64,000 bases of DNA from Candidatus Heimdallarchaeota archaeon (GTDB lineage Archaea; Asgardarchaeota; Heimdallarchaeia; Hodarchaeales; Hodarchaeaceae). Positions 1 to 64,000 of this stretch are shown in pieces. Both the position numbers and the translations under genes were made by a program. The notes beneath the pieces were generated by a model, which worked only from the letters and a program-made list of their open reading frames with translations, was not told the DNA's origin and made no database searches. How positions within the stretch are numbered: the stretch's first letter is position 1; every line of letters starts with the position of its first letter. Location: the NCBI GenBank assembly GCA_048881705.1, contig JBHLSH010000006.1, positions 1 through 64,000 of the forward strand. Reading direction: 5' to 3'.

Positions 1-500
1 GGACATTCCTAACTTCTTTCCTCAGGACAATGAAGAAAGGCCATCTAATTAAACTCTAAGGAAGAAGTTAGGGGTTTTTCTCTTCCTGGTTAGACTTTTT
101 ATGTAACGCACGAAAATAGAGAACTATTTTTTGAAAAAGGATTAAACCACGTCCTTGATGTTAAATTTGAATTAATAAATGACTGAATTCATCCGTTTGG
201 CGCTTTTAGAGTATTGGAGACATCAAGTAGATGAAGATGAAAAAACCAACTTATTCAGACCTCAAGCCTTTACCAATCCAAACAAACATCAGAATGAGCT
301 TTAATTCCGTTTAATTACACAATATTACATTTTCATCAACACCTAGAAATCGCCAAATTGGGCGTGAATCAGATTAAAAATTCTTAAGATAAGCTTTTTC
401 CAAATATCACATTATTACAAGGAAACTGAAAGAGTTTATTAACTGAAATAGGACTTTTAGGAGGTGAATTTGTACCATAGAAGATTTCAAAAAATGGCAA

Positions 501-574
501 GCTTTATAAGTGGGTGTTTTCTGTTGATTATTTGTTGATGAATTGTTGATGAAAGAGAAAAGGTGTGAAAAAAC
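501..574 (+). promoter_or_regulatory. Promoter cassette: TATA-like box, three TGTTGAT direct repeats at 11-bp period, RBS
   Basis: TTTATAA at 503-509; TGTTGAT at 522, 533, 544; AGGTG at 561-565 before ATG 575. Confidence 0.7.
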
Positions 575-1231
575 ATGAACAAATCAAAACTCAAAATGAA
601 AGTTGGAATATCGTTGGCCTGCATACTATTTGCCTCCGTAACTGTGTTAGTATTTCAAAATCACTCTAACTACATCAATAATTTACGCCATTCAGCATCA
701 GCTGAGAAGGGTTATTACATGAAAGTTGTTTTTTCAGTCGTTCCGGGATATGATCAAGACGAGATTCACCTTGATATGGGCAGCTATCAGTCTGATGATA
801 AGAATGACACTCAAGTTGCCTATACTCTTACATTTGAGGTTTTCACGGACAATTCATCTCGTACCACTTTAAGATCCGAAGCTGATTATGCAGCCCAGGA
901 ACTGATGAATCTTGAAATCAAGGAATATAAACATTCGGTTGCATTTGTAACATATGGCAAAGATAGCTCGGGATTGACAGTAGAAAGAGGCATTGAAATA
1001 GGTTTTGTCACCGACCATAACTCAACTTTCGTCCATTCCTTCCTGAGCAAGTATAACGAAACCGGCGTTTACCTATTCAGTTCGCAAGGGGTCATCTACA
1101 ACCACGATCTGGGGACAGCGAGATGGGAAAAGTCGGCCAACAGCGTTCTAATAGATTGCACATGGGATGTTTCGTTGGTAGAGGTGTTTTACGATCATTC
1201 TCTACTCAGCCAGTATTTAACGAGGTTTTAA
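575..1231 (+). CDS. Hypothetical protein with N-terminal membrane anchor/signal peptide
   Basis: 218-aa ORF; basic N-terminus then hydrophobic stretch (VGISLACILFASVTVLVF); RBS present; no family recognised. Confidence 0.75.
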   Translation: MNKSKLKMKVGISLACILFASVTVLVFQNHSNYINNLRHSASAEKGYYMKVVFSVVPGYDQDEIHLDMGSYQSDDKNDTQVAYTLTFEVFTDNSSRTTLRSEADYAAQELMNLEIKEYKHSVAFVTYGKDSSGLTVERGIEIGFVTDHNSTFVHSFLSKYNETGVYLFSSQGVIYNHDLGTARWEKSANSVLIDCTWDVSLVEVFYDHSLLSQYLTRF

Positions 1232-1300
1232 GGTGTCCTCAGCTTTCCTTTATACTTTTGGCCAAGTATTAGCGTTTGTATTCGATTACCATAAAGCACT

Positions 1301-1367
1301 GCTTTGCAAGAAATAAAATATTGTTGATGAGATGTTGATGTAATGTTGATGAGGTGTGGATAAAAAA
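1301..1367 (+). promoter_or_regulatory. Second copy of the TGTTGAT x3 cassette
   Basis: GCTTTGCAAG at 1301 (compare GCTTTATAAG at 501); TGTTGAT at 1322, 1333, 1344; GAGGTG at 1351-1356. Confidence 0.7.
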
Positions 1368-1823
1368 ATGATGAAAGAGAAAAGCCTTACCATTTTGAGT
1401 AGAATTGAGGAATCTATGACCGTTTCAGAAGACCCGCTCTTTTTTTCAATTATAGACAATGGCGGGGGATGTCTGTTCTCCAAGTCATTCAATGATGATA
1501 AGGAACTAAATGATCAGCATTTGAGTTTCTTTCTCTCTGCTATGACGAAGTTTTGTAATTCGTTGTTTCACAACCAATTTGATCGAGTGAAGATCGGAAA
1601 TTATCATTTGACCCTTTTCGAGACTCCCCACTTCTTCTATTGTTATGTTTACCGAGGAAGATCCTATGAAGGGCAACGGAGGTTGAACCGGTTTGCGAAG
1701 CTATTAAGGAAGTTCCGCACTATCTGGAATGACTTGAATGCCTTCCACCAAACTGGACGTATTCTGTCTCCTTCTGCAACAGCCCAACTGGATATTTTAT
1801 CCTCAGAGATATTTCAGAACTAA
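1356..1823 (+). CDS. Longin-like domain protein (Asgard eukaryotic-signature type)
   Basis: beta-beta-alpha-beta-beta-beta-alpha pattern: FFSIIDNGGGCLFSKSF...LSFFLSAMTKF...VKIGNYHLTLFETPHFFYCYVY...RLNRFAKLL. True start may be ATG 1368 or 1371, downstream of the GAGGTG RBS. Confidence 0.65.
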   Translation: MDKKMMKEKSLTILSRIEESMTVSEDPLFFSIIDNGGGCLFSKSFNDDKELNDQHLSFFLSAMTKFCNSLFHNQFDRVKIGNYHLTLFETPHFFYCYVYRGRSYEGQRRLNRFAKLLRKFRTIWNDLNAFHQTGRILSPSATAQLDILSSEIFQN

Positions 1824-2099
1824 CCACGAAATAGGAGGAATAAGAACCGTGACATACCTAAATAGGTGGAGACAAAAAACAAAAATTGAAGGAAAAGAAC
1901 TAACTATTAGAGAAAAAAAACTCAGCAAAGATCTAGGTCCGCATTTTAAGAAAAAATTCCAAAGGAAATCGTATCTGGATAAGGTTCAGATATTGAACCC
2001 AATCAATATGATTCGTTAGTACGATTTCCCCCTTTTTTTATCCAATTCGGAGGTAGGAGGCCCATAACGAAGAATGACCACTGTCCAGGGCAGAGGATT

Positions 2100-3611
2100 T
2101 TATTTCAGCAAGGACACAAAAAAGCATGAACCTCCAAGGTTAGAATTCCTAATGTTGATCTCTCCTCCATATGCCTCTACAATTGTCTTTACCAAAAATA
2201 ACCCTAGACCTGTACCCTTAGAGGAGGGACCCTTAAACCCTTTCTCGAATATCCGTTCTTTTAGTACATCAGGAATTCCCTTTCCATTATCTTCTACTAA
2301 TATTTCAACATGAGTTTTCTTTTCTAGAACGGTAATTCTTAATTCTGTAGCCTCAGAGTGTAAAAAGACGTTTTCAATTAGATTGGAAAATACTTCAGTC
2401 AGGAGGACACCTCCAATTACGGAAGCAATCTCATTTTCTCTCCTGAGGTCTATTCTAATACCTAATTCAGTAGCTCTCGGGGAATGAATCTTTAATAGCT
2501 TCTGCAAGATTTCCACTAAATCTATTTCTTCAGTTCTTTCCAACATTCCTGATTCGATAAGCCTCAAGTTACTAATTTTGTTTAATAGCTCAACCCCATT
2601 TTCACATCCCCTGACTGCGGTGTTGATATAATCATTCTGCTTCTCAGAAAGTCCGCTTTGTTTCAGAAGCGAAAGATAACCCTGTATTACGTGTATCTTA
2701 TTACTTAGGTCATGTTTCAAGAGAGAGTGGAGAAATTCCAACGCCTCTTCAGTTTTTTTTCGTTGAGTAATGTCTATCATGGATACAAAATCTGCTGATT
2801 TTCCGCTATAGTCTATCGTTTTTGAAATAAGATCTACCCAGCGAATTTTCCCGTCCTTAGTCATAACTCTGTGTGAATAGGAGGGAATTACTCCCGTAAT
2901 CACGCCTGTTTGCTTTCTCATAAGTTGGTCTGATACAAAATTTCTGTCTTCTGGATGAACATGGTTCAACAAGGTGTCCGTAGTCCATCCCTCAACCTCC
3001 TCCCTTTTGTACCCACCGATGCTGGCCCAAGCTTCATTCGCGAATACTACCCTATCATTTTGAATGATACCGTAACCAATGCTTGAGGATTCTAGAAGGG
3101 ATCTGAAATCTTCCTCGCTTTTCTTCAGGGCGTCCTCAGCTTCTTTACGTTCAGTGGCGTCGACGTAAATCACCGCCACGTATCCTCTTTCAGGACTATA
3201 CGAGGTGATTGTAAACCAACGCTGGAGGATTGGGATGTAACCTGGAAAACGTAGGACCTCCCCCGTTGAAGCAACACGACCATAATTACCAATCCAGTCA
3301 ATCGGGTCGCTTTTTATCTTGGGAACAACGCTTGTGGCGCGCTTCCCTAGAATCTCTTCTCGTTTAAGGCCCGTTAATCTCTCGAATTCCTTATTAACTT
3401 CGATAAAGATGTAATCAGTAGCGATGAAGTTGTTGTCGAAGACTACTTCATGATATGCAAATCCGATTGGTATAGCTCTTATCAATACACCAGTTAGTTC
3501 CCCTGATGCATCTAATCCAGGTTTGGGAAGACCTTCAGCAATATAATGAGCAATAACCTGTTTTACATCATAGGGGACATCATTTCTTGCGAGAATACTC
3601 CTTAAATCCAT
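2100..3611 (-). CDS. PAS-PAS sensor histidine kinase (HisKA + HATPase_c)
   Basis: Two PAS domains (EVNKEFERLTG; ANEAWASIGGY...HVHPED); H-box HDLSNK; N-box NLIEN; G1 DNGKG; G2 GTGLGL; no TM segment. Confidence 0.92.
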   Translation of the reverse strand: MDLRSILARNDVPYDVKQVIAHYIAEGLPKPGLDASGELTGVLIRAIPIGFAYHEVVFDNNFIATDYIFIEVNKEFERLTGLKREEILGKRATSVVPKIKSDPIDWIGNYGRVASTGEVLRFPGYIPILQRWFTITSYSPERGYVAVIYVDATERKEAEDALKKSEEDFRSLLESSSIGYGIIQNDRVVFANEAWASIGGYKREEVEGWTTDTLLNHVHPEDRNFVSDQLMRKQTGVITGVIPSYSHRVMTKDGKIRWVDLISKTIDYSGKSADFVSMIDITQRKKTEEALEFLHSLLKHDLSNKIHVIQGYLSLLKQSGLSEKQNDYINTAVRGCENGVELLNKISNLRLIESGMLERTEEIDLVEILQKLLKIHSPRATELGIRIDLRRENEIASVIGGVLLTEVFSNLIENVFLHSEATELRITVLEKKTHVEILVEDNGKGIPDVLKERIFEKGFKGPSSKGTGLGLFLVKTIVEAYGGEINIRNSNLGGSCFFVSLLK

Positions 3612-3665
3612 GGAATCACCTGACTAGATCCACCCACCGCTGAAAATTCAACTCCCAAATCAGTC

Positions 3666-4058
3666 CTAATCAGGAATATCAATCCTTTCTTCATCTTCAG
3701 ATGTATCAAAATAGAATACACGCCCATTAGGATCTGTGAAGATCGCATCACCAGTCCCTTTTTCCAGTATTCTTTCCTTCCTGAGCTTAATACCTGTTCT
3801 TTTTAAGAATTCAACAATCTTCTCGATGTTTCCACCACGATAATTAAATAATACCGGAACCCCAAATTCCTTTTCAATAAATCGGTCAGCAAAGAGCGCA
3901 ATATAGATTATGCCGTCCGTGAGCGTACACCATCCCTTGTCTGGGCCGCCGGTATATATTTCAAATCCCAATTCCTCGTAAAACTCTATACTTCCCTGAA
4001 GACTTTCAACAGAGAAACAAATCTCGAAATGATGGCCTAACCTTGGAATGTCAGTCAT
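3666..4058 (-). CDS. VOC/glyoxalase family protein
   Basis: FSVESLQGSIEFYEELGF and FTDPNGRVFYF motifs. Start moved to ATG 4058 (MTDIPR), 11 nt after the upstream stop. Confidence 0.85.
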   Translation of the reverse strand: MTDIPRLGHHFEICFSVESLQGSIEFYEELGFEIYTGGPDKGWCTLTDGIIYIALFADRFIEKEFGVPVLFNYRGGNIEKIVEFLKRTGIKLRKERILEKGTGDAIFTDPNGRVFYFDTSEDEERIDIPD

Positions 4059-4069
4059 GAATACACGCC

Positions 4070-5020
4070 CTAGATCAATGGCCTTACTGTGTCCCAAAAC
4101 TCAGTCAGGGGATCTCCTTTTGAGCTCTGGTACCTCAAAATGAAGAATCTTACATCTATTTGATTAAATTTCCTTAGTTTGTCAGCAAGAATTTCTGGTG
4201 TTCCCCAAAGGCGATTTTTGACGAATTCTTTCGGAGATAACTTCGTGGCATCCGACCTGGCACCAATAATCTCTTTGGCTTTGTCTAAAGTTTCTTCCTC
4301 AGACTGGAAAATGTAAATTCCACCAAAATAGGATTTTATTCTTTCCGAAGGATCCTGGCCCAACTTCCGAACTTCCTCGTCAAATTGCCGAAATCTCTCG
4401 ATCGATTTCGCAACTTCCCTTCCGGTGTTAAAACCATCAGCAATTCGCGCTGCCATTCTAATGAATCGAGGCTTGGATCCACCTAAGTGGATAGGGAATG
4501 GTTGCATCTGAGGCTTAGGAAAATTCCTGGAATTTTCTAAGGACCAAAACCTTCCTTCGAAGTTAAACCCAGTAATCTCGGAATCAAATAGGTTTCGTAG
4601 AATAAATACCGCTTCTTCCGTCTGTTTTAACCTCTCACCCGGAGATGGAAATGGAAAACCGTAAGCAAGGTATTCATCTTCTTTCCAGCCAGCCCCCAAA
4701 AACAATTCAAACCTCCCGTTACTAAGAATATCCAATGATGATGCCATTTTAGCTAAAAGGGAGGGATTACGGAATGATTGGCAGAGTACGGTATGTCCCG
4801 CATGTAGGCGTTTGGACCACATTAATACTGCCGTAATAAATGTCCATGCCTCAAGATAATTCTCCCTACCGTCTATACTTTTGTCGAAGCCTGTCAGGTG
4901 ATCGTTAGTAAATATTCCCCAATAATCAAACTGATCATCTACTCTTTTTACATATTCACGGAGTTGATCAGTCGACCAGCTTGGTTCTCGTAAGTACAGG
5001 CCCCATCTATTGTTTTTCAT
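4070..5020 (-). CDS. LLM-class flavin/F420-dependent oxidoreductase
   Basis: TNDHL, EAWTF, FRNPSLLAKMASSLDILSNGRFELFLGAGWKEDEY and PIHLGG motifs. Confidence 0.92.
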   Translation of the reverse strand: MKNNRWGLYLREPSWSTDQLREYVKRVDDQFDYWGIFTNDHLTGFDKSIDGRENYLEAWTFITAVLMWSKRLHAGHTVLCQSFRNPSLLAKMASSLDILSNGRFELFLGAGWKEDEYLAYGFPFPSPGERLKQTEEAVFILRNLFDSEITGFNFEGRFWSLENSRNFPKPQMQPFPIHLGGSKPRFIRMAARIADGFNTGREVAKSIERFRQFDEEVRKLGQDPSERIKSYFGGIYIFQSEEETLDKAKEIIGARSDATKLSPKEFVKNRLWGTPEILADKLRKFNQIDVRFFILRYQSSKGDPLTEFWDTVRPLI

Positions 5021-5171
5021 TCTTATTCAAACCCTAGTCCTTAGTCGAATTTTTTTACCTGTCATATAAAACGAAAGCTATCAAGATAACTCAACAAAAC
5101 CTGGTTTGGCCTTCGTGAACTTAGGAGAAGGGAATCCGTTTAAAAAAGGTTTTAACACCGCATTGATCAGT

Positions 5172-5534
5172 ATGAAAGACTTCCGCCCAGCCCCTATTAA
5201 ACCCTTGATCACCTTAAATGAATTTAATAAAGTGGATATTCGTGTAGGGACTATCAACCGTGTTATAGATATTCCTCGATCCACTTATTTAGTAAAGTTG
5301 CTGGTGGATTTAGGCGATCATACCAGATCAATTGTTGCTGGTATAAAACCAGAAAGAAAAGACCCGAAGGAGGTAGAGGGATTACAGGCACTCTTCATTG
5401 TGAATCTTGAACCGAAAACAATCATGGGAGAAACCTCCGAAGGAATGTTGTTCGATATTGGATATTCAGACGAGATTACACCAGTTTTAGCTGTTCCTGA
5501 AAGGCGGGTCCCGAACGGTACTAGGGCAGAATGA
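5172..5534 (+). CDS. tRNA-binding OB-fold protein (CsaA/Trbp111-like)
   Basis: KVDIRVGTI...LVDLGDHTRSIVAGI...VNLEPKTIMGETSEGML. Start likely ATG 5172 rather than 5106. Confidence 0.85.
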   Translation: MKDFRPAPIKPLITLNEFNKVDIRVGTINRVIDIPRSTYLVKLLVDLGDHTRSIVAGIKPERKDPKEVEGLQALFIVNLEPKTIMGETSEGMLFDIGYSDEITPVLAVPERRVPNGTRAE

Positions 5535-5562
5535 TAGGAAACAACCATTAGAGGAAATGTAG

Positions 5563-5892
5563 ATGATAAGTAGAGTTTGGCATGGGTGGACAACCCATGA
5601 GAATGCTGAAGCATATGAGACACTGTTAAGGGAGGAGATTTTCAGGGATATAGAAAATCGTGCCATTAAGGGGTATCTTGGGATCAATCTTTTCAGAAGA
5701 GACATGAACCCGGAAACCGAGTTTATGACTGTGATGTGGTTTGATTCATTCGATGCTGTCCGAGAATTTGCAGGAAAAGATCACGAAAAGGCTGTTGTTC
5801 CTCCAAAAGCAAAAGAACTACTTTCTCGTTATGACAAACGCTCTCAACATTATGAAGTGATCATTGAAAGAAGAGGAGAGCAGATTACTTAG
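5563..5892 (+). CDS. Antibiotic biosynthesis monooxygenase-like dimeric alpha/beta barrel protein
   Basis: MISRVWHGWT...AEAYE...EFMTVMWFDSFDAVREFAG pattern; GAGGA RBS. Confidence 0.8.
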   Translation: MISRVWHGWTTHENAEAYETLLREEIFRDIENRAIKGYLGINLFRRDMNPETEFMTVMWFDSFDAVREFAGKDHEKAVVPPKAKELLSRYDKRSQHYEVIIERRGEQIT

Positions 5893-6229
5893 GATAGTCT
5901 TACTTGCTAAACGCATGCGTTCACATGACCTTAAAAAGACGTTTGCTAGGAATAAACTAACCACATTTGAAATAATAGCGGTGGATCTGAATCTTTTGTA
6001 TTTTAGAAATCAAAAATGATTAAATAAACAAGAGAAAATCCTTAGTTTCCCGTACTTCCTTTAAATTATTTCATCTTGATTTAAAAGAGACCGTACTGTT
6101 CTGTTTTTACTAATATAATAGCGATGACTTTTTATAGAGCGTTTTTTAAAGATTGGGAAACTCTAGAAGAGAAATTTCCTATTTTTTCTCCAGGCCTAGA
6201 GAATAATCTCCGCTCGAGAGATTGAAGAT

Positions 6230-7918
6230 ATGAAGTTAGTTAAGAAAATTCTTTCAGTAAATAAAAAATATTTACTGCCTATTATTGTTATAATTAATTT
6301 TGCTGTAATTCTTTCATTTACTAGAATAATCAGTTCTAGAAGGGAATTTAATAGTGATTTCCGTGTATCTGAGGGTACTAATCTAGTTACTAATAGTGGT
6401 TTTGAAGCGTTTGGTGGAAGTACATTCACTGATTGGAAAATTATCGAAGGATCGTGGGCACCTAATACCACTATTTTTAAGGGAGGAACCCAAAGTTGTC
6501 GTGTAGACCTAACTGAGGATGTACCCGCATCTGGAATCTATCGTGGGATAATTTCACTTGACCCTCAGCTAAATGGGCTGACACCTGGTGGACATTACTT
6601 TTTTTCTGCCTGGGTGTATGAAACTGGTTCATTTGATGTCATGGTGAGCCTTCTATGGCAGCATTCATCGGATAACCTAACACAAGATCAAGCGAATTTA
6701 TTCACCAGCGGAGGCACAGGATGGCACTATCTGACCTGGAATGGCACCATTCCTTTGACCACAGATCAAGCAGATATTGTTTTTGAATTGGTATCGGATT
6801 TAGCTCCTGGTACCTTTTGCGTGGATGATGTATATTTAGGTCGGTCATTGGTAACGAATGGCGGCTTTGAAGCGTTTGATGGAAGTGAATTTACTGATTG
6901 GAAAATCATCGAAGGAATGTGGGCACCTGATACCACCATTTTTAAGGAAGGAACCCAAAGTTGTCGTGTAGACCTGACTGAGGATTGGCCCGGATCAGGG
7001 ATCTATCGTGGGACACTTTCGTATAACCCCAAACTAAATGGGTTGATATTTGGTGGACACTACTTTTTTTCTGCCTGGGTGTATGAAACTGGTTCATTTG
7101 ATGTCAGAGTGGACCTTCAATGGCGGCGTTCCTTGGATAACTCGTATCAAAACCAAACGAATTTATTCGCCAGCGGAACCACAGGATGGCACTATCTGAC
7201 CTGGAATGGCACCATTCCTTTGACCGCAGATCAAGCCGAAATTGCTTTTGTTGTATCGGAACCAGCTTTAGCTCCTGGTACCTTTTACGTGGATGATGTA
7301 ATTTTTCAGGAACCGAATCTTGTGACTAATCACGGTTTTGAAGAGTTTAGTGGGGGTGAATTCACTGATTGGGAAATCAACGAGGGAACATGGGCACCTG
7401 ATACCACCATTTTTAAGGAAGGAACCCAAAGTTGTCGTGTAGACCTGACTGAGTATCCATTCACATCAGGGATCTATCGTGGGATAATCTCGCATAGCCC
7501 TCAGCTAAATGGGCTGACACCTGGTGGACATTACTTTTTTTCTGCCTGGGTGTATGAAACTGGTCCATTTGATGTCAGAGTGGAACTTCAATGGCGGCGT
7601 TCCTCGGATAACTTGGAACAAAACCAAACGAATTTATTCACCAGCGGAACCACAGGATGGCACTATCTGACCTGGAATGGCACCATTTCTTCTACCACAG
7701 ATCGGGCCGATATTGTTTTTGTATCAGAACTAGAATCAGCTCCTGGTACCTTTTACGTGGATGATGTTCGATTGTTTGATGATAATACCGTCTCAAACCT
7801 GCCCTCAAATGATGGTGGCTTCAATAATCAGATAACGAGTAGCTGGAATGAAATAATTACAATTATGTCACTCATTGGATTTACATTTGGAATTAAGAAT
7901 ACACGAAGAAAAGAATAA
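6230..7918 (+). CDS. Surface protein with three tandem carbohydrate-binding-module-like (CBM4/9, galactose-binding fold) repeats and C-terminal anchor
   Basis: N-terminal hydrophobic segment; three ~155-aa repeats starting NLVTNSGFE / SLVTNGGFE / NLVTNHGFE and ending [FY][CY]VDDV; C-terminal TM plus basic tail. Confidence 0.8.
   Translation: MKLVKKILSVNKKYLLPIIVIINFAVILSFTRIISSRREFNSDFRVSEGTNLVTNSGFEAFGGSTFTDWKIIEGSWAPNTTIFKGGTQSCRVDLTEDVPASGIYRGIISLDPQLNGLTPGGHYFFSAWVYETGSFDVMVSLLWQHSSDNLTQDQANLFTSGGTGWHYLTWNGTIPLTTDQADIVFELVSDLAPGTFCVDDVYLGRSLVTNGGFEAFDGSEFTDWKIIEGMWAPDTTIFKEGTQSCRVDLTEDWPGSGIYRGTLSYNPKLNGLIFGGHYFFSAWVYETGSFDVRVDLQWRRSLDNSYQNQTNLFASGTTGWHYLTWNGTIPLTADQAEIAFVVSEPALAPGTFYVDDVIFQEPNLVTNHGFEEFSGGEFTDWEINEGTWAPDTTIFKEGTQSCRVDLTEYPFTSGIYRGIISHSPQLNGLTPGGHYFFSAWVYETGPFDVRVELQWRRSSDNLEQNQTNLFTSGTTGWHYLTWNGTISSTTDRADIVFVSELESAPGTFYVDDVRLFDDNTVSNLPSNDGGFNNQITSSWNEIITIMSLIGFTFGIKNTRRKE
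6380..7770 (+). repeat. Three intragenic direct repeats (~465-471 bp period) with long identical DNA blocks
   Basis: 6920-6982 is identical to 7391-7453 (63 bp); 6562-6628 is identical to 7498-7564 (67 bp). Confidence 0.9.
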
Positions 7919-8189
7919 TAATTGGTTGACCGTTGTTCGAAGTGCCTCCTATTTGTGGTTTGGAGGACCCACTTTATTCAAGTTCGTTTTGGTGTATGTT
8001 TCCTAGAGAAGCTAGATTAACAATCCAAACCTAAGTTAATATTGATCTCACCGATAAATATGTCCATTTGATCTCCTAATTGATGTCCCATATGATCGAT
8101 CATCTCTTATTACCAACCAACTAATATCAAAAAATCTCATTCCACAGTGTGTCGCTGTAATGTCACCTTTAATAGCAACATATATCTCA

Positions 8190-9578
8190 TCAGGAACTAT
8201 CAATTGTTACAGGTTGTTTCTTAAAACATCTAGCTATCCTTTCATATAAATCTGGAATGTTTTTGAAGAAATAATAATCGTAAAGCAGTGGCATAATCAT
8301 ATAATAGTCTCTATATGAGTAAGAATGAAGTAATTCAAACACGGGCCGATTTTTTTGAAGTTTTAACTCCTGAACTAGTTTTTCGTCTCCATAGTGAGAG
8401 ACTAGGGCCCTGAATTCCTTGAAACATTCCCTGTCTATTTTCGATATCGTGGGATGAAGATATTCCAACAATTCTTTTATTGTTTCAATTAACCATTGAC
8501 GTTCTTTTGTCTCCCAATTGGAGTCGAATTCTAAGATAGAGCCAATATTTCTACTTGTGGGACCATAAATCTTTTGTATAGTTTTTTTCCCTCTAAAAAC
8601 TCGTTTTCCCATCTCAATAACGAGATTTGCTTCTCTTAATTGCTTAATGTAACGATAGATGGTTTTTCTCGTTTTTTTGACGGGAGCTATCTGATTATAC
8701 TTTCTTACCAATTCACTTGTTGTTATTGGCCCATCTCGAATTATTTGAAACAAGGGAACATAGGTAGGTTTCTCGAAAAATCGGCCGATACCTTCTTTCG
8801 AAGAAATCCCAGAAAAAAATTCTGGATAATTCCGTAAAATGTCTTTGTAGGGCGCTTTTTGCCTATCAGGCCGAATGATAATTTCACGGGAATCAGGCCC
8901 TTCCTCTGTCGAACCTTTAAAGCAGGAGGAATATTGAATCTGAGCAAAGGGATTCTTAATCAGAAATGATTCCCAGCTCATGAATGCAAAAATCTCGTCG
9001 AACGGGTATGGCGTCCAGATTGAAATTTTTTCCAGAATCTCCGGATTTTCTGAAGTTAGAAGTTTTTCTCGGTCTTCCGCCGCGCTTTTGTTAAAGCGAA
9101 GATGCCAGTCATAGAGGTCTTCTTTAATGATTTTTTCGTTTGGGTATAGGTGTGAGAGAATTTTGAACAGTTCTCGAAATTGACGTTCTGTATCTGACTT
9201 TGTCCAACCCCGTAATCCCTCTTCAATAATAAAATAGTTTGTAGAGAGAGAATAAAGGGATTTAACATAAATTTTCCCTTCAACCACTCGTTTCCCAGCT
9301 TCTTGGACCAAGCCGTGTATGCGTAAATTCGATAAATAACGATAAATCGTCGATTCGCTTTTGGGAACCCTCTTGCCTGAACCAGAATGAAAGCGTTCAT
9401 GGATATCTTCAATGGTCGAAGGCCCATACTGATGCAACAAGGTTAGGATCCTGAAATTGCGTGGATCCCTTATAATTAAAATCAAATCTGAGGATCTAAT
9501 GATCTTCTTTACCTTAGGTTCTTGAATAATAATGTCTTCAACCTTTCCTGAACCTGCAGGCAGAGCATCCATTTTCAA
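8190..9578 (-). CDS. Tandem (internally duplicated) ArsR-like winged-helix transcriptional regulator
   Basis: Two copies of TIYRY...L...LV.E.GKRV..GK....Y: ESTIYRYLSNLRIHGLVQEAGKRV and RKTIYRYIKQLREANLVIEMGKRV. Start TTG 9578 or ATG 9572. Confidence 0.75.
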   Translation of the reverse strand: MKMDALPAGSGKVEDIIIQEPKVKKIIRSSDLILIIRDPRNFRILTLLHQYGPSTIEDIHERFHSGSGKRVPKSESTIYRYLSNLRIHGLVQEAGKRVVEGKIYVKSLYSLSTNYFIIEEGLRGWTKSDTERQFRELFKILSHLYPNEKIIKEDLYDWHLRFNKSAAEDREKLLTSENPEILEKISIWTPYPFDEIFAFMSWESFLIKNPFAQIQYSSCFKGSTEEGPDSREIIIRPDRQKAPYKDILRNYPEFFSGISSKEGIGRFFEKPTYVPLFQIIRDGPITTSELVRKYNQIAPVKKTRKTIYRYIKQLREANLVIEMGKRVFRGKKTIQKIYGPTSRNIGSILEFDSNWETKERQWLIETIKELLEYLHPTISKIDRECFKEFRALVSHYGDEKLVQELKLQKNRPVFELLHSYSYRDYYMIMPLLYDYYFFKNIPDLYERIARCFKKQPVTIDSS

Positions 9579-9805
9579 GTACCTTGCTTAGTCAATAGCG
9601 ACCCTTGTTATAGTCCTTTTTCCTTCTACGATTTCATCATGCAATTTGTAAACAGATTCATAAAGACAACATGCCTTTTTCGTAATATTTATATTAAATT
9701 TATCATTCTGACAAGATTGTTTCAAAAATCGAGAAAATTATTTCCAGAATGGCATAAGTTTTACATCGTGTATGGAAATTATCGGGTGAAATATAGCAGT
9801 AGAAG

Positions 9806-12439
9806 GTGAAGAGAATACTTCGAAATTCATTGAAAAGGAAAAGGAAATATCTAACCATTCTAACTTGTATCTCCTATTATCTATTCCTTATCGCTTTTCC
9901 TGGCTCCCTGGCTGGTGGTTTAATATCCATAAATCCTTCCAGCAATACTTCAGAGATTTCCAGCGATCTGATATACGCGAAGACAAGTGATTCTTTATTC
10001 GATCCCCGTTCTCCTGATGTTAAGACTCCTGAACACTACCTAATGAATCAAGAATTTCTAGATGAACGAGTAATAAACTCAAACATCACCGTTACGGTAA
10101 AATTGGACGATTTGAATTCTGTACTTGAAGGTAACATTTCTATCGACTACTATAATCAGGACCCTATCAATTTTGATCGTATTCCCTTCCACCTCTACCC
10201 TTCGGGAATGACATATGTTTCTCGAAAGGGTAGGATAGATATTCTTAGCGTAACTGACAAATCCGGCATGAATCTCTTGTTTGATCTGCTTTCGGATCAA
10301 CAACTTATGTGGATAAACCTGACGGGCGATCTTCCGCCCTCTATGAGTACAAGAATAAATATAAAGTTCAATACCACCATTCCTGACGGATATGATAGAT
10401 CTAATTCAAATGGCTTTGATAGCAATCAATCACGCATTTTCACAGTGACGGGATTCTATCCTATTCCCTGTGTTTATGATGATATTGACGGATGGAATAC
10501 GGATCCTTATATCAATGTTAGTGATCCGTTCTACTTTGACATGGCCAATTATGAACTGACTGTGATTGTTCCTACCGGATTTGTCGTTGCGGCGACAGGC
10601 GATTTGATAGATCGAAAGGCTCAAGGAAACTATATCTCTTACGAATTTAAACCGAATGCTCCCGTAAGAGAGGTCGTATTCTCCGCCTCTCGTTACTTCA
10701 TTATGGAAAGTACCATAAGCGGCGGAATTAATGTTTCAAGCTTTTTTTTGCCTCATAATAATGGATTATGGTCAAATAAAACGCTTGATGCTTCGATCAG
10801 GGCATTAACTCTCTTTAGTGATAAATTTGGTACGTATCCTTATACCACATATAATATTGTTGAAACTTACGGACTTTATAGTGGAATGGAGTACCCGTGT
10901 CAAGTTCAGATCTCTGAAGGGATTGCTGCACGTCATCCTGACGATGCCGATGTTTGGTTCGAACGTACCCTCGCCCATGAGGCAGCTCACCAATGGTGGA
11001 GCCAAATTGTTGGAAATGATCAGATAGATTTCGGTCATCTCGATGAAGGATTGGCTAGCTGGTCTACGGATTACTATTTTGACTATTACAATCCAGGCTG
11101 GAATTATTTTGAAGACTATTGGGCCATTAACGATGTTAGAACCTATTACATCAACAACAAGCAACCAGGCCGAGTAAACCAATCAGCTTACGCTTTCATT
11201 GGAACAAATATGAGTTTTGGATTTACAGCTTATACGAAGGCATCTTTACTCTTCCAAAAGCTTAGATCTACTCTAGGAAACAGTGATTATATTTCTGGAT
11301 TAAAAAACTTCTATGATACCTATAAATTCAAAATTGCAACGCTACCCCAGCTCCGACAATCCTTTGAAGAAGTTACGGGCAAGAATTTAGATTGGTTTTT
11401 CCTTCCATGGTTTGACAATCCCTATCTCCCCAATTATTATGTTAGCAATGTGACTTATAATCCTACTCAGAATAACATGAGTTTTACTGTGATAGACAGT
11501 AATGAAGATCTAAATAATTATTATTATTCTCAAAAACTCCCGATTGTGGTTTTGGATATTCGTTCATTTGGTATACTATACGGTGATCAGATCTGGGTCA
11601 ACGGTACAACCGAGGTTGAGGTTAATCTAATTGAGGGAATAGTTCCGGGTGAAATACGCCTCTTATACGATTCTGAAGTCCTTGCGCAGATGGGGTCGAC
11701 CGAAACTCCCTTCGTATCATATAGTGACCCTAGTTGGTTCAATGATCTGGAGCGCCCCGATTCCAGATGGTTTTCATTTGAAGAAGACGATTGGATTGAG
11801 TGGAACTATAGAGCTACGTTTATCGATATGAAGAACCAGATCCCATCGCTTGATCAGAGTGGGATTTTTTACTGCAATATTCTTCAAATGAAACGATTCA
11901 CTAGAACAGTTGAAATAGAATCCGAATGGATTTGGACTCCTTATCATGAACTGTTTTCCGAGTTTACGGGCATATTTACCAGTTATCTTGATGCTGAAAG
12001 CCATGTCACTCCCTATCATATGGCATTGGTTTCTTTTTTTGTGGGTTCTGAATTTCAGTTTACGCCGTCGTGGCTTGATTCAATAAGGCCATTGGTTGAT
12101 GCGCTGGATTATGAAATACAGAATGAGGGCCATGGACTTAACGTTAGGTACCTTGCAGGTGATGATAACTTCACAATTCTTGCAGATTATAATTCGGATG
12201 GTATCCTGGCCAATCTAGAGATAGCATTCCATCCGCTCTATCCAGGTGGGATTATGGGGCCAGAATTACACGGTAAACTCTCCTTATATCTCCGTAATAG
12301 CTCATTCAAAGATTATAGACCTGTATTGGCCTCTCTTGTAGAATTGGCTCTTATCCCTTTCTCTGCAGCGGTCGTCATCGCACATGTGGCTTGGTACCTA
12401 CGAAAACGAAGGAATCATTATTCAGATCGCCAGAGATGA
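9806..12439 (+). CDS. Membrane-anchored M1 family zinc aminopeptidase
   Basis: GMEYP exopeptidase motif; HEAAH-x18-E (LAHEAAHQWW...LDEGLA); Tyr in TAYTKA; N-terminal signal; C-terminal TM plus RKRR. Confidence 0.92.
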   Translation: MKRILRNSLKRKRKYLTILTCISYYLFLIAFPGSLAGGLISINPSSNTSEISSDLIYAKTSDSLFDPRSPDVKTPEHYLMNQEFLDERVINSNITVTVKLDDLNSVLEGNISIDYYNQDPINFDRIPFHLYPSGMTYVSRKGRIDILSVTDKSGMNLLFDLLSDQQLMWINLTGDLPPSMSTRINIKFNTTIPDGYDRSNSNGFDSNQSRIFTVTGFYPIPCVYDDIDGWNTDPYINVSDPFYFDMANYELTVIVPTGFVVAATGDLIDRKAQGNYISYEFKPNAPVREVVFSASRYFIMESTISGGINVSSFFLPHNNGLWSNKTLDASIRALTLFSDKFGTYPYTTYNIVETYGLYSGMEYPCQVQISEGIAARHPDDADVWFERTLAHEAAHQWWSQIVGNDQIDFGHLDEGLASWSTDYYFDYYNPGWNYFEDYWAINDVRTYYINNKQPGRVNQSAYAFIGTNMSFGFTAYTKASLLFQKLRSTLGNSDYISGLKNFYDTYKFKIATLPQLRQSFEEVTGKNLDWFFLPWFDNPYLPNYYVSNVTYNPTQNNMSFTVIDSNEDLNNYYYSQKLPIVVLDIRSFGILYGDQIWVNGTTEVEVNLIEGIVPGEIRLLYDSEVLAQMGSTETPFVSYSDPSWFNDLERPDSRWFSFEEDDWIEWNYRATFIDMKNQIPSLDQSGIFYCNILQMKRFTRTVEIESEWIWTPYHELFSEFTGIFTSYLDAESHVTPYHMALVSFFVGSEFQFTPSWLDSIRPLVDALDYEIQNEGHGLNVRYLAGDDNFTILADYNSDGILANLEIAFHPLYPGGIMGPELHGKLSLYLRNSSFKDYRPVLASLVELALIPFSAAVVIAHVAWYLRKRRNHYSDRQR

Positions 12440-12443
12440 TAAT

Positions 12444-13700
12444 ATGAATATACCAGCTGTAACATCAGAAGAAGTAGAGATTTCGAAGCCTTCTAGGATC
12501 GCGGCTATTGATTTTACCAGAGGCCTCGTAGTTATTTTAATGGCTCTCGATCATGCTTCGACCTATTGGAACTCGGGTCGTGTTTTCGGGGAATTCTGGT
12601 TCGGCAGCAGACCCGTTCCCATGCCCGACCTATTGCAATTCCTCATACGATTCGTTTCTCATTGGTGCGCCCCAGCTTTTGTTTTTTTAGCAGGAACATC
12701 TATCGTCCTCTATGAATCTTCACGAAGGAAACGAGATATCGCAGAGAAGGAAATCACAAACAACCTAATTGCACGAGGATGTGTACTCCTAATAATCGAA
12801 TGGACACTGATTGGATGGTTATTTTCCGCTGGATCTGGATATTTTGGCGTCTTGGCTGCGATAGGTGTTGGACTCATAATTTATGCGTTTTTAAGAAGAT
12901 TGAGCACCAAAATCGTTCTAGGATTTTCTTTATTCCTTGTACTCTCTCCCTTGTTTGCCGGTTTTATTTGGAATCCGATAATGGAGGCGGGATCTCATCC
13001 CGTGAACTTCTCAATTTTGTATCCAGGTGTTATTCTCGACCCAATCCTATCGATTAATCCCGAATTACAAACATGGATTCGCACAATTCTTCATTGGCCT
13101 CAATTTCCGTATGGTCTTTACCCCTTGGATCCATGGCTTGGTGTTATGGGATTGGGGATCGTTTTCGGGCGTTGGCTGTTAAAACAACAAGAAGATAAGA
13201 AAACAACGCGTGATATATCAAAAAAATTGGGACTCACTGGAGGAATAGCATTGATATTATTCTTCTTTGTCCGGACACTCTTAGGACTGCCCAGCACATA
13301 TTTCCCCATTTGGTCTGCTAATGGCGTTCTCATCGAGAATGCTTTTATGATCCAGAATTATTTCTGGATGAGTAAATACCCTCCAAGCATAGTTTTTCTC
13401 CTTTGGACTTTAGGAGGAATGTGTCTGGCATTAGCAGCGGGATTTTATTTGCAGGAAAACGAAAAGTTTCAAAAGTGGGCAAGCGGCATCTTGTTATTTG
13501 GAAGTACAGCTTTGTTTTTCTATTGCACTCATTTATTAATCTACGGGGCGGTGCCTGTTGTTTTGGGATTAGTAAAATTGTTTTCTATTCAGGTCACATT
13601 GCTCGTATGGATCTTGGGTTTGTTAATCTTGTATCCTTTATGTATACGATTTAAACAAATCAAAAGAAGATACCCCCATTCTTTGCTTAAATATATTTAG
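12444..13700 (+). CDS. DUF1624 / heparan-alpha-glucosaminide N-acetyltransferase-like membrane protein
   Basis: RIAAIDFTRGLVVILMALDH, SHWCAPAFVFLAG and SKYPPS motifs; multiple TMs. Start ATG 12444, 4 nt after the M1 stop. Confidence 0.85.
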   Translation: MNIPAVTSEEVEISKPSRIAAIDFTRGLVVILMALDHASTYWNSGRVFGEFWFGSRPVPMPDLLQFLIRFVSHWCAPAFVFLAGTSIVLYESSRRKRDIAEKEITNNLIARGCVLLIIEWTLIGWLFSAGSGYFGVLAAIGVGLIIYAFLRRLSTKIVLGFSLFLVLSPLFAGFIWNPIMEAGSHPVNFSILYPGVILDPILSINPELQTWIRTILHWPQFPYGLYPLDPWLGVMGLGIVFGRWLLKQQEDKKTTRDISKKLGLTGGIALILFFFVRTLLGLPSTYFPIWSANGVLIENAFMIQNYFWMSKYPPSIVFLLWTLGGMCLALAAGFYLQENEKFQKWASGILLFGSTALFFYCTHLLIYGAVPVVLGLVKLFSIQVTLLVWILGLLILYPLCIRFKQIKRRYPHSLLKYI

Positions 13701-13742
13701 ACGTGTTATCACATCGTTAGTATAGAATTTTATCAAAACAAC

Positions 13743-15059
13743 CTAAAGAAAAGGAGATAGAATTATTAGATAAATCGTCCCAATCAGAAGATGGAAGACT
13801 CCGAGAACTCCTCCGAGCTTAAAAAATTCGAAGAACGAGATTGGAGACCCCTCACGATTAGCCAAATTAATGGCCAATATATTCGCTGGACTACCTATCG
13901 GTAGGATATATCCACCTAGATTTACAGCAATCACTAATGCCCACCATTTTATCTCATCAACAACCCCGATCACTTGTAAATCCGCAAAAACTGGTGCTAG
14001 CGCGGCAGAAATTGGAATATTGTCCACAACTGCCGACATGGCCCCAATTCCAAATGATATGAGTGGTAAGCTAAAAATCAGATCTAATTCAAAAAAAGGC
14101 GTTAAGATTTCACCGAGGATTTCTAAAATACCGAGGATTTCAATCGATCCCACCAATATGAACAATCCCATTATGAAGTAGATAGAAATCCATTCAACAT
14201 CCCGAAAGATATCTTTAGGGTGCATTCCACTAAACAACAGAAGCCCGGCGGCAACTACAAGTGCAATTTCTGCTGCTTTAAGGTGAATAATCGACCCGAA
14301 AATAAACCCTGAAACAAGAATCATTAATCCGAATATAACTGAATAAAAAGTCCTTCGACTTTCGATAAGAACTCCCGGATCCAGACGGAATACATCCGAT
14401 ACAAGGTCGGGAGAAGCATCTTGAAACTTATTACGTGCATATAAAATATAGAACGGTAAGGCCGTTAATAGTAGAATTAAACTAAGCGGCCCCATAACCA
14501 TTATAAAGTCAAGAAAGGTGATCCCGCTTTTATCTGCAAGAACTATGTTTGGTATGCTCCCGACGAGGGACGAAATCGAGCCAAAATTTGCTGTTATTGC
14601 TTCAATGGTTAGTATTGGACGAAAATCAAAATCTAAAATTCGATAAATCTCTACAGTCAATGGTGCCACGATCAACATCGTAGTGATTACATCGAAAACG
14701 AAACTAATAATAAAAGTCACTAGAGTGAGCGATAATAATAAAGTTCTTGGATTTCCTCTAGTAAATCGTACAATTATAATGCTAATATATTGAAAAAGGC
14801 CAGATCGGCTAGAAATGATGGTAATTATCATCATCGCAGTGATAAAAATCAGTGTATTCCATTCAACTCGGAAAATGATGGTTTTAAATTCCGTCGGTTG
14901 CCCTTCATATTCCCATTGAGTTATTATCAAAAGAACTGATATGGCACCGGCACCTAATAGAGCTGAAATTGGCCGATGAAGCTTTTCTGCGGAAATAAGT
15001 ATGTAAGTACCAACAAAAATTGCGATACCTATGATTTGTATAAGTTCAAGTGCGGCCAT
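13743..15059 (-). CDS. ArsB/NhaD (SLC13/IT superfamily) ion transporter
   Basis: ~12 TM segments; ANFGSISSLVGSIPNI, DNIP and NLGGYILPIGSPANIL hairpin motifs. Confidence 0.88.
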   Translation of the reverse strand: MAALELIQIIGIAIFVGTYILISAEKLHRPISALLGAGAISVLLIITQWEYEGQPTEFKTIIFRVEWNTLIFITAMMIITIISSRSGLFQYISIIIVRFTRGNPRTLLLSLTLVTFIISFVFDVITTMLIVAPLTVEIYRILDFDFRPILTIEAITANFGSISSLVGSIPNIVLADKSGITFLDFIMVMGPLSLILLLTALPFYILYARNKFQDASPDLVSDVFRLDPGVLIESRRTFYSVIFGLMILVSGFIFGSIIHLKAAEIALVVAAGLLLFSGMHPKDIFRDVEWISIYFIMGLFILVGSIEILGILEILGEILTPFFELDLIFSLPLISFGIGAMSAVVDNIPISAALAPVFADLQVIGVVDEIKWWALVIAVNLGGYILPIGSPANILAINLANREGSPISFFEFFKLGGVLGVFHLLIGTIYLIILSPFL

Positions 15060-15425
15060 TAAGAAAACTTCACACTCTCAGGATTTTACGCTCATAATAG
15101 AATACTGATTTTTCTTTTTTACTAATTATTTCACAAAGGCATAATGAGGAGTTCATACTCTTATAATGCATCTTACTATTGGACATCCACATACCTGGTA
15201 CACTTACAAATCCTCTGAATTTTCAAGCTAATTCATGCGTAGCCATTATACCTCTATGCAATTAAATTAATAAGAATGTTGTTGATCAAACATAAGTGAT
15301 AGATTCCAATTAAAGAGAGTCAATAGTTTTCACCATATTCAAAATTAGTTTTCCATGGTAGTTTTGATCCTCTAATAAGAAGATCTTTCAGATATCGTAT
15401 ATTAAAAGCGCAAGGATGTCACATT

Positions 15426-16349
15426 TTGAAGGAACTTGATATAAAATCCAATATTGATCAATTTGTTGGGAAAATTATAGATTTCATAGGTAACGCAGTA
15501 GAGGAAAGAAAATATGAGGGGGTCCTAATATGGTTTTCAGGGTTCATTGATTCGACCGTAATTACGAAATTATCACTAGAAACCCTAGATGAGGATAAGA
15601 TAAAGATCCTACTCCGGGCGGAAAAGTTTTATGATGATTATGATAAGATATGTAAAAGTTCATTAGATTACCTAGGGATAAAGAAAAAGAACATTGAAGA
15701 ATGCGATGTCGATGAACTATTGGATAAGTTTGGCTCCGGGCCTCTAGTCGAGGGATCAATCAGGCAGATTCCCCTAGTAAGTACGCGCCTGAGCTATTCC
15801 TTTCTGAAAGGGGCCTCTCTTGGTGAAATAATGGATAAAACGTATGGTTTTGTTGGTAAAGCATCCTCGGGGAGAGATGAATTACTCAATCGAATAATCG
15901 CGCACAATAAGCTTAGCTCTAGGATTCAGATGGCCTCGGCATATTTGATTGCAGAAACAGAAAATCGACTCTTGATCAGTACTCTGAATAAAACCGAATT
16001 GATGACTGGTTTATTCACCAAGTTTGGAAGGGGACAGTGTGCTGATATAATGCCTCTTGGACATCTGTATAGATCCCAGATATTACAGTTGGCAGAATTT
16101 TTGGATGTTCCAGAAATTATAAGAAGTGCTGCTAAAGTCGACCTCCTTCCAGGGGTAGAGAACAAATATTTGTATTTCTTTAATCTGCCGGCTTATGATG
16201 TCGACAAGGTTCTGGTATTATTAGAAACAGGCCGATCGGTTCAGGACATTCAAAGCGAACTGAACCTATCAATTGAAGAGATTGAGAGAATTAGTACATT
16301 TGTTGCATCATCCGCGTATTCAAGAGGTGTACCTCTGATAATTGAATAA
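15426..16349 (+). CDS. NAD+ synthetase (NadE)-like protein with altered PP-loop
   Basis: FSGFIDS (consensus SGGxDS), SRIQM, LNKTELMTGLFTKFG, ADIMPLGHLYRSQI, DLLPG. TTG start. Confidence 0.8.
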   Translation: MKELDIKSNIDQFVGKIIDFIGNAVEERKYEGVLIWFSGFIDSTVITKLSLETLDEDKIKILLRAEKFYDDYDKICKSSLDYLGIKKKNIEECDVDELLDKFGSGPLVEGSIRQIPLVSTRLSYSFLKGASLGEIMDKTYGFVGKASSGRDELLNRIIAHNKLSSRIQMASAYLIAETENRLLISTLNKTELMTGLFTKFGRGQCADIMPLGHLYRSQILQLAEFLDVPEIIRSAAKVDLLPGVENKYLYFFNLPAYDVDKVLVLLETGRSVQDIQSELNLSIEEIERISTFVASSAYSRGVPLIIE

Positions 16350-16516
16350 ACAAAACCTTCACAGCAAATCCACCTCCAAATTTCAAATCGACTCAACTAA
16401 TCCGTTCTCAAGAATAGTACTTGGCAATCGGTTGATAGATCCAAAAAAATCCAAATGACAGCTTTTGATTGAGGATGAATCTATTCAAGGTCAACTATTG
16501 GAAGTTCGTTTAAATC

Positions 16517-17476
16517 TTATATCTCCGGTATTAAAGGGACCGTTCTAGCGTACCTGGATACATCGTAATAATATCTGATCTTCTGTATCGCATCAATATG
16601 GACTCCAGTCTCCTTATGGATTTCTTCCAGGGAATAGCTTCCGACCTCTAATCTTAATAAGACGCGATCAACTTCCCTATGTGATAGATCAAAGAAAAAT
16701 TTATAACTCGTTGGTATCTCCTCTACTCTTTCATCAAGATATTTCTTCAGGTTAAGATATTTTGCCAATTGAACCACCTGTGTTTTATAAAGCGCAGCTA
16801 AAGGTAGGAAATCGGCCGCATGATAGGTTCCGAATTTCGTAAAGAGCCCTAAGAGCCATTCTGTTTTATTGACATGACCAATATAAGATTTATTTTCTAT
16901 TTCAGCCAGAAGGAACGACAGAAGCATATTCAGACGTATCCGGCTTTTATAGTGGGCTATTGACTGACGAATAAACTTCTCCCTTTTGGTCCTTGGCCGT
17001 TTTGAAGGAGGGCTGAAGGTTTCCAACTCAAAATCATCGCGGGCCATGCTTTTAAACAATATATAGCTTAAATTATAATTCAATATCGGGGAGCTGTCAG
17101 TAACTGAACGAGCTACCATCTTTCCGGTTTTTTCTGAGTAAACCCTGCCAATATCCCGAATCAGATTCTCTATATTGATGAAAACAAGACTTTCGTTTGG
17201 TAGATCAAGATGCTGTTTTATCAACTCTGTGTCCCTCTCCCTAGTTGGTTTTCTGCTACTGAATCTCCCTTGAGTTACGATCAAACTGACATTTTCTGCC
17301 CCCACGGCTGCGCATGCCAATTTAACGTTAACAAGAGACTCAACCTCGTCTCTAAAAAGCAGGACTAGGCCTTCGATGTCTCTTTTTTCCAAGAAAGAAC
17401 GTAGGAATTCCACAATTTTCTCTTCAACAGAACTTGGGTCGATTTGTAACCTTTCATCCAAAACCATTTCGCTCAT
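16517..17476 (-). CDS. Second NadE-like paralogue lacking the PP-loop
   Basis: IDPSSVEEKIVEFL N-terminus; FRDEVES at the PP-loop position; VNKTEWLLGLFTKFG; ADFLPLAALYKTQV; C-terminal VPLIPEI. Confidence 0.75.
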   Translation of the reverse strand: MSEMVLDERLQIDPSSVEEKIVEFLRSFLEKRDIEGLVLLFRDEVESLVNVKLACAAVGAENVSLIVTQGRFSSRKPTRERDTELIKQHLDLPNESLVFINIENLIRDIGRVYSEKTGKMVARSVTDSSPILNYNLSYILFKSMARDDFELETFSPPSKRPRTKREKFIRQSIAHYKSRIRLNMLLSFLLAEIENKSYIGHVNKTEWLLGLFTKFGTYHAADFLPLAALYKTQVVQLAKYLNLKKYLDERVEEIPTSYKFFFDLSHREVDRVLLRLEVGSYSLEEIHKETGVHIDAIQKIRYYYDVSRYARTVPLIPEI

Positions 17477-17529
17477 TGGCTAATATTAACGCACTTATGA
17501 TAATTGCCCTCTTGACTCGAATTCACGAT

Positions 17530-18603
17530 TTAGATCGGAACGAAGGTTTCGTCTTTGGAAATTGACCTGATCAGGTTGACGACCAAATTAACGCAATTTT
17601 CCACGTCATCTAGACTGACAACCTCACTAGCAGTGTGCATATAGCGATTTGGAATACTGACTAGGGCTGTCGCTGCTCCAACTAGTTGAAGCGCATTTGC
17701 ATCTGTACCTGTTCCCCTATGTGCCGCCTTTCTTTGATAGGGTATATGAAGATCTTCAGCGAGCTTAACAATCTTTTGAAATAAGTTGGGGTTTATATTC
17801 GGACCTACAGAGATAATTGGGCCCTGACCAAGCTTGGTATCACCTACTAGTTTCTTCTTGATTTCCGGTGCATCCGCCGCATGTCCGACATCAAATGCGA
17901 TCCCCACTTCTGGTCTTATACTTCGTGCTGCTACAGTGGCACCACGCATTCCGATCTCTTCTTGTACTGAACTTACTCCATATACTCCTGCAAAGAACTG
18001 CTTATCGCTGGAAAGTTCTTTCATGATTTCCATGGTGACAAAGGCACCGATCGCGTCATCAAAGCCAGCCGAGGCTGCATAGTTATGGTCTCCCAGTCGT
18101 TGGTATCCGTGATCAAAAACCGCAAAATCACCGATTTCAACTTTTGATTCTGCTTCCTCTTTATCGTGACATCCAATATCTATAAAGATCTTTTCGATGT
18201 CGGGAGACTTTTTACGTTCTTCTGGTTTTATTATATGAATAGGTTTCCTCCCAATGACTCCAGGTATCGCACCATCCCGTCCCCAGACTTTTACTCGTTT
18301 TCCGGGCAACGTAGACGGATCAAAACCGCCCAGAGGTAAAAACCAAAGAAATCCATTTTTATCGATGTAGCTAATCTGGAAACCGATCTGGTCGATATGC
18401 CCTGCGAGCATAACCTTTGTAGGCGATTCTGGATTGATTACTGCAATTAGATTCCCAACTCGATCTCCGTAGAGCTGATCCAAGTTCGCCTCTGACTGGA
18501 GGTAATCCTTGATTAGGCGTTGGGCGGAAAATTCGTATCCCGTGGCTCTCGGTGTTGAGAGTAATGCTTTCAGAAACTCCTCATTGATGGTGTATGTCAT
18601 CAT
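17530..18603 (-). CDS. M42 family (TET/FrvX-like) metallo-aminopeptidase
   Basis: AGHIDQIG, FDDAIG, QEEIG, FDVGHA, GTDA and RYMHTASE metal-ligand motifs. Confidence 0.92.
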   Translation of the reverse strand: MMTYTINEEFLKALLSTPRATGYEFSAQRLIKDYLQSEANLDQLYGDRVGNLIAVINPESPTKVMLAGHIDQIGFQISYIDKNGFLWFLPLGGFDPSTLPGKRVKVWGRDGAIPGVIGRKPIHIIKPEERKKSPDIEKIFIDIGCHDKEEAESKVEIGDFAVFDHGYQRLGDHNYAASAGFDDAIGAFVTMEIMKELSSDKQFFAGVYGVSSVQEEIGMRGATVAARSIRPEVGIAFDVGHAADAPEIKKKLVGDTKLGQGPIISVGPNINPNLFQKIVKLAEDLHIPYQRKAAHRGTGTDANALQLVGAATALVSIPNRYMHTASEVVSLDDVENCVNLVVNLIRSISKDETFVPI

Positions 18604-18675
18604 GATCGGGCTTTAGGTCTCGAATGGAGAAAAAAAAACTGTCGTTAAATCCAATTGAATTGGAAGTGAACGCTT

Positions 18676-19317
18676 TTATGACATACGAACCGGTAGTGCG
18701 CCTGATTCCCTGTTCTGAGATTGCATTTTCTGTTTATGAATCAAGCTATTAATTAGTTCGGTTGAAAGCAATTTAAACGTCTCGTCGATATTAACATTCT
18801 CTTTGGAGGATGTTTCAACATAATGAATGGAAAAACCATGCGTTTCCTGAACTAATCGTGATAATCTTTTGGCATACTCAATCCCCTGCGCTGTGGAGAC
18901 TTGCCCATGAGATGATATCATCCCGCGAAGATCGCATTTCGCGCCAACAAGTATTAATGGGCGCTCCCCTTGACCGTTCAGTTTCCAAAACGAGCTGAGC
19001 CATTCTTCAACATTCATGAAGGAGTTAGGATTTGTTATGTCAAAAAAGCATAACGCCGCAACCGCTCCTCGATAATACAGGTTGCTCACAACTTTAAACC
19101 GGGGCTGACCAGCAAGATCCCAAATCTGGTATTTAATTAGGTACTCCGTTCTTGTGGGCCCATATTCCAAAGTGACTTCTTTCGCGGCAAAATCCGCTCC
19201 CAATGTCATTAAATATTGAGATTGGAAAGTATCACCCAACCAAACTCTTCTGAACGAACTTTTACCTACTCCACCATCTCCAACCAATACAATTTTCGCT
19301 CGAAGAACTTTTACCAT
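18676..19317 (-). CDS. Rab/Ras-family small GTPase (Asgard type)
   Basis: G1 GDGGVGKS, G2 YLMTLGADF, G3 WDLAGQ, G4 variant GAKCD, G5 ETSSK; no C-terminal Cys; GAGGG RBS. Confidence 0.92.
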   Translation of the reverse strand: MVKVLRAKIVLVGDGGVGKSSFRRVWLGDTFQSQYLMTLGADFAAKEVTLEYGPTRTEYLIKYQIWDLAGQPRFKVVSNLYYRGAVAALCFFDITNPNSFMNVEEWLSSFWKLNGQGERPLILVGAKCDLRGMISSHGQVSTAQGIEYAKRLSRLVQETHGFSIHYVETSSKENVNIDETFKLLSTELINSLIHKQKMQSQNRESGALPVRMS

Positions 19318-19860
19318 CAGTAACCCTCATTTTGAACCGGAAAAATCCCTTTTTAATAGCTCATCTATCCGATCCTACTCAAGTTGGTGAATGCGCCTCG
19401 AACCCCTATATGAGGTTTCCCATTTGCATTTTATTTAAGTTAATATACTCACGATTTGATTTATGGGGTGTGTAAACGGCTTTTTTTTTAAAATTTATGG
19501 TTGTTACTTGTTTTCTTCCCGTTTTTCGGGTGTAAGGAAAAGGAAAATCGTGCATAAGGTACTTTGTCCTCTTATTCTTCACATATGGTGGTTAATGAGC
19601 ATCCTGATCATGAATAGAGCATTTAAGCGGTCAAACCCCTAAATCAGCGATGAATGTTCGTTTTTGGATTTTTGAATGTTGTAACATCGAATACCTAAAA
19701 CCCTCCTAACTAAGTCTACTTAAATGGGAAGAATCTACATTGATGATCCCTTCCTTGCATGGTCGACAGGCGATTTAGTGCTAATATCAAGCGTCAAACA
19801 GAAACTATTGCTCCATTTGTCCATTCTTTGGTCATAAAAGTGTTAATTCTTATCTAAGAG

Positions 19861-19875
19861 AAAAAAAAAAGAAAA
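19861..19875 (-). terminator. Oligo-T tract (archaeal intrinsic terminator candidate)
   Basis: A10-G-A4 on the plus strand gives a T-tract 12-26 nt after the stop at 19887. Confidence 0.5.
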
Positions 19876-19886
19876 ATGGAATTCAT

Positions 19887-21221
19887 TTATTCCTTCGTTT
19901 TCCGTTTAGCAATCAAAATTCCTATGCTTAACAAGAAACCCAGGCCCGAAAAACTACTAGCACGTGGAGATGTTGTCGATGTGTTTTTAAACCATCTGAC
20001 CTTGATTAACCAAAAGTCAGCACCACCGGCTCCATACGAAAAGGTTGAACCAGCAATCACAAACTCGTTATTCGCTGTCTGGATAAATGAATTTGCGCTT
20101 TCGCTCAAGGCTCCACCGAGAGTGAAGTTCCATTGGGGTTGGCCATTATTATCCGTTCTAACCATCCAGACATCAAAACTCCCAGCACCGAATGAAGACG
20201 TTCGTCCAGCTAGAATAAAACCGCCATCATCCGTTTGGATTCCCGACGAAGCTAAATCCGCGTCTACCCCCCCAATGGTGTTGTTCCATTCCTGTTGCCC
20301 ACTCGCGTCTGTCTTTAACAAAATAGCATCACCTAAGCCAGCACCGTATGAATCCGATTCTCCAACCAGGACATAACCTCCATCAGCTGCCTGGATAACT
20401 GAAAGAGATCTATCAAAGCTCGTACCTCCGAAGTCTTTATCCCATTCAACCTCTCCGTTGGCATTGGTTTTCACTAACCACATATTATCAGGTTTGATCC
20501 CCGCATCTGAAGAGCGGAGTACTCCTACCAAGGCAAATCCCCCATCAGCTGTTTGAATTAATGAGATTCCAGTATCTGCCGCTCCTCCTCCGAATGTTTT
20601 GTCCCATTCAATCACTCCACTGGCATTGGTCTTCACTAGCCACATATCATCTGACCCTGCGCCTGAGGAGCGAGTGGTTCCAACCAAAGCAAGCCCCCCA
20701 TCCGCTGTTTGGATCACTGAATTAGCGAAATCATCCTCCGTTCCACCATATGTCTTATTCCACTCATGTTTACCATTGGTATCCGTTTTTACCATCCAAA
20801 CATCCAAGCCGCCCGCGCCAAACGAGTTAGTTCTACCTGCAATGAGAAACCCACCATCAGTCGTTTGAACTACTGAGCCAGCTCTTTCGTCATCGACACC
20901 TCCAAATGTCTTATTCCATTCCGACTGACCGATGGCATTGGTTTTTATCAACCATAAATCATCAAAACCTAAACCATACGATTCAGTGAGCCCTACAAGG
21001 ACGAATCCCCCGTCGTTAGTCTTAATAAGGCTTGGTGGATAAAGGAAGCCTGATCCTGCTCCATCATCAGCTATGCCACCATAAGTGCGATTCCATACCG
21101 TTTCAATCGAAATTGATATGTTGGCCCTTGTCCTTTCTATGTCAAATCTTTCTACTGACACAACACTGATCGGAGTAAAAATCAGGATCACAAATAAAGT
21201 CAAAATGAATTTTTCACCCAT
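19887..21221 (-). CDS. Anchored surface protein, 7-bladed beta-propeller (W-x-x-T-[YF]-GG / QT.DGG repeats)
   Basis: Seven ~48-aa repeats; signal peptide; Thr/Ser linker, TM and basic tail. Start ATG 21221 has GAGGTGA upstream (ORF track start 21263). Confidence 0.85.
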   Translation of the reverse strand: MGEKFILTLFVILIFTPISVVSVERFDIERTRANISISIETVWNRTYGGIADDGAGSGFLYPPSLIKTNDGGFVLVGLTESYGLGFDDLWLIKTNAIGQSEWNKTFGGVDDERAGSVVQTTDGGFLIAGRTNSFGAGGLDVWMVKTDTNGKHEWNKTYGGTEDDFANSVIQTADGGLALVGTTRSSGAGSDDMWLVKTNASGVIEWDKTFGGGAADTGISLIQTADGGFALVGVLRSSDAGIKPDNMWLVKTNANGEVEWDKDFGGTSFDRSLSVIQAADGGYVLVGESDSYGAGLGDAILLKTDASGQQEWNNTIGGVDADLASSGIQTDDGGFILAGRTSSFGAGSFDVWMVRTDNNGQPQWNFTLGGALSESANSFIQTANNEFVIAGSTFSYGAGGADFWLIKVRWFKNTSTTSPRASSFSGLGFLLSIGILIAKRKTKE

Positions 21222-21428
21222 CTGAATCACCTCTATTTCGGTATCGGCCGAATGTTCCGTCAATCGTGTATTTCTATGATTTTCTCGAATCTGTTTTTAA
21301 ACCATTTCTTGTTTGGTTAAGCCTGTAAAGTAGAATTGGATTAATACAAACTAAATGCATTGTTAAGCGACCAGATCGTTTCCAATGAAGAATAACACTG
21401 TTTTACATACATCTATCATTGGTGGGCG

Positions 21429-21437
21429 AAAAAAAAA
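21429..21437 (-). terminator. Oligo-T tract terminator candidate
   Basis: A9 on the plus strand, 12 nt beyond the stop at 21449. Confidence 0.4.
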
Positions 21438-21448
21438 GCAAGCCGTCT

Positions 21449-22819
21449 TTATTTCTTTCTTAGCTTCCGAATAAAATCGAGCATTCCCAGACTCAGAAGG
21501 ATGAGAAAACCTGGAAATCTAGTGGGTTGTGAAGTAGTGGTTGCGGTGGTTGTTACTTCAACTTCTTTGACCTTGACCAGCCAGAAATCAGCGCCCCCTG
21601 CACCATAAGACTCAGTGGTACCTGAAATGATGAATCCACCATCTGAGGTCTGGACAACCGATCCACCTGCATCAGTTCCTGATCCTCCTATTGTGCTGTT
21701 CCATAAATGCTGCCCATTCGAATTTATTTTCACAATCCAAACGTCCTGGGCTCCAGCTCCATACGATGATGTCCTTCCAACGAGGACGAAACCTCCATCT
21801 GATGTTTGAATCCCAGTTTCAGCTGAATCAGGTTCTGTTCCTCCTATGGTGCTATTCCATTCGTGGTGCCCATTAGTATTTGTCTTGACAAGCCATCCAT
21901 CACTGGAACCAGTACCAAGCGACGATCTTGTCCCCACAAGGCCAAACCCTCCATCTAAAGTTTGGATAGCAGTTATTGCAACGTCGAAACCCTCTCCCCC
22001 AAAGAAGTTCTCCCATTCTGTCTCTCCACTGGCGTTAATCTTTACCATCCAAAAATCAAAAGTGTCTACAAGAGAAGAAAATGGCGCTGATTGTCCAGCA
22101 ATGACAAATCCCCCATCTGAGGTTTGAATTATAGAATTAGCGGTTTCAACTCCAGTTTTTCCGAGTGTCTTATTCCATTCAGCAGTTCCGCTTGCATTTG
22201 TTTTTACCAACCACATATCAGAAGCGCCAGCACCATAGGATATAGTCCCCCCTGCGAAGAGATACCCTCCGTCGGTTGTTTGAACTACCGAATTGGCCCA
22301 ATCATTGGCTGGCCCTCCAAAAGTTCGATTCCATTCGTGTTGGCCATTAACATCAGTTTTCAGTAACCAGGCATCAAATCCACCTCCACCAAAAGATTGA
22401 GTTGTGCCTGCCACGACATATCCTCCATCGTTTGACTGGATCACTGAAATAGGCCTGTCGTCCTGTATTCCTCCAAATGTCTGATTCCATTCGGGATTAC
22501 CGTTAGGATCGGTTTTTATCACCCATATATCATCGAAACCAGCTCCATATGATTCAGTAAGACCTGTAATTAGATATCCCCCGTCTACGGTTTGGATCAT
22601 AATGGGGGGAAGAAATAGACCATAGGATGCCGCTGCGCGGACGCTAATTGCCCCCGAAGCTATTCCATCATCATCTAATCCACCGAACGTTTGATTCCAT
22701 ACTGGCTCTATAGATGTAATTTTATCAGTTTTCACATTATCCAATTCATTTATTGAAACAATACTCACTGGAGTGTAAATTAATAAAAAAAATAAGATGT
22801 AAATGAGGCTTTTATTCAT
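21449..22819 (-). CDS. Tandem paralogue: anchored 7-bladed beta-propeller surface protein
   Basis: Same repeat unit x7; C-terminal TTATTTSQPTRFPGF, then TM, then RKLRKK. Confidence 0.85.
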   Translation of the reverse strand: MNKSLIYILFFLLIYTPVSIVSINELDNVKTDKITSIEPVWNQTFGGLDDDGIASGAISVRAAASYGLFLPPIMIQTVDGGYLITGLTESYGAGFDDIWVIKTDPNGNPEWNQTFGGIQDDRPISVIQSNDGGYVVAGTTQSFGGGGFDAWLLKTDVNGQHEWNRTFGGPANDWANSVVQTTDGGYLFAGGTISYGAGASDMWLVKTNASGTAEWNKTLGKTGVETANSIIQTSDGGFVIAGQSAPFSSLVDTFDFWMVKINASGETEWENFFGGEGFDVAITAIQTLDGGFGLVGTRSSLGTGSSDGWLVKTNTNGHHEWNSTIGGTEPDSAETGIQTSDGGFVLVGRTSSYGAGAQDVWIVKINSNGQHLWNSTIGGSGTDAGGSVVQTSDGGFIISGTTESYGAGGADFWLVKVKEVEVTTTATTTSQPTRFPGFLILLSLGMLDFIRKLRKK

Positions 22820-22914
22820 ACAACGGACCTCTAAACGGTTATTTTTCAGTTCTAAAGAAAAAAATGGAAGTACTAAACCAGACCGAAGTTCCCGTTTAAA
22901 AGGATTCCCCGCTC

Positions 22915-23994
22915 TTAGACTTCAATCAACCCTTTCCATGAGGTCACAAATTCCCATAATGTCTTATAGAGACTTTCAAAGACGGAATGGTACGCAACTT
23001 CGAAACCGTGACTGTTCTTTCGAATATGCCCTATGCAGGCCGTTTGAGGACTGGCACCAATACTACCAACTTGACCTGCATCACTCCCACTTGTCGTATA
23101 GACAAGCTGTTGAAGCTCAGTCCCGGCATTTTTCGCCTTATCAGACAAAGCCTGGTTCAATCTGGTGCTATAGAAATACCCCCGATCACGGACCCTAATT
23201 CCAGGTCTACTATCTAGTTCCGTAGGTGATTCAGATGCAATTGGACAGCCATCCACAGCTATGAAGTAGGTAGGAGTTAGTGATTGTGCCAGATATTTAG
23301 CTCCAAAACAACCGATCTCTTCTCTAGTCGTAAATGCGACGATAAGATTCACAACTGGAGTCACATTCTGTGCTTTTAGGGTTTTCAATATATGAAGTAG
23401 GATGGCAACCCCTATTTTATCATCAAATGTCCACGCTCCTATCAGTGGATCTGATTCTTCTCCAAAAAATATGGGGCCTCGCTCCGATTGACTCGGAGTA
23501 ATCAGAGTTCCAGGTTTAACGCCATAACTTTTCAAATTTTCAGGAGTTAATCCAGTGATAACAGAAGTTTCTTTCCACTCTAATTTTTGTACACTACCTG
23601 CTGCGTGCCCTGATCCCATCGCCGTGACGCCAGAAATCGTCGCATTGTCACCAAAGATGTCAACTGGCCGTTCCCCATATTTCCATGTTAATGACCCACC
23701 TACCCTCTCAACTCCTAGAGTCCCGTCATCATTAATTTTTGTTACCATCAATCCGATTTCGTCGATATGGGACGCTAGACAACAGGTTTCTTCGCTTTGT
23801 TTCCGCCCTCCAACTTGAACATAGACATTCCCTGCCAAATCTTTCTGGGGATCATATCCCCACTTATTGCACTTATGATAGATGTAATCAGCTATCTGAT
23901 CTTCCATTCCTGATGGAGAAGGAATAGCTAGTAATTCAATGAATTCTTGAATTATTGCATTCTGCTTGATATGCTCATATCTTCCGGATTCCAT
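22915..23994 (-). CDS. M42/M20/M28 clan metallopeptidase (second M42-like)
   Basis: SHIDEIG, FDDKIG, REEIG, VDG, GSDAG and SHGFE motifs. Confidence 0.85.
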   Translation of the reverse strand: MESGRYEHIKQNAIIQEFIELLAIPSPSGMEDQIADYIYHKCNKWGYDPQKDLAGNVYVQVGGRKQSEETCCLASHIDEIGLMVTKINDDGTLGVERVGGSLTWKYGERPVDIFGDNATISGVTAMGSGHAAGSVQKLEWKETSVITGLTPENLKSYGVKPGTLITPSQSERGPIFFGEESDPLIGAWTFDDKIGVAILLHILKTLKAQNVTPVVNLIVAFTTREEIGCFGAKYLAQSLTPTYFIAVDGCPIASESPTELDSRPGIRVRDRGYFYSTRLNQALSDKAKNAGTELQQLVYTTSGSDAGQVGSIGASPQTACIGHIRKNSHGFEVAYHSVFESLYKTLWEFVTSWKGLIEV

Positions 23995-24103
23995 GGTATT
24001 ACATCACTAGGAAGAAAAAAAAGGATATGAATAAAAAAAACTCCCCTCAGTACCGAACCTTAATGTTAAGGAGAACTTAGTTCTCTCTACAGGTGTTAGC
24101 TGT

Positions 24104-25558
24104 ATGAAAGCAGACGAAATCGAGATAACTGAGGATTTTGTTGAACGTCTTGAAATTCTAATAAGTGATGAGATGGTACGGCATAAGGTACCTGGAGCAA
24201 GTATCGCAATTGTCAAGAAAGACAAGATCGTATATTCCCAAAGTTTTGGGGCAAGAGATCTAGAAGAAAATCTCCCTGTTACTCCATCTACATTATTTAA
24301 TATTGCCAGTGTAACAAAATCAATTATATGTTTAGGTATTATGAGGTTAGAGGAACTCGGAAAACTGGATCGCCACGATCCGATTTCAAAACACATTCCC
24401 TGCAAATTGGGCTTTGCGGATGCACCAATCACCATTCATCACCTAATGACGCACACTTCTGGGATTCCCGAAATCGTAGGAGGGATAGCGCACTTAGATT
24501 TGGCCATGGAAGTTAACATTGAAACCCCCTTTATCCCGTTTATGAATTGGAATGACTTTTTCAGACATATCAACGGTGCCACGGAGTACGTCAGCGAAAA
24601 ACCAGGGAATCGATTCTATTACCAGAACTACGGTTACACCATGCTTGGACGTATTATCGAAGTTGTTTCAGGTCAGGATTTGCCTGAATTCATTAAGCAA
24701 CATATTCTTAACCCTCTCCAGATGAATGAATCTACTTTCTTAAAGAATCAGCTAGATAAAATGGGGGATGTCTCATCCGCATATAAAATGTCAGAGCAGG
24801 AAGGCCGAATAGTGAGGACTTCCTATTATCGTGAGAATGAGATCTTCGGATATGCACCCGGGGGATTATTCAGTTCCGTTCCTGAGCTAGCTAACCTAAT
24901 AATCATGTACTTGCATCGAGGTGAATTTCGTGGTAATAAACTAATCAGTAGTGACAGAATCGATGCAATGACTTCCATTCACTGGAAGGAGACAGCAAAT
25001 TCAAAATTATATAGTAGTACAATTGGAGATTTCGGAGATTCGGGGTATGGGTACGGATTAGCAATTCATGAGAACTTCTATGGGCATAAGATAGTTCATC
25101 ATTCTGGTAGCTGGATTGGGGCCAGCGCTTGGCTCGCGATGCTTCCTGATTTAGAGCTAGGAGTTGTATTTTTGTCGAACAAACATCCTAGTCCTAGGAT
25201 GATGGCTTTAAGCGCGATAGTTATGCTTCTGGGAAGAGATCTCAACAAGGAATTTCCGCTTTTACGTCATAGGAACCATATAGAGAAACTTGCAGGAGAA
25301 TATGAACTCTATAAAGGGGTAGGCAAGATGAAACTAGCTGCAAAAGGAGGGCTTTTACAATATCAGTTTGATTATTGGGGAATTAATTCACCATTAATTC
25401 CTCTAGAAAGAGACGATATGGATTCAGTAACCTTAAACTATTATCTGGTGACCGAGGTGGGAGCCAAAGATCCAGTGGAATTTGAGATCGATGAGCACGG
25501 AACGATCTGGATGCATCACGAGCGATTAAAATGGAAAAAAGTGAGAGAGCTTGAATAG
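24104..25558 (+). CDS. Serine hydrolase, beta-lactamase class C / S12 family
   Basis: SxxK (ASVTK), LMTHTSG, YxN (YQNYGY), HSGS; C-terminal beta domain; no signal peptide. Confidence 0.92.
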   Translation: MKADEIEITEDFVERLEILISDEMVRHKVPGASIAIVKKDKIVYSQSFGARDLEENLPVTPSTLFNIASVTKSIICLGIMRLEELGKLDRHDPISKHIPCKLGFADAPITIHHLMTHTSGIPEIVGGIAHLDLAMEVNIETPFIPFMNWNDFFRHINGATEYVSEKPGNRFYYQNYGYTMLGRIIEVVSGQDLPEFIKQHILNPLQMNESTFLKNQLDKMGDVSSAYKMSEQEGRIVRTSYYRENEIFGYAPGGLFSSVPELANLIIMYLHRGEFRGNKLISSDRIDAMTSIHWKETANSKLYSSTIGDFGDSGYGYGLAIHENFYGHKIVHHSGSWIGASAWLAMLPDLELGVVFLSNKHPSPRMMALSAIVMLLGRDLNKEFPLLRHRNHIEKLAGEYELYKGVGKMKLAAKGGLLQYQFDYWGINSPLIPLERDDMDSVTLNYYLVTEVGAKDPVEFEIDEHGTIWMHHERLKWKKVRELE

Positions 25559-25714
25559 CAGTAGCCTTTGAAATTGATTGCCATCTTTGTGTCAAATCCA
25601 TTGAGAACTGGCTGCCATTTGAAATATCCTCGGTTTCATACGGAACTGGGATCGTCCCCAACGGTTTAATCTAAGCGAAATTCTACCCTGATTATTGTGA
25701 TATTTTGACCTGAA

Positions 25715-25736
25715 CTGTAATAACGCTGTAATAACG
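25715..25736 (+). repeat. Perfect 11-bp tandem repeat CTGTAATAACG x2 upstream of the lipase gene
   Basis: Copies at 25715-25725 and 25726-25736, just upstream of a TTTATCA TATA-like element. Confidence 0.75.
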
Positions 25737-25810
25737 TCCTAAAAGGATTTATCACTACTTAGCACATTTGACGGAGAGCCAATAGGAAAAGGTTCTGAGA
25801 GGTTTTCTAG

Positions 25811-26662
25811 ATGAAGGTCACGATTAAGACAGGTTTACTCATTCAATTAATTTTAATTTTGATTACATTTTTCAGTTTTTACAATCGAACAGAACTGGTA
25901 GAGGGCAAAACTACATCATCTCAGCATAATCCCATTTTATTTGTACACGGATGGAATAGAGACAGTTCAGATTTTGCGCTTATGACCGATTGGTTTAAGT
26001 CCGCAGGATGGCCCACTACAGTTCTTTATGCCAATAATTTTGACGATAGCAGTAATTGTTCAGTTCAGACCAACATCAACAACGCAAAAAGGATAAAGCA
26101 ATGGGTAACCGATATTTTAGCCGAAACTGGTGCGGAAAAAATCGATATCGTAGGTCATAGTATGGGAGGATTGAACAGCAGGTATTATATCAAATTTCTG
26201 GGTGGGATAGATTATGTGGATGATTATGTGAGCTTGGGAAGCCCCCAACATGGAGAAAATGTTGCAACATGTGGTGAACAGGGAGTAAATGATCTTGCGG
26301 TGATTTTAAACGAAGGAGATGAAACCCCAGGTGGAATATTAAATGATACCGTGGGAAAGCGAGTGGATCCATTTTCCGAAGTAATTTACAACGGTACACA
26401 TATTCCTGGTAATATTTCCTATACGTCTATTTTTAGCAAAGCCGATACAATTCCATATGTTTCTCCTCCTCTTGATGGAGGAAATAATGTTGAAGTTGAA
26501 GATTTAACTCACTTCCAGTTATATCAATCTGAGGCCGTATATGAGATAATTAGGGATGCGGTTGATGATACTACACCAAGTACAACAACTAATACAACAA
26601 GCTGGACGTTTTTACCAATTCTAACCTCCTTATTTCCCATCATATGGATAAGACGAAAATAA
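25811..26662 (+). CDS. Anchored secreted lipase/esterase (alpha/beta hydrolase, lipase class 2-like)
   Basis: PILFVHGW oxyanion motif, GHSMGG nucleophile, SLGSPQHG, late Asp and His; signal peptide; Thr-rich linker, TM, RRK. Confidence 0.9.
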   Translation: MKVTIKTGLLIQLILILITFFSFYNRTELVEGKTTSSQHNPILFVHGWNRDSSDFALMTDWFKSAGWPTTVLYANNFDDSSNCSVQTNINNAKRIKQWVTDILAETGAEKIDIVGHSMGGLNSRYYIKFLGGIDYVDDYVSLGSPQHGENVATCGEQGVNDLAVILNEGDETPGGILNDTVGKRVDPFSEVIYNGTHIPGNISYTSIFSKADTIPYVSPPLDGGNNVEVEDLTHFQLYQSEAVYEIIRDAVDDTTPSTTTNTTSWTFLPILTSLFPIIWIRRK

Positions 26663-26694
26663 AAACGTTTATCCTCATGAAGAAACGGTTGAAC

Positions 26695-27030
26695 TCAGCC
26701 CACTTTTTTGGATTCTAAGCTTACCTCAACGGCTCTATCGATCCAAACTTGTAATCTTTCCTCATCATTCATAATTTCTTCTGGAAGTGTCCAATAGGAC
26801 ATGGCAATTTTTTTCCCCTTTCGTTCATATATAAATGGATGAGAATCATATAATTTAAAATCGGCCCTATTTTGCGGTCCTACTTTGAAAAATAGTTCGC
26901 TATCAACAATAATTGCGAATATCACCTGATTTTTATAGATACCATATCCCCCAAACATTGCTTTAGATGTGATATCTTCGATATCTTTGAAGACATCGTT
27001 AATGATATAATCTAGATATTCCCTTGTCAA
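26695..27030 (-). CDS. TfoX/Sxy N-terminal domain protein
   Basis: ITSKAMFGGYGIY...FAII...LFFKV...MSYWTLPEEI...W motif. TTG start. Confidence 0.88.
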   Translation of the reverse strand: MTREYLDYIINDVFKDIEDITSKAMFGGYGIYKNQVIFAIIVDSELFFKVGPQNRADFKLYDSHPFIYERKGKKIAMSYWTLPEEIMNDEERLQVWIDRAVEVSLESKKVG

Positions 27031-27199
27031 TGAATCACCGATCTAAACCAAATAAAATCATTCTATAAAATGTAGATGCGAATTATCTTGGGCGCGCGCC
27101 ATAATCTATGATAATTCAGGAATTGTTATTTTAAAATTCGTTTATTCACCAAACTGCTTCTCGTTGCTGGAAGGTGTTATAAAGGTTTCAAGCTCCTAG

Positions 27200-28183
27200 A
27201 TGAATGATATGAAAAAAATTCTGGTGGATATCCGATTTCGTGGACACTTTAAAGAGACTATTAAACTAATCATAATAATCCTCAATTTGATTGGATTTTC
27301 GATCGGTATTATAGTGGGAGGACAATCTCATATCTATATCGAATCAATAGTGGTTAATAATGAAAGAAATTACGAGGTTGAATCCTTTCCAGTTTTGAAT
27401 GAAATCATAATCACCGCAAATAATACAAATACGGAGACAGTTAATCTCACAATATTCACACAGCACACTGATACGGGTTTTTACGAGAAATTTGAATTAA
27501 ACCCAGGAGAGAGTATATCAAGTGATAATGAATATATTTTGGCCTATGCAGACAGTTCTCTGTTGGAAGTTACCTTTCTTACTTCTTCTGGGCCTCAGGG
27601 GGTATTAATTTCCATCAAAGGTGAAAACAGGAGGCTATTTGCAATACTTCAGGATTTTAAGGTTCCGATGCAAAGAAATCCCATGTTTACAGCCTATTTT
27701 TTCATTGCTGTCTTAATTCCAATGTTACTGCTCTCTTATCTTACGTTCTTTATCAATTTCTTTTACATAAGAACCAACCAGCTGCATAAAACCTCTTCTG
27801 GTAAAAGATTACTACTTGAAACTGGGATACCCGTAATTTATCTTACTAGCTGGTTTATTTTACCTATTCCCCCTTTTGTTCTCATGCCCGTTATGATTTT
27901 CATATTCCTCGTTTCAGCTATTGGTTCAAGAATTGTCGTGCAGAGAAATCAAACCTGGTCTGAGGGATTCTTAACCACGGGATTCACGTTCTCCGTTACA
28001 GCGATTCTTCTCTATTTCTTCTATGCCCCTTTAGAGCCAGTGATTTATAACAATCAGGTGATCATAGAATTATTGCCAATTCTTCCTATAACCCTTAGTT
28101 TCCTAATCTCTGGAGCGATCGCGCTTTTTGTTGGATTTCGGTTCCCTCTTCCCCCTCGTGAGACTCAGGAGACTATAAAATGA
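27200..28183 (+). CDS. Hypothetical multi-pass membrane protein
   Basis: N-terminal TM, ~110-aa extracytoplasmic beta-rich region, then about 5 TMs. Confidence 0.7.
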   Translation: MNDMKKILVDIRFRGHFKETIKLIIIILNLIGFSIGIIVGGQSHIYIESIVVNNERNYEVESFPVLNEIIITANNTNTETVNLTIFTQHTDTGFYEKFELNPGESISSDNEYILAYADSSLLEVTFLTSSGPQGVLISIKGENRRLFAILQDFKVPMQRNPMFTAYFFIAVLIPMLLLSYLTFFINFFYIRTNQLHKTSSGKRLLLETGIPVIYLTSWFILPIPPFVLMPVMIFIFLVSAIGSRIVVQRNQTWSEGFLTTGFTFSVTAILLYFFYAPLEPVIYNNQVIIELLPILPITLSFLISGAIALFVGFRFPLPPRETQETIK

Positions 28184-28196
28184 CAACAGTGTTAAA

Positions 28197-28436
28197 TCAA
28201 GCGTTTTTTTCTTCCTGTAGCGCTATTGCTTTATTCAACGTCTCCAAGAACTCATCCAGCGGAACTCGATGAACGCGAGCGGCTCGTTCCACAGTCAAAG
28301 CTTTTGTTATAAATCTGCGCATGGAGTACCTTCCAACACGTTTGATTCCGAATACCTCCATCACGTCAGCGATGTCTCCGTACTTCTTCAAAATGTCTGA
28401 AACTCGGGTATCTTTCGTTATTTCCATAAGAATCAA
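28197..28436 (-). CDS. DUF1858-like small protein
   Basis: ITKDTRVSDILKKY....EV....G..........TVERAARVHRVPLDEFLETLN. Confidence 0.75.
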   Translation of the reverse strand: MILMEITKDTRVSDILKKYGDIADVMEVFGIKRVGRYSMRRFITKALTVERAARVHRVPLDEFLETLNKAIALQEEKNA

Positions 28437-28625
28437 ATCCTTTCGTAATGGCCAATGATAACTCTGGGAGTTATTAATTTAGTCTGCAATTATTCGTAGT
28501 TTTCGGGAAGAGGAAGGATCTAAGATGAATTCCCGTTTTGAATGCGGTGGTACTCACTAGGGTTGTCCGGAGGTGATAAAAGAATCAGAATCAATCTGAA
28601 TTAATCCCGCTCATATTAACCGTCT

Positions 28626-29735
28626 CTATTCTGAAATAGAAATGATCCTATGCTGCGGAAGAAAGGAAAAGTGCTTTCTGATGAGGGGATCTGCTTTAGC
28701 GTATATACTAATGTTTGCTGAATCTAGATCAGAGCCAAAATCCCTCACAAATTGCCTGGTAAACTCCTTCAAAGCGGAGCGTAATAACAAAGATACCTTA
28801 TCAGCTATTAAGAATGTCACAATCTTCTGATCGGTCTCAAAAAGAAAGATATAGTTGTCAGTCTTAATCAATTGAATTTTTTCGGTTCTATCGATCACTG
28901 ATTGAACAAACTGCACGTTTGCGGTCATCAGGTGAGGGATTAAGATATTGACATCGGGCCCCTGTTTCTTGGTGTTAAAGAGAGCATCAAATATTGAAAG
29001 CCCCATATTCATGTTCATAACCGATAATCGATATACATTGAAGGGTAAAACTCGGAGCACTCGAGCGTCAATGACAATAGCTAAAATAACAAACAGAATT
29101 CCAATTGCTAAGGCAAATATTTCAATCCCCCAAATGGCAAGCGAGATTTTGGTAGCTATCAGAATGGCTGGAACCAAAATCGGAAAAATACAACCCAAAA
29201 AGAATAGTATTGAGGCTCTACTGTAATCCTGCGGAATATAAGGGATAAAATGGCTGATTTGGTAAATAACAATAAGAGTTAGTAATAACATTTCAACAAC
29301 CAGAATCGTACGCGGGAAATCCGCGAAATACGGCCCTATTCCTGGATCCCAAAGAAAAGATTCTGGCTGGATAGCCAATATGATGCTCATTCCGACACCA
29401 AAGGTAACGGCTGTGATAAGAATACTATATGGTTTGTCGGCCCGCAAGAGTTCAATAAACAAAACAAGCAGAAAACACAACAGAATAAGAATAATCACGC
29501 CAGCGCGATAGAGGATTAGGGAGAGTTGGAATTCAATATTGGCGATTGTGTATAACAAAGTGTGAAGCAAAAAATAGGGTACAAGCAAGAGGTGAATTAT
29601 CGTTAGAATAATAAGTGGGCGAGATCTTGAGGAACGATACACCGAGAGGGTTAAATAAAACCCCAACAGTGTAAGTAAGAGCGAAATAAACGCTAATATG
29701 GTATACTGCAGTTGATTAGCGGTTAAAGGGCTCAT
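28626..29735 (-). CDS. 7-TM membrane protein with C-terminal longin-like domain
   Basis: Seven hydrophobic segments in residues ~10-225, then VYRLSVMNMNMGLSIFD...IQLIKTDNYIFLFE....TFLIAD...LRSALKEFTRQF...F. Confidence 0.65.
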   Translation of the reverse strand: MSPLTANQLQYTILAFISLLLTLLGFYLTLSVYRSSRSRPLIILTIIHLLLVPYFLLHTLLYTIANIEFQLSLILYRAGVIILILLCFLLVLFIELLRADKPYSILITAVTFGVGMSIILAIQPESFLWDPGIGPYFADFPRTILVVEMLLLTLIVIYQISHFIPYIPQDYSRASILFFLGCIFPILVPAILIATKISLAIWGIEIFALAIGILFVILAIVIDARVLRVLPFNVYRLSVMNMNMGLSIFDALFNTKKQGPDVNILIPHLMTANVQFVQSVIDRTEKIQLIKTDNYIFLFETDQKIVTFLIADKVSLLLRSALKEFTRQFVRDFGSDLDSANISIYAKADPLIRKHFSFLPQHRIISISE

Positions 29736-30178
29736 ATGGTTAAGGAAAAGTTCTAATGTTATTTTAACCTACTGAAATAATTTACACCCGTAATTTACGA
29801 AATTAATGTTAAAGCGGATCTAGGTTTCCCCAATGAAAATGGATATCTCGCTATTTGATTACTCCGCCAACTGGATTGCGGGCATATTGAAGCCTTTGAT
29901 TTCATCCAATCGCTTACTACCTAATTCGGGTTAAAGACAACGACATTTCTTAAGAGAAGAAGAATTAGTCCATCTCTTTCCGATCACTAATCCTAGAAAG
30001 GGCCTTTTCATTAATATTATCTCCGCTACGGGATTTGTTAAAAACTGGGTTGTTTTTTCTCTGATTCGTCAGGAATATTGCAGATAATGCAATAGTACTC
30101 TCATAGAGGATAAATCCTAATGCGCCGTTTTTTAATATTGGTTTAAGCTCTTATCGACACTCAAGGAGATTAACCAAC

Positions 30179-31483
30179 ATGAATTATGAGTCACAATTTA
30201 TTAAAGAGACAAAAGATAGAATCAAGAATCTTCAAAGGCAAGGTCAACCCAACAAAATTCCTTCCATGGTTTCGGAGTTCTGGAATACTGTACAATCATC
30301 AGATTATCCAATTATTGAAAGATTGGAAGATGCAAACATCGCCAACAACAATACAGAATATAATTTCGTCACGTTTTTATATCGTACCAGTAAAAATGTT
30401 GATAATGTATTCTTGTTGGCCGAATTCAACTTCATTGATCCAAAAGATTATTTATTTGAACATATTGATGGAACTGACATTTTTTATAAAACATTCTTGC
30501 TTCCAAAAGGTGCACAAGCGGAGTATAGGATCTTTGAAAATGATCCGCTTGATGGTATCTTTGCAGGAGCTAAATATCAAAACCGTTTGGAGAGGTTTCA
30601 CGAACACCCAGATAAATTAAGTAGACATATTCGACGGATTCCTAATGGGTATCTGGGAAAAAAAGACCTTTTTATTGCCAGTTTACGTCCTTTTCCCCCA
30701 GAAATCTCCAATTTTGTGAATAATAAGAATCAGCAGAAGGGCGAAATTTCGACATATGAGCAGGAGAGCGATATCCTTGGATGTTCCAGAAAAATAAGTC
30801 TCTATACTCCAGCTGATTATAACGCCGAAGCAGCCTACAAGTTCATATTCATACATGATGGAAGTGCTGCTTTGAGCTATGGCGAAACACACACCCTAAT
30901 TGATTATCTAATTGCTTCAAAAGCCATCTCTCCCGTTGTTGGAATTTTTACCGATCCTGGAGTAAAAAATGGGAATACAACGCGAAATGAGGAATATCCA
31001 TGTAATCCTCACTATGCACGCTCAATTGTTCAGGAAATACTTCCTTGGGTTCGGGAAAACGTTAGCATTAGCAGCGATCCGAACGATGGGATTATCGCGG
31101 GTTCTAGTTACGGCGGATTAGCCTCCTTCTATTACAGTTTCATGTACCCCGAAAGCATTGCCAATGTTCTATCTCTATCAGGTTCCTTCCATTGGGGAAG
31201 GCCAGATGAAGATTATCCTTATGAGTGGCTCCCCCGAAAGATTGCCTTCTCCGAGAAGAAAGCAATAAAGGCATATTTGGAGGTAGGGAAGCTCGAGGGA
31301 GAATATCATTGGAATAGCCCTGGATTTCCAAATCAGATCGTCAGTCATAGACACTTCGTAACTATTTTGAGGATGAAAGGGTATTCATACGAATATAATG
31401 AATACAACGGTGATCACAGCCCTACTTCCTGGATAAAACCCCTAGAAAGGGGATTACGGTATTTTTTGGGTAAAAGAACTTGA
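30179..31483 (+). CDS. Enterochelin esterase (Fes)-like alpha/beta hydrolase
   Basis: N-terminal VTFLYR beta domain; RKISLYTP, FIHDG, GSSYGG, SLSGSF and GDH motifs; AGGAG RBS. Confidence 0.88.
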   Translation: MNYESQFIKETKDRIKNLQRQGQPNKIPSMVSEFWNTVQSSDYPIIERLEDANIANNNTEYNFVTFLYRTSKNVDNVFLLAEFNFIDPKDYLFEHIDGTDIFYKTFLLPKGAQAEYRIFENDPLDGIFAGAKYQNRLERFHEHPDKLSRHIRRIPNGYLGKKDLFIASLRPFPPEISNFVNNKNQQKGEISTYEQESDILGCSRKISLYTPADYNAEAAYKFIFIHDGSAALSYGETHTLIDYLIASKAISPVVGIFTDPGVKNGNTTRNEEYPCNPHYARSIVQEILPWVRENVSISSDPNDGIIAGSSYGGLASFYYSFMYPESIANVLSLSGSFHWGRPDEDYPYEWLPRKIAFSEKKAIKAYLEVGKLEGEYHWNSPGFPNQIVSHRHFVTILRMKGYSYEYNEYNGDHSPTSWIKPLERGLRYFLGKRT

Positions 31484-31760
31484 GGATTGCCCTTTCCAAA
31501 GAAATCTCCATCAAATAATTCGAAATTGCCTGATTGCAGTATCAGGTTGGTCCTAGACGGAGGTTATCCTGAGGAACTGGTGAATATGCATAGAATCGTG
31601 GAATGAATAGTAAACTCTCTCCAAAATCATTCTATATGGAAATCATCCAATATTACAGAGTCAGAATACAGAGTTCGTAGATAGAACGAAAAAAACGATA
31701 ACCGATATAATTACCTATATATGCAGTTATAGATACCGCGGATGTTCGAGATGAATTCGC

Positions 31761-32114
31761 TTGCTGGATGATCTCCTCCTATCAAAATGGCAAACCGAGT
31801 ACAAGAAAGGGTTTTCTAAACCTCTCATCCTTTTCACGCTCGCCAAAATAGGAAGTAGTTATGCCTATCTTCTCACAAAGAAGATTATGGAGTTAACAAA
31901 TGGAGAGATATCGATAGCAGGTTCGAATATTTATCCTATGCTAGCAAAACTAGAAGAAGACCGATTGATAATCAGTCAAAAAGACGAAAATGATAGAAAA
32001 TACTACGAGCTGAGTGAAACTGGTAGGGATTTTTTGGAACAGTTAGAACTCTCGATTAAAGAATTTAATGAGATAATGCTAGGATTAACCAAGAAAGATG
32101 AAGGAGAGCTCTAA
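31761..32114 (+). CDS. PadR family transcriptional regulator
   Basis: KGFSKPLILFTL....SYAYLL......GSNIYPMLAKLEE......RKYYELSETG. TTG start. Confidence 0.92.
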   Translation: MLDDLLLSKWQTEYKKGFSKPLILFTLAKIGSSYAYLLTKKIMELTNGEISIAGSNIYPMLAKLEEDRLIISQKDENDRKYYELSETGRDFLEQLELSIKEFNEIMLGLTKKDEGEL

Positions 32115-32790
32115 AGTAATGTCCCGATCGAAGGCTTTGGATCCTATTGACGGTTATCTACGAGAGGTAAGTGCCTTGCTTCCCTACCCTGAGGAAAGAA
32201 AAGCTCCCATCCTTGGAGAATTAAAAAAGGATGTAGAAGATGCGATGGGCGCTGAAAAACGTCCTCCTTCTGTCGTTTTTGGATCCCCAGTCGAAGTAGC
32301 TAAGAATCTGAGTATCGCGAATGATTGGGGAACAAAACCTGCTGGATGGGGAACACGTCTGATCGCTTCATTCATTGATTACGTGGCGACCCTAGGAGTC
32401 TTCATTCTGTTCGCTATCATTCAACTTATCCTATCGGACTTTCAAATCGATGAAATAAGATGGAATTCAATGCACATTCCTTTTGGTTTGCTTTTTATAG
32501 GTATTCCAATTATGGGGTTACTTTTGAGTTATTTTATTATTCTTGAAAAGACCTATTCCACAACCCTTGGGAAGAGAATATTGGGTCTTATAGTTGTAGA
32601 CGAGTCAGGGATTAATATAACTTGGACCCAGTCTTTGATTCGCAACTTTACAAAAGTTCCTTTTCTGACCTCATTTTTGCCATTCGATATTATTTTTGGG
32701 ATTGTATCGGAAAAAACACGCGGTAGGAAGCAGAGAGTTTTGGATTTTGTCGCAGGGACCAAAGTAATGCAGCAAAAAAAACGGATGTAA
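32098..32790 (+). CDS. RDD family membrane protein with N-terminal helical extension
   Basis: AGWGTRLIASFIDY, TLGKRILGLIV, IRN and QRVLDFVAGTKV motifs. Alternative start ATG 32119 after AAGGAG. Confidence 0.88.
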   Translation: MKESSKVMSRSKALDPIDGYLREVSALLPYPEERKAPILGELKKDVEDAMGAEKRPPSVVFGSPVEVAKNLSIANDWGTKPAGWGTRLIASFIDYVATLGVFILFAIIQLILSDFQIDEIRWNSMHIPFGLLFIGIPIMGLLLSYFIILEKTYSTTLGKRILGLIVVDESGINITWTQSLIRNFTKVPFLTSFLPFDIIFGIVSEKTRGRKQRVLDFVAGTKVMQQKKRM

Positions 32791-32800
32791 GGGTGCTTTT

Positions 32801-35800
32801 ATGGGATTAAGATCGAGTTTACTTATAGCTAAAAGAGCATTAACACGTAGAAAAGCCAAGAATATCAGTGCCATCCTTGCCATTACGTTAGGCGTAACGT
32901 TGATGGTTGGAATTCAGATAACAACGGATACGTTGGAGAACTCCTTTCTAACCGGTTTACTTCTTGATGAAGGCGAAGTGGACATTCGAGTTGGAAATGC
33001 AACGGGGAATTATCTAGCTATTGAAGTTCAGGATAACATCTCTGAGCTAGTTCCAGACGGAAAAATAATGCCTGAGCTGACATCACGAGGTCCTGTAATG
33101 GCGGGTTCTCAGTTTGAAGACTCCGTTCAATTTGCAGGGATTCCCTCCCAATATCCAGAGATCTTTGGTGACTTTTATGATTGGTTTACTCAAGAAAAAA
33201 TGAATATTAGTGATTATTTAACTGATAATAAAAGCGTTTTGTTGTCAAGCAACTTGGCCGAGGATTTGGATATAGAAAAAGACAGTCAATTACCAATAAC
33301 CTTGGTTACAGAGTTTAATAACCAATCCATCATTCTTCTACCAAATGGGACTGGTCCCCCCATTCCAACCCCGATTTTTACTGTCGAACAGGTTAATCTC
33401 TCTGTTGTAGGTTTATATGACTCCAATAGACCAGGGATTGGAGCGCAATATACTGGTCTTTTGATGTCCCTAAAGGGCCTTCAAGATTGGCTGAGTCTTC
33501 AGGATTTTTCTCGAAACTCAAATTTGGTTAGTTCCTATTTGATATCCTTTCAATCTGATCACTTTAATACCCGTATTGACCCTGATTTCCTACAGGAGAA
33601 GCTAGATTTTTTAAATGAAACTCTACCTGTCGGCCTTGTTAATGGAGAAACTCAACAGTTATTCGCGGCATCGTCTCCCCGTTTACTGTTTACGGAAATT
33701 ATTGATCTTGTCTTCAGCTTCATGTCTACCTTTTTAAATGTTCTAGGTCTGTTGATAGTACTCACGGGAGTATTACTTATAACAAATGTTCAACTAATGA
33801 GTGTTGAAGACCGAGAGTTCCAAACTGGCGTATTACGAGCTGTAGGGGAAAAAAGAAGAGGGATTTTTGTTTCTATGCTCTCTGAAACTCTTTTTCAAGG
33901 TGTTATCGGGGGGATAATTGGATTGGGTGGAGGACTAATTTTTGGTCAAGTCGTCGCACTCTATATCGCCAGTCTTTTTGAGACAGGCCAGTTTAGCGTC
34001 CGACCAGTCATAAATCAAACCATTATCATTTTCTCCGTCCTTATTGGCGTTGCCCTCGGTATTCTTACAGGCCTTCTCCCAGCATTACGAGCTTCACGTG
34101 TGAATGTGGTAGAAGCCCTTCGCGGCATTAAAATTCAATTCGAGGAAAAATCTGGTAGAAACCTAGTATTATTAAGCGTGTTGCTGGTAATCGGTGGAAC
34201 ACTCATTCTCTTAACAAATGGAGTTTTTGATGATAGTCTACAATACATTTGGGAAATTGAAGGATGGGACTCATTGGACGAATGGAGGAATATCCTCCTT
34301 GGATCGGCAATTCTCTTTTCTGGCCTTGGTATCATTCTATCTAGCTTTATAGACCGGATCAAGGCCCTTAATTTGACAGCACTCGTCATCTGGGCAGCGC
34401 CAGTTTTTCTGTTTGTCGTGGCAATGGGAGAAGGGTGGATCTCTGAATTTTCAGGTGGTCCATTTAATATCGATGTTTTTATCATTGCAATAATAGAGGT
34501 TGTAGTTGGATCGGTGTTAATTGTTGGTCTTAATTTGTCTCCCCTGATGAGATTCCTACGTAGAGCACTTATGCGAATAAGAGGTGTTAAAGGAGTGGCT
34601 CAAGTTGCACCAGCTCTAATCTCATCGCATAAGACACGTTCAACTCTAACCTTTGCAATCTTTGCAGTAGTTCTCACTCTGAATGTTGTAGTCGCAGCGC
34701 TTGTAGCAACTAACCTTTCTAGCTCGATAGGCCAGGCCGAGACAGACTCTCGCGGTATAGATTTATTTGTCTCACTTAACAAGCCTGAAGTGGTATTAAA
34801 CGATACCTCCTATACAAAACTATTATTTAACGTATCCGATAGTATAACTGACGTCATAGGGATGAAAACATTCCACAGCAGGACGGATTTCACCAAATAT
34901 ATCGCCCTAAAAAAACCCGGCTCTGAGGGATACAATCCATCGACAGACCATCTTCCGCTCAAATTTGTAGAACTACGGTCAGAGCAAATCAGAGGCAATG
35001 CCACTAGCGCTGGAGATGAAAACTGGAGATATGATAGCTTTTTAGGGAGTTTTCCTGATGGCGTCGGTGAACTTTCTTCCTCCTCTGGAGGTTTCTTCGG
35101 TCCTGGCTTTGGTGGTCAATCTGATGATTTGGAAGCATTGGAACTCTCAAAAAAAGCATTTGATGCTTTCTTCAATTCCTCCTATACCATGGCTGCATAT
35201 AATGTGTCGTTCTCATTGTCCTCCCTAAGCGATTTTGACATTGAAGACTTTTCATCTTTTTTTGAATCGGATTTGGAAGATGTAGAAAAATTAGAGAATG
35301 AGAACGGGTCATTAATTAAAAATCCTATCGTTTTTACCGATTCTCTAATCCTCCCACTTGGAATGCAGATCTTTGTGCCTATGAATATGACATTTAGTCC
35401 CTCGGCTAATAGAACAGAAATTGTTTATCAACCGTTCACAATTGGTGGGAAGTTTGACCGAGAACGAACTGTCGGATTTGCTCTCTCGGGTGGTGGCTTT
35501 TCTACCAGAGCTATCGGAGAAGAGAGTGATCAATCAAACTTTCTGGGGAGAATCTATATTCCTGAGCGGTTTTCAAAATATACGAATTTTTTTGGTGAAG
35601 CTGGAGGAGCTTCCTACTCTTCAAGAAAACTGAATCAATTTGACACCTTTCTAATTAAAACCTCCTATGCGTTTGATGATCCAAGGATAGAAGAACTTGC
35701 TATCAAGATCGAGAATTTCACAAATACAGAAGAAGCCGGATATAGAAAATTAGCTAATGATGACTTTCTGGTTGCAACCACTACCTCATTGTATTCCGAG

Positions 35801-36217
35801 GTAGAAGCAAGCTTGGAATCGACCGTACAGATGACATCATTCCTAACAATCTACGTTAATTTCGGATTAATTATCGGTGCTGTGGGAATGGCCGTGATTA
35901 GCGTTAGAAATGTTTCTGAAAGAAAACGAGAAATAGGGATGATGCGCGCAATAGGATTCCCAAGATTTCAGGTTATGTTAGCTGCCCTCTTGGAGCTATT
36001 GGTGTTAGGATTTATTGGTTTAATCATTGGTGTTGTCAACGGGCTTTTGATTAACGTCGGCTTTGCTAATATGATGGAAGTGCCGATAGTTATCCCATGG
36101 GACACATTAGCAGCCTATCTTTCTTTAATTACCCTTATAGGATTGCTTGCAGGAGCTATACCTGGATTCATTGCTTCCAGAATACCTGCCGCGGAGGCCT
36201 TGAGATATGTTGGATAA
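32801..36217 (+). CDS. Double-FtsX/MacB-type ABC transporter permease
   Basis: Two MacB-like halves with SVEDREFQTGVLRAVG and VSERKREIGMMRAIG coupling motifs; two large extracytoplasmic domains. Confidence 0.92.
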   Translation: MGLRSSLLIAKRALTRRKAKNISAILAITLGVTLMVGIQITTDTLENSFLTGLLLDEGEVDIRVGNATGNYLAIEVQDNISELVPDGKIMPELTSRGPVMAGSQFEDSVQFAGIPSQYPEIFGDFYDWFTQEKMNISDYLTDNKSVLLSSNLAEDLDIEKDSQLPITLVTEFNNQSIILLPNGTGPPIPTPIFTVEQVNLSVVGLYDSNRPGIGAQYTGLLMSLKGLQDWLSLQDFSRNSNLVSSYLISFQSDHFNTRIDPDFLQEKLDFLNETLPVGLVNGETQQLFAASSPRLLFTEIIDLVFSFMSTFLNVLGLLIVLTGVLLITNVQLMSVEDREFQTGVLRAVGEKRRGIFVSMLSETLFQGVIGGIIGLGGGLIFGQVVALYIASLFETGQFSVRPVINQTIIIFSVLIGVALGILTGLLPALRASRVNVVEALRGIKIQFEEKSGRNLVLLSVLLVIGGTLILLTNGVFDDSLQYIWEIEGWDSLDEWRNILLGSAILFSGLGIILSSFIDRIKALNLTALVIWAAPVFLFVVAMGEGWISEFSGGPFNIDVFIIAIIEVVVGSVLIVGLNLSPLMRFLRRALMRIRGVKGVAQVAPALISSHKTRSTLTFAIFAVVLTLNVVVAALVATNLSSSIGQAETDSRGIDLFVSLNKPEVVLNDTSYTKLLFNVSDSITDVIGMKTFHSRTDFTKYIALKKPGSEGYNPSTDHLPLKFVELRSEQIRGNATSAGDENWRYDSFLGSFPDGVGELSSSSGGFFGPGFGGQSDDLEALELSKKAFDAFFNSSYTMAAYNVSFSLSSLSDFDIEDFSSFFESDLEDVEKLENENGSLIKNPIVFTDSLILPLGMQIFVPMNMTFSPSANRTEIVYQPFTIGGKFDRERTVGFALSGGGFSTRAIGEESDQSNFLGRIYIPERFSKYTNFFGEAGGASYSSRKLNQFDTFLIKTSYAFDDPRIEELAIKIENFTNTEEAGYRKLANDDFLVATTTSLYSEVEASLESTVQMTSFLTIYVNFGLIIGAVGMAVISVRNVSERKREIGMMRAIGFPRFQVMLAALLELLVLGFIGLIIGVVNGLLINVGFANMMEVPIVIPWDTLAAYLSLITLIGLLAGAIPGFIASRIPAAEALRYVG

Positions 36218-36230
36218 TGGAGGTAAAAGA

Positions 36231-36974
36231 ATGTTAGAAACGATCGCAGAAGATCCAGATTTTGTTGAGGCAGAACCAATCCTCTATATCACCGATTTGC
36301 ATAAACGTTATAACGAGGGAAAATCGAATGAAGTACATGCTCTTCGTGGATTAGACCTGGAGGTAAAAAAAGGGGATATGATGGCAATTATGGGACCTTC
36401 CGGGTGCGGAAAAACAACCCTACTCAACATGATCGGACATTTGGATGTTAGTTCGGGAGGAACAATTGTAATCAGTGGCATTGATACCGGAGAGCTTTCC
36501 GATCGGGAGATGACTGCCTTTCGAAGAGACAACATCGGTTTCATATTTCAGCTCTTCAATTTGTTTCCGTTTTTGACAGCGGTAGAGAACGTAGAAACTC
36601 CCCTATTATTAAAGGGCCTTAAATCAGGAGTTGCAAGAGAACAGGCCAAAATGCTTTTGAGAGACCTAGGAATGGGAGATCGACTATATCATTATCCCTT
36701 AGAGCTTTCAGGTGGCCAACAACAACGAGTTGCAATCGCGCGTGCTTTGATTAATCAGCCTGCGATTATTCTGGGTGACGAACCGACGGGAGATCTGGAC
36801 AGTACCACAAGTGCAGTGATAATGGAACTCTTTCGTAGAATAAATACGATGAATAAACAGACATTTGTTCTGGTTACGCACAACAGGTGGATTGCCGAAA
36901 AATGCGATTACATCGTCCATATGACCGATGGGGTAATTTCCAATGTTGAGTATGGCCCGTTTCAGGAGGACTAG
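36231..36974 (+). CDS. LolD/MacB-type ABC ATP-binding protein
   Basis: GPSGCGKT, LSGGQQQR, ILGDEPTG and VTH motifs. Start ATG 36231 after GGAGGT. Confidence 0.95.
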   Translation: MLETIAEDPDFVEAEPILYITDLHKRYNEGKSNEVHALRGLDLEVKKGDMMAIMGPSGCGKTTLLNMIGHLDVSSGGTIVISGIDTGELSDREMTAFRRDNIGFIFQLFNLFPFLTAVENVETPLLLKGLKSGVAREQAKMLLRDLGMGDRLYHYPLELSGGQQQRVAIARALINQPAIILGDEPTGDLDSTTSAVIMELFRRINTMNKQTFVLVTHNRWIAEKCDYIVHMTDGVISNVEYGPFQED

Positions 36975-36976
36975 CA

Positions 36977-39760
36977 GTGGTAAGAGTATACACCGCAGCC
37001 TTAATAGATAAACCTCTACGCTCTATAAATAAGAATTTACAGAAAAAAATTACTTCTGATTTGAGAAAATCTCTAAAAGTTCGGGGTGATGCAGTAACTG
37101 GCCAGGAATTGAACACATTCCTCCTAGTTTCCGGCAGAAACGGAAAGAAGGGATTTACTCCGGAAATGATAGACAAGGTTGAAAAGGGAACCATTCAGAA
37201 AAGACTTAAACAGTATTACACCAGAAATGAGTCACGTTTTAGGAACCATATGAAGAATAATCAAGAGTTATATGAAACCTCGCAGGTAGTAAAGGAATTC
37301 ATCCGGGAGATTGATTCGTCGCTTCCCAGAAAGTTTGACCAACATTTAAAGAAAATTAACACGGATTTACCGGAAATTTTCTGCCAAGTTAGCATGAAGA
37401 GCTTTATTACATTATGGGAGATTGAGGAGAAAGAAGAATATCGTTTTAACCTATCTGGATTTGATTTTCCCATATTTACTGGAAAAACCAATGGAACCTC
37501 ATTCGATATAGGTGGGTTGGTAGATAAACTTCTCATCGTAAATTTCTTTGAGACTTTCTTAAATTCAACTCTCCAGCGATTGGATGAGATGAACCACGTT
37601 CTTGAACGCCTTGAGTACGAACTTGCCAAGCCACACTATCTGATTAAGAACGAAAAACTGCATGCCAAATTTTCCCTCTTTCTACGAATTCTGGTTGCGA
37701 AACTAAGCGCCCTACAAGAGCTAGAAAACTCGATCTTTCGTATCTTTAGTCTGTTTGACATACCGTACATGATTCTTCTTCAGTATCATTTCAAGAGCGA
37801 TTTTCTAGATTTAAATAACGAAATTGCCAGGATTTGTGAGGAGATAAATACAGGGAAAAATAAACTCAATGAGGTTGGGGAGCGAATTGATCGTTGTCAA
37901 TTATCCCTCCGAGATTATCTTGATGATGGTATTAATGGAGTAACTGTAACCAATTCTTTTCAAGTTTTCAAAGATGCCTTGAAACCACTGGCCGATTTAA
38001 GTATCGATTTATTTATAGAATCTGAGATGTTAAAACTTTGGTCGGATTATTTCGGCTCGGATATTCCTTATTTCAGTTTTAATGTGCAATTAGACGAGGA
38101 TACCGACACCGAGGAGGCTATTGAGATTGAAGATGATGTCATTTTAGCTGTTAGAGGGCTTTATAAGAACTATAACCTTGGTCGTACTACCGTTTATGCA
38201 GTGAGGGGAGTAAATCTCGATATTAAGGCTGGTGAGTTTGTCGCAATCGTTGGCAGTTCAGGCGCAGGCAAGACAACACTATTAAACTGTATGGCCAGTT
38301 TAGATACTCCTGATCATGGTGCCGTTTATTTTCGAGGGAAAGACTTACACCATATGAAAGATTCGGAGAAAGCAGAAGTTAGACTTCACGAAATGGGCTT
38401 TATCTTCCAGAGCTACGCTTTATTACCTCATTTTGACACTCGTGAAAATGTAACCCTTCCAGCAAATCTGGCAGGCGGACTAAGCAAAACTATCAGAACT
38501 CGAATTGAGAATCTGTTGGTTGGAGTAGGGATAAGCGAACAGGCAAAGCAATATCCTGCCCAATTGAGTGGAGGACAGATGCAACGGGTGGCAATTGCAC
38601 GAGCTCTTACTAATCAACCTACTATCATATTTGCTGATGAGCCCACGGGTGATTTGGATTCAGTAACTGGGATTCAAGTGATGGAATTGTTAAAGAAATT
38701 CCATGAGGAAACAAGGACGACGATTGTGATCATCACACATGAGGAAAGCATTGCTGGTTATGCGGAGCGGCAGATTATGATGGAAGATGGAATAATTACA
38801 CAGCGAAAACGGCCCGTTGATCAAGCTGGGCAGTCCATCCTGATGGAAAAGCCGCCAATCATTAAAACTGAGGCCGAACTACCTCCAATTTCGAACGAAA
38901 GAGTAAGCAGAATCGAAGAGAGGTTGGGGATGATTGAGAAGAAAAATATAGAACTATTGGGTAAGGTAGTGAAAGAGGTTCAAAAACAGTTAGATGAGGT
39001 AAGAGGCAAAATAGAAGTTCTTGGGGTCGAAACCAATAAAAAGCTGCTGGATCTGAGTACAAGATTTGAACAATTAAACACCAACGCCAGTAATTGGTCC
39101 TTTGCAATCAATGAGCAGATGGAATCATTTCGTGCTCAATACGTTCAAGCGCTGGAAGAGCTCCGGCAATCTACAATCAGATCAGCCGAAAAGGAAACCA
39201 TTCTTTCTCAAAAGTATACAGAGCTTGTCGGGCAACTAAGAGAAAAAGAACGTATGGCAATCGAAAAAGGTAATTTAAATAAAATAAGGCTCAGTGCATT
39301 ACAAAAGGAGATACAAAGGAAGGAATCAGACCTAGGGATCTATAAGGATAGATTAGAAGAGCTGGAGTCTGAAATAAAGGTAAAACAACAGCATATTGAT
39401 GAATCCGCTGAAATCAAAATGAAGACCGAAAACCTTGTAAACAACTACAGAAAGCTAAAGGAAGCTTATGATGATAAGAGTAGGGAAGTGACTCAATTAC
39501 AAGCTCAACTAGCAGCCGTGACTGAAGATACCCAGAAGATCGTCAAAAGCACCAATGCAATAAAGGCATTCCTCGATGAGAGTGATTCAGGTCGAATTCT
39601 GTATCAGCTGCTTAATTCTGAACGTATGACTCTGGATGAACTAGCGGCTCGGACAGAAATCGCAACATATACTGTTTACCAAATTGTTCAACATTTTCGT
39701 GAAATTGGTGTTGCTCAATACGATAATTCTACTCGTATAGTAACCTTGGTAAATAGATAG
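36977..39760 (+). CDS. Multidomain protein: N-terminal helical domain, LolD-type ABC ATPase, coiled coil, C-terminal winged helix
   Basis: Central GSSGAGKT / LSGGQMQR / IFADEPTG / ITH; ~230 aa of heptad-rich E/K/L/Q sequence; terminal GRILYQLL...MTLDELAARTEI....VYQIVQHFREIGV. GTG start after GGAGGA. Confidence 0.88.
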   Translation: MVRVYTAALIDKPLRSINKNLQKKITSDLRKSLKVRGDAVTGQELNTFLLVSGRNGKKGFTPEMIDKVEKGTIQKRLKQYYTRNESRFRNHMKNNQELYETSQVVKEFIREIDSSLPRKFDQHLKKINTDLPEIFCQVSMKSFITLWEIEEKEEYRFNLSGFDFPIFTGKTNGTSFDIGGLVDKLLIVNFFETFLNSTLQRLDEMNHVLERLEYELAKPHYLIKNEKLHAKFSLFLRILVAKLSALQELENSIFRIFSLFDIPYMILLQYHFKSDFLDLNNEIARICEEINTGKNKLNEVGERIDRCQLSLRDYLDDGINGVTVTNSFQVFKDALKPLADLSIDLFIESEMLKLWSDYFGSDIPYFSFNVQLDEDTDTEEAIEIEDDVILAVRGLYKNYNLGRTTVYAVRGVNLDIKAGEFVAIVGSSGAGKTTLLNCMASLDTPDHGAVYFRGKDLHHMKDSEKAEVRLHEMGFIFQSYALLPHFDTRENVTLPANLAGGLSKTIRTRIENLLVGVGISEQAKQYPAQLSGGQMQRVAIARALTNQPTIIFADEPTGDLDSVTGIQVMELLKKFHEETRTTIVIITHEESIAGYAERQIMMEDGIITQRKRPVDQAGQSILMEKPPIIKTEAELPPISNERVSRIEERLGMIEKKNIELLGKVVKEVQKQLDEVRGKIEVLGVETNKKLLDLSTRFEQLNTNASNWSFAINEQMESFRAQYVQALEELRQSTIRSAEKETILSQKYTELVGQLREKERMAIEKGNLNKIRLSALQKEIQRKESDLGIYKDRLEELESEIKVKQQHIDESAEIKMKTENLVNNYRKLKEAYDDKSREVTQLQAQLAAVTEDTQKIVKSTNAIKAFLDESDSGRILYQLLNSERMTLDELAARTEIATYTVYQIVQHFREIGVAQYDNSTRIVTLVNR

Positions 39761-40127
39761 TTCTCATAAGAGATAAGTTACTTATAATACGATTATCAAT
39801 CACGTTTCTTCTCCCCACACTCCAATGTTATTTCAGGTAGCCAATACAATGAGCTTCGCGTTGTCCGTTTCAATCGATTACTAGCGATCTTCTTCGTCTT
39901 CCAGGTGTCAAACTTATTTGGTGTTGTCCTCAGAGTGAGATTCCTGTTCAATCGGGATTGTTCTTCAAGTTAAGCTTCCTTGACTGATTTCTTTTCGTAC
40001 TTTATTGCTCCTTTCGATATTAATCACGAGCTAGCTTAATATCCAGTAGGAATCTTTGGGGAAATGCCTATTTAATTATAGATCTTTTTGATCCGCTTGA
40101 ATCCAGAGTTTTATCGGTGGTTAAAGC

Positions 40128-40946
40128 ATGTCATCATCAGAAAACAATCTTGGAAGTTATTATTATGTAGAATTTCCCATCAATCGACAGATCCTTAGTG
40201 ACCTGTATGATGAATTTCTTAGGAAACATTATTCCATAGGTTACCTGGAAGTAAGTGTTTCCAAAGCTAAAGAATTGATTAGCAAATTTGCAGTGAAGAC
40301 TGGGGAAAGAATTTCCTTCACCGGCTGGATTGTGAAGTGCATCAGTGATGCTGTCCTTCAGTTTCCAGAGTTTAATTCGTATCGAAAGGGCAGAAACAAA
40401 CTTGTAACGTTTGAAGACATTGATATTATCGTAATGGTGGAGCGTCAGGTACATGATAAACTTATTCCAGTTCCTTATTCGATTCGAAAGACCACAAAGA
40501 AAGATTTGTTGACTATTTCCAGGGAAATAAGAACAGCACAAAACATGGAAGTAACTGAGGAAAATCAGCTTCTTGACCAGGGAATCCTCACCAAACTATA
40601 CCCGTTTATTCCAGGAATTATTAGACGACGCCTGATTAGACGTATTCTTCGAAATCCTTTTTCTATTAAGAAACAAGGAGGGCTAATTGTAGTTACTTCG
40701 GTCGGTATGTTTACCAATACTCGGGGGTGGGTAGGCGGGTTCGGCGGGATAACGACGCTCAATTTTGCAATTGGTGGAATCACTCAAAAACTCGTTAAAT
40801 CTGGCGGTTCTATCAAAGAAGAACAATATTTGCAGATTACATTATCTCTCGACCACGATATTATTGATGGGGGTCCGGCTGCTCGTTTCTCAGCTTATTT
40901 AGTGAATTTATTTGAAAATGCAAGTGGTTTGAATGGATTAGTTTAG
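40128..40946 (+). CDS. Stand-alone 2-oxoacid dehydrogenase E2 acyltransferase catalytic domain
   Basis: ISFTGWIVKC, FPEFN, VTSVG and SLDHDIIDG (HxxxDG) motifs; no lipoyl or E3-binding domain. Confidence 0.88.
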   Translation: MSSSENNLGSYYYVEFPINRQILSDLYDEFLRKHYSIGYLEVSVSKAKELISKFAVKTGERISFTGWIVKCISDAVLQFPEFNSYRKGRNKLVTFEDIDIIVMVERQVHDKLIPVPYSIRKTTKKDLLTISREIRTAQNMEVTEENQLLDQGILTKLYPFIPGIIRRRLIRRILRNPFSIKKQGGLIVVTSVGMFTNTRGWVGGFGGITTLNFAIGGITQKLVKSGGSIKEEQYLQITLSLDHDIIDGGPAARFSAYLVNLFENASGLNGLV

Positions 40947-41183
40947 CATCAAATTCTATGCCCTCTTCGACCTATCTTTATCTGTTGGCAATAGCCCAAA
41001 TACCTGATTTTAGAAAAGGAATTTCCGAATTTAAACCTAAAACGCCTTCTTTTTAGATTCATCTAACTTTAAATTCAAGAAAAATTGTCATTGGATTCAC
41101 CTTAATTAGATATATCAAATTAGATACCGTAATACTGATATAACAATAAGGAAACTGCTGAATAGGCAAAAAGAGATGACACC

Positions 41184-41549
41184 ATGGTTGAAGTAGAAAT
41201 AACGCTTAGTTTTTTATGGGTCTCCATAATGTTTTGTTATTTATATGGGGATGTGTTTTCCATACTGGCTGGGGATTTTAAACCAGGTGAAATAGATGGA
41301 AAACCATTAAGCGAGTACATGGTTCTAGGAATGGCCATGATAATGACAATTCCAATAACTATGATCGTCCTAACCTTAGTATTGGATTACTCAATCAGTC
41401 GTTGGGCAAACATTCTCGTTTCTCTGGGCTATATCATTTTCAATGTGTTATCCCTTCGGAATTATCCAAGCTATGAAAAATTTACTCTGCTGGTATCCAT
41501 GGTATTTAATGTAACAGTAGTCTATCTTGCATTCACTTGGGCAATCTAA
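41184..41549 (+). CDS. DUF6326-like small 4-TM membrane protein
   Basis: LSFLWVSIMFCYLYGDV...PGEIDG...RWANI pattern; paralogue at 53246. Confidence 0.75.
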   Translation: MVEVEITLSFLWVSIMFCYLYGDVFSILAGDFKPGEIDGKPLSEYMVLGMAMIMTIPITMIVLTLVLDYSISRWANILVSLGYIIFNVLSLRNYPSYEKFTLLVSMVFNVTVVYLAFTWAI

Positions 41550-41554
41550 GGATT

Positions 41555-42226
41555 TTAGAAGAATTCAGATAATGTTGTTTTGGGGCTTTTCTTTTTTGCG
41601 GGTTTTATTGTAGCCGGCCCGTTATCCCCCTTACTCGGTAGTGTATCAACAATCCAACTATTCATCTCTCCCTCATACGGTTTAAGGATCGCTAATAACT
41701 CTTCTTGAGTTTTCTCATAATCGAGCCAAAAATCGACTAGTTTTTTATCAAAAATGACTGGCATTCTATGAAAAACCTTTTCAACAACGGGATGAGGTTC
41801 AGTTGTTAAAACTGCACACTTATACCTCATCCTGGTCTCCTCTTCATCAAAATAAGAATTATAAATACCAGCAATTCCGAATAATGGCTCATTTTTTAAG
41901 GAAAAGTAATATGGGATTCTTTCTTTACCCACTCGCTCCCATTCAAAAAAACCGTTTGCAAGAATAACACAACGTTTTTCCACAAAGGCTTTCCTAAAAA
42001 GCTTTTTTTCATGAACCGTTTCACTTCGGGCTTTATATGATTGAAAACCTTTTGTATAACCCCAATACATTCGAACTAGTTTGTATCCTTCTTCATTTAC
42101 AATTGCAGTTGCTCTGTTTGTTGGTTTAAGATTGTAATAAGGAAAAATCTCAAGGTTCCCTGGAGAAACGCCAAATGTTGATTCAATTTCATCTTTTGAC
42201 GCAAAAAAGGCAAATCTGGAAGGCAT
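41555..42226 (-). CDS. SOS response-associated peptidase (SRAP/YedK/HMCES) family protein with non-canonical N-terminus
   Basis: YNLKPT, MYWG, ARSET, RCVILANGFFEW, LFGIAGIY and HRMPVIF motifs; begins MPSRF instead of MCGRF. Confidence 0.88.
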   Translation of the reverse strand: MPSRFAFFASKDEIESTFGVSPGNLEIFPYYNLKPTNRATAIVNEEGYKLVRMYWGYTKGFQSYKARSETVHEKKLFRKAFVEKRCVILANGFFEWERVGKERIPYYFSLKNEPLFGIAGIYNSYFDEEETRMRYKCAVLTTEPHPVVEKVFHRMPVIFDKKLVDFWLDYEKTQEELLAILKPYEGEMNSWIVDTLPSKGDNGPATIKPAKKKSPKTTLSEFF

Positions 42227-42408
42227 AGGATTCGATTCGGCACCTGTTTTAAAAAAATGTTTTACGAAGCTTAAAATGGGGGACTCGTTAAGAATGCCTG
42301 AATTTTAACTGGAGAGGATAAGTCATCTACTCAAAGAATATTGATGGAGATACAATTACATTTCGGAAAGCGGATTTCGGAGATATTCCCTCTCTCATAA
42401 ATGTCTAC

Positions 42409-43227
42409 ATGGACTCACTGACCGACTTAGAAACAAGAATGAATGTTTCTCCTTCTCTGCCGTCTAAATCAGAGATGGAGAAATTCTATCGGCATGCCAT
42501 GTCAAGCGGGGACTTTTTTGTCGCACTTGCTGATAAGAAGATTATTGGATTCAGTGGGGCTATTATCCGAGACACATTATGGTTTTTATCAGCCTTTTGG
42601 GTTCTTCCTTCTTTTCAAAAAAGCGGTATTGGCTTTTCTCTTCTTGAACGCGTATATGAGAAAGGGGTCAGTCGTGGTGCGTCAGTTTTTTGTGTATATT
42701 CTTCTAGTGATTTTCCAGCATTAGCATCTTACATGAAAATGGGTATGTTTCCTGGCTACCCAGTTTTTTATTTTGAGGGAACTCCGAAAAGAGCTTCCTT
42801 TTCAGAAGCTAATTCACCTCGATCTGAGGAATTACAGGAAGGTATAGCCACAGAACTAGATTTAGAAATTCGAGGGGTTGATAGATTGACAGATCATAGA
42901 TATTGGAAATCATTAGGATCAAGAGCGGTTCAAATTGAAATTGAAGGCACAATGGCGGGATATTACTATGTTAGAGAGGGATTTATTGGTCCTGTGGTAA
43001 GTAAACAGTCCAAGGACATGGAATTATTACTTAATTTAGCTATAAAAGACGCTGTGGACTTTTCTCCAAATAAAAATATCACATTAATGGTTCCTGGTAT
43101 CAATCATCTTGCCCTAAAGTGGATCTTGAAGACTGGATTTAGAATCAGGTCGACTTCACATTTTTTGACATCAAAAAAGTTTGGAAACCTTACTAATTAT
43201 CTTCCCTCTGGCCCTGGTTTATATTGA
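42409..43227 (+). CDS. GNAT family N-acetyltransferase (two-domain)
   Basis: LSAFWVLPSFQKSGIGFSLL motif A; ASYMKMGM; second GNAT-like half. The reading frame stays open upstream to 42322. Confidence 0.85.
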   Translation: MDSLTDLETRMNVSPSLPSKSEMEKFYRHAMSSGDFFVALADKKIIGFSGAIIRDTLWFLSAFWVLPSFQKSGIGFSLLERVYEKGVSRGASVFCVYSSSDFPALASYMKMGMFPGYPVFYFEGTPKRASFSEANSPRSEELQEGIATELDLEIRGVDRLTDHRYWKSLGSRAVQIEIEGTMAGYYYVREGFIGPVVSKQSKDMELLLNLAIKDAVDFSPNKNITLMVPGINHLALKWILKTGFRIRSTSHFLTSKKFGNLTNYLPSGPGLY

Positions 43228-43253
43228 TTGATTAATTGGGTGATTTGATAGAT

Positions 43254-43715
43254 ATGAAGCTGAAAGGATTTGAAAAGTTACAGCAGAAATTACCAGGGTA
43301 CAGTGGCAAAAGGTTTGTCATTATACCACTGATTGGGCTTGTCTCTTTTATTTCGAGCTTTTTTTTCTTATTACTGAGCTATTGGATCCCCAGTTTTCTT
43401 CCCGATTATGAACTACTTGGTTTGGCTGAACCAATATTACCTATTGCTGGTCAAGTGGTCATATTAATGATAGGGTTTTTCCTAATCGCGCGAGTATGGA
43501 ATAGAAGACTGTTCCTACTCAAAAAACATAAGGAATTGGCATATCAGCGAGGAGTCATTTCAGGATTCATCGGCGTACCTTTTGTGCTTGCAACGGCACT
43601 CCATAGCTTATTCCCAATAGCTTTTTCCTGGGAACCAATAAATCCAACTACTGCTCAAATGTTCTTTTCACCATTCATATCAAACTTGATAAGTAAAAAA
43701 GATAAGGGATCTTGA
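43254..43715 (+). CDS. Membrane protein, possibly a truncated N-terminal part of an ICMT/PEMT-like methyltransferase
   Basis: MKLKGFEKLQQKLPGY N-terminus and 3 TMs; ends soon after the third TM. Confidence 0.55.
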   Translation: MKLKGFEKLQQKLPGYSGKRFVIIPLIGLVSFISSFFFLLLSYWIPSFLPDYELLGLAEPILPIAGQVVILMIGFFLIARVWNRRLFLLKKHKELAYQRGVISGFIGVPFVLATALHSLFPIAFSWEPINPTTAQMFFSPFISNLISKKDKGS

Positions 43716-43800
43716 ATTTTTCTATGCAAGTCGGATTTACATCATGGAATCATATCAATTCTTTCTGAATAATATCTTTGGGAACACCTTCCAAGCCATG

Positions 43801-44370
43801 CTAGACTTCCCAGATTGCAGATAAATTACTCTTCAATTCAGAATATCTATCTCTTAACCGTTCATTCAATGTTTCCATCTCCTCCTTAACAATTACAATC
43901 CATTTGAGTAATGATTCTAAAATGATCAAATCACGTTTAGCTTTGTCTAATTTTTTGGATTCTGAACTTAAGGTGCTTTTCCAGTGATCCCTAATATTGA
44001 TTAGCATATCATGTCTGTCAGGTAGGTTTTTGCTAAAATTAGTTAATTGATTGGTGAGTAATTCTAAAAATGTAGTTGGTTCGACATTATACTCCCATTC
44101 TAAAGAGCCAGGTTGGCGTTTTCTTCTGATTAAACCTAGATTTTCCAATTCTTTTACAATTCTACTGATAGTAGAGGGGTTGACTTTAAATTTCTTAATA
44201 AGACTTCTTTGGGTGATAATCTTTTTAGAGGTGTTAATAACACACAATCCATAGATACGACCTAGTAGAGGAGAATTACCACTGTCATACATGACATCTT
44301 CGAAGAAATTCATCATTTCTTCCTCAATATTTAAAATTTCATCAAGATTACCCTTACTTCGTGCATTCAA
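43801..44370 (-). CDS. GbsR/MarR family transcriptional regulator
   Basis: PLLGRIYGL...ITQRSL......STISRIVKELENLGLIRR winged helix plus C-terminal helical dimerisation region. Confidence 0.85.
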   Translation of the reverse strand: MNARSKGNLDEILNIEEEMMNFFEDVMYDSGNSPLLGRIYGLCVINTSKKIITQRSLIKKFKVNPSTISRIVKELENLGLIRRKRQPGSLEWEYNVEPTTFLELLTNQLTNFSKNLPDRHDMLINIRDHWKSTLSSESKKLDKAKRDLIILESLLKWIVIVKEEMETLNERLRDRYSELKSNLSAIWEV

Positions 44371-44440
44371 GGCATTTCACACGTTGAAAAATTTCCTTCC
44401 AATAGAAATATAAATTTATTGCAATTACTGGGAATTGAGG

Positions 44441-44463
44441 TTTTTGCAAGATTCTTGCAAAAA
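44441..44463. promoter_or_regulatory. Perfect 23-bp palindrome, probable operator between divergent regulator and amphi-Trp genes
   Basis: TTTTTGCAAGA-T-TCTTGCAAAAA; additional TTGCAA hexamers at 44419 and 44471. Confidence 0.7.
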
Positions 44464-44495
44464 CAAGGAATTGCAAAAAAAATTCTTGGTGATAA

Positions 44496-44765
44496 ATGAT
44501 GGAAAATGTGCTGTTAAAATCTGAAGATAAAAGATCCCGTTCTGAAATTGTTACATTCCTGAACGAAATCGCAATGAAAATTGATAGTGGTATGGTTAAG
44601 TTAGTACAGGGAGAACAGAGCTTAGAACTAGAAATTCCAGAGAATCTGACCCTTGAAATCAAAGTTGAAGAAAAAATAAAACCTAACCATCCTAAAAAGA
44701 TGCAATTAGAAATTGAATTAGAATGGTATGAAGGAGACAAGCGCGAATCTATACAACTTGGATGA
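44496..44765 (+). CDS. Amphi-Trp domain protein
   Basis: SRSEIVTFLNEIA....G.V.L......L.IP..LTLEIKVE.....LEIELEW signature. Confidence 0.88.
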   Translation: MMENVLLKSEDKRSRSEIVTFLNEIAMKIDSGMVKLVQGEQSLELEIPENLTLEIKVEEKIKPNHPKKMQLEIELEWYEGDKRESIQLG

Positions 44766-45182
44766 ATTTATTTTATGCATATCAGCATTCTAATTGAAGA
44801 ATTAAAGTAGGACATAAACAATTGGTCTAGACTCACAAAAAGTATAACCGATGTTTCAATTTTCCTCCCTTTAATCTTTTTTTAATACCTCAAGTAAGCT
44901 TTTTTCACATATTATGTTACTTCCAAACGTCTTCAAACAGTAATTTTGCGACATTGAAAACCTGCCCTTCAAAGAGTAAGTTAACGGAAAGCAAACAGGT
45001 TTTGCCATAGATGAATTTTTATTATCAAAAGCTAGTTAAATTAAATGGATAAGGAGATATTCTCATAGGGATTGGAAATATTCTTAGGGAAACAACGCTC
45101 TTAATCCTAACAAAATTTTTAAGGTTGGACAAGGATTAATTTAAATAATTGAAGTATCTATTCAATTTGGGAGTCTTCTATA

Positions 45183-46085
45183 ATGGAAGAAGTGGCACAA
45201 AGTGAGGAAATGACAGTAACCGCGAATAATATTACTTTAGTTTACGATACGTTTGGAAATTCCAGTAATCCTGCTTTATTGCTGATTTCGGGGTTGGGAA
45301 TCCAAATGATTCTTTGGGATGAAATTTTTTGTAAAGCCATTGCGGCCAGAGGGTTTTGGGTTATCCGTTTTGATAACCGTGACATTGGTTTATCCACTAA
45401 ATTTGATGAAGCTGGGGTTCCTGACCTGATGGAGTTAATACAGCGAGTTATGATGGGTGAACAGCCAGAAGTACCATATAGCCTTCTTGATATGGCAAAG
45501 GACGCGATTGGCTTATTGGATGCATTAAACATCGAATCTGCGCATCTTGTTGGGGCGTCAATGGGAGGAATGATCGCACAAATGATCGCTATACATTTCC
45601 CAAATCGAGTAAGAACTCTCACATCGATTATGTCAACAACAGGAAATCCCGAACTCCCTCAACCTGAACCCGAAGTATTTGGAATTCTCGTAAATAAACC
45701 TCCTGACAATCGCGATGGATACATTGAATATAGTGTTGAGATTTGGAATTTACTCAATGGGCCTTTCTATCCCTTAGATGAAGAATTGGTACGAATGAGA
45801 GCTGCTAAGATATTCGACAGAAGCTATTATCCTTGGGGAACTGGGAGGCAACTAGCTGCGGTGATAACATCTGGTAACCGGAATGAATTGTTGAAAAAGG
45901 TAGATATTCCTACCCTCATTATTCACGGTGAGATCGATCCACTAGTCCCCGTTGAAGGTGGAAAGGAAACTGCCGCAATGATTCCAAATTCGAAATTACT
46001 CATCATAGAAGGAATGGGTCACAACATTCCACTTCAAGTTGCACCGCAGATAATTGAAGCAATTTCAGACCATGCAGAGCATTGA
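45183..46085 (+). CDS. Alpha/beta fold hydrolase
   Basis: LISGLG, FDNRDIGLS, GASMGG, HGEIDP and GMGH motifs. Confidence 0.92.
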   Translation: MEEVAQSEEMTVTANNITLVYDTFGNSSNPALLLISGLGIQMILWDEIFCKAIAARGFWVIRFDNRDIGLSTKFDEAGVPDLMELIQRVMMGEQPEVPYSLLDMAKDAIGLLDALNIESAHLVGASMGGMIAQMIAIHFPNRVRTLTSIMSTTGNPELPQPEPEVFGILVNKPPDNRDGYIEYSVEIWNLLNGPFYPLDEELVRMRAAKIFDRSYYPWGTGRQLAAVITSGNRNELLKKVDIPTLIIHGEIDPLVPVEGGKETAAMIPNSKLLIIEGMGHNIPLQVAPQIIEAISDHAEH

Positions 46086-46119
46086 TTTCGCAGCCTTCAA
46101 CTAATTAAAAAGAAGAAAG

Positions 46120-47607
46120 TTATTTTAACGCCGAGCCGATGAAGGTTACTAGGTCAGTTCGTAGTTTAGCTAGGGATGGTTCGTGGATATACATCATATG
46201 ACCGGCGTGATAAAAGGTTAGGGAAATATTTCCACGTAAGCTGGGATCTAGCCCCAAATGATTAAATGTATACTCTGTTGCAAAGAATGGAGTCGCTAAA
46301 TCGTAGTAACCGTTACAGACAATTATTTTCAGATAGGGGTTCATGGCAATGGCTTCTCTTACCGTTTCTCCAACATCAAGATATTTATTATGAAAATCTT
46401 CATACTTCCACTTTTCAAATATTGGAGCAAATGTCCTATAAGGTAAATCGCTCTTGAATTCAAGGTCCTTTGAGACATAGTCGTTTAATGTCGCTGCGTA
46501 CGGGCCCAAAATTGAAGCCATGCTGGGATCAAACTCATATTTGGCTTCTGTATCATCACGATCAATGCCCGTGAACCTACTATCTAAACGACCCACAGTT
46601 CGGTGGGAATCACGTAAGAGTTCCTTAACAAACTTATGAATGTTGATCCTTAGGTTGGATCCTTCAATATATTTTTTAGAGAGGCCGGTATAACGGTGTA
46701 ATTTCTCTATGATACTTGTTTTTTCATCATCAGACAATGAATCTCCCTTCAATAGGCCCAATGAATACTCAGTTGAGGCAAAATCTCTCACTTCACCTAG
46801 GGTAGATTCCAAATTCTCTAAGAGATCTTCAGGTAGCATTTTATGATAAAAGGCTGTTGAAGTGTAGGTGGGAAGGAACAGGAGATATGGAAGATCATTA
46901 CCAGTATCAAATCGGGCTGTTTGAAAGTTGAGGATTGAGGAAACAAGCATTACCCCATTTAGATAAAACCCCAAATTCTTTTGTAAATGGCCGCAAAGCC
47001 CAGCTGCACGTGTGGTACCGTAACTTTCACCGATTAGAAATTTGGGTGAGGTCCATCTCGAATTTCGAGATGTATATAAGCGAATAAATTCCCCAACAGA
47101 CTCAATATCCTTCTTATACTCGTGAAATTGAGCATCCTTCTCTCCTGGAACGGCCCTTGAATAACCTGTACTTACTGGATCTATAAAAACCAAATCGGTT
47201 GCATCTAGGATGGAATATTCATTATTAACGAGGTCATATGGTGGTGGCACAGCTTTAGCGTCATCAGTCGCCGATATGACACGTTTAGGGCCTAAAACTC
47301 CCAGGTGAAGCCAAACCGAAGAAGACCCTGGCCCTCCATTGAAAGAAAATGTTAGGGGTCTTGTTTTCAAATCTGCTACATTATCCAAGGTGTAGGAGAT
47401 ATGAAAGATAGATGCTTTGGCCTTAGGTTCTTTTTCTTCCTCTTCTTCCTTTATAATAAACGTTCCTACCTTGGCTGTATAGGAGATTTCTGTTCCATTG
47501 ATAATTGCAGTATGACTAGTTTCTACCAGTTCTTCTTTTGGCAGTTTTGGTTTTTTCTCCTCTGTTTCCTCAGATTTCTTCTTTCCTTTATCGTTTTCTG
47601 ACATCAT
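46120..47607 (-). CDS. S10 family serine carboxypeptidase (bacterial type, no signal peptide)
   Basis: FNGGPGSSS, FIDPVSTGYS, GESYGT, GYYDLATP and AGHMMY motifs. Confidence 0.92.
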   Translation of the reverse strand: MMSENDKGKKKSEETEEKKPKLPKEELVETSHTAIINGTEISYTAKVGTFIIKEEEEEKEPKAKASIFHISYTLDNVADLKTRPLTFSFNGGPGSSSVWLHLGVLGPKRVISATDDAKAVPPPYDLVNNEYSILDATDLVFIDPVSTGYSRAVPGEKDAQFHEYKKDIESVGEFIRLYTSRNSRWTSPKFLIGESYGTTRAAGLCGHLQKNLGFYLNGVMLVSSILNFQTARFDTGNDLPYLLFLPTYTSTAFYHKMLPEDLLENLESTLGEVRDFASTEYSLGLLKGDSLSDDEKTSIIEKLHRYTGLSKKYIEGSNLRINIHKFVKELLRDSHRTVGRLDSRFTGIDRDDTEAKYEFDPSMASILGPYAATLNDYVSKDLEFKSDLPYRTFAPIFEKWKYEDFHNKYLDVGETVREAIAMNPYLKIIVCNGYYDLATPFFATEYTFNHLGLDPSLRGNISLTFYHAGHMMYIHEPSLAKLRTDLVTFIGSALK

Positions 47608-47697
47608 TCTTCTAGAAAGGATTTGGGATCTGGAAATTAAAGATTGATCTACGTAAACATAGAGTTCATTGAATTCACTCTATTATACAAAAGCGTC

Positions 47698-49875
47698 TCA
47701 AATATTAAATTCAACGAATATGGGACTGGACCAGGCTTTTTCCCCGTCGTTTTGGACGACTCTCACATAATAAAGATTTAATCCCCGTTTAATGGTTTGA
47801 TCAGTAAAATCAAAGATTGCAGCGATGGGATTTTCTTTTTCGGGGATCCTTGAGATTCGAACTTCTTGATCAAATTTCCCCGCGTTAATCACCAAAGGTT
47901 CACTAAGCTGGTTTAAAGAAAATGAAAAAACGGCCGGTTCCGTATTGAAGCTAAGACTTGCATCCATCGGTGCATCCAATGTCAAGATTATCCCGTCTAT
48001 ATCTCCAGCGGTTGTAGAAAACCAGCTTACATAATGATCATTTTGCTCAATTATCCCCTCTCCTGGTAGGTCAAAGGCAAATTCCTTTGCTGCCAAAATT
48101 TTTCCTTTCTCAAGGGTAATTCGCCCCTTCCAATCAGTGTTTCTACGTCTCGTCGCCACCCTGGCTCCGCTCCAAGCTATTTTAATTTTGCTTTGATGGA
48201 AATCCGAATCGGATAATTTAGGCTTATATAACGATTCCAAACCTCTAAAGAGGTCAACCCTCTCCAAAGACGTCGTACCTATTACTTCTACATGGAATGT
48301 GGGCGGACGATCAACAGCAATCCTATCGCCCATAATCGCATCACCGCATGTTACTTGCAGAATTATTCGCTTGCCAGTTGTAGCATAGACATGGCGATTC
48401 TTGAAAGCCTTCCATAGGGAGTTCCGAGAGAGCTCGCTGGCGTACACCCCCATCAATCCCCCGTTAACTGCCTCAAGCTTTGATATAGGAGATGCGCTTC
48501 CTGGTCTACATGTATGGTCATCGCTCCCTGCTATAAAACCAACAATCAATTTCTTGGCTAAAGCTTCTCTGGCAAACCATTCAAAATGCCCATGAACGGA
48601 GGCTATCTCAATAAACGGTGTTAGGCTGGGTTCATGGTAATCTAAAATGGCATGTCTTCCTCCAATATGGGGAATTACTAATACGTCTGATCTTCCTCTA
48701 AAGGTCTCCAAGAGAGCCATAATTGGATATCGATCAGTATCCTCATCTGACTTATCTTTAACCAATGCGTGGCTACTCCGGTAGATCTGCTGATCATCCT
48801 TCAGAAAATAGACGTTATGATCTCCTCCTGCTGGAGTGTTTCCTGACCATTCGTACCCCAGAAATGTAATAAACTTCCCTGGCTCATGATATTCCTTAAC
48901 TGTTCTTTGAGTATCTTTATAGTGATCTCTGGTAATTTGAAAATCATTCCCAACATGAGAAACGAAATCAAGACCAGCTCCTTTTGCGAATCGGAAATAT
49001 TGGTCTAAGGTTCCTGTTCCAACAGTCTCCTCAGTTTGTCCATGTAAATCCCCCCAATAAAGCCTTTTCACCAACTGTTCACTATGAACAGCTATTGGAT
49101 TACTTGTGCCGCTTAGGCCGCTATCCGATTCATATGCAGTAAGGTGCCAAATACCTGTTTTTTGGAAAACTATGTTTTCAAAGCGACGGATCCCCTCGTC
49201 CTTAGCTTGAAACTTGTATGAGGGTGGTAAAACCGCTTCAGATTGGCTACACGTAAAATGAACATTTCCCTGGAAGTTGGGAGTAGGATTCCCCCATTTG
49301 TCTTCAATTCTTACGACAGCCCAAATGGATAGCTCTAGTTCTGTTTGGGACGGAGCAACTACCTTCATCACGGCAGGTTCTCCAGAAACAATTCTTAAAA
49401 CTGGAGAGTCATGAATCAATACATATTTTCCTGTCCCAAATGCATCTATCAAAACATGAAATTCGAAAGTATCTTCTACGAACGTTTGCGCCTTAATACC
49501 AGGACTCCCGTTGCTGGTCTCCCCATATACGATTGTTACAGTATCTCCCTCGGATAGGTATCCGTCAAATACAGTCAAGGTCAAGCATGGCCTCCAAGGG
49601 CGGATATAGCCACGTTTTCGAAAACTTACTTCGATCTTTGCTTTTCCTGTGGTTTCTATAGTTGTATAATTCGGCCCACTAGCATTTTGGAACTGGGGTT
49701 GTTTCCAATCTGTTACGTCTCTCCAGGCAACCTTGATATGTCCTCCATCGTCAATCCCGTGCTTGCCAATAGCTATCGTTAGAGTCCAAGTTCCATAACT
49801 TCCTGCGATAACCGCATCATTGGGCCGTATTTTAGCATGACCGTAGATCGCTTTGTGTTTATCTGGTGCCATCAT
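47698..49875 (-). CDS. DUF3604-like protein (PHP-type metal-binding TIM barrel with Ig-like N-terminal domains)
   Basis: WGDLHGQT, GYEWS, GDHNV, PHIGG, EIASVHG, GSDDH, HVYATTG and AWSSPI motifs. Start likely ATG 49875 (ORF track GTG 49902). Confidence 0.8.
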   Translation of the reverse strand: MMAPDKHKAIYGHAKIRPNDAVIAGSYGTWTLTIAIGKHGIDDGGHIKVAWRDVTDWKQPQFQNASGPNYTTIETTGKAKIEVSFRKRGYIRPWRPCLTLTVFDGYLSEGDTVTIVYGETSNGSPGIKAQTFVEDTFEFHVLIDAFGTGKYVLIHDSPVLRIVSGEPAVMKVVAPSQTELELSIWAVVRIEDKWGNPTPNFQGNVHFTCSQSEAVLPPSYKFQAKDEGIRRFENIVFQKTGIWHLTAYESDSGLSGTSNPIAVHSEQLVKRLYWGDLHGQTEETVGTGTLDQYFRFAKGAGLDFVSHVGNDFQITRDHYKDTQRTVKEYHEPGKFITFLGYEWSGNTPAGGDHNVYFLKDDQQIYRSSHALVKDKSDEDTDRYPIMALLETFRGRSDVLVIPHIGGRHAILDYHEPSLTPFIEIASVHGHFEWFAREALAKKLIVGFIAGSDDHTCRPGSASPISKLEAVNGGLMGVYASELSRNSLWKAFKNRHVYATTGKRIILQVTCGDAIMGDRIAVDRPPTFHVEVIGTTSLERVDLFRGLESLYKPKLSDSDFHQSKIKIAWSGARVATRRRNTDWKGRITLEKGKILAAKEFAFDLPGEGIIEQNDHYVSWFSTTAGDIDGIILTLDAPMDASLSFNTEPAVFSFSLNQLSEPLVINAGKFDQEVRISRIPEKENPIAAIFDFTDQTIKRGLNLYYVRVVQNDGEKAWSSPIFVEFNI

Positions 49876-49933
49876 TATCTGTTTTGGCCATCTAAGAAAC
49901 ACAAGATTTTTGTTTTCCTACTTCAAAAGCTCT

Positions 49934-49983
49934 AGGAGGAATCTCATCATGTGCCCATCTCAGCAGGGGTGCTGAGCTCATGG
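49934..49983 (+). promoter_or_regulatory. Leader with RBS, 8-codon uORF and hairpin covering the downstream RBS and ATG
   Basis: AGGAGGA 49934-40; ATG 49949 to TGA 49975 (MCPSQQGC); CCAT-CTCAGCA-GGGG-TGCTGAG-ctc-ATGG stem. Confidence 0.45.
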
Positions 49984-51038
49984 AAGAACTATTACATTGG
50001 TTATTGACAACTGGAGGACCTGTGATTCGTTATCGCACTTTCACTGAACTTAATCCGGAAAATCAGGATTATAATGCTGCTGAACTGATTTCTAGCGTGA
50101 AAACCTCTCAGAAAGTGGCATTGTGGCTTTCCCTTCATCCATCATCCTCTAGCGGGAGCCCTTTTGGAATTCATGGATCAAAAAGATATTTTTATGAGAA
50201 TTTCGCCCCAAAAGTAATCCAATATGGATTAAATGCCTCCATGGACATGTTGAGCCAATACCTAGCGTTTTTTTCATCAAAAATTAACCTATCTAAAGAT
50301 TGGGGAATCTTAAATCTAGTAAAAACCTGTTATGCAGCCTTCACTATTCAGCTGGGGGTTAATGATGACGCCTCTCTGTCTTATCTGGTGAGACGTCTCA
50401 ACCAGATCTACACCTTTGTTAAGGATGGAATCTATGATATTTATGTGGAACCCTCTAATTATCCCTCAATCCCAAAGCCATTGCGTAACAGACCTCTTCT
50501 TAACCCAGATCACTATATTGACAATTTAATCCCTATTCCGACAATATATGACGTATTAGCAGCCAAAACACTGTATAATACGAATTATGTTGACTCCAAT
50601 AAAATCAATACCATCATAAATTATATCTTCACGGATCAATTTGACTCGTTGCATCCTGAATATGGATTATATTATGATTCAATAAGGAAGAGATTCTATG
50701 TTCATGGATGGAAACCCCATCTTGAAAATTATTCATTTCGAAAGACTCCAATCACGAATGCGTCCCTTTTGCTCCTCCAGCTGTATATATACAGTCACTT
50801 CCCCGCAGTCCAATCTCAAGATTGGTTTATTTGGGGAATGGAGATATTAGAATCATATCGAACAGATCGTGGAACGTTTATTTTGCCCAAAGGATTTTTA
50901 CGGGAGAATTTTTCAGGTTATTGGGTGAATGGTTCTTATATGGGGTTGGGCGAAAACAGAAGGAGCAAGAACTGGCGAGAACTGGAATCAACATATTGGA
51001 TTTTGACTATCAAGAAGAATCTGAAAATGAGAAGTTAA
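49980..51038 (+). CDS. Conserved-looking hypothetical protein (aromatic-rich, probably all-alpha)
   Basis: 352-aa ORF; WLLTTGGPVIRYRT start and RELESTYWIL end; no family confidently recognised. Confidence 0.7.
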   Translation: MEELLHWLLTTGGPVIRYRTFTELNPENQDYNAAELISSVKTSQKVALWLSLHPSSSSGSPFGIHGSKRYFYENFAPKVIQYGLNASMDMLSQYLAFFSSKINLSKDWGILNLVKTCYAAFTIQLGVNDDASLSYLVRRLNQIYTFVKDGIYDIYVEPSNYPSIPKPLRNRPLLNPDHYIDNLIPIPTIYDVLAAKTLYNTNYVDSNKINTIINYIFTDQFDSLHPEYGLYYDSIRKRFYVHGWKPHLENYSFRKTPITNASLLLLQLYIYSHFPAVQSQDWFIWGMEILESYRTDRGTFILPKGFLRENFSGYWVNGSYMGLGENRRSKNWRELESTYWILTIKKNLKMRS

Positions 51039-51060
51039 GACCATGAAAATGGGCTATAAG

Positions 51061-51939
51061 CTATAAGCCACCCAATTTTTTAATTCTGTCTAGTCGTTCT
51101 GGTTCATCATTTACAAGCCATTTGTCCTGAGAAAGTAGTTCATACGCCAATCTGAAATGCTCTTGAGCCAATCCCTCATCCTCTTTCATAAGATATAGCT
51201 CTCCAAGTTCCTCGTAGTTATATCCCCCCTTCTCAAGTTTGTTATGGTCACGATATCGATTAACCTCCAATTGAAGTTCTAATGCTTTATCTATGTTGTT
51301 AAGCGATCTATGAACCCTTGCGACACACCACATAGCTATGGCAATTGTAACTGGATTCCCTTGGATTCTTCGGAATTCCAAAGCTTTTTCGAACAATCGA
51401 AGGGCTTTCGTGTAATCCTTTAAATTATGGAAACTCCATCCAGTATTATTCAACAGCGGTCCAAGCCAATTTCTAGTGTCCTCATCTATACTATTCTCCG
51501 CAACCTTTATGGCTTTCTCATTCCATTCTATCTGCTTGAGTGGATCTTTTTCAACTATTGCCATCATATGGAGGGCATCTACTTCCAAAAATTCCTCTTT
51601 AAAATTTTTTGCAAAGTGTACAGCCTTTTCAAAGCATTCCATAGCTTTTTCGACGTTTTTACTAGAATTAAATGTTCGCCCTCTCTCTAAGTAATATCGT
51701 ACTCTAACTTTCGAGGAAATATCTTGGTTTAAAGCCTCTTCCACTTCATCGAGGATCCTATGTGCTTCCCCAAAATTGTACTCTAAACCAAATGTTCGTG
51801 CGACCTGAGTTTGAATCTCATATGCTAAATCAAAGGCTTTAGCACCCCTGGCATTTTCTAGATGGACGAGGAATTTCTGTCGGGTTTCACCTGGTTCAGA
51901 GAAATTCCAATCCTTGATAAAATCATGATAGGTGCTCAT
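51061..51939 (-). CDS. Tetratricopeptide repeat protein
   Basis: Serial 34-aa TPR patterns, e.g. LLNNTGWSFHNLKDYTKALRLFEKALEF. Confidence 0.88.
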   Translation of the reverse strand: MSTYHDFIKDWNFSEPGETRQKFLVHLENARGAKAFDLAYEIQTQVARTFGLEYNFGEAHRILDEVEEALNQDISSKVRVRYYLERGRTFNSSKNVEKAMECFEKAVHFAKNFKEEFLEVDALHMMAIVEKDPLKQIEWNEKAIKVAENSIDEDTRNWLGPLLNNTGWSFHNLKDYTKALRLFEKALEFRRIQGNPVTIAIAMWCVARVHRSLNNIDKALELQLEVNRYRDHNKLEKGGYNYEELGELYLMKEDEGLAQEHFRLAYELLSQDKWLVNDEPERLDRIKKLGGL

Positions 51940-52204
51940 TTTGGATCAAGAAGGTTAGTTCACAGGGAGGAATAAAATCGATTGAAACGAAGAAATTAGA
52001 TTCCGATTCAAGTAGTCCTTGGTTTGGATGTTTTTCGCTTGAGGGATAGCCAGAAAAATCGGAAATCATCCGTTTCACAACTGTTTATATGCAAAACAAA
52101 TTGTAACCTGCTGTTCACCCAAATTCCTCTACGCTATGATTTCCTTGGAAAACGTTGGTAAAGAATCAATCTGGCAGAAGTTGATTAAGGTGGAAAATCA
52201 GAAT

Positions 52205-53224
52205 ATGGAACCAAACAAAATGAGAGCGGTTGTTTACACTGAATATGGCCCTCCTGAGGTACTTGGTTTGACGGAGGTAGAAAAACCCGTCCCCAAGGAC
52301 AATGAAGTACTTATTCGAATCCGAGCGACAACAGTAAACTACGGGGACTTGCTAGCTCGGAATTTTAGATACGTTTCTTCTAGTGAGTTCGCGATGCCAA
52401 TGCTATTCTGGATGATCGCAAAGATAGCATTTGGGCGTAGGAAACCACGAAAAAAAATCCTGGGTAATGAATTTTCTGGTGTAATTGAAGCAATCGGAAG
52501 AAATGTGACATTATTTAAGAAAGGGGACGATGTTTTTGGTTGTTCCTCACAGAAAATGGGCGCTTATGCTGAATATATTGCATTGCCCGAGGATGGAATC
52601 CTATCCTTAAAACCTTCCAATATGAGCTTTGAGGAAGCAGCTGTTGTTCCTTATGGATCAATAATGGCGTTAAACTTACTCAAAAGGGCAAAGATAAAAT
52701 CAGGGGATAAAGTTTTGATTAATGGTGCTTCTGGGGGGATAGGTTCAGCTACTGTACAGTTGGCAAAATCTCAATACGATGTAGAAGTGACTGGGGTTTG
52801 TGGTACCCCAAGATTGGAATTTGTGAGGTCATTAGGAGCTGACAAGACGATCGACTACACAAAAGAAGATTTTACCGAGCATAAAGAGAAATATGACGTA
52901 ATTTTCGGCGGATTGGGTAAAACCCCGTATTCTAGAGTAAAACATTCTTTAGCTGAAAACGGCCGATATGTTTTGAGTAGTTTTAAACTGAGGCAACTGG
53001 GCCAAATGCTACGAACCAAAGCCTTTGGCCGCAAGAAAGTAATTTGTGCGCTTTTGCCTGAAAAGGGTGAGGATTTAAGGACTTGTAAAGCCATGATTGA
53101 GGATGGAAAGATTAGGGCGATTATTGATAAGCATTTTAGAATTGAAGAGATTGTTGATGCCCATAGGTATGTCGAAGAAGGACATAAAAGGGGGCATATC
53201 GCAATCCTAGGCTTTGATGAGTAA
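52205..53224 (+). CDS. MDR superfamily NAD(P)-dependent oxidoreductase (zinc-independent quinone reductase-like)
   Basis: YGPPEVL, TVNYGD, GNEFSGVI, GAYAEY, NGASGGIGS and GHKRGHI motifs. Start ATG 52205 after AAGGTGG (ORF track 52136). Confidence 0.92.
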   Translation: MEPNKMRAVVYTEYGPPEVLGLTEVEKPVPKDNEVLIRIRATTVNYGDLLARNFRYVSSSEFAMPMLFWMIAKIAFGRRKPRKKILGNEFSGVIEAIGRNVTLFKKGDDVFGCSSQKMGAYAEYIALPEDGILSLKPSNMSFEEAAVVPYGSIMALNLLKRAKIKSGDKVLINGASGGIGSATVQLAKSQYDVEVTGVCGTPRLEFVRSLGADKTIDYTKEDFTEHKEKYDVIFGGLGKTPYSRVKHSLAENGRYVLSSFKLRQLGQMLRTKAFGRKKVICALLPEKGEDLRTCKAMIEDGKIRAIIDKHFRIEEIVDAHRYVEEGHKRGHIAILGFDE

Positions 53225-53245
53225 TAACATGATGGCGTGTGAAAA

Positions 53246-53611
53246 ATGGAAGACGTAAGAATAATACTGTCAGGATTATGGATCTCGGTTATGTTGATTT
53301 ATTTGTTTGGTGATGTAATGCGATTATACGCCGGTGATTTCACGCCTGGAGAAATTGATGGCAAACCATTGAGCCAAGGAATGTTGATGGCAATGGCAAT
53401 AATCATGCTGCCCCCGATTTTTATGGTTTTCCTATCTTTAACCTTGGATTATACTCTGAATCGATGGCTAAACATCATTATAGCAGCGTTCTATTTTCTC
53501 TTCAATCTTGTCGGTCTTCGCACATATCCAGGTGCTTATGATAGATTCCTGTTGATTATTTCTCTGGGATTTAACATAATGACTGTTTGGTTTGCATGGA
53601 GCTGGGTTTAA
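53246..53611 (+). CDS. DUF6326-like small 4-TM membrane protein (paralogue of 41184)
   Basis: LSGLWISVMLIYLFGDV...PGEIDGKPLS...RWLNI. Confidence 0.75.
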   Translation: MEDVRIILSGLWISVMLIYLFGDVMRLYAGDFTPGEIDGKPLSQGMLMAMAIIMLPPIFMVFLSLTLDYTLNRWLNIIIAAFYFLFNLVGLRTYPGAYDRFLLIISLGFNIMTVWFAWSWV

Positions 53612-53691
53612 TGTCTTCAAAACTGGGTAATATGTCCTCACAATTGAGTCCGAAATGATAATTCAGAACTCCCAGCTATACCGAAAAGAAA

Positions 53692-55254
53692 TCATTTTTT
53701 TTCCCAATCCTCTACTATCTGCTGCGCAGAATTAACGTACCTTTTCAATTCCTCCTCAGTTCTGTAAAGTTTCTTTAGAATCATTCTTTCGAACATGGTA
53801 TTGAACTGCGTAAGTTCGATTCGGTCACTCAACGAGGGTTCCATTTCCGAAATTTTCTTCCATTTATCTAGATTCCGTTTTAATGCCTTTTTTTCTAATG
53901 AAATTGCGTAAGCGAGTTTTTTCAACCCTTTTTCTTGGGAAAGAACTTCAGCCTGGGTTAAAAGCTTCTCTGCGTTCTCAATATCTAATTCAAGTAGTGA
54001 TAGGCGTGATTGAAGCAAATAGATTTCCGTCATTAACCAATGGGAAGACTGTAACTTCGCGACCGATAACAAACGAGAGATTACCTGCTTTAATTCTTTG
54101 AAAACATCCTCATTCCCTGTTGCTTTTAATTCAAAGACCAGTAGTTCTCCTAGGTTTAAGAGAGCGTCTATAGTTAATTCGTGCCAGAGTATTGGTTCTT
54201 CAGCAATCTCCCGAAATATCGTTTGAGCCTTTGTTTTATCCATAAGCCTCTCACTCGTCTTGAGGATCATCGCCCTAGCGAGACGCACTTTTTGATCACT
54301 AATGGCAATAAACCTTAATTCATTTGATTCCTTCATTTCTTTGTGTATTTCCTCCCTCTCTTCTAATGAGAGGTCTTTTACGTAGAACTTGATTGTGTTA
54401 TAGAGAATTTCCACTCTCATTGCATATTCATGGATGTTTCTAGATACCTGGAGGGCGTGTTCGAGATGTCTTTTTCCCGAATCAAATTCTCCCATCATGC
54501 TATGGGCCTGGCCTATATTGTTGAGTAGTCGGCTTATATTAAATTGAGAACCTATTGACTCAAACTTCCTTAAACTCCCGGTGAAAAACTCCAACGCAGT
54601 GTCCATTTCCCCTCTTGCAACATTAGTTACTCCTATTCCGTTTAGAATATCCGCTGGAATTTGTTGGTTACCCACTCCCTCTAGGAGTGGCAAACTACTT
54701 TTAAAGTAATCAAGCGCTCGATCAAGCTCGCCCTTGCTCAAATACAAATAACCCATGCTGCCGAGACATCTTACCTTCTGTTCTACATCATTGATTTGCT
54801 CACTAAGATTGAATGCCTTCTCATAATATTCATAAGCTGGATTAGGATTATTAGTTATATAGTACAGCCGCCCCATCTGGTAATAGAAACTGGCCTTCAT
54901 TCGAAGAGTTTCAATTTTCTGACCCTCCAAAAGGGATCCAATAATCTTCTCCTCCTTCCTTGCTAAATCGAGCGCCTCTGAAATGTTACCATCTAAACGA
55001 TGGGCGAGGATAAGATTGTTAAGTGCATCAAACTCCCTTACTTTATTATTCATTGTCCTACTTTTTTCTAGTAACTCAATCGCTAGCTTTTTCCCCATCC
55101 CAGATTCTCCTAAACGAAGATAAAGGGTACTTCTGAGAAATAGGGATAAAAGTTTATCATTTTCCCCTAAAATATTATCTAATTGGGTGAGAGCGGTATC
55201 AAACTTCTCAAGGATGCTAATTTCTTCTTTCTGATGGAAAAGGTGCTCAAACAA
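53692..55254 (-). CDS. TPR-repeat protein with C-terminal helical domain
   Basis: Multiple TPRs (CLGSMGYLYLSKGELDRALDYFKSSL; LLNNIGQAHSMMGEFD). TTG start. Confidence 0.85.
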   Translation of the reverse strand: MFEHLFHQKEEISILEKFDTALTQLDNILGENDKLLSLFLRSTLYLRLGESGMGKKLAIELLEKSRTMNNKVREFDALNNLILAHRLDGNISEALDLARKEEKIIGSLLEGQKIETLRMKASFYYQMGRLYYITNNPNPAYEYYEKAFNLSEQINDVEQKVRCLGSMGYLYLSKGELDRALDYFKSSLPLLEGVGNQQIPADILNGIGVTNVARGEMDTALEFFTGSLRKFESIGSQFNISRLLNNIGQAHSMMGEFDSGKRHLEHALQVSRNIHEYAMRVEILYNTIKFYVKDLSLEEREEIHKEMKESNELRFIAISDQKVRLARAMILKTSERLMDKTKAQTIFREIAEEPILWHELTIDALLNLGELLVFELKATGNEDVFKELKQVISRLLSVAKLQSSHWLMTEIYLLQSRLSLLELDIENAEKLLTQAEVLSQEKGLKKLAYAISLEKKALKRNLDKWKKISEMEPSLSDRIELTQFNTMFERMILKKLYRTEEELKRYVNSAQQIVEDWEKK

Positions 55255-55475
55255 GGCTTCAGCCCTCTTTTAAAGGTGTTTTAATTTTCAAGGTTTTCAC
55301 AGTATTTAACAGAGAGTTTTCCACACTCTTTAGGTTTATATTTGAAAAACAATTCGAGAATTTAGATATAAAACATGCGAATAGATAGATCGGGATTTTG
55401 GGTTTTGCTCAGGGTCACCATACCTCCCATTCTAATCATGGACTTCCATCATTTATCCAAGCTTATGTGTGAACG

Positions 55476-56291
55476 TTACGATTTCTTGAAAACACGGCTT
55501 AGACAATTGATCTTGTTACGTAATGACTCAGAAAGGTTTGGATTGGAAAAGCTGAGACTTAATAGATCCTCCAGCGCGCATCGAAACTGCTCGACGAAAT
55601 CTTCAGAACTTGAACCCACGGAAGCGAATTCCTCTAGAGCTGACGGGAGTAACCTGCAATTAGTTTCATTTAGAAATGCCATGGTTTGATTGAGATTGGC
55701 CTCTAGGGCCTGATACTCAGTTTGATAAAAATTCCCCATATAATCGGTGTCACAATAGTATAGGAACCCAATTTCCGACTTCAGCCAATGGTTGTGATTA
55801 TAATCAAGAAGAATCCTGGACTTTGAAGCAAGATATACAATGTCCAAAAGATTCACAATATCTACTTTTTCAGAGAATTCGCAAACGGGGTAAAATAGAA
55901 ATTGTTGAAGAGTAATAAAGTATTTTTCGGTATTGATGAATAGAGTGGGAGGATAATGATCGCCCAGGGTTGTGATTAGCTGTTCTATCCTTTGTTTTTG
56001 ATATGCAGGAAGATTAAGACTGATCGTTTGGGTCGAATGGGGTTGACGATTGCAACGGATTACATAATGGGCGCACATGTCGTGGAAAGGGGCCTCGACA
56101 ACAGTTACCGACTTTACCAATCCATAATCTGGACGTGTGACCTTATAGAAGGAGTAGAGTTTATGATACATATTCAACGGGGAAAAAAAGGCATCTAGTA
56201 GCGTAATTACTTCTTTTTGGTCTATATCGGCATTGAAGGGCCACTGGTGCTTGGTAATCTCAACAGGAAAACCAAACATCTTTGGGTGCAT
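55476..56291 (-). CDS. Hypothetical protein
   Basis: 271-aa ORF filling the gap between neighbours; no recognisable motif. Confidence 0.6.
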   Translation of the reverse strand: MHPKMFGFPVEITKHQWPFNADIDQKEVITLLDAFFSPLNMYHKLYSFYKVTRPDYGLVKSVTVVEAPFHDMCAHYVIRCNRQPHSTQTISLNLPAYQKQRIEQLITTLGDHYPPTLFINTEKYFITLQQFLFYPVCEFSEKVDIVNLLDIVYLASKSRILLDYNHNHWLKSEIGFLYYCDTDYMGNFYQTEYQALEANLNQTMAFLNETNCRLLPSALEEFASVGSSSEDFVEQFRCALEDLLSLSFSNPNLSESLRNKINCLSRVFKKS

Positions 56292-56726
56292 TTACAAGAC
56301 CGGTTTATGATAGCCTTTAAGAAAGTACTCGATTAGATTGTTTTATCTTGAGTCTTTTTTTCCTTGATTGATATTCGAACCAAAAAAACAGGAAGGAACC
56401 AACAGGTATATTCGTTCCAGGTGTCATTATATTGGATACTAATTGCGACATTAGATACATTGAATGATTCTAAGACTGTACAAAATTCTAATTTATACAG
56501 AGCTCAGAGGCCCTTGGCTATTCAAGATGGTACCTTATCAAATATCTGTCCAAGAAATCTGACTGTTGTCTCACATGTCTTATTCAAGGTAGTTGGCAAG
56601 GTTCATAAGTGAAATATTCCTCATTGAATTTCTTACAGTGCATTAAATACCTTTCTTCAGTTCTCATTAGAAAGGGTACCAATCAGCTTAGGTGATGAAA
56701 CACCAATTCGAAAGGAAGTCAATTCT

Positions 56727-57569
56727 CTGAAAAGTCTCGCTATCTTGTCCCATAAGGGCGGTGTTGGAAAAACAAGTATTGCTGTTAACTTAGGTTGTCA
56801 TCTCGCCAAGATTGGAAAAAATGTCATCATTCTTGATAACGATTTTTCTGGACCATCTCTAGTAACGTTTTTTCAAAAGAATATCTCCGTAAATTGGTTG
56901 AACGATTACCTGATGACAGGAGAAGATCTGGATCATTGTCTTCAAGATGTTTCTCCGTTATTGAATTTACCAGGAAGATTGTATATTGGTTTCGCTGACC
57001 CAACTCCGGAGCGCATTCAAAGCATTATCCGAATCGATCAAAAAACGTCCATTGCAATGTTACGACATTTAATTGCCCTTAAAAAAGCCGTCCGATCTCC
57101 ACCATACGATATTGACTATTTGATTGTGGATTGTTCTCCAGGAACAGGATATAGCACGGTAAATGTCATATTGACTACAGATTCAAGTTTGTTTGTAGTC
57201 AAATTAAGTAATGCTGACCTTTATGGCACATCTCAAATGATCTCGGGACTTTACACACAGTTGAAGAACCGAACCCTGGTCCTTGCCAATCTAATCCCAA
57301 GCAACGTCCTAGTTTCAGGAAACTTGTCCCTTATTGAGCAACTGATTGAGAAGCGATTTACTCAAGAGGTCGGTGACAAAGTTGTGGAGTTTTTGGGTTG
57401 GATCCCAACCGATCTTGAACTTCAAACTATTGAATTTAATGAAGCGGTGAAAAGCCTTAAGCAAGAACCTTCTCAAAGAAACATTTTTACGTTGCACAAT
57501 CCTTCACACATCTTTTCCAAGATTCTGATTGATTTAATTCCTGCTCTATTTGGAGAGGAAGTTCATTGA
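56727..57569 (+). CDS. MinD/ParA family (SIMIBI) ATPase
   Basis: Deviant Walker A HKGGVGKT, switch I DNDFSGP, switch II VDCSPG. The first beta strand (KSLAIL) lies upstream of the track's TTG 56745, so CTG 56727 is the probable start. Confidence 0.88.
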   Translation: MKSLAILSHKGGVGKTSIAVNLGCHLAKIGKNVIILDNDFSGPSLVTFFQKNISVNWLNDYLMTGEDLDHCLQDVSPLLNLPGRLYIGFADPTPERIQSIIRIDQKTSIAMLRHLIALKKAVRSPPYDIDYLIVDCSPGTGYSTVNVILTTDSSLFVVKLSNADLYGTSQMISGLYTQLKNRTLVLANLIPSNVLVSGNLSLIEQLIEKRFTQEVGDKVVEFLGWIPTDLELQTIEFNEAVKSLKQEPSQRNIFTLHNPSHIFSKILIDLIPALFGEEVH

Positions 57570-58204
57570 TCGTTTATGCAGTTTATTTTATCCTGGAAGA
57601 TGGCAGAACTATCCTCTCCGAAACTTACCAGAATCCTGATAATATACCGAATGAGGTGTTATTTGGAGGATTGATTACGGCATTGCAGCATGTTGCAGCT
57701 GCCATGACACGAAATCAATCCGAAATGCGGACGATAGAAATCGAAGGATTAAGTTACCATATCAGGTCCTTTGGTCTTATCAGGGTAATTCTCGTCACAA
57801 ATTTTTCTCAATCCCCAGATGCAATCATCCAAACGCTTGGGATGAGGTTCTTGAAGACCTATGGAGAACGTTTGTTGTCAAACGAGATCTTGCTTGATCT
57901 TAACATTTTCCTACCCTTCAAACAAGTGATTTCTGAAATTCTTGGCGAAGAAATCGTGGATGGATCGAAATCGATCGTTCCTAGCAAGGTCTTAACAACT
58001 GGCGAGATTTACAGTCTTCCTCATGAACTTCAGGACGCTGCTCTTGCCATGATTTCTCTCAAAGAGGCTGATATCGCAACAATTGCTACAGAATGTCAAA
58101 CCACCCCTGATTTAGCTTCTAAAAAGTTACAAAGACTCCAAGAGCTAGGATATATTGGGAAAAAAGATATTGGTGGCCATGTGGTCTTTTTTTGCTCGAT
58201 CTGA
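57566..58204 (+). CDS. Longin-like domain fused to C-terminal winged helix
   Basis: VYAVYFILEDGRTIL...VLFGGLITAL...IEIEGLSYHI...IRVILVT...LGMRFLKTYG longin pattern; DIATIATEC...ASKKLQRLQELGYI HTH. TTGA overlap with the MinD stop. Confidence 0.7.
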   Translation: MIVYAVYFILEDGRTILSETYQNPDNIPNEVLFGGLITALQHVAAAMTRNQSEMRTIEIEGLSYHIRSFGLIRVILVTNFSQSPDAIIQTLGMRFLKTYGERLLSNEILLDLNIFLPFKQVISEILGEEIVDGSKSIVPSKVLTTGEIYSLPHELQDAALAMISLKEADIATIATECQTTPDLASKKLQRLQELGYIGKKDIGGHVVFFCSI

Positions 58205-58302
58205 ACTCTAAACTTCCAAAAATGATGCTTTTTGCTCAAAATGATAATGTTCCTCGTATACGACATGCGATCCTGAAAACGATGTAGGAATATCCGAGGA
58301 AT

Positions 58303-59271
58303 TTAGTGAAACTTTGGACGTTGACGTTTGCTCCCCGTCCGTTCATGAACCAAATCATCCCTGAATCCTTCTTTTCCAATATACATAGATTCAGAAAAGA
58401 GCTCACATGGATAGATATCCATCGTTCGGTCTTTCAAAAACCCACGAAGGTGATTGGGCAGATAGCCCACGATATTGGTAATTATTTCCTCAACATCCAC
58501 CCGCAGACGATAATTTCTACGGAAAAACCTGGTTATATTTATGAGATCTGCCCTAAGAAACCTTACAGCACTATCTATGCGTATTCGGATTGGGGTTTCG
58601 ACAAAGGTTTTGCTGTTGTATTGAACAGACTGACTTACATCCATCGTAACCAGTTTTCCCTCTGAATTCACCATTAAGTTGTGCTCGCTATAGTCTCCAT
58701 GAATATATTTTCCATTGATAAATAAACGAGCCAGGATATCAATTGCTTCATCTAAGAAATCTCCAGGATCACCAAATGTTCGTAAATCGTAATCTTTGAG
58801 AAGAGGGGCAGGGTTATACGATCCTCTCTTTTCTGGAATGAACTCCATCACGATAATGTTGTCATTTAGAAAGTGAGGTTTTGGTGCAGGAACGTGTTTT
58901 ACCATTTCGGACAGGTTCCAAAACTCTTGCTTGGCTGCCAGGCAGGCCATATCGTTAGGTAGCACATGCTTGGTTCCCCGAATTCGCTTCTTAATTGTGC
59001 TAGTAAAATACCGAAAAACCTTACCGCACGATAACTGACCATTATGGTTCTCTGCTAAAAGGACAGTTGCTTCCTTTCCTCCTCCGATGACCGAAAGCAC
59101 CTTCTTTATTTTTCCTGTTGCGAGCAGCTGCGCTTTAGCGTCCGCGATGCGGACCTCCTGCAGCTGCGTCCTTTGTACAGAAGAATGCCGGTATTCTTGC
59201 CGAAACGGCCCCGTTTTCTGATAACGCGAATAACCTAATCTTTGATTATGATCAGAGGATATTAGAACCAC
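58303..59271 (-). CDS. rio1: RIO1-family atypical Ser/Thr kinase
   Basis: GGGKEATV P-loop, GKVF, EFWNL, IHGDYSEHN catalytic loop and DVSQSV metal-binding motif. Confidence 0.9.
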   Translation of the reverse strand: MVLISSDHNQRLGYSRYQKTGPFRQEYRHSSVQRTQLQEVRIADAKAQLLATGKIKKVLSVIGGGKEATVLLAENHNGQLSCGKVFRYFTSTIKKRIRGTKHVLPNDMACLAAKQEFWNLSEMVKHVPAPKPHFLNDNIIVMEFIPEKRGSYNPAPLLKDYDLRTFGDPGDFLDEAIDILARLFINGKYIHGDYSEHNLMVNSEGKLVTMDVSQSVQYNSKTFVETPIRIRIDSAVRFLRADLINITRFFRRNYRLRVDVEEIITNIVGYLPNHLRGFLKDRTMDIYPCELFSESMYIGKEGFRDDLVHERTGSKRQRPKFH

Positions 59272-59900
59272 CTGAAATTTAGATAACTCTTTTTAGGTTC
59301 ACCTGTAAACCATTCACCTATAAAGAATGGTGAGGTTGTTTCACAAGATGTTAAATTGTGCTAGATTTAAAAATATTATTCTCTTATATGATCTATGATT
59401 CTGAAACGGGAGATCCTCTTATTACATCGAAAAACAACAAATTGGGGATCAATTCCAGTCTTTTATAAGCAGTTTTACCATCGAATGATACCCTAAGACC
59501 CCAGAAGGGCGTCTCTATTCGTGTTGGAATCTTATTTCGTGCGACTATAGGAATCCTGATCGGGTCCTATTGCGAAGAGAGCAAACCCTCATTCCGTAGA
59601 TTGCGCCGAGACAAAATTAACTGACTAAAGCGATCCAATCACGGTGTCTGACAACCCTTACGCACACAAATTCGTTCCCAATTATCTTTAATTCACTCAT
59701 TGGTACTCAGGCACCTCCATTTAGTTGGATCAAAGCTACTTCTCAATGGGAGATCGGTTTCATTGAGATTGCGCCAGCCTCCCTTAAATTCCATAAATAT
59801 CTTTCTATAATGGCGCGAAAGTATTGAATAAACAGGCACCTTAGTGATTAATTCTCGAAACACTCAATCGGGGGAATCTCTTCTTTTCTCTTGCCCCTAT

Positions 59901-61007
59901 TTACCCCATAGCACAACGATTTGGACCAATTTCTAATTCCTGGATCTGATCAGGAGCTAAGAATAGTCGTCCACAATTTATTTGAACTATGGTTCTGTAA
60001 GACGGTGGTTTCTGGATTTTTTTAATACTATCAACCGCCCTAGTTACGAAGGTATCCTTTTCAGTTTTATGAACAGGATCCTGAGTAAAATCTTCTATGG
60101 TAGTAATAATCGGTTTATGGAAGTGATTCATGGCGAACTTGCCATGATGCGCCGCTGCGATAAATTCGTTTGCTGGTAGTTTTGCGATTGTTGTAGTTAA
60201 GGTGTGGAAAAGATCGCTAGCAAACTCTTCGACCTTGTCCGCCAGATCTGGTCTACCGATGCCGTCAGCAAAGACTGTATCACCAGTAAATATACCCTGA
60301 TGCTTTATTCGAATTGTTGTTGACCCTTTAGTATGGCCAGGTGTATGCATTGCTGTAATAGAGTAGTTTCCAACTTGGATGGAATCATTATTTTCCATTG
60401 GAGTAAATTCGAAATCGAAAGGATCAAATGTGGAGAGACGGAGTTCTGCATCCATTTTGCTAGATAGCTCACGAGCTCCCGAAACATGATCTGCATGGCA
60501 ATGAGTATCGAGAACGTGCGTAACTGTTAGCCCTTCATTGTCAATATGATCCATGTATGGCTGGATGTCATATACCGGGTCAATAACTACTGCTTCATCT
60601 TCATGCGAAATTATATAGGAAAGACATCCCTTGGCAATTCTTCGAAATTGTGTAACGCGAAGATTGGGCTCTTTCGTCGGAATTTCAACCGGGTCAAGAA
60701 TACTACTCCACTCCTTGAGACCGCCGTGTAGAGACAGGGCACTTATCCCTTGGGAGCGAAGAATTTTCGCCGCCATGTTGGAATCATTACCTCGTGTACA
60801 GACAGTAATGATTTTTCTGTTCTTGAACTCGGCTCCAAGTTCTCGCTTCTCGAATAGCTCTCGGAGTGGTATATTTTTGCTGTCCAATAGGTTCCAGTCA
60901 TAATAGGCCTGGGGAGATCTAACATCGATAAGAGCCAGATCTTCCTGCGCTTGGAGCCTATCGTGTAGTTCCTTGGCCGAGATTTCCAGGGATGGATTAA
61001 GATTCAT
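59901..61007 (-). CDS. Rhodanese + MBL-fold (ETHE1/persulfide dioxygenase-like) fusion
   Basis: IDVR and CTRGNDS rhodanese loop; THCHADH, TPGHT, TGDT and GRPDL motifs; C-terminal GPNRCA. Confidence 0.9.
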   Translation of the reverse strand: MNLNPSLEISAKELHDRLQAQEDLALIDVRSPQAYYDWNLLDSKNIPLRELFEKRELGAEFKNRKIITVCTRGNDSNMAAKILRSQGISALSLHGGLKEWSSILDPVEIPTKEPNLRVTQFRRIAKGCLSYIISHEDEAVVIDPVYDIQPYMDHIDNEGLTVTHVLDTHCHADHVSGARELSSKMDAELRLSTFDPFDFEFTPMENNDSIQVGNYSITAMHTPGHTKGSTTIRIKHQGIFTGDTVFADGIGRPDLADKVEEFASDLFHTLTTTIAKLPANEFIAAAHHGKFAMNHFHKPIITTIEDFTQDPVHKTEKDTFVTRAVDSIKKIQKPPSYRTIVQINCGRLFLAPDQIQELEIGPNRCAMG

Positions 61008-61091
61008 ATGCTAAGGTCCGATTTTTTTTTTGTTAAAAGTTTCCTTTACCTAATCCAACATAAGTCATTAAAAGAAGCTATTATGGTGTTA

Positions 61092-63917
61092 TTAATCGCC
61101 ATTACCTCCGTTTCCTCCGCCATTACCTCCTTCAATATCACCTTCAATTCCGCTTTTTCCCAGTATGTTTTTTATCTTGTTAACTCCTTTTTCCAGATAA
61201 CCAGTCTTATTGCCTACATATAGCAGAACAGCGGCGCCGCCTCCAAGAACTACTGCGGTTGTTATCAATATCAAAAGGGGATCTGGGGGAGGTAGGGGAA
61301 CCGAGGTAGTAAGAGGGGGTACAGTTTGGCGGGTATACAGCAATTCGACCGGTCCCACGGTTACATTCAGATCGTAGGAAGTAACCAATCCTATATCCAT
61401 TGAAACTCGAAAATACAAATCGGAGGTATTATGTTCGCCTATATATGACGTGTTAATAGTCTCTGGCTGGCTCTGAAGGCTGCCTGGTCTCAGTTCATTG
61501 GCTGTCGCCATGAAACTTCCGTTTGGATACAGTATATCCAGACCAAGACTCTCACCTGTTTGGTACGTTATTTCGACGATAATAGCTTGACCGGCGGGCA
61601 CTTTAACAACAAAATAATCATCGTCCATGACTCGAATTACAAGTCCGGATTCCGTGTAGGAAACAGCTGTGTCTAGAACTTCATCGACGACGGTTATACG
61701 GGTGGCATCTTTTAAATTGTCATTATCTTCATATATGTCATCTGTTTCGCCTATACTGATTGTTAAATTGTAGTAATTAAAGGGCCCATCACTGTGGACA
61801 ACTATGAAGTATTTCCCGCTGGATGGCGCCTGGAATGTAATTGATTCGTTCTGAACGGGCGAATGGGACTTAGCGGCTGAGGATTGATCGTCAAACAATA
61901 GATCTAGATCGATATCAGTGAGCCAATTGATTTGGCCAAATGGTTCCGGAAAATAGTCTAAACTAACATTAATTTCGTCTGTTGCAGCTAGATAAACATA
62001 AAACCAATCATCATCTTCCCGAATGATTAGATTATCAAAAATTCCTTCAGCAATCGGGGCGGCTTCTCCAAAATCGTTATTTACTTCAAACCTATCGTCC
62101 TTAACGAATACTGTGACAGTCAAATTATAATCACTAAATCCGTTGACTAATATACCATCAGCAAATACCCTAAAAATATAGTCGCCCGAAACTTGGACAT
62201 TAAATTGTATGAATTCACTGTTTGAAGGATTTTGCTTAGACACCGCAATCGGCGGAAGGGCTTCGCCAAATATACCATATAACTCCATTTCAAGGTTTCC
62301 CAATGTGCCATCAAAGTCGATCTGAAGACTAAGATTGTCATTTTTCTGGAGAGGAATTCGGAACCAATCCGGGTCACCTTGGAGAGACACTAAACCAGCA
62401 AATGGATCGACGATGGTGGGTGCAAATGTATAGTTACTCGGACTCAAGTCGGTTGGATTTCCTGAGTTGTCGTTATCCTCCAAATCATCGTCCACTCCTC
62501 CTACATTCACCGTTAAATCGTAATACCTCGGATATTGATTCGATGCTTCAACATGTATTAGATAGTTTGAATCGGAATCTGCCCGATGGGGGCCAATCCC
62601 GAGGCCGCTTTGACCGAAAGGTAATCCTGCGACGGGCAGAGCAGCATCCAGTTCGGACTGAACAGACGAATTTTCATAAACTGTTAAGTTCATCTCGCTA
62701 ATCAAAGCAGGATACCACTCGACCTGAACGAAGAGTCTTTCTTTCTGTTTTATCGTGACATTATACCAGTCACCATTGCTTTGAGAAATTACCATACCTG
62801 GAAGATAACGTCCACCAGGAGTGTCAATTTTCACCGTGTTATTTCCACTTCTGCTACCGAAGTCAACTTCAATACCATCCTCGATATCTATGGTCAGATC
62901 ATAGAAATTGGCCGTAGAAAGCCGTGTATTATTAATGTTCAGGTAATACCAACCTGTATAGTTTGTCCGAAAGGTTAGCAGACTTGATGAGGAGGTACCT
63001 GGGTCAACAAATTGAACGAAAGGAGATGTCCCGTTTAGAGCGCTGGTTAAATTGAATATTCCGATATCTGGGCCACTTAGCTCAGCTCCTGAGGTATCAG
63101 TGTATGAATCTACCGTGATGGCGACTGCAGTGTCATTATAGAACCACAAGATATACCAATCATTATCACCGTACTCAGTGACCGTGTCACTCGAGAATCG
63201 AAGGTTTTTATACACACCTGGCACAATTTCATCATCTGAAGCGCCGTCAGTAGGATCATCTAAAGAGGTCACCTCATCGTTGCTTTGGAGCCACTCCCAT
63301 TGGTCATCATATATTATATGGAGATCGTAAATCAATGAATAATCCAAGGTATCATAGCCAATCGGAGGTTTTACAACAGTTACATTGATTGTCCAGAGTT
63401 CAGGATTCGGGCCCACATTTGTCGTTATTGGCCCAATGGCCTCTTCACTACCGAATCCTTTGCTTTCTCCCAGAAGGGTTCCATTCTTAGCTCTGAGTTC
63501 CAGATCTATATCTCCCACAAAAGAAGGATGTTGCGTTAGGTTTACCTCGAGTCCACTAGAGATATTTAACGCCAAATACGGATTAAATTCGATAAGAACT
63601 TGAAAAAGGAATCCGCTATAAACCGTGAAATTGTAGAAGTCGGGACTTGTGGTATTAGCGACTAGGGAAGTGGCAGGAGGGTTTGAAATCGATTGACCCC
63701 CTAATGGATACGCTGTACCAGGAAAATCATTGCTTTGAGCTCCTCCTTCCCAAAGTGTATCACTTGGCCATTGCATTGGAGCGGCAGTTACACGATCTGG
63801 AAATAGACCACCAGACAGACCAAATTGGGTAATCAGAAACAAAAGGAAGAGAAGGAGTCCAAATGGCTGCTTCGAACGTTGCCTCACAAACATGCGTCGT
63901 ACCACCGTTATCACCAT
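61092..63917 (-). CDS. Large single-pass surface protein with about six PPC-like (pre-peptidase C-terminal) beta-sandwich repeats
   Basis: Signal peptide; repeated DD..E.ND / D.DW[YF] / D.DL.L / Y.L units; Pro/Thr linker, TM and Gly/Asn-rich tail; no catalytic motif seen. Confidence 0.8.
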   Translation of the reverse strand: MVITVVRRMFVRQRSKQPFGLLLFLLFLITQFGLSGGLFPDRVTAAPMQWPSDTLWEGGAQSNDFPGTAYPLGGQSISNPPATSLVANTTSPDFYNFTVYSGFLFQVLIEFNPYLALNISSGLEVNLTQHPSFVGDIDLELRAKNGTLLGESKGFGSEEAIGPITTNVGPNPELWTINVTVVKPPIGYDTLDYSLIYDLHIIYDDQWEWLQSNDEVTSLDDPTDGASDDEIVPGVYKNLRFSSDTVTEYGDNDWYILWFYNDTAVAITVDSYTDTSGAELSGPDIGIFNLTSALNGTSPFVQFVDPGTSSSSLLTFRTNYTGWYYLNINNTRLSTANFYDLTIDIEDGIEVDFGSRSGNNTVKIDTPGGRYLPGMVISQSNGDWYNVTIKQKERLFVQVEWYPALISEMNLTVYENSSVQSELDAALPVAGLPFGQSGLGIGPHRADSDSNYLIHVEASNQYPRYYDLTVNVGGVDDDLEDNDNSGNPTDLSPSNYTFAPTIVDPFAGLVSLQGDPDWFRIPLQKNDNLSLQIDFDGTLGNLEMELYGIFGEALPPIAVSKQNPSNSEFIQFNVQVSGDYIFRVFADGILVNGFSDYNLTVTVFVKDDRFEVNNDFGEAAPIAEGIFDNLIIREDDDWFYVYLAATDEINVSLDYFPEPFGQINWLTDIDLDLLFDDQSSAAKSHSPVQNESITFQAPSSGKYFIVVHSDGPFNYYNLTISIGETDDIYEDNDNLKDATRITVVDEVLDTAVSYTESGLVIRVMDDDYFVVKVPAGQAIIVEITYQTGESLGLDILYPNGSFMATANELRPGSLQSQPETINTSYIGEHNTSDLYFRVSMDIGLVTSYDLNVTVGPVELLYTRQTVPPLTTSVPLPPPDPLLILITTAVVLGGGAAVLLYVGNKTGYLEKGVNKIKNILGKSGIEGDIEGGNGGGNGGNGD

Positions 63918-64000
63918 ACTCCCTGTTTTTCTCGAACATGGAACTGGGCTTTCAGGCCCTCAATAGATACCAAAAGCCCAATCAACGGGAATATAACATC

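Follow-up and report, generated by a model that had tools for sequence, protein, structure and literature searches.

An archaeal type VII ABC system with two different ATPase genes, and the fusion of one of them to a coiled-coil/winged-helix module in a Hodarchaeales subclade

We describe an operon in the genome of a Hodarchaeales (Asgard) archaeon, located within a 64,000-nt stretch of DNA referred to here as the window, which encodes a type VII (MacB/FtsEX/YbbAP-like) ABC machine and ends in a gene for a 927-aa protein of four parts: a 388-aa N-terminal domain (N-domain), an ABC ATPase, a 228-aa helix and a winged helix. We hold with high confidence that this domain architecture, its conservation, its single origin and the purifying selection acting on it are real. 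The explanation we favour is that, in one Hodarchaeales subclade, a duplicated coiled-coil/winged-helix gene became fused in frame to the 3' end of the second ATPase gene. The resulting tail, in which a flexible linker leads into a helical stalk of ~34 nm tipped by a MarR/TrmB-type winged helix, would on this view keep its head next to the ABC machine on the cytoplasmic side. As the ATPase pair opens and closes with ATP, it could then localise or regulate the target of the winged helix (probably DNA, otherwise a conserved protein partner), and the stalk would have to pair with another tail or with a free paralogue. Taken as a whole, with the inferred steps included (a heterodimer of the ATPases, binding to DNA, a link to the ATP cycle), this explanation has in our view a probability of roughly 0.45. 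A search of the literature found no description of this family or fusion.

The operon and its double-FtsX permease

The five co-directional ORFs (31761-32114, 32098-32790, 32801-36217, 36207-36974 and 36977-39760, all on the + strand) are tightly packed: the first and second overlap by 17 nt and the third and fourth by 11 nt, and gaps of 10 nt and 2 nt precede the third and the fifth. In order, they encode a PadR regulator, a membrane protein with HAAS-like and RDD parts, a double-FtsX permease of 1138 aa, an ABC ATPase of 255 aa and the 927-aa protein. The initial annotation of this DNA had described five packed genes with ribosome-binding sites; the packing is as described, and Shine-Dalgarno-like motifs are found before three of the starts (AGGGTG 5' of 32801, GGAGG 5' of 36207 and AGGAGG 5' of 36977) and are weak or absent before the first two. 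An AT-rich, TATA-like imperfect palindrome (31706..31731, +) located 30–55 nt 5' of the first start codon is a candidate archaeal promoter or PadR operator, to judge from its sequence and position.

The first gene (31761..32114, +; TTG start) encodes a PadR-family winged-helix regulator of 117 aa which passes the Pfam cutoff (PF03551, E 4.4e-14, 52.7 bits vs 27) and is syntenic in Hodarchaeales relatives. The product of the second gene (32098..32790, +) has two strong hydrophobic segments by hydropathy, an RDD module that also passes its cutoff (PF06271, E 1e-17, 65.2 bits vs 24.1), and an N-terminal HAAS-like cytoplasmic domain at residues ~17–70 for which the Pfam match falls below the cutoff (PF22564, E 0.0024, 18.7 bits vs 27); PF22564 is matched in two of seven orthologues (best E 1.1e-4), and an FGxP motif is invariant among them. 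The two proteins are likely to form a membrane-signal-to-transcription pair. They resemble the HAAS–PadR signalling dyad, where HAAS has also been linked to FtsX/MacB-type modules (PMC11237479), in that a standalone PadR adjoins a membrane protein with a HAAS-resembling N-terminus and a GxP motif; they differ from it in that the HAAS-like domain, with its sub-threshold match, is fused to RDD and the FtsX permease has its own gene. Bathyarchaeia relatives have a PadR of 180 aa and no HAAS/RDD gene.

The third gene (32801..36217, +) encodes a duplicated FtsX (type VII ABC) permease of 1138 aa, in which the FtsX four-helix module is present twice, at residues 314–435 and ~1002–1134 (PF02687, E 1.5e-31). 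Hydropathy analysis indicates ~12 hydrophobic segments and two large hydrophilic, extracytoplasmic stretches (~44–299 and 644–1010), and a match to MacB_PCD is weak (PF12704, E 8.5e-5, 23.4 bits, below the cutoff of 27). The permease is 52–95% identical and syntenic in 80 loci, and it is the FtsX module together with the adjoining genes for LolD/MacB/FtsE-group ATPases in these loci that places the system in type VII. It shares with MacB, LolCDE and FtsEX this four-helix module, an ATPase resembling LolD and FtsE and, probably, an external domain placed between TM1 and TM2, and is unlike them in having an archaeal host without outer membrane or peptidoglycan, ATPases that are probably heteromeric, and extra cytoplasmic domains.

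Two different ATPases and an additional N-terminal domain

ATPase 1 (36207..36974, +; ABC_tran E 1.5e-32) is a plain LolD/MacB-like protein of 255 aa with its catalytic motifs present, and is 75–98% identical in all loci. Its paralogue ATPase 2 (42% identity) is a complete LolD/MacB-like ATPase which occupies residues 389–616 of the 927-aa protein (38141..38824, +; ABC_tran E 3.9e-33), with Walker A at 426, Q at 478, LSGGQ at 530, Walker B at 550, the D-loop at 558 and H at 588. The best NCBIfam matches of both are LolD, MacB, YbbA, DevA and FtsE, with scores below both the LolD and FtsE equivalog cutoffs (for TIGR02211, 224.5 bits for ATPase 1 and 214.1 bits, E 1.7e-63, for ATPase 2, against a cutoff of 307.75). 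The 927-aa protein had been said to carry an intact LolD-type ATPase, and while it is intact, with every motif in place between 38141 and 38824, the LolD label is a matter of resemblance and does not extend to membership.

The N-domain (residues 1–388; 36977..38140, +) was left out of the initial annotation, which was otherwise correct in its order of ATPase, helix and winged helix; it is a separate and confidently folded cytoplasmic domain, which AF2 predicts to be alpha/beta plus helical (pLDDT 90.6, pTM 0.87). A Pfam search returned no match, and with Foldseek no PDB entry came within E ≤ 0.001 (the lowest value was 0.18). The highest Z from a VIA-align comparison with 48,161 chains was 6.5, within the stated noise range of this tool, and the ESM Atlas offered no usable match. 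Resemblances of residues 1–195 to a palm/ferredoxin-like fold (GGDEF, cyclase, Cas10), and of the N-domain to CorA, were weak and were not accepted. Among complete proteins the N-domain occurs only fused to ATPase 2, and it is conserved across the whole family.

Two differing and catalytically complete ATPases beside a pseudo-symmetric double-FtsX permease fit an asymmetric pair, as far as can be judged from sequence, and it is most likely that ATPase 1 and ATPase 2 work on the same permease, one docked on each half. This two-ATPase design is supported by the adjacency of the genes for the permease, the plain ATPase and the N-domain ATPase in 80 loci of two phyla, by a relative which carries a divergent second copy of the same trio, and by the architecture of YbbP, a double-FtsX permease which is pseudo-symmetric and offers each ATPase a coupling helix of its own (PMC12646458). 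What is shared with YbbAP is one double-FtsX permease of pseudo-symmetric build, with linking helices and domains that face outward, together with LolD/MacB-group ATPases and, probably, the docking of two ATPases on two separate coupling helices. YbbP, however, binds two copies of one ATPase, whereas the present family retains genes for two distinct ATPases, of which one has the 388-aa N-domain and, in the subclade, also the stalk and winged helix; the permease here has ~12 hydrophobic segments compared with 10, as well as two large external domains, and no TesA-like partner was seen.

Structure, distribution and origin of the fused tail

The tail begins with a linker (residues 617–640; 38825..38896, +) of low predicted confidence (pLDDT < 50), in which the motif AG(Q/R)xILME(K/E) and the ATG of Met623 are conserved in five species. 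It continues in the stalk (residues 641–868; 38897..39580, +), which AF2 predicts to be one continuous helix of 228 aa (pLDDT mostly > 90; ~34 nm if straight) and which contains a conserved N-x-S-N-W-S-F-A-x-N-E-Q motif. A coiled coil of ~230 aa had been proposed for this region, and a helix of this length is predicted; in a crude periodicity test the heptad pattern (~3.45–3.55) was found only in the C-terminal third (tail residues ~161–230), with a hendecad-like period of ~3.6–3.75 in the N-terminal third (tail residues 21–100) and no definite period in the middle (tail residues 105–160).

The protein ends in a winged helix-turn-helix (residues 870–924, followed by the stop; 39584..39760, +), and here the earlier assignment is supported by the predicted AF2 topology of H-strand-H-H-strand-strand and by Foldseek matches to the MarR and IclR folds (rmsd 1.6–1.7 Å over 55–57 aa, with E values of only 0.006–0.03). 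By sequence it is closest to MarR, TrmB, Lrp and TFE-type DNA binders, with MarR_2 matched in 10 of 11 members of the tail family (the best E, 7.6e-7, being reached by free members), and the winged helix of the 927-aa protein itself scores below all Pfam cutoffs except that of Mga, where it lies at the cutoff. The recognition helix and an arginine in the wing are invariant across fused and free copies. The domain is slightly acidic (net charge -1) and also matches the protein-binding PCI winged helices of COP9 and the proteasome lid (rmsd 1.4–2.3 Å), about as well as it does DNA-binding ones.

Synteny of the genes for the permease, the plain ATPase and the N-domain ATPase extends to ~80 species, drawn from Hodarchaeales and Bathyarchaeia. 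In nearly all of these the last protein of this core trio ends after the ATPase, at ~608 aa. The stalk and winged helix are confined to one Hodarchaeales subclade (5 of 22 species genomes, ~10 sequence clusters), and as ~75 of the 80 species run the same ABC system without it, the tail is accessory and dispensable for core function. Homologues are fused in the same way, a point on which the initial annotation had asked for a check: the full-length proteins of ~10 clusters are 904–941 aa long and 65–86% identical over 100% coverage, and five species genomes have the same ATPase–tail junction. These long forms are a single clade in trees of the N-domain and ATPase columns (SH-aLRT 100) and of the tail columns (99). 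A comparison of this genome (G000) with genome G061 gave a dN/dS of 0.12 for the stalk and winged helix and 0.07–0.09 elsewhere in the protein, by which measure the tail is under purifying selection.

To judge from sequence relationships, the tail derives from a lineage-specific standalone coiled-coil/winged-helix gene. Proteins of this free family (~300–340 aa) align end to end with the tail, and their gene is present in 20 of 21 sister genomes as well as in this one (C60:22077-22952). A separate gene for the tail in relatives had been named as evidence for a private stop loss or assembly error; such a gene does exist, as a coexisting paralogue elsewhere in the genome, and since it never adjoins the operon a split version of the fused gene is ruled out. 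The same lack of adjacency means that tail-less species provide no independent genomic link between the free paralogue and the operon. Among longer proteins, ATPase 2 is the sole fusion partner found for the tail module. No conserved membrane partner of the free paralogue was found (the 7-TM gene upstream of it in this genome recurs only in the closest relative), and in the ESM Atlas it matched only unnamed Asgard clusters.

Possible roles of the tail

That the tail acts as a tether between the ABC machine and DNA or a partner is plausible, and there are precedents for parts of such an arrangement. In MalK–MalT and BceAB–BceS, an ABC ATPase or transporter signals its activity state to a transcription regulator which is a separate protein bound non-covalently; in the 927-aa protein a stalk of ~34 nm joins the winged helix covalently to the ATPase, and any regulatory role of the winged helix is putative. 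RacA similarly joins a DNA-binding helix-turn-helix to a long coiled coil and links DNA to a membrane-associated partner, but its DNA-binding domain is N-terminal and not fused to an ATPase, whereas the winged helix here is C-terminal with an ATPase fusion, and no homology between the two was detected. Several observations count against the tether. One tail per heterodimer would leave a dimeric coiled coil with no partner within the complex, a difficulty that the initial annotation had not raised. MarR-type domains normally bind DNA as dimers, and the slight acidity of the winged helix and its PCI matches of about equal quality speak against DNA as the target; the conserved ATG of Met623 also leaves room for separate translation of the tail.

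The first of these difficulties would be solved if the tail were a protein-recruitment arm which brings a soluble factor to the membrane machine with no tether to DNA, either through a mixed coiled coil with the free paralogue or through a protein-binding (PCI/cullin-like) winged helix. We regard this as unlikely overall but as the strongest competitor, as a free copy is kept in every long-form genome, fused and free copies have conserved positions in common along the whole stalk (including the N-W-S-F-A motif), and the PCI fit and net charge of the winged helix are in keeping with protein binding. What weakens it is that the winged-helix sequence is nearest to DNA binders, and that fused and free copies from the same genome are only 38–41% identical.

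The fusion might also be functionless, having arisen when a stop was lost after the gene duplicate landed downstream, with the tail made mainly as a separate protein from Met623. The retention of Met623 and its ATG in five species would be explained in this way, the residues that follow it are loosely like the basic N-terminus of the free proteins, and the core system lacks a tail in most species. Yet no clear ribosome-binding motif precedes Met623, the linker between it and the ATPase is itself conserved, and the frame is free of stops across ~10 diverged sequences of 65–86% identity. We consider this account improbable.

We are at least as doubtful that ATPase 2 is a soluble dimer acting on DNA in the manner of SMC, Rad50 or ABC-F proteins, with the permease served by ATPase 1 in two copies. 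If the 927-aa protein paired with itself, a two-stranded stalk bearing two winged helices would follow naturally; SMC_N weakly matches ABC ATPases, and the free family is labelled 'chromosome segregation ATPase' in sources. These 'Smc' labels reflect coiled-coil composition only, and the SMC/Rad50-like reading was rejected on topology: ATPase 2 is contiguous at residues 389–616 with the helix coming after, unlike the ATPases of SMC and Rad50 which are split by a coiled coil. ATPase 2 moreover belongs to the LolD/MacB/FtsE group, and its gene follows those of the permease and ATPase 1 after a 2-nt gap in 80 of 80 loci, and again comes after them in the divergent second trio. Finally, an assembly error or a stop loss private to this genome, in favour of which we found nothing, can be dismissed given the single origin of the fusion, a dN/dS of ~0.12, and the presence of the 904–941-aa architecture in independent assemblies of several studies, including two single-contig genomes or large contigs.

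What is understood of type VII ABC systems comes almost wholly from bacteria, where they have two identical ATPases and act on the outer envelope. The archaeal family described here keeps two different ATPases, one with a large N-domain, and this arrangement is maintained in two phyla, with sequences that are unusually well conserved. It offers a clean case in which to ask how a pseudo-symmetric FtsX permease might be driven by an asymmetric pair of ATPases, and also bears on the roles of type VII machines in cells without peptidoglycan or outer membrane. The fusion in the subclade is a natural "Rosetta stone" which indicates a functional link between the machine and a Hodarchaeales-specific coiled-coil/winged-helix protein. 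Should the winged helix prove to bind DNA, the fusion would connect a membrane machine directly to it. The most far-reaching form of the favoured explanation, in which a mechanotransducing machine of the membrane is wired to the chromosome through the ~34-nm stalk and a DNA-binding winged helix, seems to us a long shot; if true, ATP-driven movements at the envelope or the position of the machine would act directly on the organisation or regulation of DNA, the free paralogue would represent the general form of the anchor, and the archaea closest to eukaryotes would have a transporter-to-chromosome link with no described counterpart. If the winged helix does not bind DNA, the fusion still gives a candidate partner for the machine.

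Operon layout and the parts of the 927-aa protein

The operon consists of five forward-strand ORFs, identified with Pfam and NCBIfam models, which encode a PadR regulator (31761–32114), an RDD membrane protein (32098–32790), a double-FtsX permease of 1138 aa (32801–36217), a plain 255-aa ABC ATPase (ATPase 1; 36207–36974), and a 927-aa protein with a second ABC ATPase (ATPase 2) at residues 389–616 (36977–39760). The junctions are, in order, a 17-nt overlap, a 10-nt gap, an 11-nt overlap and a 2-nt gap, and an AT-rich TATA-like palindrome lies 30–55 nt upstream of the first start. The tight packing described in the initial annotation was retained, but whereas ribosome binding sites had been assigned to all five genes, Shine-Dalgarno-like motifs lie before the last three starts (genes 3–5). 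The neighbouring genes (28626–29735, 30179–31483 and 40128–43227) are apparently unrelated to the operon (a protein without a Pfam match, an esterase-family protein, an orphan 2-oxoacid dehydrogenase E2 catalytic domain, DUF6326, SRAP-family and GNAT acetyltransferase products), and synteny with the nearest relative holds for all of them.

The 927-aa protein had been read as an ATPase, long helix and winged helix, which omitted an N-terminal domain (N-domain; residues 1–388) and so counted three parts rather than four. This has a confidently predicted mixed alpha/beta and helical fold (pLDDT 90.6, pTM 0.87), no Pfam match and no convincing structural neighbours (best Foldseek E 0.18; best VIA-align Z 6.5, within noise). 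After the ATPase come a predicted disordered linker (617–640), one single predicted helix of 228 residues (641–868) and a predicted C-terminal winged helix of H-strand-H-H-strand-strand topology (870–924), which we refer to together as the tail. The helix had been described as about 230 aa of coiled coil; the length agrees, but simple periodicity analysis found heptad-like spacing confined to the last third, with hendecad-like spacing of ~3.6–3.75 residues in the first third, and because of this we regard a coiled coil as likely rather than demonstrated. The terminal wHTH agrees with the predicted structure, which superposes on MarR and IclR domains at 1.6–1.7 Å over 55–57 residues. MarR_2 matches 10 of 11 members of the winged-helix family (best E 7.6e-7), and TrmB and Crp-type models also match the family; the window's own copy is below threshold. 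The 927-aa protein lacks any hydrophobic segment; the permease has ~12.

The best-matching models for both ATPases, which share 42% identity, are LolD, MacB, YbbA, DevA and FtsE. Each retains the Walker A, Q-loop, LSGGQ, Walker B, D-loop and H-loop motifs, so that ATPase 2 is intact as first described, but "LolD-type" needs qualifying as both fall below the LolD equivalog cutoff of 307.75 bits (224 and 214 bits). The YbbP permease has two coupling helices serving two YbbA (PMC12646458); by analogy the pseudo-symmetric permease would present two as well, and, given what is established for such type VII ABC systems, we infer that the two different, conserved ATPases would each sit on one. The likeness to YbbAP, MacB and FtsEX, with which the system agrees at the level of fold, would be one of mode of working; unlike them it has two distinct ATPases and a new N-domain, with the stalk and winged helix in a subclade.

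Distribution of the permease–ATPase trio

Homologues point to a Hodarchaeales/Heimdallarchaeia (Asgard) organism. When one genome per species was scanned, the N-domain appeared in 80 loci, ~17 from Hodarchaeales and ~60 from Bathyarchaeia, and the order double-FtsX permease, plain ATPase, N-domain ATPase was found in every locus with enough flank. Within the window's class the N-domain is limited to one group (18/21 genomes positive), and searching 1.8 billion representatives exhaustively with HMMER, without a profile, recovered 48 clusters only, the complete proteins all being ~605–616 aa and consisting of N-domain plus ATPase. Conservation between the two phyla is striking, with identities of 52–64% for the permease, 75–85% for ATPase 1, 70–85% for ATPase 2 and 33–63% for the N-domain. 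Bathyarchaeia loci L041–L103, compared with 32801–38824 of the window, gave 75–85% for ATPase 1 and 52–59% for the permease, and these very high values suggest horizontal transfer or extreme constraint.

The upstream PadR and RDD pair is restricted to Hodarchaeales, its place being taken in Bathyarchaeia loci by a longer PadR of ~180 aa. The N-terminus of the RDD protein weakly matches the HAAS model (E 0.0024; two of seven orthologues match, best 1.1e-4) and has an invariant GxP motif as described for HAAS. HAAS–PadR pairs have been proposed as an alternative to two-component signalling, and HAAS has been linked to FtsX/MacB modules (PMC11237479).

Some Hodarchaeales genomes carry a second, divergent trio of the same composition with 26% N-domain identity (for example locus L104, G058:C1:3006000-3022000, at about 4480–10093, with no PadR/RDD match upstream), and the two-different-ATPase design would therefore appear to have been maintained through duplication and divergence. 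In the single-contig relative G056 (L015/L026) the permease match, upstream of the ATPase genes, covers residues 510–1138 only, and a search of 9 kb turned up neither PadR nor RDD; this operon may be truncated or rearranged. The Odinarchaeota-labelled homologue P0054 has a 55-residue N-domain insertion resembling a duplicated helix (homologue alignment A1, columns 327–381). Some Bathyarchaeia N-domain ATPases are extended C-terminally by ~110 aa that differ from the tail and include hydrophobic helices (L049:10001–12151; P0062), and thus the C-terminus of this ATPase has gained add-ons more than once.

Origin of the tail

Ten sequence clusters of 904–941 aa span the whole 927-aa query at 65–86% identity, confirming that homologues are also fused. 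Among the group's 22 species genomes, 5 have the long form and 13 a 608-aa form. In a tree built from N-domain and ATPase columns only, the long forms group as a single clade (SH-aLRT 100) that lies within the short forms, which end after the ATPase; in a tree of tails and free homologues the fused tails also form one clade (99). Branching inside the clade is similar in the two trees, which share the basal pair and the sister pair. Comparison of the window genome with its nearest relative gave a dN/dS of 0.12 in the stalk and likewise in the winged helix, versus 0.09 in the N-domain and 0.07 in the ATPase. Together these results effectively rule out an assembly artefact or private stop loss, and on sequence grounds the fusion is genuine, arose once and has a tail under selection.

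The window's genome also encodes a free 292-aa tail paralogue with 38–39% identity on another contig (C60:22077–22952; L009:10078–10956), preceded by a 7-TM membrane protein gene; a macro-domain gene follows it in 5/7 relatives examined. Members of this free family (~300–340 aa, every one annotated as hypothetical) align with the tail from the beginning of the stalk through to the final strand, and the gene occurs once per genome in 20/21 sister genomes; beyond these, just two genomes in the class have distant relatives of it (27–29% identity). The initial annotation associated a separately encoded tail with a stop loss or assembly error; such a gene exists, but it never adjoins the ABC operon and coexists with the fusion in long-form genomes. 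Among the longer proteins listed, this ATPase is the tail module's only fusion partner, which is a weak indication. As the recognition helix and wing arginine are invariant across fused and free copies, one shared target is suggested. Met623 in the linker, both residue and ATG (38843–38845), is conserved in five species, and may be a relic of the captured gene's start codon or an internal start from which the tail is translated separately.

Possible role of the tail

The sequences establish the architecture and the synteny, and show that the fusion arose once and that the tail is under selection. We would propose, with a probability of about 0.45, that the tail is a tether or regulatory arm for which DNA is the more likely target. 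The predicted tail would hold a transcription-factor-type winged helix up to ~34 nm from the machine (assuming 228 residues at ~0.15 nm each), where it could localise DNA or a partner, or tie its binding to the ATPase cycle. The main difficulty for a tether is that one tail per complex is a stalk without a partner; it would pair with the tail of another complex or the free paralogue, or remain single. Pure protein recruitment by the tail is considered less likely; PCI-type winged helices fit its winged helix about as well as MarR/IclR do. Less weight still is given to a soluble SMC-like role for the 927-aa protein or to a functionless fusion.

Our literature search found no description of this family. 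Although few species have the tail and what it does is inferred, the system represents an unusual architecture in a lineage of evolutionary interest.

Follow-up and report, generated by a model that had tools for sequence, protein, structure and literature searches.

The window analysed here, a stretch of 64,000 nucleotides from a Candidatus Heimdallarchaeota archaeon (contig JBHLSH010000006.1), carries on its minus strand, at positions 41555..42226, a gene for a protein of 223 amino acids followed by a stop codon, which was characterized from the list of open reading frames (ORFs) and with Pfam, AlphaFold2 and Foldseek. SRAP (PF02586) is the sole Pfam match of the protein, with an E-value of 1.2e-45 and an alignment covering positions 1–208 of the 214 in the profile. 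Since profile position 1 falls on residue 1, the N-terminus is the normal N-terminus of the family and not a truncation. The ORF begins ATG CCT TCC AGA TTT, translated as MPSRF. The first-pass annotation had described this start as lacking an alternative, and this was confirmed, as the nearest in-frame stop lies 26 codons upstream of the ATG and none of the intervening codons is ATG, GTG or TTG. Within residues M1-P2-S3-R4 (42215..42226, minus strand), Pro and Ser take the place of Cys2 and Gly3 of the family, and Arg4, a DNA contact in YedK, is retained. A TATA-box-like element of 11 nt, TTTTTTTAAAA, is located 21–31 nt upstream of the ATG (42247..42257, minus strand), and elements of this type are found at a constant distance from the ATG in four related loci (that of the window, L002, L004 and L089). 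This arrangement suggests that TTTTTTTAAAA is an archaeal TATA box serving a leaderless or very-short-leader mRNA that would start at the ATG.

The AlphaFold2 model, built from a 131-sequence alignment, reached a pLDDT of 92.8 and a pTM of 0.89, and low confidence was confined to the last ~20 residues (pLDDT 54–63). The significant Foldseek matches of the model were SRAP structures only, at a probability of 1.00, with TM scores of 0.84 for BT_1218 (2f20), 0.81–0.82 for HMCES and 0.78–0.79 for YedK, and they included the Schiff-base complex of the YedK C2A mutant (8D2M). The predicted fold and the profile match together place the protein in the SRAP superfamily. It resembles YedK and HMCES (PF02586; PDB 6NUA, 6KCQ and 6OEB) not only in fold (TM 0.78–0.82) but also in length and in having its active site at the extreme N-terminus.

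The active-site residues were compared in one alignment of 36 members of the Pro-type clade and 95 Cys-type relatives. HMM alignments to the YedK and HMCES chains equated K65 with Asn75, E95 with Glu105, F152 with His160, H153 with Asp161 and R154 with Arg162 (YedK numbering). The corresponding motifs of the protein read Y-K-A-R-S-E-T, G-F-F-E-W and V-F-H-R-M-P, and the HMM alignments bear out the earlier reading of them, in which NAR had become KAR and HDRMP had become FHRMP while the GFFEW Glu and the DNA-binding residues were kept. Position 2 is Pro in all 36 clade members and Cys in all 95 relatives. The same complete separation was seen for K65 (42032..42034, minus strand), which replaces Asn75 of the (I)NAR motif of YedK and is Lys in 36/36 clade members vs Asn in 95/95 relatives, and for position 152, which is Phe in 36/36 and His in 95/95, respectively. 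The latter position belongs to the F152-H153-R154 segment (41765..41773, minus strand), where Phe stands for the catalytic His160, His for the Asp that follows it, and the Arg162 equivalent is retained; the HMM alignment here pairs i-f-h-r-m-p with i-h-d-r-r-p. Not a single crossover from C2/N75/H160 to P/K/F was observed between the 36 members and the 95 canonical sequences.

Several further positions also distinguish the clade. K34 (42125..42127, minus strand), which corresponds to Ala39 of YedK and adjoins P35 (YedK Pro40), is a clade-specific Lys in place of the Ala of the YN(I/V)APT motif, present in 36/36 members and never found in the 95 Cys-type relatives (81% Ala). Ser3 is likewise present in 36/36 members, vs Gly3 in 91% of the relatives, and P197, D201 and T206, in a C-terminal DNA-contact segment that has been remodelled (LP..GDNGP), are specific to the Pro clade as well. 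M1-P2-S3-R4, K65, E95 and F152 are invariant in the clade over 46–100% identity. The coordinated remodelling of the active site that was originally proposed for this one protein (C2P, G3S, N to K and H to F) can therefore be extended to the whole clade, with A34K as an addition to the earlier list. As judged from the alignment, the Pro-type SRAP fails three defining catalytic features of the family, namely Cys2, Asn and His, and with all three missing, annotation as a cross-linker of the YedK/HMCES type is not warranted.

The fourth catalytic residue, E95 of the GFFEW motif (41942..41944, minus strand), equivalent to Glu105 of YedK, is retained and invariant. It belongs to a set of residues common to the Pro clade and the Cys-type proteins, which comprises R4, N32, P35, W55, R67, E69, E95, W96, T141, R154, M155 and P156. 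In YedK, mutagenesis has identified Arg4, Pro40, Trp67, Arg77, Trp106, Thr149 and Arg162 as contacts to single-stranded DNA (ssDNA), with Pro40 stacking against the base that lies 3' to the lesion (PMC6821365). Pro-type and canonical proteins alike keep the equivalents of these contacts (R4, P35, W55, R67, W96, T141 and R154), and for this reason DNA binding has probably been retained. The comparison thus points to conservation of the DNA-binding channel, next to a catalytic centre in which three of four residues have been exchanged.

A search of 5.8 billion proteins yielded ~40 clusters at 90% identity that are 46–100% identical to the query, and every full-length member among them starts with MPSR[FL]. 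The named sources of these clusters are Hodarchaeales, Kariarchaeaceae, Heimdallarchaeota LC_3 and other Asgard MAGs. When the clade profile was run exhaustively with HMMER against 1.84 billion cluster representatives, which gave ~24,000 SRAP hits, just two Pro-type clusters at 50% identity were retrieved, with 334 and 218 bits, and the next matches below them were ordinary MCGR proteins at 177 bits. A scan of metagenome contigs added two further Pro-type loci (L089 and L090). In a maximum-likelihood tree of 128 SRAPs, all 23 Pro-type rows were set apart by one branch (SH-aLRT 99), the stem of which is long, at 0.53 changes per site. The tentative sister of the clade in this tree is a single representative (SH-aLRT 83). 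When the window gene was compared pairwise with four close relatives, dN/dS was 0.07–0.14, and the gene is under purifying selection. These data answer the questions raised by the first-pass annotation, which had envisaged SRAP homologues starting with MP as a clade with co-varying residues and had named uniqueness of Pro2 to this assembly, or neutral evolution of a protein inert towards AP-DNA, as grounds for abandoning the idea. The clade exists, with P2, S3, K34, K65 and F152 in 36/36 members; uniqueness is excluded by these members and by the other genomes, and neutrality by the dN/dS values. All in all, the sequence comparisons indicate that the Pro-type SRAP is a conserved variant of the SRAP fold and not a one-off.

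An artefact (misplaced start codon, sequencing error or decaying pseudogene) appears exceedingly improbable in view of these data, even though the relative G050 has an in-frame TTG six codons upstream that is used by one gene caller, and a frameshifted second copy occurs in G070. For the window gene, a wrong start was rejected on account of the in-frame stop without an alternative start and the HMM alignment from residue 1. Sequencing error and pseudogene were rejected because more than 36 independent sequences agree, dN/dS is low and a contig from another study matches. This contig, from an unrelated study (X4), is the only independent one found over the start codon among the sequencing runs, and its first four codons differ solely by a synonymous change in Ser3, TCC to TCA (42218 G>T). 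Two other runs, X1 and X2, look like a single data set that is probably the source of the assembly, and were not counted as independent. A chance change at the start was likewise dismissed, as going from Cys to Pro together with Gly to Ser (TCN) needs four nucleotide changes.

The replacement of Cys2 by Pro is not confined to the archaeal clade. One non-Asgard protein starting with MPG was found among the nearest 150 representatives, and six clusters at 90% identity start with MPGRF, or in one case MPGLF (P0205, P0211, P0215, P0216, P0219 and P0222); their named sources are one Dadabacteria MAG and one Thermodesulfobacteriota MAG. These bacterial proteins are ~70% identical to their MCGRY neighbours, and they share the Cys2-to-Pro exchange with the Asgard proteins but differ from them in that Gly3, the Asn of INAR, the Glu and the His of I-H-[DNE]-R-M-P are all kept and the LxxFF tail is missing. 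In a tree computed without residues 1–2, the MPGRF proteins formed one clade (SH-aLRT 87) with a short stem of 0.064, nested among Cys-type proteins. This lineage seems to represent the Cys-to-Pro switch in a minimal and recent form, and the tree topology indicates that Cys2 was exchanged for Pro in SRAP at least twice independently. A second exchange of this kind, with no other change in the pocket, suggests selection for Pro2 as such, which weakens the view of the Pro-type protein as a dead enzyme. The other non-Cys starts among the nearest 150 representatives, MGHRF and MFKRF, are singletons.

The genome to which the window belongs (3.96 Mb, 91% complete) contains this gene as its only SRAP, and a search for a canonical MCGR copy found none in the 91% that is covered. 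In a set of 83 genomes representing the species of the class, 22 belong to the window's genus, and four of these (G000, G062, G070 and G076) have the Pro type. Outside the genus it was found in a single genome, G050, from another family, with the start TTG-CCT. Part of a canonical SRAP of the Asn type is present in G050 as well, which shows that the Pro type and the canonical type can coexist. G070 contains a second, frameshifted copy, and G060 a remnant with a stop. Other Heimdallarchaeial families and other Asgard classes encode ordinary MCGRF proteins, many of which end in S-L-D-D-F-F-like tails. The founding SRAP paper knew the family in archaea only from a few euryarchaea (PMC3765255). 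The Pro-type gene is accessory and patchy, and its presence in only four of the 22 genomes of the genus implies that it is dispensable. Its neighbours, a 2-oxoacid_dh-like gene, DUF6326, GNAT and MarR, are common only to the nearest relative, G070, and no conserved repair-gene neighbourhood or operon partner was found in the neighbourhoods of the relatives compared.

At the C-terminus of the clade, a basic stretch precedes the terminal motif [GST]-L-x-x-F-[FL], with L219 and F222 conserved. In the window protein the tail reads T-T-L-S-E-F-F, preceded by KKKSPK (41558..41578, minus strand); it is PIP-box-like, lies in the low-confidence part of the model and is probably disordered. The hydrophobic L..FF is present in ..K-T-T-L-S-E-F-F, and the canonical Gln of the PIP box is absent. 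Genome ORFs of at least 120 amino acids were scanned for the ending [LIM]xx[FYW][FYWL], which gave 44 matches, and ten of these with a polar context were picked. Four of the ten were classical PCNA clients (two PolB, PolY and Fen1), and a DNA methylase was the fifth DNA enzyme among them. A PCNA gene is also present in the genome, and HMCES reportedly docks onto PCNA through a PIP box located in the C-terminal tail, which is of a similar, clamp-binding type (bioRxiv 10.64898/2026.05.18.726044). Taken together, the tail shared with PolB, PolY and Fen1, the presence of PCNA and the HMCES precedent suggest that the Pro-type SRAP may be tethered to PCNA by its ..L..FF tail. The lacking PIP-box Gln, the patchy occurrence of the gene and the missing conserved repair neighbours were counted against a lyase acting at PCNA.

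One way to read a protein that has lost three of the four canonical active-site residues is that catalysis is lost altogether, leaving a PCNA-tethered pseudoenzyme that would bind abasic (AP) sites or ssDNA junctions non-covalently and either recruit or block other enzymes. This reading is in line with the dispensability of the gene in most of the genus, and YedK binds THF- or AP-ssDNA tightly without any chemistry, the H160A and E105A variants even more tightly (PMC6821365). Nevertheless, a protein that only binds would have no use for P2, S3, E95 and K65, yet these have stayed invariant across deep divergence, and position 2 retains a small residue that is permissive for methionine aminopeptidase (MetAP). 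Moreover, the independent bacterial exchange of Cys for Pro took place with the other catalytic residues intact, and the remaining sporadic non-Cys variants are singletons and not clades. We therefore regard a purely non-covalent function as unlikely.

The chemistry that a thiol-free SRAP can perform is known from YedK. When the Cys2 thiol is missing, as in C2A, C2S or formaldehyde-blocked Cys, cross-linking is lost (Paulin et al. 2022, PMC9436759). Instead, C2A and C2S form a borohydride-trappable Schiff base via the N-terminal amine, after which the AP-DNA is cleaved by beta-elimination. Glu105 is needed both to open the ring and to form the Schiff base, while His160 is largely dispensable: with H160Q, Schiff-base formation by C2A was nearly the same (rates of 1.8 vs 1.7), and lyase activity decreased 2.5-fold (PMC9436759). 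The Pro-type SRAP resembles these mutants (PDB 8D2M) in the absence of a thiol at position 2; it differs in that the mutants carry an engineered primary amine, Ala or Ser, in a wild-type pocket, whereas the Pro type has a natural, fixed secondary amine and four further pocket changes. Since the N-terminal Cys is Pro, we infer that the stable thiazolidine cross-link of the family is chemically excluded. By analogy with the mutants, the residues that the Pro type has kept (the MetAP-permissive N-terminus, the Glu and the DNA channel) appear to be those that the C2A/C2S chemistry needs, and those that it has lost appear to be needed for the thiazolidine only.

Pro at position 2 permits removal of the initiator Met under the specificity of MetAP, and M24 peptidases are encoded in the genome. 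In Fpg/Nei, an N-terminal Pro, a secondary amine, serves as the Schiff-base nucleophile together with a nearby catalytic Glu. A reaction sequence can be proposed on this basis, in which the Pro-type SRAP would bind at an abasic site in junction or single-stranded DNA, and Glu95 would open the sugar ring. With Met removed, the secondary amine of Pro2 would be exposed and would be the most likely nucleophile, Lys65 being the alternative. As there is no thiol to trap the intermediate, it would be resolved by beta-elimination, and the outcome would be an AP lyase or dRP lyase with Fpg/Nei-like chemistry on an SRAP scaffold, not a long-lived shield. The ..L..FF tail would tether the protein to PCNA at replication or repair sites. 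The parts of this scheme that we infer are Met removal, the identity of the nucleophile, lyase activity as the outcome, binding to PCNA and the substrate in vivo. The Glu-dependent lyase activity of YedK C2A/C2S favours such a PCNA-tethered, amine-nucleophile Schiff-base AP/dRP lyase, to which we assign about an even chance of being correct.

The two lysines that the Pro clade has gained allow a variation of this scheme, in which Lys65 or Lys34 would form the Schiff base, as a lysine does in Endo III, OGG1 and Pol beta, and Pro2 would only fill or rigidify the Cys pocket. Both are confined to the Pro clade (each 36/36 vs 0/95), and Asn75 of YedK contacts the Cys2 backbone by the lesion (PMC9436759), so that a Lys at this position could reach C1'. 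However, the bacterial MPGRF lineage has Pro2 but has kept the Asn and the Ala, indicating that Pro2 is selected without the lysines, and in YedK C2A the N-terminal amine is the proven nucleophile (PMC9436759). A lysine nucleophile thus seems distinctly unlikely.

An unlikely possibility is that the covalent intermediate protects the lesion. Here, Pro2 or Lys65 would form a reversible carbinolamine or iminium adduct that shields the AP site and reverses by itself without a strand cut. The adduct would possibly be trapped by a neighbouring amide or hydroxyl, and would amount to a "soft" HMCES cross-link for which proteolysis is not required. The Glu, the DNA channel and a tail of the PCNA type are kept as in the shielding members of the family, invariant Ser3 and the new Lys residues adjoin the nucleophile, and SRAP cross-links are known to reverse by themselves, a reversal that is important in cells (PMC9436759; PMC10842721, PMC10505908). 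Against such transient protection, thiol-free YedK cleaves instead of protecting (PMC9436759), and a trapping residue is not demonstrable from sequence. On general chemical grounds, moreover, secondary-amine iminium ions strongly activate beta-elimination, as in Fpg/Nei.

The lyase reading itself has to accommodate several observations. Cutting ssDNA at a fork would make double-strand breaks, and the true target may instead be 5'-dRP, gapped DNA or an AP site in a duplex. Two Fpg/Nei-family genes (contigs C12 and C54) and three HhH-GPD genes are already encoded in the genome, which was counted against a lyase, and the loss of the His160 and Asn75 equivalents could equally be a loss of catalysis. 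The idea put forward in the first-pass annotation, that an AP-site shield has been turned into an AP lyase or a non-covalent AP binder, nonetheless gains plausibility by analogy, through the YedK C2A/C2S data and the second Cys-to-Pro lineage. In its widest form, the proposal is that SRAP has exchanged its Cys for an N-terminal Pro at least twice, in Heimdallarchaeia and in bacteria, and that in the Asgard lineage the pocket was then rebuilt (Asn to Lys, His to Phe and Ala to Lys) into a PCNA-tethered Schiff-base AP/dRP lyase, convergent with Fpg/Nei on an unrelated fold. We hold this complete scenario tentatively, at somewhat below even chances.

The likeness to Fpg/Nei (H2TH), which comprises the N-terminal Pro and a nearby Glu, is a putative analogy of mechanism only. 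The protein is no member of that family: the folds are unrelated, and the Fapy_DNA_glyco N-domain, the H2TH motif and the zinc or zincless finger are absent from the Pro-type SRAP, for which Pfam reports SRAP only. If the proposed chemistry is correct, the protein would be a new N-terminal-proline catalyst to set beside Fpg/Nei. All published SRAP/HMCES work that was found rests on the N-terminal Cys and its thiazolidine cross-link, and no description of Pro-type or Asgard SRAPs was found in the literature searched, the coverage of which is incomplete. A conserved and selected SRAP subclass without the Cys would show that the fold supports a second chemistry, with natural counterparts of the C2A/C2S mutants, the bacterial MPGRF proteins representing the minimal switch and the Asgard MPSRF proteins the fully remodelled form. 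Should the lyase reading hold, this would amount to a natural switch from protecting the lesion to cutting it, in the replisome of those archaea that are most closely related to eukaryotes. Either a clamp-bound lyase or a self-releasing shield, if true, would change the view of how abasic sites are handled at archaeal replication forks.

Among characterized structures, the best match to the Pro-type SRAP in both sequence (E-value of 6e-38 with the clade profile) and structure is BT_1218 from Bacteroides thetaiotaomicron. This protein has a Lys at the position of YedK His160 with a His next to it, reading ..K-H-R-M-P compared to ..F-H-R-M-P in the Pro type. Unlike the Pro clade, it keeps the Asn, and its N-terminal third was left unaligned in the sequence search. 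Those Bacteroidota-type relatives of the BT_1218 subgroup that were found here start with Met-Cys.

A proline at position 2 also characterises a bacterial SRAP lineage outside the window (protein clusters P0205, P0211, P0215, P0216, P0219 and P0222), whose members start with MPGRF instead of MCGRY and whose source names include a Dadabacteria MAG for one cluster and a Thermodesulfobacteriota MAG for another. These proteins retain Gly3 and the Asn, Glu and His residues, and they form a single clade (SH-aLRT 87) nested within the Cys-type proteins. The Cys2-to-Pro switch of this lineage is an independent one.

Both SRAP types were encountered in G050, a 63% complete Heimdallarchaeial genome of another family, which carries a Pro-type SRAP on contig C627 (L073) and a fragment of the canonical Asn type on contig C150 (L074). 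The former has a TTG start and displays the K and F-H motifs, while the latter ends in S-L-E-D-F-F. Coexistence of the two types is therefore possible. Additional Pro-type sequence was present in the nearest relative of the window's genome, G070, where a second copy (C7, about 81265-81922; L005/L072) is spread over three reading frames, covering profile positions 4-65, 56-123 and 121-224, respectively, and is a frameshifted paralogue or pseudogene. A SRAP remnant with a TAA was found in a further Heimdallarchaeial genome, G060 (C93:4772-4942).

In a Cys-type subgroup of Bacteroidota SRAPs with MCF or MCY starts (L017, L018, L031, L084-L086; PDB 2f20), Lys/Arg-Lys replaces the His-Asp ahead of R-M-P, and the supposedly invariant His160 position therefore varies across SRAP. 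The subgroup is also present in one Asgard family, f12, whose members cluster with the Bacteroidota sequences, which suggests horizontal transfer.

Many bacterial SRAPs, as well as those of one Heimdallarchaeial family, end in ..[QR]-x-x-L-F or ..L-F-[DNP] (L006, L009, L010, L017, L021, L055-L067). These tails look like a beta-clamp-binding motif, a counterpart to the L..FF tails of the other Asgard SRAPs. Two further proteins of the window's genome are candidate uncharacterised PCNA partners: a 452-aa ORF lacking any Pfam match (L171, C24:34665-36020), which has the C-terminus KKKEKSLTDFF and is separated from the PCNA gene (C24:37815-38132) by about 1.8 kb, and a DUF72 protein ending in ..YGLSEFFG (L175, C36:26389-27339).

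Sequencing runs X1 and X2 contain the stretch 41805-42077 of the window, inside the SRAP gene, and also include alternative short contigs that differ from the gene at 6-10 positions over 127-159 bases, suggesting strain-level variation within the source sample. Positions 36977-39760 (plus strand) encode a 927-aa protein of unusual architecture, with an ABC-transporter ATPase domain at its centre, long non-Pfam regions on either side, and a coiled-coil-rich C-terminal third with a winged-helix-like segment at the end; in G070, a paralogue adjoins its copy.
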